A stretch of DNA of 64,000 nt from Rebecca billardiae RCC1528 (taxonomy: Eukaryota > Protista > Haptophyta): contig OZ251253.1 in assembly GCA_965240325.2 (NCBI GenBank), forward strand, positions 248,001-312,000, written 5' to 3'. The translations under genes and the position numbers were made by a program. Every line of letters starts with the position of its first letter. Position 1 is the first letter of the stretch. Of this stretch, positions 1 to 64,000 are shown one piece after another. The notes under the pieces are model-generated. The model ran no database searches and was not told the origin of the DNA. It worked only from the letters and a program-made list of their open reading frames with translations.

Positions 1-231
1 CGCGGGGCGCGCGGAGCAGCGCGGGCAGCGCGGAGCAGCGCGGAGCAGCGCGGAGCAGCGCGGAGCGCGCGGAGCAGCGCGGAGCAGCGCGGAGCAGCGC
101 GGAGCAGCGCGGAGCAGCGCGGAGCAGCGCGGAGCAGCGCGGAGCAGCGCGGAGCGCGCGGAGCAGCGCGGAGCAGCGCGGAGCAGCGCGGAGCAGCGCG
201 GAGCAGCGCGGAGCAGCGCGGAGCAGCGCGG
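1..231. repeat. 10-bp tandem satellite (GCGCGGAGCA)n, running off the window start
   Basis: About 20 near-perfect GCGCGGAGCA units read directly, with occasional 8-bp deletion variants. Confidence 0.95.
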
Positions 232-596
232 GCGTCATGCTGGTACACTGGATTTGTCCAAGGAAAGCAGGTGAGCAGCACCGGACATGGACGAGAAGCA
301 GTGGTACAAAGTTGAGCGGCAACAGGACGGCGGACGGTGCGATCGCCGATTGGCTGATCGCGGCAAAATCTGGGTAAGTCGGCACGGCGATGATACTACC
401 GCCCCGAGCCCAGGAGCGATCGGAGCTCGATCGCTGTTTTGGCCCGGCGCAAGAGCGCCGGAAATAAGGGCCAGGTTCAGAGGCTTGAGAGCTGATGAGA
501 TCGCGAGGCATGTGATCCTCGCGGTGGCGTCCGTCCTGTCGTGCGCGGTGAGCTTTTAGCAGGGCTCGAGACGCTCGGAGCTTGCGGTAATCCCAA

Positions 597-1140
597 TATA
601 TGGTACTGCATGATATGGTATTGCATGATGGTACTGTATGGTATAGTGGTTCTGCTGTGCGCATGGTACGTACGGTGACCTTATGGTGCTGCAGTGCACG
701 CACAAGTGGTATGGTCACTGCACGGTACTGTATGGTATGTACATGGTAATGCTGTGCGCATGGTACCGGTATGGTGCTGCCGCGCGCATGGTATGGTACT
801 GCATGGTACTGTATGGTATGGTACTGCTGTGCGCATGGCAGTAGTATGGTACTGCATCATGGCATGGTACTGCTGTGCGCATGGTATGGTACCGTGGCAT
901 CATGGTATGGTACTGCTGTGCGCATGGTACTTGGTACTGCATGGTATGGTACTGCATGATGGTACTATGTTGGATGGCGTTAATCACACCTTAACCAAGT
1001 GTGCACGTTAAATCATAGTAAACTGTATCATGGTATGCAGGTACTGCGTCTGCTGCGCGCATGGTATGGTACTGCTGTGCGCATGGTATGGTGCTGCATG
1101 GTATGGTATGGTACTGCATCGTATGGTACTGCGCGCATGC
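597..1140. repeat. Degenerate satellite built from ATGGT, ATGGTACTG(C/T) and CTGTGCGC modules
   Basis: Repeated ATGGTATGGTACTGC and TGCTGTGCGCATGG motifs; overlapping ORFs are repetitive nonsense. Confidence 0.85.
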
Positions 1141-2354
1141 ACATCGATCATGCGATGTACCGAGCTGACAGCATGATGCGCATCATGCGACGATTGTCGT
1201 GTACCGAGCTGACCGAGCATGATGTGAGCTCATGGCAGTCAGCACCACCACCATCTGCTACTACTGTCCTACCACTACAACGCCAGTCTACCGCCATCAA
1301 GCTTTTCCGACCACCACCACCTACTACTTCCACCGCCGCCACCACCGCCACCACCATCACCACCACAACGCCTGAAGGAGGAAGCAGCCCGACACTAGGC
1401 TTGAAGGCCCGCACGCACGCGTGCGGTGCGCGCGGCTGCGGTTGGCGCTTGGATCAGTCGGGCGGCAGGGGCGAGATTGACGTACGATGCAGCAGCTTCT
1501 GAAGCTGCTGCTTCCTCCTTCCGTCGAGCTGCTGTCTGAAGGAGGAAGCAGCACTGCGCGAAGCAGCCTCAGGCAGCAAACACTAATAAGCGTTTCACAG
1601 AAACGCGCGCGCGGGGCGAGGAGCGGCGGTCGCGGCGCGGGGCTCGGAAGGACAGCCGGGGCGGAATTCACGTATGAGGGGCACTCGTCACTATGCCGCA
1701 TGCGCATCGGCACTAACCACGCGCCGCCTCCACTGGGGTGTCCGCGGTCGCAGGAGCGTGCGCCTCGCGAAAGCAGGCGCCGCGTCAACGCGGCGGCACA
1801 GGTCCGGAACGTGCCGGTTCCGGTCCGTTGAGCAGGTAGAGAGTGCACGCTATGCGAGTAATGAGTTGCTCATCCGTGCACCACTCGGCAAATAAAACTC
1901 TGCCCTGGCGGGCGGGGGGGTCGGCGGGCCGTGCCAGTGCTGTCGCAATATTTCCCCAGCGGATCGGCTAGTGGCTGGCCCTCTGCCCACACTGGGGCGC
2001 CCTAGGGGGTGCCCAGTCTGCCGACTCGGCTCAAACTCGATGATCTCGAATTGCAAGGCAGTGCACTGCTGGTACCTGGGACCACCCCACAGTGTTGGGC
2101 TTGTATGCTGTCGGCAATGGCATACCCCCGCCCCCTCTGGAGGCGGGCTGTCCACAGCGGAGTGGTGTCAAGGCACTCGGTGTATCGGTCAGTGGTTTGA
2201 GGTTGGGTGAGGGTGGTGGTTGGTTGGGGGCTGGCCAGGGTAGGGCTGGAGGCTTCGGCCGCCAGTCTGATCACCCGGAGCCCGTTATAAAGGGGAATTT
2301 AAAAAAAAAGGGTTCGCGCCTTTTATTTAGCGGTTTGACGGGCAGGATGACGAA

Positions 2355-2983
2355 TTATAACAATGCGACACACAGATGATGGTGAGCTACCTGACTCACT
2401 GACGAATAATAACGCGACAGCATCTCCTCCTGCCGCCAGCTGAGATCGTGTGTCGCGAGGATGCCGATGTCCGCTCCGGGCACGATGGGCTCGGCGAAGG
2501 TCGCGTCGGCGTCGTGCACGGCCGCCACGCTGCGCAACAACGCGTCCAGGTCCAAGCGCTCGTCGGCGCTCGCCGCTTCGCGCGACAGGTCCGGCACCCG
2601 CACGTTCGGCGGTATCAGGAGCTGTCGGCGGTGCGCGCGCGCGCAGTGCGAGAGCGTGTGCCACTCGCGATCGAGGGTGGGCACGCGCTGCTCGAGCAGG
2701 CACAGGAAGCGCAGCGCATGTGCCACTGGCTTCACGACGTCGGCCTCGTCCCGCAGCGCTCGTGACATGGTGGAGGATGGGGCGACAATGTTGCACGCTC
2801 GGCGTTTCAGCTCGTGGCGGATGCGCCTCTGGGATCGGTCATACTGTAGCGCTGTGCGACGAGGGCCGCCGACTCGCCAAGACGCGGTTCCTGCCACGGC
2901 GACAGACACGGCAGCTGCGTTCGCTGCGCCTCGTACGCCGCTTTGCGCTGCGCCTCCGTCGCATTGGTCACCGTCGACGCCAT
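2355..2983 (-). pseudogene. Possible frameshifted hypothetical gene
   Basis: MASTVTNATEAQRK...MTDP frame (ATG 2983) joins the RRIRHELKRR...WRQEEMLSRYY frame (ORF 2355..2909) if 2 nt are removed near 2828; codon usage looks coding; no family recognised. Confidence 0.3.
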
Positions 2984-3649
2984 GGCTTGGCCGGGAACTG
3001 GTACAGCTGTAGCAAACGGATTTGCATGCGCCCGGCTTTGAGAAGTTGTGGCACGCGACAGTCCGGTGCGCCGTTTCCGGCGATCGAGTTCAGAAGGCCG
3101 CGCCAAAGCTTGCGTCGCGTGCGATGGCGCTTCCCGCCCGCGAGACGCCTCGTGATGAGGGCCTTTCCGCACCGAGCCCGACGCGCGACGGTGGATCGCG
3201 CGAGGTGGTTGTCGTGCGCAGCGCTTAATACTATGGCTCGTGCGAGCGCTCGACGTGCAAGTCGGGCCAGGACCGCCCCAGGTCGCACGATCGTGTCGAC
3301 GCGCCGACCGTGCCTCCAAACGCGTCGACTTTGGCCCCCGTTCGACCTGCACGCGAGACGAGGAGGGCAGCAATCGCGAATCGGGCGAAAACACGTCTCG
3401 GGAATCCTCGCGCGATGTCTGCGCCGGCGTTGGATTCGGCGCGCGCCGCCCACGCGCTCCGCGCCATGGCCGGCATGGTTTTCGGCCGAGCGTCCCCAGT
3501 GGGAGCTGCGAGGGCGCCCGGTAGTGAGCGAAGCGACCCGGCAGTGAGCGAGGCGATTTTCTTTTCTGTGCGAGGCGATTTTCTTTTTCCTTTTTCTTTT
3601 TCTTATCTTTTTCCCGGGCACTACAAGGGGCGGACCTACGGCCCGCCAT

Positions 3650-4321
3650 ACAGGTGAAAGGAGGGTTGCACCAAAGTTGCACCACCACTGCTGCACCACT
3701 CCGAACCGAATACATCAGACGATGAAAGGAGGGGTGCACTTGTTGGGTGCACGACCACTGCTGCACCACTCCGGATGATACAGATGAAAGGAGGGGTGCA
3801 CCAGCACCGCACTCCGTGCACCACTCCAAATTCAGATGAAAGGAGGGTTGATGCATCACCACTGCTGCACCACACCGAATAATGGCATCAGACGATGAAA
3901 GGAGGGGTGCACTTGTCGGGTGCACCACTCCGGATGATACAGATGAAAGGAGGGGTGCACCAGCCACCAGCACCGCACTCCGTGCACCACTCCAAATAGT
4001 ACAGATGAAAGGAGGGTTGATCACTTGATGCACCACCACTCACACTGCTGCACCACTCCGAATAATACATCAGACGATGAAGGAGGGGTGTACTTGTTGG
4101 GTGCACCACCACTGCTGCACCACTCCGGATGATACCATACAGATCGGAAAGGAGGGGTGCATGCACCACACTCCGTGCACCACTCCAAATAATACAGATG
4201 ATGAAAGGAGGGTTGATGCACCACCACTGCGTCTGCTGCACCACTCCGAATACAGATGAAAGGGTGCACCACCACTGCCGTGCTGCAACACTCCGAATAC
4301 AGATGAAAGGAGGGGTGCACG
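3650..4321. repeat. Degenerate minisatellite (CAGATGAAAGGAGGGGTGCAC / CACCACTGCTGCACCACTCCG modules)
   Basis: About ten GATGAAAGGAGGG motifs alternating with GCACCACTCC(G/A). Confidence 0.85.
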
Positions 4322-5439
4322 ACTTACTTACTGATGTACCGGTCCGTGTTCATTACTTACAACAAAACTTGCGATGCGGTACCACCCGGTCGGTACCCTC
4401 ACTTTGCACGGAAAACCGTTGGCACCAATTGGGATCTGACTAAACTGTATTCCGTGGGATACTTATTGGAAGGCCATCAATCTTGTAGGAATCACCGGAC
4501 TACGCGTGTCCTACCGGAAAACTCGCTCCGCTCGCATTGGTTGTTCTTACCGAACACCAATGCGAGCGGGGCTCGCGATTATTATTTTGATATAGAGTCA
4601 GCTGAGACAACTGCAGCGCAGTCAGTGACTACAGTGCGCCGCCAGTCTACCAACTCCTGGACTCAGTGACGTGACTGATGAGTGAGTATGACGGCTACGA
4701 GCGCGCGGGTCCCGGGCTACGGCCAGCCCGTGACGGTTTCAGCGAGTAAATTTACACGGGCGGATTCGCCATTCGCAGGTCGCAGACGAAGAGGCCACAG
4801 GACTGTCAGTGTAGTGAGTACGTAACTCAGTCGAGCGGCGCGAGCCATCTAGTGAGATGGCGCGTCAGCCCGCCAACCGTGGGGGGCCGAGAATTGCTAC
4901 CTACCAGACCCGTGCCCGCCTCGCGCACGACCACCGGGCGCCAAGCCTCCGCCTTCGCCAGCGTGGACCCGAGGCGAGGCCGCACGCCACTTCAGGCCTT
5001 CAGCCACTTTGCAGGCGCGCGGGCGTCGTGCGGGTTGCGGGCGTCGCGCGGCCGGGGGTTTGAGGCTTGCTGCCTCAGTCACAGTGTTGGGCTGCCGTTT
5101 ACCCCTGGGCTGACCACTTCACTGATGACAATGTGGACGGACCGATGAAAACAAGGACAAAACATCAAACAGCAAAGCAGGTTTGATACGAAGGAAACTG
5201 CTTGACGACGACGTGCTCACTACGTAGTAGTAAAGTTGAGTCGCGAACTGATGTGATTAAAGTACAGTATCTAGATTACTGTCCGACTGTTAATCTTGAG
5301 AACAACTCCACTACAGCTGAGTACAGCACTCCAGTTCTGAATGAAGTTCGTCAATCCGCAGTTCAGCACCAAAGACACGTGACGGTGAGGTGACTGAGCA
5401 ACCGCGTCCCTTCGGCACGGCGTTTTCCTGACCATCATC

Positions 5440-8400
5440 ATGTCCCCTGCCAGCCTCGTCGGGAAGGAAGTGGTGATCATCGGCAGCGGTGCTCGTGCGC
5501 GCGTGAGCGAGTGCATCGGCGATGACCGTCTCGTGCTCGCTCCGGGCAGCACGATCCGCGACGTAGGGCCCGACCGCGTGCTCGCGCTGCCCCTCGCGCC
5601 CAGCTCCGCGCAGTACTTCAACGAGCACAACCTCGACTTCGACACGCGTGTCGGCGACGGCTTCGTCGACCCCGGCCGTATGCGCGGCGATGCTGCGCTA
5701 CCCGCGCCAGAAGATCTTGCTCGCCGTCCCGCTGGCTCGCCAGGTGGCCGCGAGGTGCTCGTGGTCGACACGCGCATCGACGCGGCCCTGCGCGATCGCA
5801 TCGAGGTGGCTCGCTCTCGGCTACAGCCCATCACGGACATGCGCGATCGCATCAAGGTGCTGGGCGCGCACGTGTCCGAGGTGCTCGGGGGCTTGACGGA
5901 CGATCTCGTCGAGCAGTCCAACAACGATATCAGCGCGCTCGTGCAGGAAAGGGGCTCGATGCTCGTGCCGCTCGGCGACATCTCGCTAGGCGTGTGCCGG
6001 CACCGCGCGCTGCTCTTCAAAGTGCTGTGCGACGCGCTCGGCATCGAGTGCGCGCTGGTGCGCGGCGACTTCGCGGGGACCAGGTCTGCTGGGGCGCACG
6101 CGTGGAACGTGGTGCACGTTTACGGCAGCGCGTACATCGTCGACGTGATGCACCGGCCGGGCGAGATCTACCGGCGAGAGGACGCGGACGCGTGTGCGCG
6201 CTACCATCGCCTCGCCGAGCGCGGCGCTGGCGGCGCTGCGCAGCATCACGGTGCCGGCCTGAACAGCCTGCCCGCGCCAGCGCCGCGTCAGCAGTGGTAC
6301 GTGCGCCCGGCCGACGTCCAGATCGAGCGCGGCGTGGATGGCGGCGAGGTGCTGCTCGGCAGCGGCGGCTTTGGGCGCGTGTACGCGGCGCGGCTGCGGG
6401 GCGCGCAGCCGGTCGCGGTGAAGCGGCTGAACGCCGCGGGGTCCGAAGCGCGCCGCGAGTTTGAGCCCGAGGTGGCGATGCTGCACCAGCTGCGCCACGC
6501 GCACATCGTGAGCTTCTACGGCGCGTGCGACGAGCCGGAGAACCTGATGATCGTCACCGAGCGCATGCGCGGTGGCAGCCTGAGCGACGCGCTCGCGATT
6601 GAGCCGACGCGCGTGGCGTGGGCGGCGGGCGGGCAGCGCATCGCGCTGCACGTGGCGTACGCGCTGCACTACCTGCACACGCTCGAGCCGCCCGTGGTGC
6701 ACTACGACGTCAAGCCGGCCAACGTGCTCCTCACCGAGGACTACAGCCTGGCCAAGCTCGCCGATGTCGGGCTGGCGCGCACCAAGTCACACTCGCGCGT
6801 GACGGTGCCAGGGCTCACGCTCGCGTTTGCCGCGCCCGAGGTGCTGCTCGGCCGCCACGCGAGCGAGAAGGCCGACGTCTTCAGCTTTGGCGTGCTCGTC
6901 GAGGTGCTGCTCACGCAGCAGCAGCCGAACGGGCGGGCGCGCGCTCGAGTGCCCGCCGGCACGCCGACGGCAGTCCGCCGCCTGCATGCGCGCTGCATGC
7001 TAGAGGAACCAGCGCTCCGGCCCAGTGCCTCCGAGCTCGTCGTGGCGCTTGAGGGCGCAGCCGATGCGGCTGAGAGGGCGGCTGGTGGCGGAGCGGCGGC
7101 GCACGCCGCTGCGCACATGGCTGCGCAGCCGTCGCCGCACGAGCCGCCCGTAGCGGTGCCGTCGCCGCCCGGGCCGCCCGCCGCAGTCGCAGGCCCCGCC
7201 GCTGCAGCTGTGCCCGGATCGGCAGCGCTGGCAGCGATGGGCTGGGCTGAGCTTTGCGCTGCCATCCTCACCGCCGCGTCCGACCCAGCCGCAGCTGAGT
7301 GCGCGCTGAGAGTAGCTGCGGCGCGGACGCGATCAGAAATCAAAGCTAGGCAGCAGGCGGCCGAGGCGGGCGCGCTCGAGGCGGTGGTGCGCGTGATGGG
7401 CGCGCACGCCGCGCACGCGGGCGTGCAGGAGCAGGCGTGCACGGCGCTGCGCCACATCTGCGCCGGCACCGACGCGGCTGGCCTCGCGCGCAAGCAGCGG
7501 GCGGCGGAGGCGGGCGCGCTCGAGGCGGCGGTGCGCGCGATGGGCGCGCACGCCGCGCACGCGGGCATGCAGGAGCAGGCGTGCTTGGCGCTGTGCAATG
7601 TCAGCGCCGGCACCGACGCGGCTGGCCTCGCGCGCAAGCAGCGGGCGGCCGAGGCGGGCGCGCTCGAGGCGGCGGTGCGCGCGATGGGCGCGCACGGCGC
7701 GCACGCGGGCGTGCAGCAGTACGGGTGCTGGGCGCTGTGCACCATCTGCGCCGGCAACGACGCGGCTGGCCACGCGCGCGCGCAGCGGGCGGCCGAGGCG
7801 GGCGCGCTCGAGGCGGCGGTGCGCGCGATGGGCGCGCACGCCGCGCACGCGGGCGTGCAGCAGTACGGGTGCTGGGCGCTGCGCAACATCTGCTTCGGCA
7901 CCGACGCGGCTGGCCTCGCGCGCAAGCAGCGGGCGGCCGAGGCGGGCGCGCTCGAGGCGGCGGTGCGCGCGATGGGCGCGCACGCCGCGCACGCGGGCGT
8001 GCAGGAGCAGGCGTGCCGGGTGCTGTGCAACATCTGCCTCGGCACCGACGCGGCTGGCCGCGCGCGCGCGCAGCGGGCGGCCGAGGCGGGCGCGCTCGAG
8101 GCGGCGGTGCGCGCGATGGGCGCGCACGCCGCGCACGCGGGCGTGCAGCAGTACGCGTGCTTGGCGCTGTGCAACATCTGTGTCGGCAGCGACGCGGCTG
8201 GCCTCGCGCGCGCGCAGCGGGCGGCCGAGGCGGGCGCGCTCGAGGCGGCGGTGCGCGCGATGGGCGCGCACGCCGCGCACGCGGGCGTGCAGCAGTACGG
8301 GTGCTGGGCGCTGTGCACCATCTGCGCCGGCAACGACGCGGCTGCCCACGCGCGCGCGCAGCGGGCGGCCGAGGCGGGCGCGCTCGAGGCGGCGGTGCGC

Positions 8401-9333
8401 GCGATGGGCGCGCACGCCGCGCACGCGGGCGTGCAGCAGTACGGGTGCTGGGCGCTGCGCAACATCTGCTTCGGCACCGACGCGGCTGGCCTCGCGCGCA
8501 AGCAGCGGGCGGCCGAGGCGGGCGCGCTCGAGGCGGCGGTGCGCGCGATGGGCGCGCACGCCGCGCACGCGGGCGTGCAGGAGCAGGCGTGCTTGGCGCT
8601 GTGCACCATCTGCGCCGGCACCGACGCGGCTGGCCTCGCGCGCGCGCAGCGGGCGGCCGAGGCGGGCGCGCTCGAGGCGGCGGTGCGCGCGATGGGCGCG
8701 CACGGCGCGCACGCGGACGTGCAGCAGTACGGGTGCTGGGCGCTGTGCAACATCTGCGCCGGCACCGACGCGGCTGGCCTCGCGCGCAAGCAGCGGGCGG
8801 CCGAGGCGGGCGCGCTCGAGGCGGCGGTGCGCGCGATGGGCGCGCACGGCGCGCACGCGGGCGTGCAGCAGTACGCGTGCATGGCGCTGTGCAACATCTG
8901 CGCTGGCACCGGCGCGGCTGTCCTCGCGCTCGAACAGCGGGCGGCCGAGGCGGGCGCGCTCGAGGCGGCGGTGCGCGCGATGGGCGCGCACGGCGCGCAC
9001 GCGGGCGTGCAGCAGTACGCGTGCTGGGCGCTGGCCAGCGTCTGCAACGGCACCGACGCGGCTGGCCTCGCGCGCGCGCAGCGGGCGGCCGAGGCGGGCG
9101 CGCTCGAGGCGGCGGTGCGCGCGATGGGCGCGCACGCCGCGCACGCGGGCGTGCAGGAGCAGGCGTGCCGGGTGCTGTGCAACATCTGCGGCGGCACCGA
9201 CGCGGCTGGCCTCGCGCGCGCGCAGCGGGCGGCCAAGGCGGGCGCGCGTGGGGCTCTCGAGGCTGCGCAGGCTGCACACTCGAGCCACAGCCAGATCAGG
9301 AGCTTGACGACGCAGCTGCTCGGCATGATATAG
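5440..9333 (+). CDS. EDR1/CTR1-like domain + TKL-type non-RD protein kinase + 13 armadillo repeats (1297 aa, intronless)
   Basis: EDR1 motifs GVCRHRALLFKVLCD, HAWNVV, YIVDVMHRPG; kinase motifs LGSGGFGRVY, VAVK, HYDVKPANVLL, DVG, APE; ARM consensus AGALEAAVRAM...VQxxACxALxNI. Confidence 0.9.
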   Translation: MSPASLVGKEVVIIGSGARARVSECIGDDRLVLAPGSTIRDVGPDRVLALPLAPSSAQYFNEHNLDFDTRVGDGFVDPGRMRGDAALPAPEDLARRPAGSPGGREVLVVDTRIDAALRDRIEVARSRLQPITDMRDRIKVLGAHVSEVLGGLTDDLVEQSNNDISALVQERGSMLVPLGDISLGVCRHRALLFKVLCDALGIECALVRGDFAGTRSAGAHAWNVVHVYGSAYIVDVMHRPGEIYRREDADACARYHRLAERGAGGAAQHHGAGLNSLPAPAPRQQWYVRPADVQIERGVDGGEVLLGSGGFGRVYAARLRGAQPVAVKRLNAAGSEARREFEPEVAMLHQLRHAHIVSFYGACDEPENLMIVTERMRGGSLSDALAIEPTRVAWAAGGQRIALHVAYALHYLHTLEPPVVHYDVKPANVLLTEDYSLAKLADVGLARTKSHSRVTVPGLTLAFAAPEVLLGRHASEKADVFSFGVLVEVLLTQQQPNGRARARVPAGTPTAVRRLHARCMLEEPALRPSASELVVALEGAADAAERAAGGGAAAHAAAHMAAQPSPHEPPVAVPSPPGPPAAVAGPAAAAVPGSAALAAMGWAELCAAILTAASDPAAAECALRVAAARTRSEIKARQQAAEAGALEAVVRVMGAHAAHAGVQEQACTALRHICAGTDAAGLARKQRAAEAGALEAAVRAMGAHAAHAGMQEQACLALCNVSAGTDAAGLARKQRAAEAGALEAAVRAMGAHGAHAGVQQYGCWALCTICAGNDAAGHARAQRAAEAGALEAAVRAMGAHAAHAGVQQYGCWALRNICFGTDAAGLARKQRAAEAGALEAAVRAMGAHAAHAGVQEQACRVLCNICLGTDAAGRARAQRAAEAGALEAAVRAMGAHAAHAGVQQYACLALCNICVGSDAAGLARAQRAAEAGALEAAVRAMGAHAAHAGVQQYGCWALCTICAGNDAAAHARAQRAAEAGALEAAVRAMGAHAAHAGVQQYGCWALRNICFGTDAAGLARKQRAAEAGALEAAVRAMGAHAAHAGVQEQACLALCTICAGTDAAGLARAQRAAEAGALEAAVRAMGAHGAHADVQQYGCWALCNICAGTDAAGLARKQRAAEAGALEAAVRAMGAHGAHAGVQQYACMALCNICAGTGAAVLALEQRAAEAGALEAAVRAMGAHGAHAGVQQYACWALASVCNGTDAAGLARAQRAAEAGALEAAVRAMGAHAAHAGVQEQACRVLCNICGGTDAAGLARAQRAAKAGARGALEAAQAAHSSHSQIRSLTTQLLGMI
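7357..9228 (+). repeat. Coding tandem array, 13 x 144 bp (48-aa ARM repeats)
   Basis: GCGGCCGAGGCGGGCGCGCTCGAG recurs every 144 bp; span 1872 = 13 x 144. Confidence 0.95.
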
Positions 9334-9363
9334 CTAGGCCGTGAGGCGGGCGCTATTGCAGGC

Positions 9364-9420
9364 TTATTATTATTATTATTATTTTCTAATATATTATTAT
9401 TATTATATTAATTTATTAAG
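9364..9420. repeat. (TAT)n microsatellite in the 3' flank of kinase-ARM gene 1 (also at about 17998 and 24571)
   Basis: TTATTATTA runs directly after each of the three stop codons. Confidence 0.85.
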
Positions 9421-9722
9421 TTCATCTACGGGCGGACCGCGTCATCGCTCGTCGGTTGCGTCATATCAAATCCCGCTGCCGCGGGCGGCCGCTAGCGCGC
9501 TGCGTGCAGTGCTAGCTACTGCGACGGGCTTGGGTCTTGGGGCTGCCCAGCAGGCCCACTCCCAGAGCGAGTCGCCGAGTGTGTGCCCGCGAACGGTTAC
9601 TACACGCGTCGCACTCGCTCCGCGAACAAATTCTGCGCGCTCTCGCGAGCTGATGATATGTACTGTGTCGTCGTCGTATCGTGTCGACCCGTAGTACGGC
9701 AGCAGCCCCACAGTGCCCGCGC

Positions 9723-10461
9723 TCACAGCGCGCCGCCGATCGCCGCGGTGATCGACACGCCGCCCAGGACGATCACCAGCGCGGTCACCGCGCCCGCGAA
9801 CCGCCCCGGGTCGACGCGCCGGTTGATCCACGTGCCGGCCACGCTCGCGACCAGCACGCCCGGCACCGCGGCGAGGCTCTGCGAGAGCAGGTTGGAGGTG
9901 AGCAGCCCGGCGGCGGCGAAGTTGTACATCGCGAGCGCCTGCACGGGCAGGAAGAAGCGCGAGAGCATCGTCCGCTGCTCCGCGGGCGACCACTCGCGCA
10001 ACGTCCCGAACACAACTGCCGGCGGGCCGGGCTCGGCCACCGCGCCGCCGAGCAGCCCGGCGCACAGCCCGAAGAGCGCCGTCTTGGCGAAGGGCAGCGT
10101 GCGCAGCTCGGCGGCGGGGCGCGCGCCGCCGCCTTGCGCGCGCTCCTCGCCCACCAGCTCGAGCGAGGGCAGCTCGCAGAAGTCCGCGTCCGGCCGCGCG
10201 CAGTCCGGGCGGCGCAGCTTCCAGCCGCCGTACCCGACGAGCAGGACTCCGACCACGCCGCGCACGAGGTGCGGGTCGAGGCTGACGAGCGCGCGCACGC
10301 CGAGGGGCACGCCGACGAGCGCGGCGGCGAAGAGCGTGAGCGACTCGACCCACCGCCCCGTCGCGCGCATCTGCCCGTCGAGCAGGTCGGTCACCAAGTT
10401 GGCCGTGACGAGCACGGACGAGACGGCGGTCACGAGCGGCGCCGCCGCCGTCACGTCGAGG
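9723..10461 (-). pseudogene. 5'-truncated TauE/SafE-family transporter (copy 1)
   Basis: Near-identical to 18355..19093, but homology stops at LDVTAAAP; the N-terminal ~115 codons are absent. Confidence 0.8.
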
Positions 10462-10893
10462 TCCGGGCGGTGAGTACGGGCTTTCCGATGGCGGCCGAGG
10501 TTCATGCATGGTCAACGCCGCCATCGGCGAGCCCGCTGCGCCGCGCACCGGCTGCTTCGTCGCCAGTGCTCGACGGAGCGCGCTGCAATTACGCGCGCCG
10601 GCGCACCGGCGCGGCGCGCGCATGCTCCGCCCGAGGTGGGGCCCAAACAAACTTGGTCACGTCCTCTCACCTCCCACTCTGTTGATCTGTGTGGCTCCTG
10701 CTCAGGGACCCACACACATCACCCGGCCTCTCCCACCCCTCTGTTGGGTCTGTGTGCGCCCGCGGGGATAGCCCGCGTGCCGGGGCCATGCGCCCAGCCA
10801 TTGCGGAGTCCACCGCGAGTTGCGACCGGCTGCCAGCGTGCGCGCAGGATGGCTGCCGATGTGCGAACGTCGGTGTAGCTGTGTGCGCCGTGC

Positions 10894-22900: not shown

Positions 22901-24540
22901 ACGCCGCGCACGCGGGCGTGCAGGAGCAGGCGTGCTGGGCGCTGCGCAACATCTGCACCGGCACCGACGCGGCTGGCCTCGCGCGCAAGCAGCGGGCGGC
23001 CGAGGCGGGCGCGCTCGAGGCGGCGGTGCGCGCGATGGGCGCGCACGCCGCGCACGTGGGCGTGCAGGAGGAGGCGTGCGCGGCGCTGTGCAACATCTGC
23101 AACGGCACCGACGCGGCTGGCCTCGCGCGCGCGCAGCGGGCGGCCGAGGCGGGCGCGCTCGAGGCGGCGGTGCGCGCGATGGGCGCGCACGCCGCGCACG
23201 CGGGCGTGCAGGAGCAGGCGTGCTGGGCGCTGCGCAACATCTGCACCGGCACCGACGCGGCTGGCCTCGCGCGCAAGCAGCGGGCGGCCGAGGCGGGCGC
23301 GCTCGAGGCGGCGGTGCGCGCGATGGGCGCGCACACCACGCACGCGGGCGTGCAGGAGCGGGCGTGCCGGGCGCTGTGCAACATCTGCAACGGCACCGAC
23401 GCGGCTGGCCTCGCGCGCGCGCACCGGGCGGCCGAGGCGGACGCGCTCGAGGCGGCGGTGCGCGCGATGGGCGCGCACGCCGCGCACGCGGGCGTGCAGC
23501 AGTACGCGTGCTGGGCGCTGCGCAACATTTGCGCCGGCGACGACGCGGCTGGCCTCGCGCGCAAGCAGCGGGCGGCCGAGGCGGGCGCGCTCGAGGCGGC
23601 GCTGCGCGCGATGGGCGCGCACGCCGCGCACGCGGGCGTGCAGGAGCAGGCGTGCTGGGCGCTGCGCAACATCTGCACCGGCACCGACGCGGCTGGCCTC
23701 GCGCGCAAGCAGCGGGCGGCCGAGGCGGGCGCGCTCGAGGCGGCGGTGCGCGCGATGGGCGCGCACGCCGCGCACGTGGGCGTGCAGGAGGAGGCGTGCG
23801 CGGCGCTGTGCAACATCTGCAACGGCACCGACGCGGCTGGCCTCGCGCGCGCGCAGCGGGCGGCCGAGGCGGGCGCGCTCGAGGCGGCGGTGCGCGCGAT
23901 GGGCGCGCACGCCGCGCACGTGGGCGTGCAGGAGCAGGCGTGCTTGGCGCTTCGCAACATCTGCGTCGGCGACGACGCGGCTGGCCTCGCGCGCAGGCAG
24001 CGGGCGGCCGAGGCGGGCGCGCTCGAGGCGGCGGTGCGCGTGATGGGCGCGCACGCCGCGCACGCGGGCGTGCAGGAGCAGGCGTGCTGGGCGCTGGTCA
24101 ACATCTGCGTCGGCGACGACGCGGCTGGCCTCGCGCGCAGGCAGCGGGCGGCCGAGGCGGGCGCGCTCGAGGCGGTGGTGCGCGCGATGGGCGCGCACGC
24201 CGCGCACGCGGACGTGCAGGAGGAGGCGTGCTGGGCGCTGTGCAACATCTGCGCCGGCACCGACGCGGCTGGCCGCGCGCGCGCGCAGCGGGCGGCCGAG
24301 GCGGGCGCGCTCGAGGCGGCGCTGCGCGCGATGGGCGCGCACGCCGCGCACGCGGGCGTGCAGCAGTACGGGTGCTGGGCGCTGCGCAACATCTGCGTCG
24401 GCGACGACGCGGCTGGCCTCGCGCGCAAGCAGCGGGCGGCCGAGGCGGGCGCGCGTGGGGCTCTCGAGGCTGCGCAGGCTGCACACTCGAGCCACAGCCA
24501 GATCAGGAGCTTGACGACGCAGGTGCTCGGCATGATATAG
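19924..24540 (+). CDS. MLKL/RPW8-like helical N-terminal domain + acidic linker + RD protein kinase + 17 armadillo repeats; one intron 21481..21645
   Basis: ATG 19924 (MVEPVSVLVFVVQAAC...); kinase motifs LGQGTFGRVY, VAIK, HRDIKSNNVLL, DFG, GTLRYMAPE; CAG|GTGCGC...CACAG|GTG intron restores YNDEQ-VKDAVRDKRDRP; same ARM array and C-cap as genes 1/2. The N-terminal domain call is less certain than the kinase and ARM calls. Confidence 0.85.
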   Translation: MVEPVSVLVFVVQAACNDAIKRLEAVRESRGKVDELRDELAFLTMWLPHAREVDASDAQRTRALRQALRQVQRVASAIDQFARVFGARKRARRYVHAVADRNRFRQLGAQLDAAENRFFRALDVVTALRVQALETRLTALHVDDAEREADELQAAADADADEDEEEDEEEDDGDLEEAAADGVTDAIASAVAGAFGEEAGEAARGACDALRTDLAADARALIAELREQADADADADPEHSRRREVAAAARGRGRDGLRRMADEAERSLEAATQRAQVARTTGRPRAEWPAEYEMRADAVRRGELLGQGTFGRVYAGTLVASGEPVAIKEALQPGLGAVEMDELRRELVVQATARHVNVLGALGAHTEAPPPPFIVLERARHSLRAALGGAHGQLSDAAAAACMRDVAAGILFLHSQRVHHRDIKSNNVLLGADDRWKLADFGLATVKATTRHTLNSASTATTAHAGGTLRYMAPELLGISRSGARPMGDKVDSFAFAMLIYELLTRKLPWSIEGYNDEQVRQAPPLPRVIAATRQAPQLPRASRAGGWRAGRADVLTTGFRPRAAARPPPPRAQVKDAVRDKRDRPRVPRAALAGAPALQRARDVMVGLWRHEATERTAVTRDVVAELDEVARLLAPPPPPPSDEELRAMGWAELCSALNEAPHADAAQRVAGEMSSRTHAGDTARPEAAEAGALEAVVRAMGAHAAHAGVQRTACWALRNICAGTDAAGLARAQRAAEAGALEVAVRAMGAHAAHADVQLAACSALCNICKGTDAAGPARAQRAAEAGALEAAVRAMGAHAAHAGVQQHGCWALCNICNGTDAAGPARAQRAAEAGALEAAVRAMGAHAAHAGVQEQACWALRNICYGDDAAGLARKQRAAEAGALEAAVRAMGAHGAHAGVQQYGCWALCNICNGTDAAGLARAHRAAEADALEAAVRAMGAHAAHAGVQQYACWALRNICAGDDAAGLARKQRAAEAGALEAALRAMGAHAAHAGVQEQACWALRNICTGTDAAGLARKQRAAEAGALEAAVRAMGAHAAHVGVQEEACAALCNICNGTDAAGLARAQRAAEAGALEAAVRAMGAHAAHAGVQEQACWALRNICTGTDAAGLARKQRAAEAGALEAAVRAMGAHTTHAGVQERACRALCNICNGTDAAGLARAHRAAEADALEAAVRAMGAHAAHAGVQQYACWALRNICAGDDAAGLARKQRAAEAGALEAALRAMGAHAAHAGVQEQACWALRNICTGTDAAGLARKQRAAEAGALEAAVRAMGAHAAHVGVQEEACAALCNICNGTDAAGLARAQRAAEAGALEAAVRAMGAHAAHVGVQEQACLALRNICVGDDAAGLARRQRAAEAGALEAAVRVMGAHAAHAGVQEQACWALVNICVGDDAAGLARRQRAAEAGALEAVVRAMGAHAAHADVQEEACWALCNICAGTDAAGRARAQRAAEAGALEAALRAMGAHAAHAGVQQYGCWALRNICVGDDAAGLARKQRAAEAGARGALEAAQAAHSSHSQIRSLTTQVLGMI
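21988..24435 (+). repeat. Coding tandem array, 17 x 144 bp ARM repeats
   Basis: Span 2448 = 17 x 144. Confidence 0.95.
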
Positions 24541-24570
24541 CGCTAGGCCGAGGCGGGCGCTATTGCAGGC

Positions 24571-24607
<37 letters not shown>

Positions 24608-24640
24608 TTATTCCAATAATAATTATAATAATAAGTTCAT

Positions 24641-26386
24641 GTCTAGCCGTCCTCGTGAACGCCGACGCCAACTGCTGGCCGAAGGTGGGCACGCCGCCTG
24701 GCATGTCGATGCCGAGGCGGCTGCGTGTGTTCCTACTCAGTGGGATTTACGTGTCCTCATGCCTTGGCGAGCGGCAGCAGATGCGGTGGGCATGCCGCTC
24801 GCCGTCGACGAGACGCGGTGCGTGAGTGATCCCGCGCGGACGTCCGCTGACGGAAGGCTGAGCGCCTGCGGACTCGTCGACTGAACCTCCACCTGACCGC
24901 CCGGGAGCAGCACTGCCGGGGACCTAACCTGAAAAACCCAATCGTGTTGGGAGGCAGGGGGTCACATGAGCCCTAAGTGCAGCGCCGCAAGACCGGGCGG
25001 TCGGACGGCGGGTGTTGTGATCCCGCCGCCCGAGCACCAGACCAACGGGCCCTGGGTGGGCGGGTTGCCGAAAGATGTTGGTCGGTGCACGCGACGCGCC
25101 ACCCGCGTGCGAGCCGCCGCCGCCGGCGACGCAGGACGAGCTTGGCTGGAGCCATCTCGCACGCCGCGCCTGGCGAAGCAGGCGGCAGAGGCCGGCGCCG
25201 GAAACCGATCTCCTCGGCAGAAAGAACAACCCGGACAGACTGTTTGTCCGGGAGCAGCGCCCTTTGAGGCGATGGTCTGGTAGAGGGCGATGTGGCTGAT
25301 GAGCGGCGCTGGCGCCCGGCGTTCTTGTCGTCCTCTTAGACAATCAGTTATTGTACCAATAACCCCACGTCTAGCCGTCCTCGTGAACGCCGACGCCAAC
25401 TGCTGGCCGAAGGTGGGCACGCCGCCTGGCATGTCGATGCCGAGGCGGCTGCGTGTGTTCCTACTCAGTGGGATTTACGTGTCCTCATGCCTTGGCGAGC
25501 GGCAGCAGATGCGGTGGGCATGCCGCTCGCCGTCGACGAGACGCGGTGCGTGAGTGATCCCGTTTCATGGTGTGTTGGGGAGCACCGCGTGGAGGAGAAT
25601 CCCATTGAGCGATGGGAAGGAAAGGGGCAAGGCACGTGTGAGTCGCGCACGCACGAGGGCCGGCCAGCGGGGGCTGGGCAGGTGGGGCAGTGCGAGTGAG
25701 ACGGAACCCGAATAGGAGAGACAGCAGGCAGCCGGCCCCGCGGGCGCGGCGCTGCGGAAGCAGGAGAAGGCTAGACGGCCTTTGCGGATGCTGTGAACGG
25801 CCCGCGGGTGCGCACGGGGCCCGGCGCGCGGTGTGCCGCCAGCGGTCCTTGTGTAGGAGCCGGCTGGCGTTGGCACCGGGGCGATCCCGAGGCAGGGCGG
25901 GAGAGATGGAGCAGCGATCCGCGTGGGGGCGCACCCACGGAGGAGGAGGCATGTGGCGAAGAGGGAACGGTGCGATCGGGGCGGGTGCGGAAGAGCCACA
26001 GGGTGCGCACGCACACAGAGAGAGAAGAGGCGGTGGCCCGAAGCGCGAGGGGGCGCGATGCGGAGCGTTGCTTACCGCCGAGTTGCCGAAAGATGTTGGT
26101 CGGTGCACGCGACGCGCCACCCGCGTGCGAGCCGCCGCCGCCGGCGACGCAGGACGAGCTTGGCTGGAGCCATCTCGCACGCCGCGCCTGGCGAAGCAGG
26201 CGGCAGAGGCCGGCGCCGGAAACCGATCTCCTCGGCAGAAAGAACAACCCGGACAGACTGTTTGTCCGGGAGCAGCGCCCTTTGAGGCGATGGTCTGGTA
26301 GAGGGCGATGTGGCTGATGAGCGGCGCTGGCGCCCGGCGTTCTTGTCGTCCTCTTAGACAATCAGTTATTGTACCAATAACCCCAC
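24641..26386 (-). mobile_element. 1746-bp non-autonomous split-direct-repeat element (TOC1/PAT/Ngaro-like, DIRS order candidate)
   Basis: 194-bp repeat at 24641..24834 and 25369..25562; 305-bp repeat at 25064..25368 and 26082..26386; absent from the paralogous sites at about 9425 and 18059; no TSD or convincing ORF. Confidence 0.7.
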
Positions 26387-26682
26387 ATATAGGACCGCGT
26401 CAGCCGTACGTGCTCGTCGCGGTTGCGTCATATCAAATCCCGCTGCCGCGGGCGGCCGCTAGCGCGCTGCGCGCAGTGCTAGCTACTGCGACGGGCTTGG
26501 GTCTTGGGGCTGCCCAGCAGGCCCACTCCCAGAGCGAGTCGCCGAGTGTGTGCCCGCGAACGGTCACTACACGCGTCGCACTCGCTCCGCGAACAAATTC
26601 TGCGCGCTCGCGCGAGCTGATGATGTAGTGTCGTCGTCGTATCGTGTCCGCCCGTACGGCAGCAGCCCCACAGTGCCCGCGC

Positions 26683-27768
26683 TCACAGCGCGCCGCCGAT
26701 CGCCGCGGTGATCGACACGCCGCCCAGGACGATCACCAGCGCGGTCACCGCCCCCGCGAACCGCCCCGGGTCGACGCGCCGGTTGATCCACGTGCCGGCC
26801 ACGCTCGCGACCAGCACGCCCGGCACCGCGGCGAGGCTCTGCGAGAGCAGGTTGGAGGTGAGCAGCCCGGCGGCGGCGAAGTTGTACATCGCGAGCGCCT
26901 GCACGGGCAGGAAGAAGCGCGAGAGCATCGTCCGCTGCTCCGCGGGCGACCACTCGCGCAACGTCCCGAACACAACTGCCGGCGGGCCGGGCTCGGCCAC
27001 CGCGCCGCCGAGCAGCCCGGCGCACAGCCCGAAGAGCGCCGTCTTGGCGAAGGGCAGCGTGCGCAGCTCGGCGGCGGGGCGCGCGCCGCCGCCTTGCGCG
27101 CGCTCCTCGCCCACCAGCTCGAGCGAGGGCAGCTCGCAGAAGTCCGCGTCCGGCCGCGCGCAGTCCGGGCGGCGCAGCTTCCAGCCGCCGTACCCGACGA
27201 GCAGGACTCCGACCACGCCGCGCACGAGGTGCGGGTCGAGGCTGACGAGCGCGCGCACGCCGAGGGGCACGCCGACGAGCGCGGCGGCGAAGAGCGTGAG
27301 CGACTCGACCCACCGCCCCGTCGCGCGCATCTGCCCGTCGAGCAGGTCGGTCACCAAGTTGGCCGTGACGAGCACGGACGAGACGGCGGTCACGAGCGGC
27401 GCCGCCGCCGTCACGTCGAGGTGGAAGAAGAGGGAGAGGAGCGGCATCGCGAGGATGGCGTCGCCGAAGCCGAAGACGGCGGCGAAGAGCGAGGTGAACG
27501 CGAAGAGGCCGACGATGCCCAGGTTGACGCCGCTCAGCGCGGCGAGCACCATCGACTTGGCCGACCCCGCGGCGAGCGTCGCGGTCGGCGTCGCGACGAG
27601 CGCGGACTTTGCGCCGACGGCGCTCAGCACGTCGACTGCGGCGGTGTCGAGCAGCATCACCGCGCGGCTGCGCACGGGCGCACTCATCGACGGCAGGCTC
27701 GCAGGCCGCGGGATCGCGCAGCCGCCCGGAAGGCATAGCGCCAGGGCGGGGAGGGCGACGAGCCGCAT
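26683..27768 (-). CDS. TauE/SafE family membrane protein, 361 aa (copy 3)
   Basis: Same 1086-bp length and near identity to 18355..19440. Confidence 0.8.
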   Translation of the reverse strand: MRLVALPALALCLPGGCAIPRPASLPSMSAPVRSRAVMLLDTAAVDVLSAVGAKSALVATPTATLAAGSAKSMVLAALSGVNLGIVGLFAFTSLFAAVFGFGDAILAMPLLSLFFHLDVTAAAPLVTAVSSVLVTANLVTDLLDGQMRATGRWVESLTLFAAALVGVPLGVRALVSLDPHLVRGVVGVLLVGYGGWKLRRPDCARPDADFCELPSLELVGEERAQGGGARPAAELRTLPFAKTALFGLCAGLLGGAVAEPGPPAVVFGTLREWSPAEQRTMLSRFFLPVQALAMYNFAAAGLLTSNLLSQSLAAVPGVLVASVAGTWINRRVDPGRFAGAVTALVIVLGGVSITAAIGGAL

Positions 27769-28099
27769 CTTTCCCCAAGCCCGTCCAAATCGGGCGTACT
27801 TCCGGTGACGATTCGCCCCAAGCTGGTCGTTTTTTTTGGAGCGTGATCTCAACATCTCGCCAAATCTCCTCGAGCTCCCAAGTAATTAATTAAAAGCTGA
27901 GATCGCTGCCACTATTGAGGTTGTATGCACTGCATCGTTAAATCATTCTCGAGAAGCAGTCGTCCATCAGATCGATGAAATCTCATCGAGTCCACTGAGC
28001 AAGCAAGCACTCTCCGGCAACGCGGCATCTGAGGCACGCGGCGCGTCCTGTCCGCAACAGCGGCGGCACCAGCCCAGCGCGGCGCACGCGGCTCACGCA

Positions 28100-29359
28100 T
28101 CAGCTTTCCCCACGCGGCTCGGCCCGTCCCCGCCCGCCCTCCGGCGGCGTCTGGTGCGCCCTGGGCACAGCGCCGTAGTACTGCTTGAACGCGCGCCGCT
28201 TCCACTCGGCATATGTGATCGGCGGCGGCGGCGGCGTGGGGGCGGCACGCCCGGGATCGTCGTCACCCTCGTCCGTCGACGCGCCAGCTAGCAGACCCCG
28301 CTCCCGCACGCGCGCATCAAGCGGCCGTAGCACCACGCCCATCTCCGGCTGGAAGAAGAATGTCGCCGCCGTGCGGCGGCGCTCGCCCGTCGCGCCGCGC
28401 ATGCGCGCGAGCTCAGCCGGTGTGAACGCCACGCGGTGCTTTGGGCTGCGGATGCCGGCGCCGCCGGCGATGCGCTCGAGCACGGCGCCGGCGAGCACGG
28501 TGCACACGCCCGGGCCGTACGCGCCCGCCTCGCAGAAGCCGCCGCCGGCGCAAGCGTCGGCGCTGCCGCCGCCCGTCGCAGCCGCCGCCGAGCTCGTCAG
28601 CACAGCGCTCGGCGCGTGTCCGTGCGTCCGGCCGTCCGGCGCGCGCGCGCCGCTTCGCTCGGAGAAGACCTGCAGCCCGCGGCCGTGCTCGTTGTGCACG
28701 ATGATCGAGAGCACGGACGGGTCCGTGTGCGCCGGCAGCAGCACGTGCACGCCGTCGCGGTTGGTCGGCGGCGCCGCCGTCGCCTCGCTCGAGCCCACCG
28801 CCGCCGCGTCGGCCGTCGGTGCGGAGAGCTCGGCGTCGGCGCGCGGCGCGTCGTCCGCCGGCAGGGCGAGCGACTTGAGGTGGAACTGGCTATTCGCGCG
28901 CAGGTCCATCGCGCCACCCGGCTCAAAGTAGCCCGGCGCCAGCCCGAGCGCGCGCGCCACGTGGGCCATGACCGCGGCCGCGACCTCCCAGATTGAATCT
29001 CGCCACCGCTCGTGCGTGCGCGCGAACGCGGGCTCGTCGGCGAGCATGTCCGGGATGGGCTCGGCGTACTGGAAGATGTACCCCTCCCGGTACCGGTTGT
29101 ACCGGCTCAGCCCGCCCGGGCTGTGCCACCCGTTGTTCTCGCCGTCGGCGGCGGCGGCGCCGAGCGCGAACGCAGACTTGGCCGCGTGCGGCTGCGCGTC
29201 GAAGCGGTGGTAGAGGGCGAAGACGTCGCGGTTGAGCGCGTCGAGCTCGGGCGGGAGCGCCAGCGCGAACCCGCCGTGCTCGCGCAGCGCGGCCATCACC
29301 GCCTGCTCCTGCAGCGCGGGCAGGAGCGGCAGCGCGCCGTGCTCGCCGACGGCCACCAT
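28100..29359 (-). CDS. 2-oxoglutarate/Fe(II)-dependent dioxygenase (IPNS-like)
   Basis: ALREHGGF N-terminal motif, PAHTDPSVLSII (HxD), GLQV, SPKHRV (distal His), RTAATFF. Confidence 0.8.
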   Translation of the reverse strand: MVAVGEHGALPLLPALQEQAVMAALREHGGFALALPPELDALNRDVFALYHRFDAQPHAAKSAFALGAAAADGENNGWHSPGGLSRYNRYREGYIFQYAEPIPDMLADEPAFARTHERWRDSIWEVAAAVMAHVARALGLAPGYFEPGGAMDLRANSQFHLKSLALPADDAPRADAELSAPTADAAAVGSSEATAAPPTNRDGVHVLLPAHTDPSVLSIIVHNEHGRGLQVFSERSGARAPDGRTHGHAPSAVLTSSAAAATGGGSADACAGGGFCEAGAYGPGVCTVLAGAVLERIAGGAGIRSPKHRVAFTPAELARMRGATGERRRTAATFFFQPEMGVVLRPLDARVRERGLLAGASTDEGDDDPGRAAPTPPPPPITYAEWKRRAFKQYYGAVPRAHQTPPEGGRGRAEPRGES

Positions 29360-29551
29360 TTTCAGCCGGTCAACGGAGAGGTGGGCCCGGACCGCGAGAT
29401 GCAGCGCTCCCGGACCCCCCGGACCCTTGCTCCCGGCATCGTGCGGCGGTTCGCACTCGGCTGCGGTCGTGGCTTCCGAAAGGCCGCCCGCCCTTCCCCC
29501 GGGCAACGGCTCGCGACTGCCCACGCGCCGCGCGCTGAAGGGCGTCGCGCG

Positions 29552-32284
29552 ATGGGCGCGGAGCGCACCGTGCCGCCCTTCGAGGTGCGGCAGACCGCGA
29601 CGTTCATCGTCATCCTCGTGCAGACGCCGCACGCCCTCGAGGACTCCGTCCGCCTCACGGTCAAGCGGCGGTCGTTCTCGCTCCGATTCCGAGCGCGCGC
29701 CCCGCCGCCCGCCGAGGCCGGCGCGGCGGGCGGCGCGGCGGGCGCCGCCGACGGCGCGGGCGCGGCGGCGGACGAGGAGGGCACGCTGGAGTACGAGCTC
29801 TCCTCCGAGGTCGGCTCCGCCCCGGACGGCCTGCAGCTCACCGGAACTGCTTCGGGCGTCCGGTGCGCGAGCCGCAACCTCGCCGTGACGCTTCGCAAGG
29901 CGCCGCCCAAGGACAGCGCGCTGTGGCCCGAGTCGGCGCTGCCCACGGCGCGCTCGGCGGCGGTCTCGCTCGCCTCGGTGCTCAAGAGCGAGGCGAAGAA
30001 CGCCGAGGCGCTGCGCCGCGCCAAGCACGCCGCGGCCGGCGGCGCGCCCGCCGCCGCCGCCGCCACCGCCGCCGCAGCCGCAGCCAAGGGCCCAAGCGCT
30101 GTGGCGCTCGACTCGCCCGCCCGGCCCGCGGCGCTGGCCGTGGCGGCGGCGGAGGGCGGCGTCGGCGGCGGCGCGCAGCGCTCGCCCGGCGCGAGCTCGC
30201 CCGTCGACGGCGCCGCGCTCGCTGACGAGGCCGATGGCAGCACCTGGCGGCTGAGGCCCGACGACCTCTGTGCCCTGGCGGTGGCGGCCGCGGCGGGCGG
30301 CGGCGCGGCGGGCGGCGGCGCGGCGGGCGGCGGCAGTGGCGCGGGCGGCGTCGGCGGCGTCGGTGGCGGTGGTGAAGGCGGCAAGGGCGGCAGCGCGGGC
30401 TCGTCGGCGGGCGAGCGCAGCCCCGGCGGCGGCGCGCAGCTTGTTCCCTCCCTCGCCTCTCTCTTCCCCGCTGAGGGTTCTTTGCTCGCAAGGCTGCGGG
30501 TCGTGTGTGCGCGCGGCTGCGGGCTGATCGACACGGATGTGCATGCGCTCGTGGCGTGCCTGCGGCCGGGCGCGCGGCTGGGCGGCGGGTGCGCGCCGAA
30601 GGGCGGCGGCGGCGCGCGGGCGCGGCTCACCTGTCCCGAGCTCACCGCTATCGACCTGTCCTTCAACAGACTCTCCTGGGCGGCAGTTGAGACGCTCGGC
30701 GCGGGGTACTTGCGCAAGTACAGCACACGCGTCAGCGCGCTCGACCTCAGGTGCGGCAAGGGGGATGGATGGCCCAAGGGGAGATCGCTATCTCCCTTGG
30801 GGAGATCGCGATCTCCCTTGGGCGCGGGCGGCGCCGCCGGCGGTGGGGCGGGCGGGCGGGCGGGTGGCCTGCGCTGCGCTGGGGCGCGGCGCGCGAGCTC
30901 GGCTGCAGGGGCGCCGCCGCCCCGTGGCGCGACGCGGCACTCCGCGGGCGCTGGCGTGTTTTTATTTTCTAAAGCACACACACACAAGAATTGCTGCGTG
31001 GGGGCTGGGCTGGTTTGGCTGCTGTGCGCTGCGCGCGGGCGCGCGCACGCCGCTCACGCGCCCGTGCCGCGCGCGCGGCGTACCCCCCTCCCGGCCCGCC
31101 GCGCCTCCCCCGCGCCTCCCCCGCCGCCCGCCGCCCGCAGCTACAACATGCTAGGCCAGTCCTCCGCGCCCCGCCGTCGGCCGTCGGCGCGCGCGCACGC
31201 GTCCGAGGCGCCGCCCTCGGTCGGCGGCGACGCGATGGGCGCCGCCTCGCCGCCGCTCGAGCGGCTGCGGCTCGCGGGCAACGAGCTGTGTGCGGTCAGT
31301 CTGAACGCGTGCCTCGGCGCGCTCGCGGCGGCACAGGTGGTCGACGCGGCGGGCTCGCGCGCGGGTCTTGGCGGCTGCGGTCCCAACGGCGGCGCCGAAG
31401 CCACCGCCGCCACCGCCACCGCCGGCACCGCCGCCGCCGGCCTCGACCTCGACGTGTCCAACTGCGGGCTGTCTCGCTCAGACCTCGCACTGCTCTTCAC
31501 GCTCGAGCTGGCCGCGCTGCGCCTCGACGACAACGCGCTCGGTGCGCCGCGTGCCCCAAGCGCGCGCGGCACGGCACGCGCGCCGCGCGTGTACACGCGT
31601 GTGCGCGTGCGCGTGTGCGTGTGCGTGTGTGTGCCACTGGCTGTGGCTGTGGCTGCCTGCGCGCGCCCGCGCCGTGCCGGCGCCCCGGTGCCCGCGCCAG
31701 CGTCTGTGGCCGCGCGCGCACTCTCGGCGCGCCGCACAGAGCGCCCTTGCGGCCTCACAGCCGCCGCCGCCGCCCCCGCGCGCCCGGCACCGGCCACCGC
31801 AGGCGACGGCGCCGTCGCGGAAGTGGCGCGCACGCTCGCGGCCACGGCCGCCTCCCGCGTGCCGCTCTCGCCGCCCGGGTCGAAAGCGCATGGCGGCGGC
31901 GGCTCGCCGTGCGCCGGCGGCGCGGCGCGGCGCGCGCCCGCGTGGTCCGCCCTGCGCCTGCTCTCGCTGCGAAACGTCGGGCTCGGGGACGCGGGCGCGG
32001 CGGCGCTTGCGGATGCGCTCGCATCCGGCGCGAGCGCCGCCGCCGCGCGCGGCTCGCCTGCCGGCGCGGTTGGGGCCTCTGCGCCGCGCGCCGCCGTGCC
32101 CTCGGCAGCCACTCGCCTTCAGGGCAGCCCGGCAGCTGGCACCGCCGCGGGCGCGCCGCAGCTGCCGCCGCGCTCGCTGCTGCGCACGCTCGACCTGCGG
32201 CACAACCCGCGCGCGCAGCCCGCAGCCCTGGAGGGCGTGCGCGCCGCCGCGGCGGCGAGGCCGACACTGCGCGTGCTCGTCTGA
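29552..32284 (+). CDS. CS/p23-like N-terminal domain + ribonuclease-inhibitor-type LRR protein; introns 30751..31140 and 31542..31802
   Basis: FEVRQTATFIVILV...LAVTLRKAP...LWP (CS-like); LRRs LTAIDLSFNRLS, LDLSYNMLG (spliced), LRLAGNEL, LRLDDNALGD (spliced), LRTLDLRHN; GT-AG boundaries. Confidence 0.7.
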   Translation: MGAERTVPPFEVRQTATFIVILVQTPHALEDSVRLTVKRRSFSLRFRARAPPPAEAGAAGGAAGAADGAGAAADEEGTLEYELSSEVGSAPDGLQLTGTASGVRCASRNLAVTLRKAPPKDSALWPESALPTARSAAVSLASVLKSEAKNAEALRRAKHAAAGGAPAAAAATAAAAAAKGPSAVALDSPARPAALAVAAAEGGVGGGAQRSPGASSPVDGAALADEADGSTWRLRPDDLCALAVAAAAGGGAAGGGAAGGGSGAGGVGGVGGGGEGGKGGSAGSSAGERSPGGGAQLVPSLASLFPAEGSLLARLRVVCARGCGLIDTDVHALVACLRPGARLGGGCAPKGGGGARARLTCPELTAIDLSFNRLSWAAVETLGAGYLRKYSTRVSALDLRCGKGDGWPKGRSLSPLGRSRSPLGAGGAAGGGAGGRAGGLRCAGARRASSAAGAPPPRGATRHSAGAGVFLFSKAHTHKNCCVGAGLVWLLCAARGRAHAAHAPVPRARRTPLPARRASPAPPPPPAARSYNMLGQSSAPRRRPSARAHASEAPPSVGGDAMGAASPPLERLRLAGNELCAVSLNACLGALAAAQVVDAAGSRAGLGGCGPNGGAEATAATATAGTAAAGLDLDVSNCGLSRSDLALLFTLELAALRLDDNALGAPRAPSARGTARAPRVYTRVRVRVCVCVCVPLAVAVAACARPRRAGAPVPAPASVAARALSARRTERPCGLTAAAAAPARPAPATAGDGAVAEVARTLAATAASRVPLSPPGSKAHGGGGSPCAGGAARRAPAWSALRLLSLRNVGLGDAGAAALADALASGASAAAARGSPAGAVGASAPRAAVPSAATRLQGSPAAGTAAGAPQLPPRSLLRTLDLRHNPRAQPAALEGVRAAAAARPTLRVLV

Positions 32285-32830
32285 GCTGTCCCGTGTCCGG
32301 TGCGGCGTGGACGCTGCGTGGAGCCCGGTGGGGCGTCTGGGCAGGCAGTATATGACTATGAGTATAGCCGCAGTAGACGAGTATTGTCTGGCCGCAGTCA
32401 CGGTGTCAGTCACGGTACTCGGTAGCCAGGGGCCAGTGCTCCGGGGACTGCGTCCGTTCAGAGCGAGTGGCGGGTGCCTGTGCTGTGCGCATGCGTCGCA
32501 AGATGACTATTAGCTAAGCACAGGTGCGCCAACGGTCAACTGTAGGGCACCGCGCGCACGGCGCAGGCTACGTCGGCCCCGCTGGGCGGCCGCGGGGGGA
32601 CGATGTTCACTGGGCGCGAGAAAAAGTTATTCAGTCCAACCGCTCGCGAAGGAAAAAAGATGGCTGGCCGTGTGAAAAACAAAAGTCCGGGAGCTCGCGT
32701 GCGCGTCGCCGGGCGCTCCGCCCCGAGCTGAAAGGCACGCCCCGCCCGCGTGCGCGGGCCACGCACGCGCTCGAACAGCGCGAGCGGCCCGCCCCTTTCA
32801 AGCCAGCCCAGCCCAAGCCCACGCGCAACC

Positions 32831-33374
32831 ATGCCCCGCCGCGACGACGAGGAGGAGGAGCCCAAGGAGCGCCGCCGCCGGCGCGACGACGAGGAGGAGG
32901 AGGAGGAGGAGGGCGGCGACGACCGCCGCGAGCGCCGCCGCGAGCGCCGCCGCGACGACGAGGACACCGAGAAGCCGCGCGAGCGCCGCCGCCGCGACGA
33001 CGAGGACGCTGAGAAGCCGCGCGAGCGCCGCCGGCGCGACGACGACGAGGACCGCCCGCCGCGGCGTGACGACGACCGTGACCGGAGCTACCGCGACGAG
33101 GGCCGCGACCGCCGCGGCGGCGGCGACCGCTACGGCGACCGCGACGGCGGCCGCGGCGGCGGCGGCTATGGCGGCGGCGGCGGCGGCTACGGCGACCGTG
33201 GCGGCGGCTATGGCGACCGCGATGGCGGCGGCCGTGGCGGGTACGGCGGCGGCGGGTACGGCGGGTACGGCGGTGGCGGCGGCTACGGCCCGCCCGGCGG
33301 CGCGTACGGCGGCGGCGGCGGCTACGGCCCGCCCGGCGGCTACGGCGGCGGCCAGGGTGGCTATGGCGGCGGCC

Positions 33375-33406
<32 letters not shown>

Positions 33407-34211
33407 CCGGACGGCCAGGGCGACAAGTGCTTCAACTGCGGCCAGCTGGGCCACCTCTCGCGGGACTGTCCCGATCGGAACCGAGGTACTGGCGCGGCGC
33501 CGCGAGCGAGCGCCGACGGCGCGCCGGTGCAGCGCGGCGGCGGGCGGCGGGCGGTGGCGGCAGAGGCTGCGGACGGCGCCGTGGCCGGGGCGGCGGCGGG
33601 GGCGGCGGCGGTGGTCCGGTGTTCCCGGTCCGGGCGGCGCGGGCGGTGGCGAGTGTCGGCGTGCGCGCGTTGGCGGGGCGTGCCGGTGGGGCGGACGCGG
33701 CGGAGGGAGGCGTGGTGCTTGGTCCCGTGCCGACGCTTGGCCGGCGTGCCGCGGCGTGGAGGCGGCGGTGGCGCCGCCGGCGCGCGACTGGCGGAGCCGC
33801 GGCGGCGCGGTTCGGCGGAGGGGGTGTGCGGCGCGCTCACTTCGTGTCTCGTGTCCCCTCTCCTCGCTGGCGGCGTGGCCGTCGGCGCGTGCTGCTCTGT
33901 GCGCCGTGCTGTGCTCCCGCCCGCCCGCGCGCGCGCGTGCCGCCCGCCCGCCCGCGCCGCGCGCGCGCGCTCGCGGCTGCCCGCGCCTGCGTCGTGCGCC
34001 CCTTCCGCGCCGCCGCGCGCCGCGCCCGCTGCTGCCGCGCCGCTGCCGCGCGCGTGCAGGCGAGAAGTGCTTCAACTGCGGCGGCTTTGGCCACATCTCG
34101 CGCAACTGCCCGGACCGCTCGAAGGGCGAGAAGTGCTTCAACTGCGGCGGCTTCGGCCACATCTCGCGCAACTGCCCCGACCGCAATGCCGGCACCGCGG
34201 GCGGCCCGTAA
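32831..34211 (+). CDS. Arg/Asp- and Gly-rich CCHC zinc-knuckle nucleic-acid-binding protein (CNBP/GIS2-like); intron 33486..34059
   Basis: Three CFNCGxxGHxSRxCP knuckles; RGG/YGG tracts; the intron joins NR-G-EKCFNC. Confidence 0.85.
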
Positions 34212-35288
34212 GCCGCCCGCGCGCCAGGCCCCCCTCGCCGGCCGCGGCGGCGGGCCGCGCCGGCCGCGCGCAAACGCCGCCATCATCAGCGCTGCGAGAG
34301 CCTGTGTGCAGGCCCGTCGCCGCTGCACCGTCGAGCCGCGGCGCCGGCGCGGTGCGCCCCGCACGCCGCGTGCGTGCCAGGGGTCGCCGCCGCGCGAGCG
34401 CCGCCACGCGGCGATGACTGTTTGATCGCGCCATTCACCAGTGACCGCCTGAGTCCGTGTGTCAGTGCCTGTGCGTTGCCGGCCGCGCCCGGCGATTGCC
34501 GTGGCGCATGGCACCGGCTCGCACGCTGCGATTGATCGAGTACTGCTGCTAGGTGATGCTGATTATCAGTCGATGAATATCCGGCCTCCAGCAGACTGAA
34601 CTGCTCGGTGATGCAGGCCTGCCGAGTCTCACTCTCAGTCTGTCAGACTCATCAGACTCAGTCTCGCTGCGGTAGAACTAGACGGACTACACTAGACGGT
34701 AGTGACTTACGGTCTTACCGTAGTGCGGTCTGCGGACCCGGCAGGGCGGCAGCGGACCCGATCCGCGATTCTGACGCGACTGTCACTGTACGACTACTAC
34801 GTATGATACGCAGCGCAGCATATCGTCGCGACTATACTACGCGATATATCGTCATCGTCGAGCTTCGTCGGCCGATCTCAGAGGCGCCAGCCTCAGAGCC
34901 CGCGCCCGCACGGACCACGGTCCGCACTGGCGGCACCTCGCAGCCGGGGGCACGCAGGCGCACGCTGCCGCTGATGTGACGTTGGCGGTTGGGACTTGGC
35001 AGTTGGCAGGGCTGGTCTGCTGGGTCGGCCGTGCGGCGCTGCGGGCTGCGGCTGCTGGCTCGTGCGCGTTCAGCCGACGGTGGCCACGGCTGCTGCTTCT
35101 CCCCGCCTGGCCTCGGCGCGCTGGCCACCCGCCCGTTGCCATGGCAGCGGCACCCGCGCGGGCGGCACAGTCTGTCACTCAGTCTGCCGGGGCGGCCTCG
35201 CCAGCGGCCGCGGAAGCAGCGGCGCGGCAGCGACGGCGACACGCCCGCCTCACGCCTCCCGCCGCGGCGCAGCGCGACGCGCCGCTCG

Positions 35289-38200
35289 TCACTTGGAGCG
35301 CGAGAACCAGCCGCCCTTGTTCTCCGCCTTTTTCTTCTGCTGCCCCTGCTGCTGCCCGCCGCCCTTCCCGCCGCCGCCGCCCATCCAACCGCCGCCGCCG
35401 CCGCCGCCGCCGCGCTGCTGCTGCTGCTTCGCCGCCGCCTTCGCCGCCTCCTGCGCGGCCGCGGCCTGGTCGAAGGGCGACGCGCCGCCGCCGCGCGCGC
35501 CGCCGCGGTACTGCTGCTGCGCGTACCCCTGCTGCTGCGCGTAGCGCTGCTGCTGCGCGCCGTACTGCTGCTGCTGCTGCGCCTGCGCCTGCGCCAGCCG
35601 CTGCCGCAGCGCCTGCTCATATTGCGCCGCCGCCGCCGCCTCCTGCTGCCGCTTCGCCGCGGCGTGGTGCTGCTGCTGCTGCGCCGCGAGGGCCGCCTGC
35701 TGCTGCGCGCCGCCGCCGCCGCCGTACCCGCCCCCGTACCCGCCGCCTGCGCCGCGCAGCTGCTGCAGCTGCGCCGCCACCTGCTGCTGCAGTCGCGTCA
35801 GCTGCTGCTGCTGCTGCGCGCTCATGCGGCCTCGGCCCTGCAGGAGCTGCTGCTGCAGCTGCTGCTGCAATCGCTGCAGCTGCGCGACCTGCTGCCCCTG
35901 CGCACCCCCGCCACTCCCACCGCTCCCGCTCGGCAGCGCCGGAGCCCGCCCCTGCTCCCGCGCCTGCTCCCGCGCCACCTGCCGCGCGTCGTGTACCAAG
36001 TCGTGCACGCCATCACCGTCCAAGTCCTCGTGAATCACGTCCATCTCGCCGTCGCCGTCGCGGTCTTCGTGGACCAGGTCGAAGGTGCCGTCGCCGTCCA
36101 CGTCCTGCGCGCACGCGCGGGCACGCGGGGGCGAGGGTTGATGGCGTGTGGGCGTGCTGGTGGGTGCTGGGTTGGCGGTGGACGCGCGCGCGCGGCTGCG
36201 GCGCGCGCGCGCCCGGCCGCCCGGCCGCCAGCTGCCCGCGCGCTCGGCGGTCGGCAGCGGCCGCCTGCCCGGCCGCTCGGTCCGCCCCCACGCGTGGAGA
36301 GAACGCACACCACCCACGCGCGGAGGGAGGACGACCCACACAGAACACACACACACACACACATGCACATACACATATACACACACAGAACACAATACAA
36401 TTAATGAAAAATAATAAATAAAAGCGCGGCATTGGCGCGCGCGCTACCTCGTGGATGAGGTCGTGGATGCCGTCTCCGTCCACGTCCTCGTGCACCGCGT
36501 CGATGGTGCCGTCCTGGTCGATGTCCTCGTGGACGGCGTCGAGCTGGCCGTCGCCGTCGAGGTCCTGCGTGTGTGTGTGTGTGCAGGGAGGGGCGGGGAG
36601 GGGAGGGCGCGACGGTTGGGCGGGGGGCGTGCAGGGGCGTGGCACTGCCGTGCCAGCGTGGGTTGGGCGCGCGGCCGGCGCCGCCTTCAAGCAGGGCTGG
36701 CAGCATGGCCGCCCCCCCGCCTGGCACGCCCGCCTCCCCGCCGCCGCTGCCCGCCGCAGCACGAGCGCGCACTGCCCGGCTGGTTGAGCGCGCGCCCTTG
36801 CCCTGCCCTGCCCGCCGCCCAGCCTGCCAGCCCGCAGCGCCGCCCCCGCCGCCGCCGCGCGCCCACCGGCGCCGCCCGGGAGATTGCAATCTCGCGCGGC
36901 CGCAGACGCGCCCCCCCGGCGCCTCCTCTCCCCCTCCCGCGGCCCCTGAGAAAGCGCAGCCTCCGCCGACCTCTCTCTCGGCGCGTCGCGGGGATTGCAA
37001 TCTCCGCGCCTCCCCCTCGGCGCGCACCTCGTGTATGAGCTCGTGGTAGCCATCCTGATCCGTGTCCTCGTGCACAAGGTCTGCGATCCCGTCGTGGTCG
37101 ACGTCCTCGTGGATGATGTCGTGGTAACCGTCGCCGTCGAGGTCGTGGTGCAGCAGGTCGTGCCGCCCGTCGCCGTCCAGGTCCTGCGCGCGCGGGGGCG
37201 CGGGCGCGCGGGCGGGCGGGTGGGTGGCGGAGGCGGGCGCGGGCCGCCGGGGGGGCGCGGGGGCGGGCGGGGGCTGAGCGGGTGTGGCGTCGGGGGCGGC
37301 GGTGGTGCGCTCGGGCGCTCAGGCGGGGCGCGCGGCCCTCGGCGCGGCCGCGCGGCCGGCGGTTGAGTGCGCAGCAGCACGCCCAACCCCACGCTCCCGC
37401 CAGCGCCCCCGCCCCCGCTCTCGCTCCCGCGCGCCGCGCCGCGCGCCGCAACCGCGCCGCGCCGCGCCGCGCCGGTCGCCGCGCGGCGCCGCGCTTGGGC
37501 GCACCTCGTGAACTGAGTCGAGGATGCCGTCGCCGTCCGAGTCCTCGTGCAGCAGGTCGGCGATCCCGTCGCCGTCGATGTCCTGCGCGCATGCGAGGCA
37601 GCGCGCGCACCGTGAGAGCCGCGCCGCCCTCGCTGGCAGTGCGTCCGCTGCGACCCGCGCGGCGCGCCGCCGCGCCGCGCCGCGCGCCGCCGCGCCGCGC
37701 CGCGCCGCGCGGAGCGGCACGCCGCGCCGCGCGCACCTCGTGGACGATGTCGGCGATGCCGTCGCCGTCGAGGTCCTCGTGCAGCGCGTCGGCGATCCCG
37801 TCGCCGTCCAGGTCCTCGTACACGAACGACACGCCGAGCAGCTGCTGCCCGCCCCCATGCTGCGCGACCGCGCCGCTGCCGCCGCCGCCTCGCGCCGTCG
37901 AGTGATGCTGCACGAGACCTCCGGCGCCTGAGGAGGCGGAGGCGGAGGCGCGGCCGCCGGAGGAGGAGCCGCCGACGACCTGCTGGAGCAGGCCGTGCAG
38001 GTCCCCGCCGCTCCCGCCGCCGCGCCCGCCGCCGCCGCCGCCGCCGCCGCCATACTGCCGCTGCTGAGCCTCGATGGCCGCGAGCGTTGCTGAGCCGCCG
38101 TTAGTCACAGCCTGCTTCAGCTTAATCGCCCACTGCGCGATCTCCTCGGCGGCGGCGCTGGCGGCGTTGGGCTTGCGCACCAGCCGGCCCTTGTGGTAGA

Positions 38201-38662
38201 ACACCAGCTCGGGGCAGTCGTTCTTCGTGCACAGCACGTCGATCAGCCCTGCGCGCGCCGGCCGCGCCGCGCCGCGAGCGCGCGGCGCCGGGGGGTCGGC
38301 GTCGAGCGCGCGCGCGCGCGGGCGAGGCCGCGCGCGGCGCGTGCGCGGCGAGCGTGCGCACCGGGCTGGCGATCGACGTCGACCACGCCGACGATGATCC
38401 CGTGCTTCGACGAGCCCGTGTTGAACGCCTGCGCCACGCGCTCGACCACGGGCGCGAGCGCCTTGCATGGCGCGCACGAGCGCGAGTCGAGCCGGATGAG
38501 CCACGAGCCGTGGTTCGTCACGTGCCAGTTGGCGGCGGTGAGGTCGATGGTGTACCCGCCCCCTCGGGAGGAGCCCGAGCGCTGCGCCGCGGCGGAGGCC
38601 GCCGCGCCGAGCAGCAGCGCGACGCGCGCCGCCAGGCCCGGCCGCAGATGAGCGAGCGCCAT
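35289..38662 (-). CDS. Secreted thioredoxin-like protein with 14 DxDGDGxxDxxHE repeats and Gln/Gly-rich tail; exons 38362-38662, 37737-38248, 37505-37582, 37028-37183, 36448-36564, 35289-36104
   Basis: Signal-like N-terminus; LTAANW...SCAPCKALAP...VGVVDVD thioredoxin pattern; canonical GT-AG introns keep the frame. Confidence 0.75.
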
Positions 38663-38903
38663 GGCCCCGAAATGAACGCAGTCGGCGGCCGGGCCGGCTT
38701 CCACGTGTCCGCGCCGCGCTGGCTCCCGGACCAAGGCGCTCGGCTGATTTTGTTGCGCGCGCGGGCGAGAAAATGGAAATGGGCTTTAAACGCCCTAATT
38801 ACCGGGAAAAACTCGCGGCGTGTCCGGGCTCGCCGGCCGCTGCTGCTGCCGCTCAGAGGCTGCGGCTGCGCCCGGGCGAGCTGCCAGCGCGGCGCTGGCG
38901 GCG

Positions 38904-39212
38904 ATGATTGCGCGGGTGCTGCTGTGCGCGCTCGCCGTCGGTGGCGCGCGCGGAGGCGCGGGCGGCGCGCGCGCGGCGCGTGGGGAGCACGGCATCGCGC
39001 TCGACGCGCATGCGCTCCGCGCGCGCACACGTGCGCCGCCGCGAGCCGCGCCACTCGCGCTGGGCGGCGGCGGCGGCGCCGCCGCCGCGCGCGGCGCGTG
39101 GGACGGCGCGCCGCGCGCGCGCGCGGGCAGCCGGCTGCGGCAGCTGCTGCGAATAGGTGGCCGCACGCGCACACGGCCACACGACCGCTCGGCCCACGCG
39201 CGCCGCGCCAGT

Positions 39213-39243
<31 letters not shown>

Positions 39244-42028
39244 CAGAGCTCGGCGGCGGCGGCGGCGGCGGCGGCCCTTGGGGCGCCATGGCCGTGGCGG
39301 CGCCGCCGCTGAGCGCGGGCGGCGGGCGCAAGAAGCGCATCCTGATCCTGATCTCGGACACGGGCGGCGGCCACCGCGCCTCCGCGCAGGCGCTCGAGGC
39401 CGCGCTCAACGAGCTCTTCCCCGGCGCGCTCAACATTCACATTCTGGATATCTGGACTAAGCACGGCCCTTACCCGTTTAATACTTGCGTGAAGGGATAC
39501 CAGTACCTCGCGGCGCGGCCGCTGCTGTGGTGGCTCACGTGGCACTACAGCGTCTTCTACCCGACGCGCGTGCTCACCACCGCGTGGGCGCGCGCCGCCG
39601 GCGCGGGGCCCCGGTTTCGTCAGTGCCTCGCCGAGCAGAGCCCAGACCTAGTGGTCAGTATGCACCCGCTTACCCAGGAAATACCCGTATCGGTGCTCGA
39701 GCGGATGGCGGCGGAGAAGGGCGCGGCGCGCGCGCGCGGCGAGGGGGGCGATGGCGGCGCCGCCGACGCCGACGGCGCGCCCGGCGCCGACGCCGCGCTG
39801 TGCACCGGCGGCGCCGCGCGCCGCGACGGCGGCGGCGCGGCCGCCGCGCCGCCGCCCGCCGCCCGCCGCCCGCCGTCGTCGTCGCCGCCGCTGCTGCAGC
39901 CGCTGCCGCCGCTGTTCGGCGGGAAGGCGCGGCGGACGGTGCCGTTCGTCACGGTGGTCACCGACCTCGGCTCCGCCCACCCGCACTGGTTCGACAAGCG
40001 CGTCGACCGCTGCTTCGTGCCCTCGGGTGCGCGCGCCGCGCCGCGCGCGGCGCGCCGCCCCGCGCGCGCAGTGCCGCCCCGCGCGGCGCGGCGCGCGCCG
40101 CGCCCGCGCGCGCGGCGCCGCGGCCCACGCGACGCGTCCCCTCTCCGCCTGCGCGCTCGCCCCTGCCCGCGCGCAGAGGCGCTGCGCCGCGAGGCGAGGC
40201 GCCGCGGGCTGCGCGAGTCCCAGCTTCGGCTCTATGGCCTCCCGATCCGTCCGACGTTTTGGCAACCGCCTAAGGCTCGGGACGTGACGCGGCGCGCGCT
40301 CGGCCTGCGGACGGAGCTGCAGACGGTGCTGATCGTGGGCGGCGGCGACGGCGTGGGCGGGCTGCGCGAGGTGGCGACGCACCTCGCCGCCGCCGCCGCG
40401 AGCCAGCGCGCCGGCCGCGTCCAGCTCGTCGTCGTCTGCGGCCGCAACCGCGAGCTCCGCGCCGAGCTGGCCGCCGCGTCATGGCCGGCCGGCGTGCGCG
40501 TGTGCGTGCTCGGCTTCGTCACACAGATGAGCGACTACATGGCGGCGGCGGACGTGCTGGTGCGCGCGCTGCGCCGGACGGCCGGCCACCGCGCGTGGCG
40601 GCGGAGGGCGACGGCGGGCCGCCACGCCAGCCGCGCGCCTCGGCGGCGCGGAACCGCGCGCGCGCGCCGGCGCGGCGCGCGCGCGCGCCGGCGCCGCGCC
40701 GCGCCGCACCCTTCTCGCCCACCGCCGCGGCGGCCTGCTCGCCGCCCGTGGTCAGCCGCGCCCCGCCCCGCCCCCCGCCCACCCACGCAGGTCACCAAGG
40801 CCGGCCCCGGCACCATCGCGGAGGCGTGCGCGCGCGCACTTCCCGTAATGCTCTCCTCCTATTTGCCGGGGCAGGAGGCGGGTAACGTCCCCTATGTGGA
40901 GGGGCAGGGGTTTGGCGCGTACCGGAAGACGGTGCGTGCTGCGGCGGCGCGTGCGTGCGTGCTGCAGCGGCGCGTGCCTGCGTGCGTGCGTGCGTGCGTG
41001 CGTGCTGCGGCGGCGCGTGCGTGCGTGCGTGCTGTGTGTGCGGTGTGGTGTGTGCGTGTGCGTGTGTGTGGGCGTGTGGTGCGCGCGCTCTTGTGCGGGC
41101 GGGCGGGCGGGCGGCCGGGCGGCCGGGCGGCCGGGCGGCCGGGCGGGCGGGTCGGCGGGCGGCGGAGAGACGGCAGCGAGGGCAGGGGAGGGGGCGCGGT
41201 GCCGGGGAGGTTGCCACGCGGCCGCCTCGCCCCACCCCCCAGGCGGCCGCGGCGCCGGCCTGGGCTGCGCTGGACACACCCACCTAGAACGCCCCCCTCG
41301 CCAGCGCCCACCGCACCGCACCGCACCGCACCGCACCGCACCGCGCACGGCGCGCACGCCCGCCCGCACGCCCTCCTGGCTTTTTCCATTTGCCCATCTC
41401 GAATCCATCGCCCGCCCGCCCGCCGCGCCGCCCCTGCGCGCCCGCGCCGCGCCGCGTCCGCCTGCGCCCCCCCCAGCCCGAGGCGATCGCGCAGGGCGTG
41501 CTCCGCTGGCTGTCCGACCCCGACAAGCTGGCCGCGCTCTCAGCAAACGCGCTTCAGGCGGCGCGGCCACTCGCGACGTACCAGATTGCGAACGAGATCG
41601 GTGCGCGCCGAGGGGCTGAGGGGCTGGCTGCATCGCGCGCCCGTGCGCGAGGCCTGCCGGGCGTGGGCCGCGCGCGCGCGTGGGCGTCGCTGCTGTGCGC
41701 TCGGCCGTGCCAGCTGCGTCCCCCCGGGCGTTGCGCTCGCGGCCGTGTCCGGCGGCCATGCTGAGTGTCCCGTCCGGACACAGCATGGCGGCCGGACACG
41801 CACACGGCGGCCATGCTGAGCTGCCCCGCCCCCTGCCCGACACGCGCACACGGGCGCGGCGCGCGCGCGCTGCCCCGTGCGCGGCGACGCGTGGCCGCAC
41901 CGCCACGCGCGTGCCGAGCAGGCGGCATGCTATTCGGGCCGTCGCAGCTCATGCCCAGCGGCACGGGCCAGGGCGGGCAGAAGCGGCACGCGACGCCGAC
42001 GGCGCCGCTGGCGACCTCGTTGCGCTGA
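38904..42028 (+). CDS. MGD: Monogalactosyldiacylglycerol synthase (GT28); introns 40027-40176, 40560-40790, 40932-41476, 41601-41921
   Basis: ILILISDTGGGHRASAQAL, VSMHPLTQ, VTVVTDLGSAHPHWF, GGGDGVG, VVCGRN, VTKAGPGTIAEA, PGQEAGNV. Confidence 0.9.
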
Positions 42029-42615
42029 TGCCGAGTGCGAGCACGCGGTCGCGGTCCGTCGACGCTGCTCGTCGGCTCGGCGATAAGCAGCGGCCACTGA
42101 TGGGCGCGCGGCCGCTCCTGAGCCCGCCGCGCCGAGTCGGCCAGCGGCCGATGTGCCAATCACGTCACCGAGTCGCCCCGCGAGCCAGTCAGACGCGCGC
42201 ACCGTGACCGTAAGTAGTGCCCTGGCACCGACGGTCACATCGGGCCTCACTCACTGCAAGACATAAAGCGCAGTAACTGTCAGAGTGACGGTAGTGCACC
42301 CAGCAGTGCAGCGCGTGCAGACGACCAGCAGCAGTGCCTCGCCTGAGCGCTGTGGGCCGGCCGTGCACCATCGCGGCGCGAATCAGCGAATGCCTTCATT
42401 TACAGTTTACTAAGAATAAGAGACGCACACAGCTCTGACAGGCAGGCGAACAGTGCAAACTCACCGGACTCTCCGTCCAAGCGCTTGCTTCGGACCCGGA
42501 CGGCCGTTGCCGCACAAAAAGGCGCCAACTGTATTTCGTCGCGTTTTTTGCACCGCGCCCCTCAGCAGGCCGGGCTGTGGCCCACCGTCCGCTTGCAAGC
42601 CGCCCGCCGGTTGGC

Positions 42616-43356
42616 ATGGTCGAGGTTCATCACGCCGGGTCGATGTACGACTTGGTCGTCGGTGACAGCCGGGAGCCCCTCGTCGGTGGCCTCGTCGTCG
42701 GCCTCGCCACGGTCGTCCTCACCGCGCTGCTCGAGGTGATGGACCTGCCCGCCGTGCGGCGCGTGCTCACGCAGGCGGGCGATGGGCGGGCGCTGTACCG
42801 GACAGCGCTCTGCATGAACGCGCTGAACAACCTCGTGATCGGCCCGCTGGTGTGGCACGCCGCGGCGAAGCTCATGTGCAGCCCGCTCAAGCCGCGCGCC
42901 GAGTGCGCCCTCGACGTGCTCGGCCTGGTGGCCGTGCACGCACTCGGCTTCTATCTCGGCCACGCGGCGATGCACCGGCCGTCCCTCTACCGCCACCACC
43001 GGCTGCACCACCGCTTCCACTCCAACGTGACGCCCGTCTCCGCCAACTGCGTCTCCCTCGTCGAGTACGCCCTGGCGTACATGCTCCCCTTCGTCGTGGG
43101 CATCTTCCTCCTGCGCCCGGACAAGCTCGCCCTGCTCGCGGCCGTCACGTGGATCTCGGTGGCCAACTTGCTGGTGCACATGCCCGCGCTGGAGGCGCTC
43201 TCGGCGCGGTACCTCCCCGCGCTGTTCGTCGGGACGCACGACCACCTGGAGCACCACAAGCGGCTCACCTGCCTTTACAGCGCGCCCACGTTCTCCGTCG
43301 ATCGCATCGTCAGCGCCACTGCAGCCGCACTTGGAGCAGGCAATAAGACAAAATGA
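42616..43356 (+). CDS. Fatty acid hydroxylase / sterol desaturase family protein
   Basis: His boxes HAAMH, HRLHH, HLEHH with TM segments. Confidence 0.85.
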
Positions 43357-43650
43357 CGGCGGCGGTCCGCTGCGCAATGCGGAATGCCGCCGACAGACGG
43401 CCGACTCCGCTGCTTACTGGTTTCACGTACGAGTGCGGGTTTCACGTACGAGTGCGCCATGGGCTGGCGTGGGAGCGCCTAGCCCCATGCAGTCCAGGAG
43501 CATCAGCCGCGGATTCGTGCGGACCGTGCGGCGCCTTCGGCGTCCCGATCCGCGCGAGGCTCCCGCGCCGGGCGGCGGAAAAGCCGCCGATTATGACTGA
43601 TGGCGGTTACATTGGTTACAAGCAGTTGTCGTATAGTCGGAAGTATACTG

Positions 43651-44727
<1,077 letters not shown>

Positions 44728-44743
44728 ATATATATATATATAT

Positions 44744-46129
<1,386 letters not shown>

Positions 46130-46539
46130 GGCGCAATTATTATATCAGATCGATTCTGCCGTGCTAGCTCAATCCGCCCGACTGAATCTAGGCGATCAGT
46201 GGCCGCGACCGCGGTACAGGCGGTAGACTCTGCTAGGGCGCAGCGGTACAGTGATAATAGCAGCATCAGTAACCTACGCGTACTGCATGCTGGACCCTGC
46301 TGCGCTGCGTAGTACAAGATCTCGTAGCCGCAGGGCCAGGTCCGCGCGTCCGACCGTCAGAGTCGGAGTCACGGCCGCCACGGCGCCGCCCCGTTATAAT
46401 CGTCGTCGTCATATTATAATAACTGGCTGCGCCCTGGTGGTCACCGGAGCGCGGCCGGCGAGGTCGTATACGCACCATATTAATCGGGACGAGCTGCATG
46501 AGCTGCGCGTGCGAGTGACAGGCGTGCACACCGCCACGC

Positions 46540-47532
46540 CTATGACGACGACGACGGCCCTGCCGCCGCGCCCTCGACCTGTGCGAGCACCGTGCCGAGC
46601 GGCTCGCCTCGCTGCAGCGCAGCCGTGGCGGCGTCGAGCTGTGGCTCCATGGTGGAGAGGTGGGACCAGGCCATCAGCGCCGCCCAGCGCGTGTACCCCT
46701 GCTGCGCAGGCGGCGTGAGCCGCGGCGTCACGCGCGAGAGCACCTGCTGCATCGCGCGCAGGTCTGCCTGGCCGCCCTCTGCGCTGCCGAATTTATTATA
46801 TTCCGCGACGAGCCCGGAGATGGCGACGACGAGGAGCGGCGCGGCGGCGTCGAGGTCGAGCGGGGCGCGCGACGCCGCGGCCTCCTCGGCGAAGCGCACC
46901 TCCGGCCCGCTCTCCGCGCCGCCGTCCAGGCTGTAACTCTCAACCGCCAGCCCACATGAGTAGCCCGTGAGTAGGTGGGCCGCCTCGTGCACGGCGATTC
47001 TCTGCGCGGCCTCGTCGCCGCGCCCCTCGAGCCACTTGCCGGGCGCGGCGAGGAGGTTGGGCGCGGTCGAGCCCACCGCGAGCAGCCCGATCGGGAGCAG
47101 CGCCGCGAGGTACGACAGGCCGAAGCGCACGTCGTCGCGCAAAAAGGTCGCGGAGTACACCGCCAGCATGAGCACTGTGGAGCCGCCGATCACCTTCGCG
47201 GTGAAGCCCTTGTAGTCGAACTCGGGCGCGGAGAGCAGCTTGGTGGGGTCGATGCCGGTGAGTCGCTCGAGCTCCTGCCGCGCGACCAGCCGCGGCGCGA
47301 GGCGCAGCGAGTCGTACGTCGACGCGGCGCCGTCGCGCTTGAGCGCGCCGCACGCGTCGGCGAAAGCGCTCGCGTCGCCCACGGCCGCGTCCACGCCGGC
47401 GAGGGCGGGGGGCTGCGAGACGGCGGACATGCGGAGGTGCGAGCGAGCCGTGCTGGAGCCGAGAGCGCGCGAGCGCAGCCCCGCGGCACACGCCGGCAGG
47501 ACGAGTAGCAGAGCCGCGTGCACGCCCTTCAT
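46540..47532 (-). CDS. Plastid-targeted peptidase M41-like (FtsH protease-domain-only) membrane protein
   Basis: Signal + transit-like N-terminus, two TM helices, RIAVHEAAHLLTGY (HExxH), SGLVAE, GGQADL, RWAAL. Confidence 0.75.
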   Translation of the reverse strand: MKGVHAALLLVLPACAAGLRSRALGSSTARSHLRMSAVSQPPALAGVDAAVGDASAFADACGALKRDGAASTYDSLRLAPRLVARQELERLTGIDPTKLLSAPEFDYKGFTAKVIGGSTVLMLAVYSATFLRDDVRFGLSYLAALLPIGLLAVGSTAPNLLAAPGKWLEGRGDEAAQRIAVHEAAHLLTGYSCGLAVESYSLDGGAESGPEVRFAEEAAASRAPLDLDAAAPLLVVAISGLVAEYNKFGSAEGGQADLRAMQQVLSRVTPRLTPPAQQGYTRWAALMAWSHLSTMEPQLDAATAALQRGEPLGTVLAQVEGAAAGPSSSS

Positions 47533-47867
47533 GACTGGCGCGCGCTGCTCGTTCGTTTGCTGTGATGCACGGACGGGCGCACCTTCGAGACAAAGGCCCA
47601 GGCCGGGCAGCCGCCGGACTGCTCCGGAATGATTTGCGCACACCGTTCATCAGCGCGGCGTCACATCTGATCAACATCACCTTAGTTATCATACTCTAAC
47701 CATAACTTACCGCGGCGTTGGCCGCTGAGCCAGTAGCGACAAACTTCGATGCTCACGCCGGACGGCGTGCCCATCAGCGCGCAGCGCCACATGCACCTGC
47801 CCCCTCCACCGCGGCGCCAGCCGCCCGTCCGTCTCGGCCCCAAGCGTTTGAAACGGTCGCAGTGTCG

Positions 47868-48899
47868 CTACTTCCACTCCGCGCGGTCGCCGACGCGCCG
47901 CTGCCGCTCGGCGTCCTGCATGGCGAGCCGCCGCTCGATCACATTCATATTCGCACCCGAGTTTTCGGTGGCGTACATCGCCTTCGCGGTGGTGGCGAAC
48001 GACTTGGGGTGCCAGTTGTAGCACGCGTCGCCGTCGAACTCGAGGAGCAGGTCCGCCACCGCCGGCTGCAGCGTCAGCTTCCTGTAGTGCTCCTTGTCGC
48101 CGCCGCCGCTCAGCTTGAAGAGCAGCTCGACAGTTACGGGCGTCGCAAACGGTTTCGGCCCGCCGTCCGCCGCGGGCCTGCGCGTGCGCGCCGCCGTGTT
48201 GCCCAGCTCGGCGTCGGGCGCGCGGCCCGCCGCGACCGGATCGTCCGGCTCCGACGCGGGCGCGGGGAAGTTGCGCACCGTGCACTCCGTCGCTCGGCTC
48301 AGCTCGGGAATCAGCTGCCTCAGCTCCGCCCACGCGCGCAGGTCCGTCGAGCGCACGACGAGCGTCTTGTACCGCTGCATGTGCATCGGGCGGGTGTGCG
48401 AGAAGCCGCCGCCGATCTTGGTGCCCAGCGCCGCCGCGCCCGAGCCCGGCGCCGGGCCCATCCGCTCCATCCGCTCCGCGAGCGCGTCAATCTTGTTGCG
48501 GCGCGCGTCGTCGTACGCCGCGTTCGCCTGCCACTCGCGCGCCGCGCCGGGCGCGTAGCGCTCGACGAAGGGGAGCGAGCGCGTGTCGTACTGGGGGTAG
48601 CCGGGCTGCAGGCTGCGGAGTGGCAGGCTCGCGTAGAAGACCTCCTCCTGCGCAGCCGGCGCCGCGGGCGCCGACGCTTGCTCGGCGGCCGCCCCGGACG
48701 GTCCGGGACGCGAGAAGCCGAATCGCCCGGCGGTCTCGCTGCCGGCGGAGCCGGGGCGCGCCTCGCGCAGCGAGCCGTCGAGGATGGCGCAGCACTGCTC
48801 GAGCAGCTCCACCGGCGGCACGCTCTCGCGCCGGAGCAGCGCGCTCACGCGCGCCACCACCTCGTCGCGCAGGCGGTCGTCGAGGCCGGCGGCAGACAT
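47868..48899 (-). CDS. Hypothetical protein
   Basis: 343-codon ORF with strong GC3 coding bias, head-to-head with the next gene. Confidence 0.6.
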   Translation of the reverse strand: MSAAGLDDRLRDEVVARVSALLRRESVPPVELLEQCCAILDGSLREARPGSAGSETAGRFGFSRPGPSGAAAEQASAPAAPAAQEEVFYASLPLRSLQPGYPQYDTRSLPFVERYAPGAAREWQANAAYDDARRNKIDALAERMERMGPAPGSGAAALGTKIGGGFSHTRPMHMQRYKTLVVRSTDLRAWAELRQLIPELSRATECTVRNFPAPASEPDDPVAAGRAPDAELGNTAARTRRPAADGGPKPFATPVTVELLFKLSGGGDKEHYRKLTLQPAVADLLLEFDGDACYNWHPKSFATTAKAMYATENSGANMNVIERRLAMQDAERQRRVGDRAEWK

Positions 48900-49008
48900 C
48901 GTCCCGAGCTGAGACATTCAACTGCCCGTTCGCGCCGCTCGGGAGCGCGTCCGGAGGTCCTTCGGCGACCGGCGTGGACGGTCCGGGCGCACGGGTGTAC
49001 GAGCCAGG

Positions 49009-51225
49009 ATGGAGGCGGAATCCGCCAGCGGGGCGAGCGTGCACTCGCTGCTCGCGCGTGCGGCGCAGCTGTCGCCGGAGCGCCCGGCCGTGCTCCACGG
49101 CACCACCGTGCTCACCTGGCGCGAGGTGGAGGCCCGCGCCCTCGCCCTCGCGCGCGCGCTCGGCCGCCTGACGAAACGCGGCGACTCGGTCGCGACTGTG
49201 CTCGGGCTCTCGCCAGTCGCCCTCGACTATCTCTTCGCCGCGGCGGCGATGGGCTCGCCGCTCGTGCCGCTGAACACGCGGTGGACCGTGCACGAGCAGC
49301 TCGAGGCGCTCGCCGACAGCGGCGCGCGCGTGCTCGCCACCGACTCGCGCGAGCTCGCGCGCGCGGTGGCGCATGCAGCCGCGCGCGGCCGCTTGTCCGT
49401 CGTCGTCCTTGTGACGCTCGGAGCGGCGGCGGCGGAGGGCGCGGCGGCGGAGAGCGCGCGTGGCGCGGCGCTGCGCTGCGTGTCGCACGACGCGCTGCCC
49501 TCGGCCGCGCACGCCCCGCGCGCGCAGCCGCCGCCTCCGCCCGATGGGCCCGAAGCCAGCGGCGTGCCTGGCGACAATGCGCGCGCGCTCCGTGCGGGCA
49601 GCGGCGCTCCGGGCAGTGGCGCGGAGCCGTACCCGCTCCGTGCGGGCAGTGGCGCTCCGGGCAGTGCCGCCGAGCCGTGCGAGCTCCGACCGGGCAGCGG
49701 CGCCGAGCTGTGCCAGCTGGTGTTCACGTCAGGCACGACGGGCGGGCCGAAGGGCGTGGCGCTCAGCCACGCCGCCGTCGTCGCGCAGGCCGTGCAGAAG
49801 GCCGTCGTCCTGCGCTACTCACAAAATACCCGCCAGTTGGCCGCGGCGCCGCTCTTCCACGTCGCCGGCCTGAGCGCCGTGCACGCGGTCACGGCGGCGG
49901 GCGGCGCGCACGTGCTGCCGCGCTCGACGGCGGGCGCTGCGATGCTGGAGGCGGTGCGCGCGCGCGGTGTGACGGACCTCGTCGTCGTGCCGGCGATGCT
50001 GCACGCGCTGCTGCTGCACGAGATCGCGAGCTCACCCGCGGAGCGGCCGAGCGCGCCCAGCGTGCGCACCGTCTTCGTCGGCGGCGGCACGCCCTCGCCT
50101 GCGCTGATGCGCGCGGCCGTGCGCGCGTTCGCGCCGCGCGCGCGGTTCGTGCTCTCATATGCGTGCACCGAGGCGGGCTCGACGATGTGCACGCGCGAGC
50201 TGCGCGGCGTGGGAGATGGCGATCTCGGTGCTAGGGGCTCGGACGCGCGGGACGGCGGCGGTGGGGGAGATCGTGATCTCGCCGCCGCCGCCGCCAGCGC
50301 AGATTGCGACCTCCGCGGCTGGGCAGATCGCGATCTCGGCGGCGTGGACGTAGGCACGCCGCTTCCCCTGGTGGAGGTGGCGCTCCTCCCGCCGCGAGGC
50401 GCACCGGACGGCCACCCCGCGGGCGCGCGCCCGCCGCCGAGCGAGGGCCGCCATGCTGCCGCTGGGGCCGTCGCGCTGGCGCGGCCGGGCTACGGCGCCG
50501 CTGCGGGCACCAACGCCGGCGCCGCGCGGCCGACACACTCGGCCGTAGCGCCCACGCCGCACTCGCGCCCCGGCGAGATCGGGGAGATTGTCACGAGGGG
50601 GCCTCACCTCATGGCGGGGTACTGGCGGCGGCCGGAGGCGAGCGCGGCGGCGCTTGAGGGCGGCTGGCTGCGCACTGGCGACCTCGGCTACTTCGCCACG
50701 GCGCCGGGCCGCGGCGCGCCCGCGCGCGGCGGCGGCGCAGCGCGGCGCGCCGCCGCGGCCCCAGACCACCGCGGCGCCGCGGTGGGCGCGGACGCTCCGG
50801 TTCCCGGCGGCGAAGAGGTCCGGCAGGACGAAACAGTCCGGCTCGTCCTGCTCGGCCGCGGGAGCGACGCGTTCAAATCGGGCGGCGAGCTGGTGCACGC
50901 CTCGGAGGTCGAGGCTGCCCTGCGCGAGCACCCGGCCGTGGCCGACGCGGCCGTCACCGCCGTGCCAGACGATCGGCTGGGTGACAAGGTCGTGGCTGTG
51001 GTGGTCCTCGCGCGCGCGGACGCGCCGGCCACCGCAACGGTTGCGCAGCTGCTGGCGCACTGCCGCGCGCGGCTCGCGCGGTACAAGGTGCCGCGCGAGC
51101 TGCTCGCCTGGCCGGCCGAGCGGCTGCCGCGCACGGCGAGCGGCAAGGTGATCAAACCGCGGCTGCGCGAGGCAGTGCTCGCCGAGCTGGGCGCAGCGGC
51201 AGCAGCGCCACGCGCGCGGCTGTGA
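49009..51225 (+). CDS. menE: AMP-binding acyl-CoA ligase, o-succinylbenzoate-CoA ligase (MenE/AAE14-like)
   Basis: FTSGTTGGPKGVALSH, QAVQK..., PLFHVAG, SYACTEA, WLRTGDLG, FKSGGE, PRTASGK; C-terminal ARL. Confidence 0.7.
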   Translation: MEAESASGASVHSLLARAAQLSPERPAVLHGTTVLTWREVEARALALARALGRLTKRGDSVATVLGLSPVALDYLFAAAAMGSPLVPLNTRWTVHEQLEALADSGARVLATDSRELARAVAHAAARGRLSVVVLVTLGAAAAEGAAAESARGAALRCVSHDALPSAAHAPRAQPPPPPDGPEASGVPGDNARALRAGSGAPGSGAEPYPLRAGSGAPGSAAEPCELRPGSGAELCQLVFTSGTTGGPKGVALSHAAVVAQAVQKAVVLRYSQNTRQLAAAPLFHVAGLSAVHAVTAAGGAHVLPRSTAGAAMLEAVRARGVTDLVVVPAMLHALLLHEIASSPAERPSAPSVRTVFVGGGTPSPALMRAAVRAFAPRARFVLSYACTEAGSTMCTRELRGVGDGDLGARGSDARDGGGGGDRDLAAAAASADCDLRGWADRDLGGVDVGTPLPLVEVALLPPRGAPDGHPAGARPPPSEGRHAAAGAVALARPGYGAAAGTNAGAARPTHSAVAPTPHSRPGEIGEIVTRGPHLMAGYWRRPEASAAALEGGWLRTGDLGYFATAPGRGAPARGGGAARRAAAAPDHRGAAVGADAPVPGGEEVRQDETVRLVLLGRGSDAFKSGGELVHASEVEAALREHPAVADAAVTAVPDDRLGDKVVAVVVLARADAPATATVAQLLAHCRARLARYKVPRELLAWPAERLPRTASGKVIKPRLREAVLAELGAAAAAPRARL

Positions 51226-51757
51226 CCGAATCGTCCTCTGCCAGGCGCTGTCAAGTGTCAGAAGGTCAGCACGGCGACTCAGCCGCAAGACGGAGTCGCC
51301 AATCGGCATCGCCGAACTAGTAGTACTAGTGGCCCTTTAGGCACCGCGCATCGGCACGACTAGTGAACCGTCCTTGTACAGCCCGGCTGGCTCGGCGCAG
51401 ATGGACGAGCCTCTCGCAGTCCGACTGTCTGTCCTAACCGGAACCCGCGGGGCCGCAGCCGCTCTGCCACCCGCGCGCCGGGATCCCGGGCTGACTGTCG
51501 GTGAACGCCGAACTGCGGTGCCACAGCTAGCTTGGCAGCTGGTGACCTTGGGGACGGTGCACCCGGCGGACGCCGAGTCGAGCGCCGCTGTCGCTCGCTG
51601 TGAGCGGTCCTGTGAGAGGCGCTCGGGCGCTCACTCGGCCCCACCCTGAGTTGAGTTCAGTCCTTGGGTGTGCATGCACGACCGCGGACCGGCATCGTGC
51701 CTCACTTCCGGCCGGAGAGCGCTTGCGTCCGTTCGTCACGTGACCGCGGTGCCCAGC

Positions 51758-52351
51758 ATGGGGAAAGTGCGCAAGTGGAAGGAGCCCGCGAAGCAGCGGT
51801 GCGCCTGCGCGCCGGGCGGCGCGCCCCGCGCCCGTGCGCCTCGTCTTACGCAACTCGCCGTGCGTGCGGACGCGCAGGGCGTCCGCCATCGTGAAGGGCC
51901 CGTACAAGGGCGTCGCTTGGGAGAAGAAGACGGAGGAGCGCGCGGTGAGGCGACAGATGCTGCTGCAGCAGCGGGCGCTCAACGAGGAGATCGCGCAGGA
52001 GAAGCGCGACGAGCGGAAGCGTATCGAGGTGCGTCCGGCGTGCCGGCGCCACGCCCGCACGCCCCTGTACGCTTGCCGCCCACGACGCCGCCGACGGCCC
52101 GCCCTCCGCGCACGCGCCGCCGTCCGCAGGAGAAGCGCCAGCGGCGCGAGGCGAACCGCGCCATGTCCGGCCGGATGCAGGTGATCAAGGACCCGAAGAA
52201 GATCAAGAAGATGTCGAAGAAGCAGCTGCGCACAATCACCACCGCGGACACCACCGGCGTTGCGCCCGTCGACAAGGGGCCGGGGCGGGAGGTGGTGGCC
52301 GGCTCCAAGAAGCCAAAGCCAAAGCCTGCCGCGGCCGCAAAGCGCCGGTGA
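51758..52351 (+). CDS. CCDC86/Cgr1-like nucleolar coiled-coil protein; introns 51799-51877, 52029-52129
   Basis: Spliced product MGKVRKWKEPAKQRASAIVK...WEKK...EKRQRREAN...QVIKDPKKIKKMSKKQLR. Confidence 0.75.
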   Translation: MGKVRKWKEPAKQRCACAPGGAPRARAPRLTQLAVRADAQGVRHREGPVQGRRLGEEDGGARGEATDAAAAAGAQRGDRAGEARRAEAYRGASGVPAPRPHAPVRLPPTTPPTARPPRTRRRPQEKRQRREANRAMSGRMQVIKDPKKIKKMSKKQLRTITTADTTGVAPVDKGPGREVVAGSKKPKPKPAAAAKRR

Positions 52352-52962
52352 CAACGCGCGCCGCGTAGGCCGCCCAGCAGTTGATCGTCCTATATCGTCT
52401 TAGTCCTTACCAGCCGAGGGCCGCACTCCCGCCCTTCAGCACTGCCGTTATTGTTGTCTCTCTAGCTCTCTGCCTATACAGCTCCGTAGCCGCGTCGCCT
52501 ATATTAACGCCTTATGACATAAGTTAATATTAACGCTTATGACGACCGGCACGGTCGCAGGCCCGACAATCCGGGTCGGGCGGGTGGCGCCACGGGCGCG
52601 GCGTGCACTACGCGGACACTAGACAGACGGGCGGCGCGGCCGACTACTGTCCGCCTGATCAGCAGCAGAGTGATTGATGAGTGATTGGCACCGCCTGACC
52701 GGGATCGACCCGTTTTGCCGTCATCACTCAGTTCAGCAGACGACGCGCGATATATACTATACGACCGGCGCCCGCAGCGCCTGTCATCAAGTGATGAGTC
52801 AGTCATCAATATCGTCAATCAATAATAATCTATAAGCGTCTTCTGCGTCGTAGTATATACCGCGCTCTGTCTATCTATACCGTGACGGTCCGGGACAACT
52901 GCTACGGTCAGCACTAGCTAAGACGACGATATATATATAGATTATTAATTGCGCTGCTGCTG

Positions 52963-54899
52963 CTATGCTGGCGCGCGCACAGCAGCGCATGCATGCTGAT
53001 GACGACGACGATTAATGCGACGACGCTGAGTAGCATCGCCATGACATGCATGATGATCAACAGCCCGGGCGGCAGCATGCCGTCGCCGGCGGTCCATGAG
53101 TAGTGCGACGAGGGCGATGTTGCACAGCGAAGAGAGCGCGAAGGCGGCGGCGAGCGTCGAGGTGCTCGACGCCCGCCCGCCACGGTCCCGCCCGACGCCG
53201 TCGCCTGCGCGCGCGCGGTCCGACTCGCGCACGTCGGCGCGCAGCGCGCCCGCAGCCTGTCGTCCGCCGCCGCCGTCAGCGTGCGCGGCGCGGGCGGCGA
53301 GCTCGGGCTCGGGCGCGGGCGCGGCGCCGGACGCGAGCTTGTTGGCGCAGCGCGCCGGCTTGGTCAGGTACACCGCGTCGCTGCCAAGCAGCCCGCCGTT
53401 GTCCACCACCCCGTCCCGGCTGACGCTCTCGCAGCTCCGGTTGAAGTTGAGGTTGGTCGGGTCGCGCGAGCCCTGGCACGAGTGCCGACGCCACTCGTAG
53501 CGCGCGTGCGTGCGGTTGAGCACGTCGAGCATGCCCACGCCGAAGGAGGCCTCGCGGTACGCGGACCACTCGGGCTGCGGCTCGGCCCAGCCGAAGTGCA
53601 CGCCCTCGCGGTTGCCGCCGTCGCCGAGGGTCAGGTACACCGGCCCGCACTCGTCCGCCCGCCCGGCGTACGTGGGGTGCGTGCGCTCGTACGCGTGCAC
53701 GTGGCCGTTGAGGACCAGGTCGACGCCCGCGCGGCGCAGCAGGGCCTCGGTGTGCGCGCGCATCAGCCGGGTCTCGCCGGCGTGCGCGGCGTCCGAGCAG
53801 TAGAACGGCGCGTGCATCATCACCACCAGCCACGGCGTGCGCGCGCGGTCCACGCGCGCCAGCGCCCCCTGCAGCCACGCGTGCTGCCTACTGCCCGGCT
53901 GCGTGGGCGCGTACGAGTTGAGCGCTAACACGTGCACGGGGCCGATCTCAGCACCCCAGTACGTGTTGTCCGACGAGCCGCTCGCGGCGGAGGGGTTGCG
54001 CCAGCGCGCGTTGTACGAGGCGCCGCCCTCGGCCTCCACCTCGTGGTTCCCCACCGTCGTCAGCACGGGCACGCGCGACGCCAGAGGCTCCACCAGCTCG
54101 GCGAACGAGTCCCAGCGCGGGAGGTAGCCGTCTGCGTACGCGAGGTCGCCCGCCAGGAGCACCGCGTCGGGCGCGGCGCCGAGCAGCGCGTGGATCGAGG
54201 CGTTGGACGCGGGGGTCTGGCCGAGGTCGGCGACCAGGCCGATCCGCACGCGCCCGAGCACCGACGCGCCCGACGCCGGCGGCATGCGGAACGCGTGCCG
54301 CCGCTCGTCGTTGGGCACGCGGTAGCGCACTCGCTCGCCCGGCGCCAGCCCGCTCAGCCGCACGTGGTGGAGCACGGGCGAGGCGTAGAACGCCGCCGGG
54401 TTGTACGCCGAGCGCAGGCCCCACTCGACGCGCGTCGGGCTGTTGTACACGCGCGTGCCCTGGGCCCACCACGACGTGTTCTCGATGTCCAGCAGCTGCT
54501 GCGCCGTCGCGGCGGGCAGGCCTACGTCTGGGTGGAGCGTGTACCGGTCAAACGACATCAGCTGCGTGTACGACAGGCGCTGGCCCGCGGGCGCGGCGCG
54601 CAGCGCGTCGGCCGAGCGCCCGTACCACACGACGGACGGCGTCGCCTCCGTCGCCGACGCGAAGCTCACGACCGCCTCGAACGGGCCGGCCAGCGCGACG
54701 TGCACCTGGCTCGAGCACGGCGGCGCGGCGCACTTGCGGTTGGCCGGTTGGGCACGATCCGCCGCGCGGGCAGGAAGTCGGAGGAGGCGGGGCGCACGTA
54801 GTCCGACGTCCGCCACCGGCGGTGCGCACGGCGCGCGCAACGGGCCCCGTGCACAGCGCAGCACGCCGCGACAAATACGGCCAGCAGGCGGGCGCGCAT
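52963..54899 (-). CDS. Purple acid phosphatase with signal peptide and C-terminal TM; frame break near 54740 (8-bp insertion or 92-nt intron)
   Basis: ADLG, GDLAYAD, GNHE, MMHAPFY, GHVHAYER metal ligands; the signal peptide MRARLLAVFVAACC is in another frame. Confidence 0.85.
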
Positions 54900-54995
54900 C
54901 CTGATTCCGCGGGAGCGCTCGCCTCTATCTATCTGAGACTGCATGCGCTGACAGATGATTCATCACTGATATGACTACGATTGCGCCATCATTAC

Positions 54996-55123
<128 letters not shown>

Positions 55124-55399
55124 CCACTGCGAGCAAGTGCTGCAGTGCTTGCGAGAGTAGTACCGCCGGACCATGCACGATGCTATCTGATGATGAATAT
55201 ATATACTATTACTATACGACGACTGCTACATGATCACTGTCGTCATCATCCCGGATCATCAGTGATATCAGAGTCCGGTAAGTGGGGGTCACTACATTGC
55301 AGCGGCATCAACGCATATCGTCAGCTGACGACTGCGTCCTGCGGCAGGGCGGCTGCTCGCTGACGGCCTGGGGCCGGCACAGCCGCCGCAGCCCGCCGC

Positions 55400-58300
55400 T
55401 CAGCCCTCGCGCAGTCGGTCGCGCGCCAGGCCACCGACAGTGCGCGCCGCAGCGCGCGCGCCGCGCGCGGCGGCGAACGCCGTCGTTCGCACGCACAGCG
55501 CGACGAGCAGCTCGCACCAGCCTCCCTGCGCACCCATCGGCCCACCGAGCGGGCACGGCGCGTGGCGGCACACGCCGGCGCGCGCGGCGCGCGTCGCCTT
55601 GAGCCCCGCGGCCGTGGTGGCGGTGCCGATGGCCCCGGCGGTGCGGCGCGTCCCGCCACCGCCGCCGCCGGGCCCGCCGCCGATCAGCCCCGCCGCCTCC
55701 ACCGCCACGGCGTCCAGCTCATGGTGCAGGTCGTGGCTGCGCGCCGAGTCACCGCCACCGCCCTCGACGTCATGCGGAGTGCCGTCCGCGTCCGCGCCCA
55801 GCGCGCGGCGCGGCGACGGGAGTGCGCTGAGCCCGCCCGCGGCGGAGGTTCTGCCCAGCTGGCCTCTGCCCAGCTCCGCACTGTCCCACCGCCCGAGCGC
55901 GCGCTCGCGCTCGGCCAGATGTGCGTGCCAGTCCAGCAGGACTACGAGTGGCGCGCGCGCGAGCGCGCGCGCGCTCCGCGCCGCCGCCGGTCCCGCCCGT
56001 CCCGCGAGCGAGGCGCGCTTGGCCGGGCCGCCGCGCGGGCTCGGAAGCGTGCTCGCGCCGTCGGCGGGGGTCCACAGCGCCGCGCCGCGCGGCGGCTGCC
56101 CCGCGCCGCCGCCGCCGCCGCCTGCGCCGATCAAGCTACTGCCTTCAGACGCCGATGCCCAGCCCTGACCCTTCCGCGCCTCGGCCCGCGCGTCGGCGCG
56201 GCCGAGCAGGCGGCGCACGAGCGACGACGCGCGCTGCGCGGCGGACGGCCTCGCGTGGGCCGAGGCCGCGTGCCCGCAAATCACGTCCGTCACGGCCCAC
56301 CCCTGCCCCGCGCGCGCCTCCGCCTTCACCTTCGCCGCCGCCGCCGACGGACCGCCGCCCCGCGGCGAGGGAGGCATGGAAGAAGCGACGCTGCGCGCCG
56401 TGGGCGACGAGCCGACTGTGCAGCTGCTCCACAGCGGGAGGCCCGCGGGGCCGTTAGCCGGCGAGTGCGCGTGGCTCGGGTGCCCGCCGCCGCCCGGACT
56501 CCCGGGCTGGCAGCTCACGGCGTTCGGCGGCACGGCGGACGGCAGCGCGGGCGGCGACGCGCGCCGCGCGCGGCCGTGCGCGTGAGAGTGCATCGGCAGC
56601 GGCGGCCGACCGCTCGCATCTGTCACGGCCGGGTCGTGCGCGCCGGCTGGCAGCAGCGGCGGCGGCGGCGGCGGCGGGATGGCCACTGTCACGTCCGCAC
56701 CGCCGTGCCCGGCTGCGCTCTGCGCCGCGCCGCTGTGCAACAGGGCAGCGCCATGCGGCGGCGGCGCGACGGGCGGCGGGCGCGCGCCGCCGCCGCCCGA
56801 GAGCGGCTCAGTGGGTACGCCTGTGTCCTCCGCAGCGGCGCCATCGCTCGCGCCGCGGCCGCGCTCAGCCACCGCCGCCGCGTGAGCGCGCGCCGGCGAC
56901 GCCCCTTGGCCGGGTGGCTGCAGCCTGGGGCTACGGTTCGGGTTCGGGCTAGGGTTCGGGTTCGGGTTCGGGTTCGGCTGCAGCCTAGGGCTAGGGTTAG
57001 GGTTAGGCTGCAGCCGCGCAAGTGAGGGCCGCGGCGAGCCCGCCGGTGACGTGTGCTGCTGCATCTGCTCGAGCACGCTCCGCAGCTCGGCGGCGCGCGC
57101 CGCGGCGAGCGCCGACGGCAGGAGCGCACCCGTCTGCGACAGCGCGTTCTGCGCCGTCCACAGCAGCTCGCGAATCTCGTCCTCCGAGATCACGCGCGCG
57201 CCGACGGAGCTCAGCGCCATGAGCACTGCCGGAAGGCCCGAGCGCGCGTGCGCGGCGCGGAGCAGCTGTGAGCTCACCAGCTCGACGACCGCGATGCCGA
57301 TGGCCAGGTGGCCCGCCGTGCGCGTGGGCAGGCCGCCGCCGCCAGGGGAGATTGAATCTCCCGCGCCGTCGCCGCCGCCCGCGCCGCCGTCGAGGTCGGC
57401 GCGCGCTGCCACCAGCGCGCCAGCCGGTGGCAGCAGCGCGTCAGGCGGCGGGGAGATTGAATCTCCCGCCGCGACAGCGGGCCCGAGCTCCGGGGGCGGC
57501 TCGCGGCGTAGTTGCGCGAGGCCGCGCGCGCCCGCGCCGCCCGCCGCACCCTCGCCGCCCTCGCCGACGCGCAGGCGCGCTCGCCCGCCCGCCCCGGACT
57601 CTGCGGAGCCCGACCCGGACTCTGCGGCCGGACTCGGAGGCCCCTCGGGCGGAATCAGTAGCGCGTCCCACGCGCGCACGAGCGCGTGTGGCGCCATGCT
57701 GTTGACGAACAGGCACAGGAACCAGTTGGCCGACGCGAGGGCCAGCCCGTCCCGAAGGGCGTCGGCGAACGCTTCAGCGCCGCCGCGGTCCCCACCGCCA
57801 CCGCTGCCGCCGCCGCCAACACCGCCGCCGCCGCCGCCGCTGCCGCGATCGCCGCCGCCGCCGCCAACACCGCCGCCGCCGCCGCCGCTGCCGCGGTCGC
57901 AGGAGCCGCCGCCAAAGCTGCCAGCGCCGCTCCAGCTGCCGCTTCTGTGGAAGCTGCTGCCGCTGCCGCCGCCGCCGCCACCGCCGCCAACACGGCCACC
58001 GCCGTCACAGCTGCCGCTTCGGTGGAGGCTGCCGTCGGCGGCGTCACTGCCGTTGGGCGGCGGCGCGGGCGGCGCGGCCGACAGAGCGGCTGTCGCGTGC
58101 GCGCCGGCGCCGGCGCTCCTCAGCCCCGGCGTGCCCGCGCCGCCGCCGTCGCCGCCCGCCGCCGCCGCCGCCGCCGCCCCGTGCGCCTCCTGCGACGTCG
58201 GCAGCCGGCGCGCGAGCGCGCCCAGCGCCGGCGCGGCCGGGCCGGGCGCGGTGCGCGCAACCGCCTCCAACCCATCGCGCAGCGGCGACGCAAGAGTCAT

Positions 58301-59212
58301 CTGCGCACGCGACACGAGTGCCTCGCTCGCCGAGCGCGCGCGGCTGCGCGCGGACTGCAGCGGGCTCGCGCCCACGGCCGCGCTCGCCAGCTCCGCGCCC
58401 AGGCAGCCCGGCGAGCCGCGCCGCTTGAAGCTGCTCTGCTGCTGCGCCCTGAAGCTGCCGCCCTGCGCGCCGCCGCCGCTTCCGGCGGCGGCGGCGGCGG
58501 CGGCCGCAAGGAACTCGGTGGCGGAGTTGGTGACGGCGATCTCGGGCGGCAGCGCGCGCGGCGCCGGCGCCTCGCGCACCAGCTCCCCGCCGCCGCCGCC
58601 GAGCTCGAGCAGCGGCCGGAGCGAGGGCGCCGCGGCGGAGTCCACCACGAGACGGCCGAGCAGCTGTGAATCGGCCTGCACGCCAGGCAGCAGCGGCGCG
58701 GCATAGAACCCGTGCGGAAGGACGCGCGCGCAGAGCGCGACGAAGGTCCAGAACGCGCTCGCCTCCGCGTCCTCGTCCGGCAGCGCGGGCTCGTTGCGCG
58801 CCACGGCAAGCAGCGTCGCGAGCACGAAGTTCATGCCCTGCCAGTAGTGGCTGTGGCCGGGCGCGTGCGCGCACCATGCGACGAGCATGCGCTCGAGCGC
58901 GGCCGCGTGCGCGTCGGAGCCCTGCCAAGCGGGCGCGTCGCCGCCCGCGCCGCCGCCGAGCACGCCCTCGCGCGCGCCCAGCGCGTCGAGCCCGTCCACC
59001 GTCGAGCGGCGGACGTCGAGGTCAATCTGACGCGCGTCGCCGTCGGAGAGCTCGCGCCGCGCGGCGGCCAGCTCGAGGTACGAGCGCGGCGAGAGGCGGG
59101 CGAGCTCGAGCGCGCCCACGCGGGCGGGCCAGGTGCGCGCGCACCGCCGGAGGAACTCGCGGTACACCTCCGCCGCGGCCTCGTCGGCCCATGGCCCCGA
59201 GGAAGCCGCCAT
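55400..59212 (-). CDS. TBC (Rab-GAP) domain protein with long low-complexity insertions
   Basis: QIDLDVRRS (IxxDxxR), YWQGMNFV (YxQ), AFWTF, WFLCLF, RAWD; cryptic introns cannot be excluded. Confidence 0.75.
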   Translation of the reverse strand: MAASSGPWADEAAAEVYREFLRRCARTWPARVGALELARLSPRSYLELAAARRELSDGDARQIDLDVRRSTVDGLDALGAREGVLGGGAGGDAPAWQGSDAHAAALERMLVAWCAHAPGHSHYWQGMNFVLATLLAVARNEPALPDEDAEASAFWTFVALCARVLPHGFYAAPLLPGVQADSQLLGRLVVDSAAAPSLRPLLELGGGGGELVREAPAPRALPPEIAVTNSATEFLAAAAAAAAGSGGGAQGGSFRAQQQSSFKRRGSPGCLGAELASAAVGASPLQSARSRARSASEALVSRAQMTLASPLRDGLEAVARTAPGPAAPALGALARRLPTSQEAHGAAAAAAAGGDGGGAGTPGLRSAGAGAHATAALSAAPPAPPPNGSDAADGSLHRSGSCDGGGRVGGGGGGGGSGSSFHRSGSWSGAGSFGGGSCDRGSGGGGGGVGGGGGDRGSGGGGGGVGGGGSGGGGDRGGAEAFADALRDGLALASANWFLCLFVNSMAPHALVRAWDALLIPPEGPPSPAAESGSGSAESGAGGRARLRVGEGGEGAAGGAGARGLAQLRREPPPELGPAVAAGDSISPPPDALLPPAGALVAARADLDGGAGGGDGAGDSISPGGGGLPTRTAGHLAIGIAVVELVSSQLLRAAHARSGLPAVLMALSSVGARVISEDEIRELLWTAQNALSQTGALLPSALAAARAAELRSVLEQMQQHTSPAGSPRPSLARLQPNPNPSPRLQPNPNPNPNPSPNPNRSPRLQPPGQGASPARAHAAAVAERGRGASDGAAAEDTGVPTEPLSGGGGARPPPVAPPPHGAALLHSGAAQSAAGHGGADVTVAIPPPPPPPLLPAGAHDPAVTDASGRPPLPMHSHAHGRARRASPPALPSAVPPNAVSCQPGSPGGGGHPSHAHSPANGPAGLPLWSSCTVGSSPTARSVASSMPPSPRGGGPSAAAAKVKAEARAGQGWAVTDVICGHAASAHARPSAAQRASSLVRRLLGRADARAEARKGQGWASASEGSSLIGAGGGGGGAGQPPRGAALWTPADGASTLPSPRGGPAKRASLAGRAGPAAARSARALARAPLVVLLDWHAHLAERERALGRWDSAELGRGQLGRTSAAGGLSALPSPRRALGADADGTPHDVEGGGGDSARSHDLHHELDAVAVEAAGLIGGGPGGGGGGTRRTAGAIGTATTAAGLKATRAARAGVCRHAPCPLGGPMGAQGGWCELLVALCVRTTAFAAARGARAAARTVGGLARDRLREG

Positions 59213-59462
59213 CTCCCCGGGCCGCCCGCCAGCCGCCGCCACCCTCGGCCGTGGCAGCAGCGAGCAGCCGAGCACTGGCAGTGGTGAGAGCGCCAGAGCG
59301 GGGCGGCTCGGCTCTCCCTTGGACCTTGGCTGGGTAATGTGCTTTACGCTTTACGACAAAATAATGCGCAACTTTACCCGCGAGCCCCATTCATTCGCCG
59401 GTTGGGCGATGACCAGCCGCGGCGAAGCGGCTTTCTCGGCGGCGCCGGCAAGCTGTGCAGCA

Positions 59463-61587
59463 ATGGCAGTGCACTCGCCGAAGCATCCGAGGCGGCCGAC
59501 CCCGGCCGGCGCACCCGCGCCCGCCGTGGGCGCGGTGCAGATCTTCTTGCGCACGCCATCTGGCCGCACGCGCGTGCTCCGCGTCGACCGGCATACCTCC
59601 GTCGCCACCCTCAAACGGCTCGTAGCCGCGCGGCCCGGCCAGCGCCTCGTTCGCGGCACGGGCCGGCAACTGGACGACGCGCGCTCGCTGGCCGACGCGC
59701 GTGTGGAGGACGGCGCGACGCTGCAGCTCCTCGCGAGCATGCGCGGCGGCTGCCCGCCCGAGAGCTGCTGCTGCTTCTCACTGTACGAGGTGCGCGCGGC
59801 GCCCGCGCGCGCACCAGCCAGGCGGCGCCGCCGGCGCCACCCGCCGACTTGTGTCCCGCGCCGCGCGCCCGCACGCCGCTCGGTGCGCGCGCAGGGCACC
59901 AAGTTCTTCACCACCGTCTTCGTCGCGCTCCATGTCGTCGGCGCGATCATCCTCGCCCTCCTCGCGTACATGTGCAACGCCGAGTGGGACGGCGGCACCG
60001 GGAGCGGAGGCAAGCCGATCTGCACGCGCGACGATTCATATATTCCCATTCTTTTCTTTATTCTGCTCACGCTGCGCGCGGCGGTCGAGGCGCGCGGGCT
60101 GCGCGCGATCTACGCGCTCGACGCGATCGGGCTCCGCCGCTTCGTCACGTACGAGGCCGTGCTCGTCCTCATCGGCATCGGGCTCGCGTTCGTCGCGCCG
60201 TCGTCGACCGGTCCCTTTCACCTTGACAACACCAGAGGCCCCTCCGCCATCTCCGTGCTGCTCGAGGGTGCGCGCGGGCACGCGCGCAGACGGGCGGGGC
60301 GTGCGCGCGGGAGCCACGCGCGCGGCGGGCGCGGGCGCGCGGCTGGGTGGGGGGCCCAGAGGGCGCGCGCCAAAGCGGCCGTGCGCGGCGGAGCGGACGA
60401 CGGCCGCGCGGCCGAACGGGCCGCGCCGCGGGGCGTGCTGGGCGCCGGGCCGCTGCCGGGCGCGATCCGCACGCGCCACGCGGCTCCGGAGCTCACGCCC
60501 CCGGCGCGCGCCCCGGCGGCGGGTGTGCCCTGTGTGCTGCGTGCGCGCGGCGCGGCGCGGCGCGGTGCGATGCGGTGCGGTGCGGCGTGGTGCGGCGCGG
60601 TGCGGCGCGGTGGGCGCAGGCTGGTTTGTGTATGCCATCAAAGTCCTGTCGGAAGAGGTGAGGGCTGCACCCGGACTGCGCGCCAAGCCGCGGTCCGAGG
60701 AGCTGCCACGAGCCCCCGCTGCACACCTTGCTCGTTGGCTCGGGGCCACTCGGCAGCGACTCCGGAGGGACAAGGCGGGCTGTGCCACAGTGGGGCGACT
60801 CTGGAGGGACAAGGCGGGCTGTGCCACAGTGGGGCGACTCTGGAGGGACAAGGCGGGCTGTGCCACAGTGGGGCGACTCTGGAGGGACAAGGCGGGCTGT
60901 GCCACAGTGGGAGCTATTGCGCCGCTGGGAGCCAAGAACCGGGTCGGCCTCCTTGGTTTGGGTTAGGGTTAGGGTTAGGGTTGCGTGCCCCGCGCCTGGC
61001 CCACAAGCAGCCAGCTGCGAGCCATCGCCGTGCTGCCCCTGCCCCGGCTGTGCTGCCCACCGCCGGCACTGCGCCGCTGAGGCTCGCTCCTTAATCCGCC
61101 GCGCCCGCCCCCGGCGCGTCCTGCGTGCGCGCGCGCGCAGGTGTCCGCGGGCCATGTGAGTGCCGGCGTGGACAGCAGCTCGCAGCCGCCGCCGTACCCG
61201 CGCATGCGCGTCTCCACTGGCGGGCACAGCGGCATGGGGAGCGGCTACAGCCGCGGGGCCACGCCGGGCAGCTCGGTGATTGGCACACCTATAATGGGCA
61301 CGCCTCGGGAGTACCCGTCGTCGCCCGTCCCGAATAAGCCCGGCATGCGGTGCTCCGCCTCGTCGCCACAGCTCAGCTCGCTGCACTTCCCGCCGCCGGG
61401 GCCCGGAGGCGCGACGAGCCATGCCGGCTCGTGCCGAGGCGGCGGGGGGCAGCTGGCGGGCGGGAGAGGCGGCGCGCGCGGCGCAGACGGCGGCAGCACG
61501 TCCGCGGCGGACGCGCTTGGCACGCCGCCGCCGACGATGGCGAGCCCTGCCGCCACCACGCAGCGGCCTGGCGGGTTGATGCTATGA
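59463..61587 (+). CDS. Ubiquitin-like domain + multi-TM protein; introns 59790-59894, 60268-60619, 60658-61140
   Basis: VQIFLRTPSGRT...QLDDARSLAD...TLQLLASMRGG followed by CCCF and 3-4 hydrophobic helices; GT-AG junctions keep the frame. Confidence 0.7.
60756..60912. repeat. Intronic 39-bp minisatellite x4
   Basis: GCGACTCTGGAGGGACAAGGCGGGCTGTGCCACAGTGGG in tandem. Confidence 0.95.
60960..60982. repeat. Interstitial telomere-like (TTAGGG)n in an intron
   Basis: GGGTTAGGGTTAGGGTTAGGGTT. Confidence 0.85.
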
Positions 61588-61967
61588 GTGTGACCGCCGC
61601 CGAGCCGCTGTCTACTCCGACTAGGGCCGCGCGGCGGCGGCAGGCCGCGGGTCGCGGCGCTGGCAGCGTCCACGGTGCCTCCACGGGCCGAGGGCGGCCA
61701 GCCGCCGGCGGACGCCGAGGGCGGACGCGCTGCTGCGCCTGTCTTGGACTTGAGCGGTCGCAGCCATCATCGTCATCAAGCAGCACGCGGCGGCCGAGTC
61801 CTCTTTATCTGCTTATTTAGTTTTTTAGTTATTAGACGCGCGTGCGCCCCCGCAGGCTGACAGACTCACACGGCGACGCATGCATGCACGTAGCGTGCAG
61901 GCACGACCGGCGCGCCGATCCTGAGGCTGACTGGCTGAGCGCCCGGCTCCGACGTCGTCACGGAATA

Positions 61968-62132
61968 CAGGGGCGTTCCCCGCATCGGTCATACGCCAAA
62001 TTGAACCGTCTTCCTATTGGAACGGGCTTCGTCCATTTGAAGCGGGTACATTGAATACGGAAAAAGGCAAAGCCCCCCCAGGGGGGGCTTTGCTTTTCGG
62101 GAGCGTGTGGCAGGATCCCGGGAACGCCCTTG
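61968..62132. mobile_element. Small hAT-like MITE candidate with central palindrome
   Basis: Imperfect TIR CAGGGGCGTTCCCCGCATC / GATCCCGGGAACGCCCTTG; internal perfect 13-bp IR at 62067..62093; no clear TSD. Confidence 0.45.
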
Positions 62133-62365
62133 TTGACGGATCGTCCGAGTCGGATGCCGCCGCCCGCGGCGGCCTGTGCGGCGCGGCGGCGAGAGCCTCA
62201 CATGAATGCCGATGAGAACAAGTGAGAGTGGTAGATGCGCGGCCCCAGCCCGCTCGGTTTCGGGGCTCTCGGGCTCGGGCCGCTGCGAGGATGCCGGTGA
62301 CGTGACCGTCGCGGCGATTGGCGGCGACGCCCGGGTTGGCTGTGGGCCGGCTACGACTCGTTCGG

Positions 62366-62899
62366 CTACAGGTAGACACGCTGCATACCGTGCACGGACT
62401 GGCGGCAGACGGGGCACTGCACTCCAGCCGACCGTCCCCGCAGGCGCAGCGCGCACGCCGCGCACAGGCACGCGTGCCCGCACGGCCGGAGCGCAACCGT
62501 GACCTGCGACTCCATGCAGACTTTGCAAGCAACCGCATCGGTCTGCGCGGCCGAGCTCGGGATGGCCTCGAGCTCGGCGTCGGTGAGCGAGGCGCCCTCG
62601 GGCTGTCCGCTAGGCTGGGCCGTGCCGAGGTCGCGGTGCAGCCGCGCGCGCTGCTCCTCGGGCAGCTGCTCGTAGTGCTCGAGCACCGTCCGGCCGGTGT
62701 TGTCACGGAACGTGCCGCCCGCAGCGCCGGCGACGAGACCGGCGACGAGGCCGACGGGCCCGCCAAGCGTGAGGCCGAGGATGGCGCCTCCCGCGGCTCC
62801 GGCGAACGCCCACTGGCCGGGCGGTCCGAAGCCCTCGGCGAACGGGGATTCCACTGCCGGGGCGCCTGCTTGTGGACGTGGCGCGGAGGACGACGCCAT
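62366..62899 (-). CDS. Glycine-zipper TM + C3HC4 RING finger protein (putative E3 ligase)
   Basis: CKVC...LRPCGHACLCAAC...CPVCR; GAAGGAILGLTLGGPVG zipper. Confidence 0.85.
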   Translation of the reverse strand: MASSSAPRPQAGAPAVESPFAEGFGPPGQWAFAGAAGGAILGLTLGGPVGLVAGLVAGAAGGTFRDNTGRTVLEHYEQLPEEQRARLHRDLGTAQPSGQPEGASLTDAELEAIPSSAAQTDAVACKVCMESQVTVALRPCGHACLCAACALRLRGRSAGVQCPVCRQSVHGMQRVYL

Positions 62900-63095
62900 G
62901 ACGCCCGGGAACGAGGGGCGAGGACTCAGGTTTCAGGACCGCCGATCTACAGATCGGAAGCGGGATGAACCGGCGCGGCCGCTTCGCCTGTTACGCCCGG
63001 CTGCGCAACCGAGCAGCGCAGGGTGGCCGCCGGAGCCGCACACACGTGCGCAGCGCCAGGCCCCACGGTGCCCGGCGCGGCGCCCGAGCAGCGCG

Positions 63096-64000
63096 ATGTC
63101 GGCACGGCGACTGGAGCGCAAGGTGGGCGCGGGCTCGACCAACCGCCCCTCCCTCGGCGGCCGCTGCGGCACCAGCTCCAGCACCGACTCGGAGTCGGTC
63201 AAGCCGCGCGTGTACAAGTCGTCGTGGAAGCACGCGCCGCCGATTAACAAGGTGATGGTGGCGGTGGACAACAACGAGCGCGTGGACATGTCGGCGGGTC
63301 TGAACGAGAAGATGACCGCCGCGCTCGAGCAGGCCGACGTCACCACCGCGCGCCACGCCAAGTTCGCCATCGGCATCCTGCGCGACCGCTTCGCGCTGCG
63401 CAAGCAATTCACAGAAACCTTCCGCCGGATCGACACGGACAAGTCGAACCGCGTGAACAAGCCCGAGCTGAAGAAGTTCCTCGACGCGCTCAGCTGCCCG
63501 CTCGACGAGAAGGCGATGGACCTCGTCATGCTCCAGATCGACCCGAACGGCGACGGCTCCGTCGAGCTGCACGAGCTCACGGACAATCTGCTCCGGCTGG
63601 GCGCGTGGGGCGTGCACGACCCGTTCATGTCGAACGCGCTGCGCAACGACATGTCGGACGTGAAGCTCGCGACGGCGGACAGGCACACGCAGCTCGTCGA
63701 GGACTACACCGCCAAGTCCGCCCTCCGCCGCGCCGTGCCGCCGCGCGCGCTCGAGAAGGCTCTGACACAGACCTCCCTCGCCCGGACCGCGGACCAGCTT
63801 CCGGACTTGGAGGCGGCGGCGGCGGCGGCGGGCGGGAGCAAGGCGACGGAGGCGGCGAAGAACCTGTTCCTCCGGCCGCACGACCCGCTCGAGGGCACCC
63901 TCGACGCGCACGAGTTCACCGCCACCGTGCGCTCCATCTCGACGCTCAACTCGCGGCGCGCGGCGCGCATCGGCCCGGGGCCGGACGGCCGTGTCGAGAT
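63096..64000 (+). CDS. EF-hand calcium-binding protein (runs off the window end)
   Basis: Open frame from ATG 63096 with FRRIDTDKSNRVNKPEL and IDPNGDGSVELHEL. Confidence 0.8.
   Translation, partial: MSARRLERKVGAGSTNRPSLGGRCGTSSSTDSESVKPRVYKSSWKHAPPINKVMVAVDNNERVDMSAGLNEKMTAALEQADVTTARHAKFAIGILRDRFALRKQFTETFRRIDTDKSNRVNKPELKKFLDALSCPLDEKAMDLVMLQIDPNGDGSVELHELTDNLLRLGAWGVHDPFMSNALRNDMSDVKLATADRHTQLVEDYTAKSALRRAVPPRALEKALTQTSLARTADQLPDLEAAAAAAGGSKATEAAKNLFLRPHDPLEGTLDAHEFTATVRSISTLNSRRAARIGPGPDGRVE

What the first reader, a model, noticed from the sequence alone, without database searches (positions are those of the whole stretch)
5440..24540. Tandem family of kinase receptors with hypervariable 48-aa armadillo arrays: candidate modular innate-immune/recognition system
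Seen: three genes end in 13, 17 and 17 copies of a 144-bp unit that is nearly invariant even at synonymous sites. Consensus AAEAGALEAAVRAMGAHAAHAGVQ-x25-x26-(A/G)C-x29-AL-x32-x33-IC-x36-G-x38-DAAGLAR-x46-QR. Variation concentrates at 25 (Q/E/R/L), 26 (Y/Q/W/T/A/H/E/R), 29 (W/L/R/M/T/S/A), 32 (C/R/A/V), 33 (N/T/H/S), 36 (A/F/L/V/N/G/K/Y/T), 38 and 46. Established: in importin-alpha-type ARM repeats the WxxxN of helix 3 and its i+3/4 neighbours line the peptide-binding groove, and 25/26-29-32/33-36 is exactly that helical face. Inference: each repeat is a specificity module that is shuffled and diversified on a homogenised scaffold. This parallels fungal NLR WD40/TPR/ANK arrays and TAL-effector RVDs, but here it is wired directly to kinases without an NTPase, in an alga.
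Basis: partly seen in the sequence, partly recalled or inferred. Interest (0 to 1): 0.93.

Follow-up and report, generated by a model that had tools for sequence, protein, structure and literature searches.

The report
Kinase genes with fast-diversifying armadillo sensor arrays
Three neighbouring genes of a very GC-rich alga (probably a pavlovophyte haptophyte) join signalling kinases to 13-17 near-identical armadillo repeats that differ mostly at residues predicted to line the peptide-binding groove. This evolutionary pattern is known from fungal immune receptors, but here it sits on kinases and no function has been shown.

Summary
Three + strand genes (5440-9333, 13495-17967, about 19924-24540) end in 13, 17 and 17 in-register 144-bp (48-aa) units that are 92% identical in DNA.

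Variation is concentrated at positions 25, 26, 29, 32, 33, 36, 38 and 46. These 8 codons hold 60% of the minimum nonsynonymous events on 18% of the sites (p=1e-13). Their rate is about 4 times the silent rate and about 10 times that of loop positions that vary freely in the wider family.

An AlphaFold model (pLDDT 97) is an ARM solenoid closest to designed armadillo peptide binders. W29 and N33 align with the WxxxN groove motif.

Units are shuffled within and between genes: block duplications, equal scaffold divergence within and between arrays, and a shared 3' flank.

The heads are an EDR1/CTR1-type peptidase-like domain with a non-RD kinase (two genes), and a probable MLKL_N-like helical bundle with an active-looking kinase (one gene). 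There is no NTPase, membrane segment or signal peptide, so these are cytoplasmic proteins, not membrane receptors.

A green-algal homologue carries the same EDR1-kinase head on a different focally variable repeat array.

Immune function, strain polymorphism, expression and read support are untested. Earlier unchecked notes of this scan report the same pattern on other DNA of this genome (ARM-BTB, caspase-ARM, Sel1, LRR).

The parts
5440..9333 (+). Gene 1 (1297 aa): EDR1/CTR1-type peptidase-like domain + non-RD Ser/Thr kinase + 13-unit ARM array
   Evidence: Uninterrupted ORF. Pfam PF14381 at aa 56-243, Pkinase at aa 305-535, Arm.
5605..6168 (+). Gene 1 EDR1_CTR1_ARMC3 peptidase-like domain (Cys/His/Asp motifs present)
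   Evidence: PF14381 E=1e-28 and Transglut_core E=1e-4. The CRHRA, HAWN and VDVM motifs are visible in the translation.
6352..7044 (+). Gene 1 protein kinase domain: Gly-loop GSGGFGRV, VAVK, HYD (non-RD), DVG, APE
   Evidence: Pfam; motif scan.
7357..9228 (+). Gene 1 ARM array, 13 x 144 bp; unit order A B C D E F G D H I J K L
9229..9333 (+). C-terminal cap (partial repeat + tail), shared by all three genes
9723..10505 (-). TauE/SafE-type membrane protein gene, convergent; part of the 3' flank duplicated together with the array
   Evidence: PF01925 E=8e-17. The flank 9229-10462 is 99.5% identical to 17863-19094, and 9447-10462 is 98.5% identical to 26412-27422.
13495..17967 (+). Gene 2 (1490 aa): recent duplicate of gene 1 with a different 17-unit array
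   Evidence: The N-terminal 639 codons versus gene 1 give pS 0.039, pN 0.0135, ratio 0.35.
15415..17862 (+). Gene 2 ARM array, 17 x 144 bp; unit order A M N O P Q R S K T U U Q R U K V (block Q R S/U K duplicated)
19924..24540 (+). Gene 3: helical MLKL_N-like head + RD kinase + 17-unit ARM array. The start ATG at 19924 is inferred. A probable in-frame 165-nt intron lies at 21481-21645.
   Evidence: N-terminus.
19924..20400 (+). Gene 3 N-terminal helical domain, probably an MLKL_N/HeLo/RPW8-like four-helix bundle
   Evidence: Protein-atlas feature score 0.95 with 200/256 shared features to an MLKL_N cluster; all ten best family hits are in that clan. The head of paralog P0002 hits PF22215 at E=2.3e-5, 24.4 bits against a cut-off of 27. 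Gene 3 head versus P0002 head BLASTP E=0.003. Gene 3's own Pfam hit is not significant (E=9.9).
20824..21800 (+). Gene 3 kinase domain: GQGTFGRV, VAIK, HRD, DFG, APE all present
21988..24435 (+). Gene 3 ARM array, 17 x 144 bp; unit order W X Y Z a b c d e f b c d g h i j (block b c d duplicated). The first two units are the most divergent.
26412..27770 (-). Third copy of the TauE-containing 3' flank, separated from gene 3 by a 1.77-kb insertion (24641-26411)

Best explanation
These are three tandem, recently duplicated genes for soluble, presumably cytoplasmic sensor kinases.

The C-terminal half of each protein is an armadillo solenoid of 13-17 near-identical 48-residue modules between fixed N- and C-caps. 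Helix 3 of successive modules forms the concave groove. N33 is kept in 79% of units and would hold the backbone of an extended peptide, as Asn does in importin-alpha and in designed armadillo proteins. Positions 25, 26, 29, 32 and 36 (plus loop 38) would form the side-chain pockets.

Unequal crossing-over and gene conversion within and between the three arrays keep the scaffold uniform and reshuffle module order and number. Positive selection keeps new groove variants, so each gene displays a different string of binding modules.

I infer that ligand binding by the array controls the N-terminal signalling head. In genes 1 and 2 the head is a Raf-like (EDR1/CTR1-type) non-RD kinase with a peptidase-like domain. 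In gene 3 it is an MLKL_N-like helical bundle with an active-looking kinase. The most likely role is recognition of fast-changing, probably biotic (viral, microbial or conspecific non-self) ligands, coupled to stress or cell-death signalling. This follows the logic of an NLR with the NTPase replaced by a kinase.

Shown here: the anatomy, the fold, the focal excess of nonsynonymous change, and the shuffling. Inferred: peptide binding, kinase regulation, and the biotic or immune role.
For: Anatomy and fold:
- Three arrays and domain architectures.
- AlphaFold model of six units with pLDDT 97.3 and pTM 0.93; per unit the helices are 6-16, 21-34 and 40-3'.
- Best PDB matches are designed armadillo peptide binders (TM 0.7-0.77).
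- Profile search of PDB: engineered ARM 7e-42, importin-alpha 1e-21, LRRK2 ARM region 5e-20.

Groove mapping:
- The register aligns W29, N33 and position 26 with dArmRP W33, N37 and E30.
- These residues are described as the peptide-binding residues in PMC4756613 and PMC3885797.
- The six most variable helix-3 positions span a 120-degree arc (p=0.006).

Selection:
- Pairwise pN/pS: 0.35/0.09 at the 8 variable codons against 0.032/0.034 elsewhere.
- Minimum events: 39 nonsynonymous / 5 synonymous at the 8 codons against 26/17 elsewhere (Fisher p=0.003).
- The nonsynonymous rate at the 8 codons against the scaffold silent rate gives p=7e-7.
- Positions that vary freely in the wider family (12, 15, 16, 19-22, 40, 41, 48) are frozen here: 0.20 against 1.95 events per site (p=1e-9).
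- The heads are under purifying selection (ratio 0.35).

Shuffling:
- 32 distinct 8-residue signatures among 47 units, and four gametes for most site pairs.
- Block duplications and different unit order in genes that are 98% identical upstream.
- Scaffold divergence is the same within and between arrays (0.020-0.027).
- The array, C-cap and 3' flank are shared at 98.5-99.5% identity.

Context:
- The best homologue of the gene 1 head, P0185 of Pseudoscourfieldia marina, has the same EDR1 + non-RD kinase head. It carries 12 near-identical 25-aa DUF285 repeats with focal variation (pN/pS 1.25).
- ARM relatives carry TIR, TIR-kinase or caspase heads.
- The gene 3 head is MLKL_N-like.
Against: - No ligand, no expression data and no population data exist. 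No RNA run was listed, and no read or contig could be laid on the arrays.
Solvent exposure and concave-face location rest on secondary structure, an ideal helical wheel and profile alignment, not on measured geometry.
- Variable positions 18, 43 and 46 lie outside helix 3. Position 32 aligns with dArmRP G36, which PMC4756613 describes as an inter-repeat contact.
- Event-based omega within the variable codons alone is only 1.5-1.8.
- Very high GC3 may depress silent change and inflate ratios.
- Recombination-aware site models were not run.
- Positions 25 and 26 are in complete linkage (EQ against QY), so part of the diversity comes from a few old module types.
- Earlier notes of this scan report many frozen-scaffold repeat families in this genome. 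A general genomic propensity for repeat homogenisation may therefore be involved.
- The MLKL_N assignment for gene 3 itself is not significant by Pfam.
Confidence: 0.55

Rival explanations
1. These are housekeeping scaffold or adaptor kinases. The arrays bind fixed endogenous partners or substrates. Gene conversion homogenises everything except the module-specific contact residues, which purifying selection keeps different. The pattern then mimics diversifying selection without any arms race.
For: ARM domains are usually scaffolds for endogenous partners. N33 and half of the W29 residues are retained. The first unit and the last units are conserved between genes 1 and 2. Positions 25 and 26 occur as only two linked types.
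Against: Genes 1 and 2 are 98% identical in their heads but share only 3-4 of 13 and 17 units in position, and they differ in unit number. This is not expected if each position contacts a fixed ligand. There are 32 different groove signatures in 47 units with free recombination among sites. Recent block duplications place identical modules side by side.
Confidence: 0.25
2. The arrays are young, neutrally evolving tandem amplifications. The units were amplified recently, and the variable codons are mutational hot spots or unconstrained surface sites. The arrays may be dispensable.
For: Scaffold pN is about equal to pS in pairwise counts (0.032 against 0.034). Unit g1_r11 looks degenerate (D39G, G42V, R45L). 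The genome is rich in repeats and microsatellites.
Against: Other exposed positions that vary freely in the wider family are frozen here, with a 10-fold lower rate (p=1e-9). The nonsynonymous rate at the 8 variable codons exceeds the silent rate about 4-fold (p=7e-7). Variable codons change at the first and second bases through multi-step paths while third bases stay fixed. The reading frames are intact over 1.9-2.5 kb in all three genes.
Confidence: 0.08
3. The arrays are an assembly artefact. Their number and order of units, or the differences between genes 1 and 2, come from mis-assembly of a repetitive, 79% GC region.
For: No read or contig of the only runs found could be laid on the arrays. 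The exact proteins are not in the public protein collection.
Against: The 144-bp period is perfect and all three frames stay open with no frameshift in 6.8 kb of array. The units differ by a mean of 11 of 144 bases, enough for long reads to place them. The same window carries perfectly resolved (TA)80-88 tracts, which suggests an accurate long-read assembly.
Confidence: 0.05

Closest known systems
Fungal NLR repeat domains with high internal conservation (HNWD/HET-E WD40, ANK, TPR; Paoletti 2007, Chevanne 2010, Dyrka 2014 = PMC4986451)
   Same: Near-identical tandem repeats. Exchange of repeats within and between paralogs. Positive selection on a few positions that map to the binding face. Death-fold heads (HeLo-like) occur in the family.
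   Different: The fold here is ARM. There is no NOD/STAND NTPase and a kinase takes its place. The host is a haptophyte alga. Strain polymorphism is not shown here.
Importin-alpha and designed armadillo repeat proteins (dArmRP, e.g. PDB 5AEI, 5MFC; PMC4756613, PMC11228518)
   Same: Same fold (TM 0.7-0.77). Same helix-3 register, with W and N at the WxxxN positions. Identical modules are stacked into a modular peptide-binding groove. The natural variable positions correspond to the face that engineers treat as the binding face.
   Different: The unit is 48 aa, not 42: two extra residues in the H2-H3 loop and four in the H3-H1 segment. W is replaced in 47% of units. Binding is untested. The array is fused to kinases.
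Plant EDR1/CTR1/SIS8 Raf-like MAPKKKs
   Same: An N-terminal EDR1_CTR1_ARMC3 peptidase-like domain followed by a TKL kinase (33-37% identity over the kinase).
   Different: The plant proteins end after the kinase. Genes 1 and 2 add a long ARM array and have a non-RD (HYD), DVG kinase. Orthology is not established.
P0185, Pseudoscourfieldia marina 'DUF285 domain-containing protein' (CP150390.1; locus L002)
   Same: The closest homologue of the gene 1/2 head (43% identity over 86% of the head). It has the same HxD non-RD and DVG motifs. It also ends in near-identical tandem repeats with focal variation.
   Different: The repeats are 25-aa DUF285 (BspA-like LRR-type) units, not ARM. A coiled coil lies between the kinase and the repeats. 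The host is a green alga.
MLKL (animal and plant mixed-lineage kinase domain-like proteins)
   Same: Gene 3 has an N-terminal helical domain with an MLKL_N-like signature, followed by a kinase-fold domain.
   Different: The gene 3 kinase keeps all catalytic motifs, so it is not a pseudokinase. It carries a C-terminal ARM array. The four-helix-bundle assignment is indirect.
Brown-algal LRR-ROCO and NB-ARC-TPR candidate receptors (PMC3341825, PMC11378527)
   Same: Algal, intracellular, fast-evolving repeat sensors diversified by shuffling of repeat units.
   Different: Those use LRR or TPR units encoded by single exons and a GTPase or NB-ARC switch. Here ARM units lie in one exon and the partner is a kinase.
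ARMC3 (animal ARM protein with an EDR1-like domain) and the LRRK2 ARM domain
   Same: ARMC3 also combines ARM repeats with the EDR1_CTR1_ARMC3 domain. The LRRK2 ARM profile matches the arrays (PF23744).
   Different: The domain order and partners differ. ARMC3 has no kinase. There is no Roc-COR here. Neither protein has homogenised variable arrays.

Membership tests
Armadillo repeat (Pfam PF00514, ARM clan) | Sequence match to the Arm profile above the curated cut-off | tested here: met
   107-252 bits against a cut-off of 20.6 for the three proteins.
Armadillo repeat (Pfam PF00514, ARM clan) | Three-helix repeat stacked into a superhelical solenoid | tested here: met
   AlphaFold model with pLDDT 97.3 and three helices per unit. 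Foldseek TM 0.7-0.77 to designed ArmRPs. The unit is 48 aa instead of about 42.
Importin-alpha-type peptide-binding ARM groove | WxxxN motif on helix 3 of successive repeats | tested here: met
   W29 and N33 align with the dArmRP/importin W and N. W is present in 25 of 47 units and N in 37 of 47.
Importin-alpha-type peptide-binding ARM groove | Binds extended peptides in the groove | not testable with these tools
   Needs binding assays or a structure of a complex.
Hypervariable, internally conserved repeat regime of fungal NLRs (Dyrka 2014 criteria) | Over 85% internal repeat identity across at least 100 aa | tested here: inconclusive
   Mean pairwise amino-acid identity is 84.5%, identity to the consensus is 89%, and DNA identity is 92% over 624-816 aa. 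This sits on the threshold.
Hypervariable, internally conserved repeat regime of fungal NLRs (Dyrka 2014 criteria) | Repeat exchange within and between family members (concerted evolution) | tested here: met
   Equal scaffold divergence within and between arrays. Identical units shared by genes 1 and 2. Block duplications. A shared 3' flank.
Hypervariable, internally conserved repeat regime of fungal NLRs (Dyrka 2014 criteria) | Positive selection on a few positions located on the binding surface | tested here: met
   Counting tests and helix-3 mapping. HyPhy-type site models and coordinate-based mapping were not run.
Hypervariable, internally conserved repeat regime of fungal NLRs (Dyrka 2014 criteria) | Repeat-number polymorphism between strains | not testable with these tools
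   Only one assembly is available. Paralogs differ (13 against 17 units). No usable reads.
NLR / STAND receptors | Central NACHT or NB-ARC NTPase | tested here: not met
   No NTPase family appears in the Pfam scans of the three proteins.
EDR1/CTR1 Raf-like MAPKKK | EDR1_CTR1_ARMC3 domain followed by a TKL-type kinase | tested here: met
   PF14381 E=1e-28 plus the kinase. The best named kinase hits are SIS8/EDR1/CTR1. The extra ARM array and the non-RD kinase are departures.
MLKL family | N-terminal four-helix bundle (PF22215 MLKL_N) | tested here: inconclusive
   Gene 3's own Pfam hit has E=9.9. Paralog P0002 scores E=2.3e-5 but is below the cut-off. The atlas feature score is 0.95 to MLKL_N clusters.
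MLKL family | Pseudokinase domain (lost catalytic motifs) | tested here: not met
   VAIK, HRD, DFG and APE are all present in gene 3.
Membrane receptor kinases | Signal peptide and transmembrane segment with an extracellular ligand-binding domain | tested here: not met
   The maximum 19-residue Kyte-Doolittle hydropathy is 1.5-1.9, and only in Ala-rich stretches. The N-termini are not hydrophobic leaders.
ROCO / LRRK2 | Roc GTPase and COR domains | tested here: not met
   Only the ARM_LRRK2 profile matches. Roc and COR are absent.

The most novel reading that the evidence does not exclude
Haptophytes and other marine protists may have a class of intracellular immune receptors without an NTPase, built as 'effector head (four-helix death bundle, TIR, peptidase-like) - kinase - ARM array'. 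In these, near-identical ARM modules would act as a combinatorial peptide-reading code of about two residues per module, a natural counterpart of designed armadillo binders. Unequal crossing-over would continually reshuffle the modules to track viral or microbial proteins.
Probability: 0.3. Interest if true: 0.9.

Novelty: new variant of a known kind. Interest (0 to 1): 0.7.

Why it matters
Almost nothing is known about how haptophytes recognise viruses and other enemies, although they are major marine primary producers. These genes show the evolutionary pattern of fungal and brown-algal candidate immune receptors: a homogenised repeat scaffold, a selected binding face and repeat shuffling. 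Here the pattern is on an ARM fold wired directly to kinases and to a probable MLKL-like death domain.

If the function holds, it would show that receptor logic of the NLR type can be built without the NTPase switch. It would also give concrete candidates for algal immunity or allorecognition.

Separately, the arrays are a natural library of stackable armadillo modules. About 32 groove variants sit on one scaffold. This bears directly on efforts to engineer modular peptide binders.

The three paralogs, together with the green-algal EDR1-kinase-DUF285 homologue, form a ready comparison set.

Tried and rejected
- Single-sequence AlphaFold of the gene 1 array gave a useless model (pLDDT 50). It was replaced by a run with a 31-row alignment.
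- Model coordinates are not exposed to scripts, so no solvent-accessibility or concave/convex calculation could be made.
- Single-sequence phmmer of the array against PDB found nothing. The profile search did.
- The exact proteins are not in the 15-billion-protein collection.
- Sequencing runs: only three low-depth Logan-contig runs of one sample. Four short contigs lay on the gene 1 head and flank, none on the array. No RNA run was listed.
- An exact 39-mer of the unit scaffold has no match in metagenome contigs.
- A word-indexed search with the gene 3 head found no homologue. PDB phmmer with the head found nothing meaningful.
- The D. lutheri locus of P0002 shows no nucleotide synteny with the window.
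- ORFs between the genes (10.7-12.3 kb, 24.9-26.3 kb, 18.1-19.5 kb) have no Pfam family.
- The membrane-receptor reading was considered and rejected because there is no transmembrane segment.
- NLR and ROCO membership were rejected because there is no NTPase.
- Literature searches found no description of ARM arrays of this kind on kinases in algae. A 2017 TALE-inspired screen met armadillo repeats among near-identical repeat proteins but set them aside (PMC5472282).
Full report
OBSERVATION

Tandem Repeats Finder reports three arrays of period 144:
- 7350-9247: 13.2 copies, 92% matches.
- 15408-17881: 17.2 copies, 93% matches.
- 21987-24454: 17.1 copies, 91% matches.

Each array closes a long + strand ORF: 5440-9333, 13495-17967 and 19579-24540. 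For the third gene the likely start is the ATG at 19924.

In register, the units are exactly 48 codons long. They begin at 7357, 15415 and 21988 and number 13, 17 and 17. Of the 47 units, 36 are unique. Mean pairwise identity is 92% in DNA and 84.5% in protein.

Entropy peaks at positions 36, 29, 26, 46, 32, 38, 25 and 33, with lesser peaks at 18, 27 and 43. Eighteen positions are invariant, and most codons are identical down to the third base.

WHAT THE PROTEINS ARE

Pfam results:
- Genes 1 and 2: EDR1_CTR1_ARMC3 peptidase-like domain (aa 56-243, E=1e-28), protein kinase (aa 305-535) and Arm.
- Gene 3: kinase and Arm behind an unassigned helical head.
- No NTPase family is present.

Kinase motifs:
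- Genes 1 and 2 carry GSGGFGRV, VAVK, HYD (non-RD), DVG and APE.
- Gene 3 carries GQGTFGRV, VAIK, HRD, DFG and APE.
- All three therefore look catalytically competent.

None of the proteins has a transmembrane-like segment or a hydrophobic leader. They are predicted to be soluble cytoplasmic proteins, not membrane receptors.

Gene 3 probably has one in-frame 165-nt intron, GT..AG at 21481-21645. This is suggested by the alignment with P0002.

The gene 3 head (about 150 aa) gives several lines of evidence:
- A protein-language-model match of 0.95 (200 of 256 shared features) to an MLKL_N cluster. The other best family hits are MLKL_N, RPW8, MCAfunc and SesA types.
- The head of P0002, a Diacronema lutheri protein with the same head-kinase-ARM build, hits PF22215 MLKL_N at E=2.3e-5. 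That is 24.4 bits, just under the cut-off of 27.
- The P0002 head aligns with the gene 3 head at E=0.003.
- Gene 3's own Pfam match is not significant.

I therefore treat the MLKL_N-like four-helix bundle as probable, not established.

THE FOLD AND WHERE THE VARIATION SITS

A single-sequence AlphaFold run failed (pLDDT 50). With a 31-row alignment of 48-aa-period relatives (A1), six units fold with pLDDT 97.3 and pTM 0.93. Each unit has three helices, at positions 6-16, 21-34/35 and 40-48 running into 1-3 of the next unit.

The best structural neighbours are designed armadillo repeat proteins in complex with (KR)n or (RR)n peptides (TM 0.7-0.77). A profile of A1 finds engineered ARM proteins (7e-42), importin-alpha (1e-21) and the LRRK2 ARM region (5e-20).

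That alignment fixes the register. The 48-aa unit has two extra residues in the H2-H3 loop and four in the H3-H1 segment. Helix 3 aligns residue for residue:
- Position 26 aligns with dArmRP E30.
- Position 29 aligns with W33.
- Position 33 aligns with N37.
- Position 36 aligns with S40.
- Position 32 aligns with G36.

[quoted passage not shown] PMC4756613 names Glu30 and Trp33 as surface-exposed residues of the dArmRP peptide-binding site.

On an ideal helical wheel, the six most variable positions of 21-36 are exactly 25, 26, 29, 32, 33 and 36. They span 120 degrees; 45 of 8008 possible six-position sets do as well (p=0.006). The conserved V23, A27, C28, A30, L31, I34 and C35 lie on the opposite face.

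Caveats:
- Model coordinates could not be read, so no accessibility was computed.
- Position 36 lies at the very end of helix 3.
- Position 38 is in the following loop.
- Positions 18, 43 and 46 lie outside helix 3.
- Position 32 corresponds to a dArmRP residue described as an inter-repeat contact.

IS IT SELECTION?

Pairwise Nei-Gojobori counts over all unit pairs:

| Codon set | pN | pS |
|---|---|---|
| All 48 codons | 0.091 | 0.040 |
| 8 variable codons | 0.35 | 0.09 |
| Other 40 codons | 0.032 | 0.034 |

Tree-free minimum-event counts:
- The 8 variable codons have 39 nonsynonymous and 5 synonymous events. The rest have 26 and 17 (Fisher p=0.003).
- 60% of nonsynonymous events fall on 18% of nonsynonymous sites (p=1e-13).
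- The nonsynonymous rate of the 8 codons is 2.0 per site. The scaffold silent rate is 0.51 per site (p=7e-7).

An internal control comes from 83 ungapped 48-aa units of 43 other proteins of the family. There, the loop and outer positions 12, 15, 16, 19-22, 40, 41 and 48 are as variable as the groove positions. In the window's arrays those positions show 0.20 amino-acid events per site, against 1.95 at the 8 variable codons (p=1e-9). Relaxed constraint on exposed residues therefore does not explain the pattern.

The heads of genes 1 and 2 are under purifying selection (pS 0.039, pN 0.0135, ratio 0.35). This also shows that the silent divergence among units is about the age of the gene 1/2 duplication.

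Limits of these tests:
- Recombination-aware site models were not available.
- Very high GC3 may depress silent change.
- Positions 25 and 26 occur only as two linked types (EQ and QY).

SHUFFLING

Labelling each distinct unit with a letter gives the following orders:
- Gene 1: A B C D E F G D H I J K L
- Gene 2: A M N O P Q R S K T U U Q R U K V
- Gene 3: W X Y Z a b c d e f b c d g h i j

Genes 1 and 2 are 98% identical over 639 head codons. Yet they share only the first unit and the last two units in position. Blocks of 2-4 units are duplicated inside each array.

Scaffold divergence is the same within arrays (0.020-0.027) as between arrays (0.021-0.025). The three genes therefore draw on one pool of units.

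There are 32 different 8-residue signatures among the 47 units. Most pairs of variable sites show all four gametes.

The homogenised tract continues past the arrays. The C-cap and about 1.2 kb of 3' flank include a convergent TauE-family gene (PF01925). They are 99.5% identical between genes 1 and 2 and 98.5% identical to the gene 3 copy. In the gene 3 copy a 1.77-kb insertion (24641-26411) interrupts the flank.

Upstream of the arrays, genes 1 and 3 share only a short 'MGWAELC' cap motif, which P0002 also has in related form. The first two units of gene 3 are the most divergent. This fits old ARM domains on both heads whose interior and 3' side were recently exchanged.

RELATIVES AND CONTEXT

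The 43-48-aa ARM subfamily is large: 3822 clusters at E<=1e-3 and 148 at E<=1e-30. No member is more than 58% identical to the window's units.

Of 62 relatives with at least four units, the median internal identity is 45%. Only P0050 (ENA contig, L001) is homogenised, at 98%. P0002 is at 68%.

Relatives combine the ARM domain with other heads:
- Caspase: P0003, P0029.
- TIR: P0016.
- TIR + kinase: P0047.
- Kinase: P0023, P0040.

The head is always N-terminal to the array.

None of the 107 scored relatives of the gene 1 head has EDR1 + kinase + Arm.

The best relative of the gene 1 head is P0185 of the green alga Pseudoscourfieldia marina (43% identity over 86% of the head). It has the same EDR1 domain and the same non-RD/DVG kinase. 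It ends in 12 near-identical 25-aa DUF285 repeats (84% DNA identity). Their variation sits at positions 14, 15, 18, 21 and 22, with overall pN/pS 1.25. The same signalling head has therefore been joined to two unrelated, focally variable repeat arrays in two distant algae. I take this as the best comparative support for a sensor role of the arrays.

The organism is probably a pavlovophyte haptophyte. The closest named hit is D. lutheri. The window's GC content of about 72% matches the 73% reported for that genome (PMC8379373). There is no nucleotide synteny with the P0002 locus.

Earlier unchecked notes of this scan report the same frozen-scaffold/variable-codon pattern elsewhere in this genome: ARM-BTB, caspase-ARM, Sel1-MYND, LRR-scramblase and EsV-1-7 zinc repeats. 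This suggests a genome-wide repertoire. It also warns that repeat homogenisation as such is common in this genome.

COMPARISON WITH KNOWN SYSTEMS

The evolutionary regime matches the one described for fungal NLR repeat domains in PMC4986451: high internal conservation, exchange within and between paralogs, and positive selection on binding-face positions. In spirit it also matches brown-algal LRR-ROCO and NB-ARC-TPR genes (PMC3341825).

These genes are not NLRs or ROCO proteins, because no NTPase is present. They are not membrane receptor kinases. Gene 3 is not a canonical MLKL, because its kinase motifs are intact.

Structurally, the arrays are the natural counterpart of designed armadillo peptide binders.

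In the held literature I found no description of homogenised, groove-variable ARM arrays on kinases. A 2017 screen noticed armadillo repeats among TALE-like near-identical repeats and set them aside.

VERDICT

- The structural and evolutionary inference is well supported.
- The immune or recognition function is a reasoned inference without direct evidence.
- Assembly support, expression and polymorphism could not be tested.
- I rate this a new variant of a known kind, with interest 0.7.

Noticed in passing
window 9723-10505 (-), about 18081-19442, 26412-27770: A TauE/SafE-family membrane protein gene lies convergent to each ARM gene. It is triplicated with the array's 3' flank at 98.5-99.5% identity. 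The copy next to gene 1 is cut short at the duplication boundary, about 10462.
   Followed up: partly
window 24641-26411: A 1.77-kb insertion separates gene 3 from its copy of the shared 3' flank. Its ORFs have no Pfam family. It could be a mobile element.
   Followed up: partly
window 21481-21645: A probable in-frame 165-nt GT..AG intron lies in the C-lobe of the gene 3 kinase. Reading it through adds a Pro/Arg-rich stretch that is absent from the D. lutheri paralog.
   Followed up: partly
window 8797-8940 (unit g1_r11): One unit of gene 1 carries three scaffold changes (D39G, G42V, R45L) in the H3-H1 segment. It may be a decaying or structurally deviant module.
   Followed up: no
L002:10001-13021 (Pseudoscourfieldia marina CP150390.1): This is an EDR1-like domain + non-RD kinase + coiled coil + 12 near-identical 25-aa DUF285 repeats, varying at positions 14, 15, 18, 21 and 22. 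It is a second, independent 'kinase + focally variable repeat array' build.
   Followed up: partly
L001:8001-10694 (ENA ERZ25074474 contig): P0050 is an ARM protein with about 10 units that are 98% identical. The few differences fall at the positions equivalent to 32 and 33 and in the following loop. No recognisable partner domain is present.
   Followed up: no
L003:10001-12859 (Diacronema lutheri JAGTXO010000019.1): P0002 has an MLKL_N-like head, a kinase and 7 ARM units at 68% identity. It sits about 6 kb from a contig end.
   Followed up: no
window 43654-43814, 45951-46126, 54998-55121: Three perfect (TA)n/(AT)n microsatellites of 80, 88 and 62 copies lie in an otherwise 70-80% GC region.
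   Followed up: no
window 1-231 and 60756-60911: A 10-bp repeat CGCGGAGCAG occurs 23.5 times at the window start. A 39-bp unit occurs 4 times at 99% identity.
   Followed up: no
window 33090-34184: A Gly/Arg-rich low-complexity coding repeat is followed by a duplicated 66-bp unit encoding a CCHC zinc-knuckle motif (CFNCGGFGHISRNC). It looks like a CNBP-like nucleic-acid-binding gene.
   Followed up: no

What the first reader, a model, noticed from the sequence alone, without database searches (positions are those of the whole stretch)
7230..24570. Effector-domain swapping: the same ARM cassette on two unrelated kinase modules
Seen: genes 1/2 (EDR1 + HYD/DVG kinase, intronless) and gene 3 (helical NTD + HRD/DFG kinase, one intron) share no obvious upstream similarity. 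They converge at a shared N-cap starting GCGATG(G/A)GCTGGGCTGAGCT (AMGWAELC at about 7234 and 21868; AMSWAELC at 15292), each after a Pro-rich hinge. From there they share the repeat unit, the C-cap AGARGALEAAQAAHSSHSQIRSLTTQ(L/V)LGMI, the 3' (TAT)n and the downstream TauE gene. Inference: sensor and signalling halves recombine as modules, like N-terminal domain swapping in fungal and plant NLRs.
Basis: partly seen in the sequence, partly recalled or inferred. Interest (0 to 1): 0.75.

Follow-up and report, generated by a model that had tools for sequence, protein, structure and literature searches.

The report
Shared sensor array on two kinases
Three neighbouring genes of a GC-rich alga carry one pool of near-identical, surface-variable armadillo repeats behind two different kinase heads, because the repeat arrays are copied between neighbours, and the wider family mixes signalling heads and repeat tails much as fungal immune receptors do.

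Summary
Genes 1 and 2 (EDR1-like domain plus HYD/DVG kinase) and gene 3 (helical head plus HRD/DFG kinase) share a 144-nt (48-residue) armadillo unit, the C-terminal cap, a (TAT)n tract and a TauE gene. TauE lies on the minus strand, and copy 1 lacks its first 115 codons.

The hinge breakpoint does not hold. After a 24-nt island (AMGWAELC), 93 nt of N-cap are unrelated (45% identity). Shared sequence starts at repeat 1 and ends 2 nt past the TauE start codon.

Gene 3 is not a new fusion:
- Its kinase groups (99/97) with three other armadillo-tailed kinases.
- A Diacronema lutheri protein has the same head-kinase-armadillo layout from end to end.
- Synonymous divergence between the arrays (0.03-0.05) equals that within arrays, and 3' flank dS is below 0.01, against 0.043 for the gene 1/gene 2 heads.

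I read this as recurrent gene conversion or unequal exchange between neighbouring arrays.

True head/tail swaps do occur elsewhere in the genome. The EDR1-kinase head carries either armadillo or one-per-exon LRR tails, at 91% kinase identity. Armadillo tails also follow SAM and caspase domains.

Other notes of this scan cover this same stretch; none concern other DNA. No function is shown.

The parts
5440..9333 (+). Gene 1, one open reading frame of 1297 aa. EDR1/CTR1 peptidase-like domain (aa 56-243), HYD/DVG kinase (aa 305-535), Pro-rich hinge, N-cap (7234-7353), 13 armadillo units of 48 aa (7354-9225), C-cap (9226-9330).
13495..17967 (+). Gene 2, one open reading frame of 1490 aa, a paralogue of gene 1. 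N-cap 15292-15411, 17 units (15412-17859), C-cap 17860-17964. Head 97.8% nt identical to gene 1 (dS 0.043); end repeats 99-100% identical; interior repeats 93-97%.
19924..24540 (+). Gene 3. Helical head (about 160-aa four-helix bundle plus an acidic linker), HRD/DFG kinase, candidate intron 21481-21645, Pro hinge, own N-cap, 17 units (21985-24432), C-cap 24433-24537.
21868..21891 (+). 24-nt island encoding AMGWAELC, 22-23/24 identical to genes 1/2, C8a and C11. Kinase-B paralogues match at only 8-16/24. Genome-wide the motif occurs six times, five of them on EDR1-kinase genes.
21892..21984 (+). N-cap interior private to gene 3: 45% nt identity to genes 1/2, and no close relative anywhere in the genome.
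21985..27770 (.). Block shared with gene 2 (15412-19442) and, up to 10462, with gene 1. It holds the armadillo array, C-cap, 3' UTR with (TAT)n and the TauE coding sequence. The left edge is at repeat 1; the right edge is 2 nt past the TauE ATG.
24640..26392 (.). 1,752-bp mobile element inserted in the 3' flank of gene 3. More than 40 copies at 97-100% identity genome-wide.
26683..27768 (-). TauE/SafE copy 3, full coding sequence (Pfam TauE 1.5e-21).
18355..19440 (-). TauE copy 2, full coding sequence, 99% aa identical to copy 3. It lies head to head with gene 3, about 480 bp apart.
9723..10460 (-). TauE copy 1, lacking codons 1-115. Followed by a 2.1-kb block (10462-12598) that recurs upstream of the window.

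Best explanation
Genes 1, 2 and 3 are members of two old kinase-armadillo receptor-like lineages that lie side by side in the same orientation. Lineage A is an EDR1-like domain plus a non-RD Raf-like kinase. Lineage B is a four-helix-bundle head plus an RD kinase.

Their 48-residue armadillo arrays, together with the C-cap, the 3' UTR and the convergent TauE gene, are kept near-identical by repeated gene conversion or unequal exchange between the neighbouring copies. The heads, hinges and N-cap interiors stay outside the exchanged block. As a result one pool of repeat variants is presented on two different signalling modules.

The repeats differ almost only at helix-3 surface positions. The likely role (inferred, not shown) is a cytoplasmic ligand or peptide sensor whose specificity is reshuffled by repeat exchange and read out by the N-terminal kinase or effector.

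Genuine head/tail reassortment at the hinge also happens in this family, on a longer time scale.
For: Breakpoint. Gene 3 versus gene 1 DNA identity is: hinge 58%, 24-nt island 96%, N-cap interior 45%, repeat 1 90%, repeat 2 95%, C-cap 98%.

One repeat pool.
- The 144-nt consensus of the three arrays is identical at every framework site. C8a and C11 differ from it at 15-20 sites, synonymous ones included.
- Synonymous differences per site between arrays are 0.031-0.047, against 0.022-0.053 within arrays and 0.166 versus C8a.

Recurrence.
- dS is 0.043 for the gene 1/gene 2 heads but 0.005-0.008 for the three TauE copies, and 0 in the C-cap.
- Promoter identity between genes 1 and 2 is only 88.7%.
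- Repeat 1 of gene 3 has pS 0.10 with private synonymous codons, whereas the last repeat has pS 0.

An old armadillo tail on gene 3.
- In the kinase tree gene 3 joins C15b, C25 and C15c with 99/97 support, and all three are armadillo-tailed.
- D. lutheri KFE25_004589 aligns with gene 3 from residue 2 to 946 and has 48-residue units after '...MSWPQLV'.
- The N-cap motif W-x-[EQ]-[LVI] is family-wide.

Sensor surface.
- pN/pS is 2.3 over the whole unit.
- The variable positions are 26, 27, 30, 33, 34 and 37.
- The units align to designed armadillo proteins and importin-alpha, with unit positions 27, 30 and 34 opposite their helix-3 E, W and N.
- That these are the peptide-contacting residues is my own knowledge of that literature.

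Family-level swaps.
Against: - No single simple crossover reproduces the present gene order. An unequal crossover between the arrays of genes 2 and 3 predicts a second kinase-B head after TauE copy 3, and none exists.
- The direction of transfer is unresolved. The C-cap of genes 1/2 differs from that of other EDR1-kinase genes, which hints that lineage A may have been the recipient.
- The dS values for the flank rest on 1-3 substitutions.
- The 24-nt A-like island inside gene 3's N-cap is unexplained. It could be a micro-conversion tract or plain conservation.
- No reads, transcripts or second strain were available, so neither assembly fidelity nor expression is shown.
- Ligand binding and any defence role are inference only.
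Confidence: 0.62

Rival explanations
1. A single modular swap at the Pro-rich hinge placed a complete armadillo cassette (N-cap to C-cap plus 3' flank) onto an unrelated kinase, creating gene 3.
For: The kinases fall in different clades. Gene 3 carries the A-type AMGWAELC island, which is otherwise found only on EDR1-kinase genes. Hinge-level swaps do occur in the family.
Against: The 93 nt after the island are unrelated (45% identity), whereas all A-type N-caps keep DPAAAECALR. The closest kinase paralogues of gene 3, and a D. lutheri homologue of its whole length, already carry armadillo tails.
Confidence: 0.1
2. A one-off segmental duplication or non-allelic recombination, with breakpoints in repeat 1 and at the TauE start codon, copied the block once. 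There is no continuing exchange.
For: Both block edges are sharp. The flank is about 98% identical in all copies.
Against: The flank is younger than the gene 1/gene 2 heads (dS 0.005-0.008 versus 0.043), so at least two events after that duplication are needed. Divergence declines from 5' to 3' across gene 3's array. The arrays are not differentiated at synonymous sites, although their interiors have been reshuffled.
Confidence: 0.2
3. An assembly artefact. Near-identical 144-nt repeats caused a wrong join, so the gene 3 head is not truly attached to this array and flank.
For: Arrays of 2-2.5 kb at more than 90% unit identity are hard to assemble. No reads were available.
Against: Gene 3's array has its own unit order and private codons in repeats 1 and 2. 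Its flank carries a unique transposon insertion and private substitutions. The reading frame is intact across every junction. The assembly is highly contiguous, at 41 contigs for 72 Mb.
Confidence: 0.05

Closest known systems
Podospora anserina nwd/hnwd NACHT-WD genes and fungal NLRs with highly conserved repeats (Dyrka et al. 2014, PMC4986451, citing Paoletti 2007 and Chevanne 2010)
   Same: Highly similar repeats with a few hypervariable positions. Variable repeat number. Repeats exchanged within and between paralogues that carry different N-terminal domains. Combinatorial pairing of effector and repeat domains.
   Different: No NOD (NACHT or NB-ARC) domain here. The repeats are armadillo, a type not listed for fungal NLRs (WD, ANK, TPR). 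The heads are kinases. The organism is an alga. The exchange also carries a neighbouring gene along.
Ectocarpus LRR-ROCO and NB-ARC-TPR candidate receptors (Zambounis et al. 2012, PMC3341825)
   Same: Algal, fast-evolving, repeat-based candidate receptors under diversifying selection. The LRR-tailed paralogues here also have one repeat per exon.
   Different: The armadillo arrays are intronless and evolve by in-frame unit exchange, not exon shuffling. The signalling modules differ.
Plant EDR1/CTR1/SIS8 Raf-like kinases
   Same: An EDR1_CTR1 peptidase-like domain (PF14381) lies N-terminal to a TKL/Raf-like kinase. Identity over the kinase is 33-36%.
   Different: The plant proteins end with the kinase. 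Here a hinge and a repeat tail follow, and the kinase has HYD/DVG in place of HRD/DFG.
MLKL and plant CC/RPW8-type four-helix-bundle executioner domains
   Same: Gene 3 has an N-terminal four-helix bundle followed by a kinase fold. There are weak Pfam matches to Rx_N (0.022) and MLKL_N (0.11). The top ESM Atlas clusters are MLKL_N (0.92). A homologue, P0003, reaches the MLKL_N cut-off.
   Different: The kinase keeps VAIK/HRD/DFG, so it is not a pseudokinase. The structure search returned only generic helical bundles. A long armadillo tail follows.
Designed armadillo repeat proteins and importin-alpha
   Same: These are the closest solved sequences (E 2.9e-22). The helix-3 W/N register is conserved.
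   Different: The unit is 48 rather than 42 residues. The canonical binding positions are the ones that vary here.

Membership tests
Armadillo-repeat proteins (Pfam PF00514) | Repeats score above the Arm gathering cut-off and align in register with solved armadillo proteins | tested here: met
   Arm scores 107-250 bits against a cut-off of 20.6. Alignment to designed armadillo proteins and importin-alpha.
EDR1/CTR1-type Raf-like kinases | PF14381 domain N-terminal to a protein kinase domain | tested here: met
   PF14381 at 1e-28 (aa 56-243) and Pkinase at 4e-39 (aa 305-535) in genes 1 and 2.
EDR1/CTR1-type Raf-like kinases | The kinase is the C-terminal domain, with canonical HRD/DFG motifs | tested here: not met
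   A tail of 700-900 residues follows the kinase, and the motifs read HYD and DVG.
NLR / STAND receptors | Central NACHT or NB-ARC nucleotide-binding domain | tested here: not met
   No NOD family appears in the Pfam scans of any of the 20 family members examined.
NLR / STAND receptors | Variable N-terminal effector domains combined with C-terminal superstructure-forming repeats | tested here: met
   Heads found: EDR1-kinase, helical head plus kinase, SAM, caspase. Tails found: armadillo or LRR.
MLKL-like proteins | N-terminal MLKL_N-type four-helix bundle | tested here: inconclusive
   Pfam MLKL_N E 0.11 and Rx_N E 0.022, both below cut-off. ESM Atlas score 0.92. The AlphaFold model (pLDDT 85) is a four-helix bundle, but it matches only generic bundles.
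MLKL-like proteins | Catalytically dead pseudokinase | tested here: not met
   VAIK, HRD and DFG are all intact in gene 3.
Concertedly evolving repeat arrays (gene conversion or unequal exchange between paralogues) | Synonymous divergence between paralogous arrays no greater than within arrays, and lower than in flanking unique sequence, with sharp block edges | tested here: met

The most novel reading that the evidence does not exclude
This alga has a NOD-less, intracellular recognition repertoire. Hypervariable 48-residue armadillo arrays (and one-per-exon LRR arrays) act as an exchangeable specificity library. The library is shared by conversion between neighbouring genes and is wired to different executioner or signalling heads: an MLKL/CC-like bundle plus kinase, an EDR1 peptidase-like domain plus a non-RD kinase, a caspase, or a SAM domain. 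One recognised ligand, for example a viral peptide, could then trigger several outputs.
Probability: 0.3. Interest if true: 0.85.

Novelty: new variant of a known kind. Interest (0 to 1): 0.6.

Why it matters
Repeat-based receptors whose repeats are reshuffled between paralogues are known in fungi (NLRs) and have been proposed in brown algae. Here the same evolutionary logic appears with armadillo repeats, with kinases instead of a NOD, and with a clear physical picture: a 4-kb block with sharp edges, homogenised across three tandem genes that carry two different heads.

If the arrays are sensors, this is a tractable case of one specificity library feeding two signalling outputs, in a group of algae whose defence against viruses is poorly understood.

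It also carries a caution for annotation. Identical repeat tails on different heads need not mean a recent domain fusion.

Tried and rejected
- tblastn with composition correction suppressed most armadillo hits. I used motif parsing and the genome search instead.
- Pfam did not detect the LRR tails, because each 28-residue repeat is a separate exon, and a strict regular expression found few. A low-stringency tblastn with one exon taken from L002 found them at about 430-nt spacing.
- My first TauE copy 1 alignment used a wrong frame. It was corrected.
- A single-sequence AlphaFold model of the gene 3 head was too poor to use (pLDDT 58). A four-sequence alignment gave pLDDT 85.
- Foldseek and VIA-align then returned only generic four-helix bundles, so the MLKL/CC assignment stays a lead.
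- The exhaustive representative search with the gene 3 head found one relative only, P0012.
- Simple one-crossover models for the origin of the shared block were considered and rejected, because they predict a second kinase-B head that is absent.
- Purifying selection or convergence cannot explain the array identity, because synonymous sites are identical too.
- The spliced gene 3 protein was not joined. Exons were searched separately by reference.
- Literature searches found no prior description of hypervariable armadillo arrays on kinases.
Full report
**Setting.** The window is contig C37:248001-312000 of a 72-Mb, 41-contig eukaryotic assembly with 60-80% GC. The nearest outside homologue of the armadillo-kinase genes is a protein of the haptophyte Diacronema lutheri, whose genome is 73% GC (PMC8379373). 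The nearest outside homologue of the EDR1-kinase head is from the green alga Pseudoscourfieldia marina. I therefore say only 'a GC-rich alga'.

**The observation.**
- Three long open reading frames on the + strand hold the genes: 5440-9333, 13495-17967 and 19579-24540. The start codon of the third is at 19924.
- Pfam gives an EDR1/CTR1 peptidase-like domain, a protein kinase and Arm repeats for genes 1 and 2. For gene 3 it gives a head with no family, a protein kinase and Arm repeats.
- Tandem Repeats Finder reports 144-nt arrays of 13.2, 17.2 and 17.1 copies.
- The C-cap of gene 3 differs from that of genes 1/2 at 2 of 108 nt. A (TAT)n tract follows each stop codon.
- A TauE/SafE gene follows each array, but on the minus strand, convergent with the kinase gene. 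Copies 2 and 3 hold the complete coding sequence (99% identical). Copy 1 lacks the first 115 codons.
- The flank of gene 3 is interrupted at 24640-26392 by a 1,752-bp mobile element that has more than 40 near-identical copies in the genome.
- A GT..AG interval of 165 nt (21481-21645), in frame, sits where the Pfam kinase match stops. It is a reasonable intron candidate. I did not build the joined protein; the exons were searched separately by reference.

**Where the similarity really starts.** I aligned the three genes and the paralogue C8a from the hinge into repeat 2. Gene 3 versus gene 1 gives:

| Segment | nt identity |
|---|---|
| Hinge | 58% |
| 24-nt island (AMGWAELC) | 96% |
| Next 93 nt of N-cap | 45% |
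| Repeat 1 | 90% |
| Start of repeat 2 | 95% |

- All EDR1-kinase genes with armadillo tails keep a conserved N-cap (…SDPAAAECALRVAA.RT…; 57-83% pairwise identity), including members whose kinases are only 73% identical to gene 1.
- Gene 3 lacks that N-cap (49% or less, most of it at the two ends of the segment).
- The stretch of gene 3 from kinase exon 2 through the N-cap has no close relative anywhere in the genome.
- So the breakpoint lies inside the sensor domain, between the N-cap and repeat 1, not at the hinge.
- The W-x-[EQ]-[LVI] start of the N-cap is present in every family member whatever its head.
- The exact AM[GS]W[AP]ELC version occurs six times in the genome, five of them on EDR1-kinase genes and once on gene 3. 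I cannot tell whether that island is a short conversion tract or plain conservation.

**The shared block and its age.**
- At the 3' side, gene 2 and gene 3 stay alike through the C-cap, the UTR and the whole TauE coding sequence. They diverge 2 nt beyond the TauE start codon.
- Within the arrays, the 144-nt consensus of genes 1, 2 and 3 is identical at every framework site. It differs only in the majority state of hypervariable codons. The consensus of C8a or C11 differs at 15-20 sites, synonymous ones included.
- Mean synonymous difference between units of different genes (0.031-0.047) equals that between units of one gene (0.022-0.053). It is a quarter of the value against C8a (0.166).
- dS is 0.043 for the heads of genes 1 and 2, but 0.005-0.008 among the three TauE copies and 0 in the C-cap. 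The promoters of genes 1 and 2 are only 88.7% identical.
- In gene 3 the first repeat has pS 0.10 with private synonymous codons, and the last repeat has pS 0.
- The block is therefore younger than the gene 1/gene 2 duplication, and more homogenised towards its 3' part. I read this as repeated conversion or unequal exchange among the three copies rather than one old event.
- The dS values for the flank rest on one to three substitutions, so only the direction of the contrast is safe.

**Gene 3 already had an armadillo tail.**
- The closest paralogues of its kinase are C15b, C25 and C15c (39-43% identity). All three have armadillo tails.
- In a tree of 31 kinase domains these four form a clade with 99/97 support. 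The ten EDR1-linked kinases form another clade (100/99), and ordinary kinases lie around them.
- Outside the genome, D. lutheri KFE25_004589 (952 aa) aligns with gene 3 from residue 2 to 946. It has a helical head, a kinase, a Pro-rich hinge, '…MSWPQLV…' and then 48-residue units.
- A JGI protein (P0003) has MLKL_N at the Pfam cut-off, then a kinase and an armadillo tail.
- P0012 has a gene-3-like head directly on an armadillo tail with no kinase.
- By contrast, no outside relative of the EDR1-kinase head carried Arm repeats among 64 hits. The best hit carries DUF285 repeats, and the plant hits end with the kinase. That search scored only the 8000 best word-sharing candidates of 713-2270 aa, so this absence is weak evidence.

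**Real head/tail swaps in the family.**
- The EDR1-kinase head has ten copies in the genome. Six carry armadillo tails. Four (on C5, C15 twice, and C39) carry 28-residue RNI-like LRRs, one per exon at about 430-nt spacing.
- The kinase of gene 1 is 91% identical to both C8a (armadillo) and C5a (LRR), with dS 0.11 and 0.12.
- In the EDR1+kinase tree the LRR-tailed genes form one group (78/94) nested among armadillo-tailed ones, which needs one change of tail. The kinase-only tree would need two.
- In that comparison the alignment breaks immediately after the last kinase helix, at the hinge.
- The LRR cassette, with its own N-cap, also follows a Pfam-less, non-kinase head just upstream of the window.
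- The armadillo type also follows SAM_2 domains (two genes) and a caspase domain (one gene). A caspase-armadillo protein exists outside the genome as well (P0028).

**What the arrays may do.**
- Among the 47 units of the three genes, variation is concentrated at positions 26, 27, 30, 33, 34, 37, 39 and 47.
- Nearly all common polymorphisms are non-synonymous. pN/pS over the whole unit is 2.3. The higher ratio I computed for the 'hypervariable' codons is circular, because those codons were chosen for being variable.
- The closest solved sequences are designed armadillo repeat proteins and importin-alpha. In that alignment unit positions 27, 30 and 34 lie opposite their helix-3 Glu, Trp and Asn.
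- From my knowledge of that literature, those residues contact the bound peptide. I did not check this in a paper here.
- The inference is that the array is a ligand-binding, probably peptide-binding, surface under diversifying pressure.

**The heads.**
- The head of gene 3 is a four-helix bundle (AlphaFold with four sequences, pLDDT 85).
- It has sub-threshold Pfam matches to Rx_N and MLKL_N and MLKL_N-type neighbours in the ESM Atlas.
- Structure searches gave only generic bundles.
- Its kinase keeps all catalytic motifs.
- Genes 1 and 2 have a non-RD kinase (HYD, DVG).
- The heads themselves evolve fast, with dN/dS of 0.5-0.7 between paralogues.
- None of this shows a function. A defence or recognition role is a hypothesis.

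**What stays open.**
- The first origin of the duplicated armadillo-TauE block and the direction of transfer are both unresolved.
- The C-cap of genes 1/2/3 is unique to this cluster. It differs from the C-cap shared by C8a, C1a and C24, so lineage A may have received the block from gene 3's lineage.
- A single unequal crossover between the arrays predicts a second kinase-B head, which is absent.
- A fourth, truncated TauE copy plus a 2.1-kb block lies 7-10 kb upstream of the window. This fits unequal exchange between TauE copies as the origin of the gene 1/gene 2 duplication.

**Comparison with known systems.** The nearest described behaviour is that of the Podospora nwd/hnwd genes and other fungal NLRs: highly conserved repeats with hypervariable positions, exchanged within and between paralogues with different N-terminal domains, and combinatorial domain architectures (PMC4986451). 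The LRR-tailed paralogues recall the one-repeat-per-exon receptors of Ectocarpus (PMC3341825). The differences here are the armadillo repeat type, the lack of any NOD domain, the kinase heads, and the co-conversion of a neighbouring gene. Four literature searches found no description of such armadillo arrays.

**Earlier notes of this scan.** Notes s1-341010, s1-341064, s1-341234 and s1-367729 concern this same stretch or its surroundings on the same DNA. I tested the parts that bear on this finding, as listed.

Noticed in passing
window 24640-26392: A 1,752-bp element with internal direct repeats (300 nt at 1018-nt spacing; 228 nt at 728-nt spacing). More than 40 genomic copies at 97-100% identity. 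It looks like a young, non-autonomous mobile element, and no Pfam-coding ORF was found in it.
   Followed up: partly
C37:238004-240899 (window -9997 to -7102) and window 9701-12598: A fourth TauE copy with the same 5' truncation as copy 1, plus a 2.1-kb GC-rich block with no Pfam match, 94% identical. It may mark the unequal exchange that duplicated gene 1/gene 2.
   Followed up: partly
L021:61-985 and L039:6878-9793 (C37:224878-228985): A gene just upstream of the window joins a Pfam-less, non-kinase N-terminus to the same LRR N-cap and one-per-exon 28-residue LRR cassette that follows EDR1-kinase heads elsewhere in the genome.
   Followed up: partly
L002 (C5:45559-), L003 (C15:985468-): Two EDR1-kinase-LRR genes on different contigs are almost identical (identical kinase domains). 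This is either a very recent segmental duplication or duplicated assembly.
   Followed up: no
window 19440-19924: TauE copy 2 and gene 3 lie head to head about 480 bp apart. The homology with TauE copy 3 stops 2 nt past the ATG, so the two full TauE copies have different promoters.
   Followed up: partly
paralogue heads (window 5440-7059 versus L001-L008): The EDR1+kinase halves have dN/dS of 0.5-0.7 between paralogues, so the signalling heads are also evolving fast.
   Followed up: no
outside proteins P0039, P0012, P0028: Three outside architectures of interest: Pseudoscourfieldia marina has EDR1-kinase with DUF285 repeats; a JGI protein has the gene-3-type head directly on armadillo repeats with no kinase; a EukProt protein has caspase plus armadillo.
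   Followed up: partly
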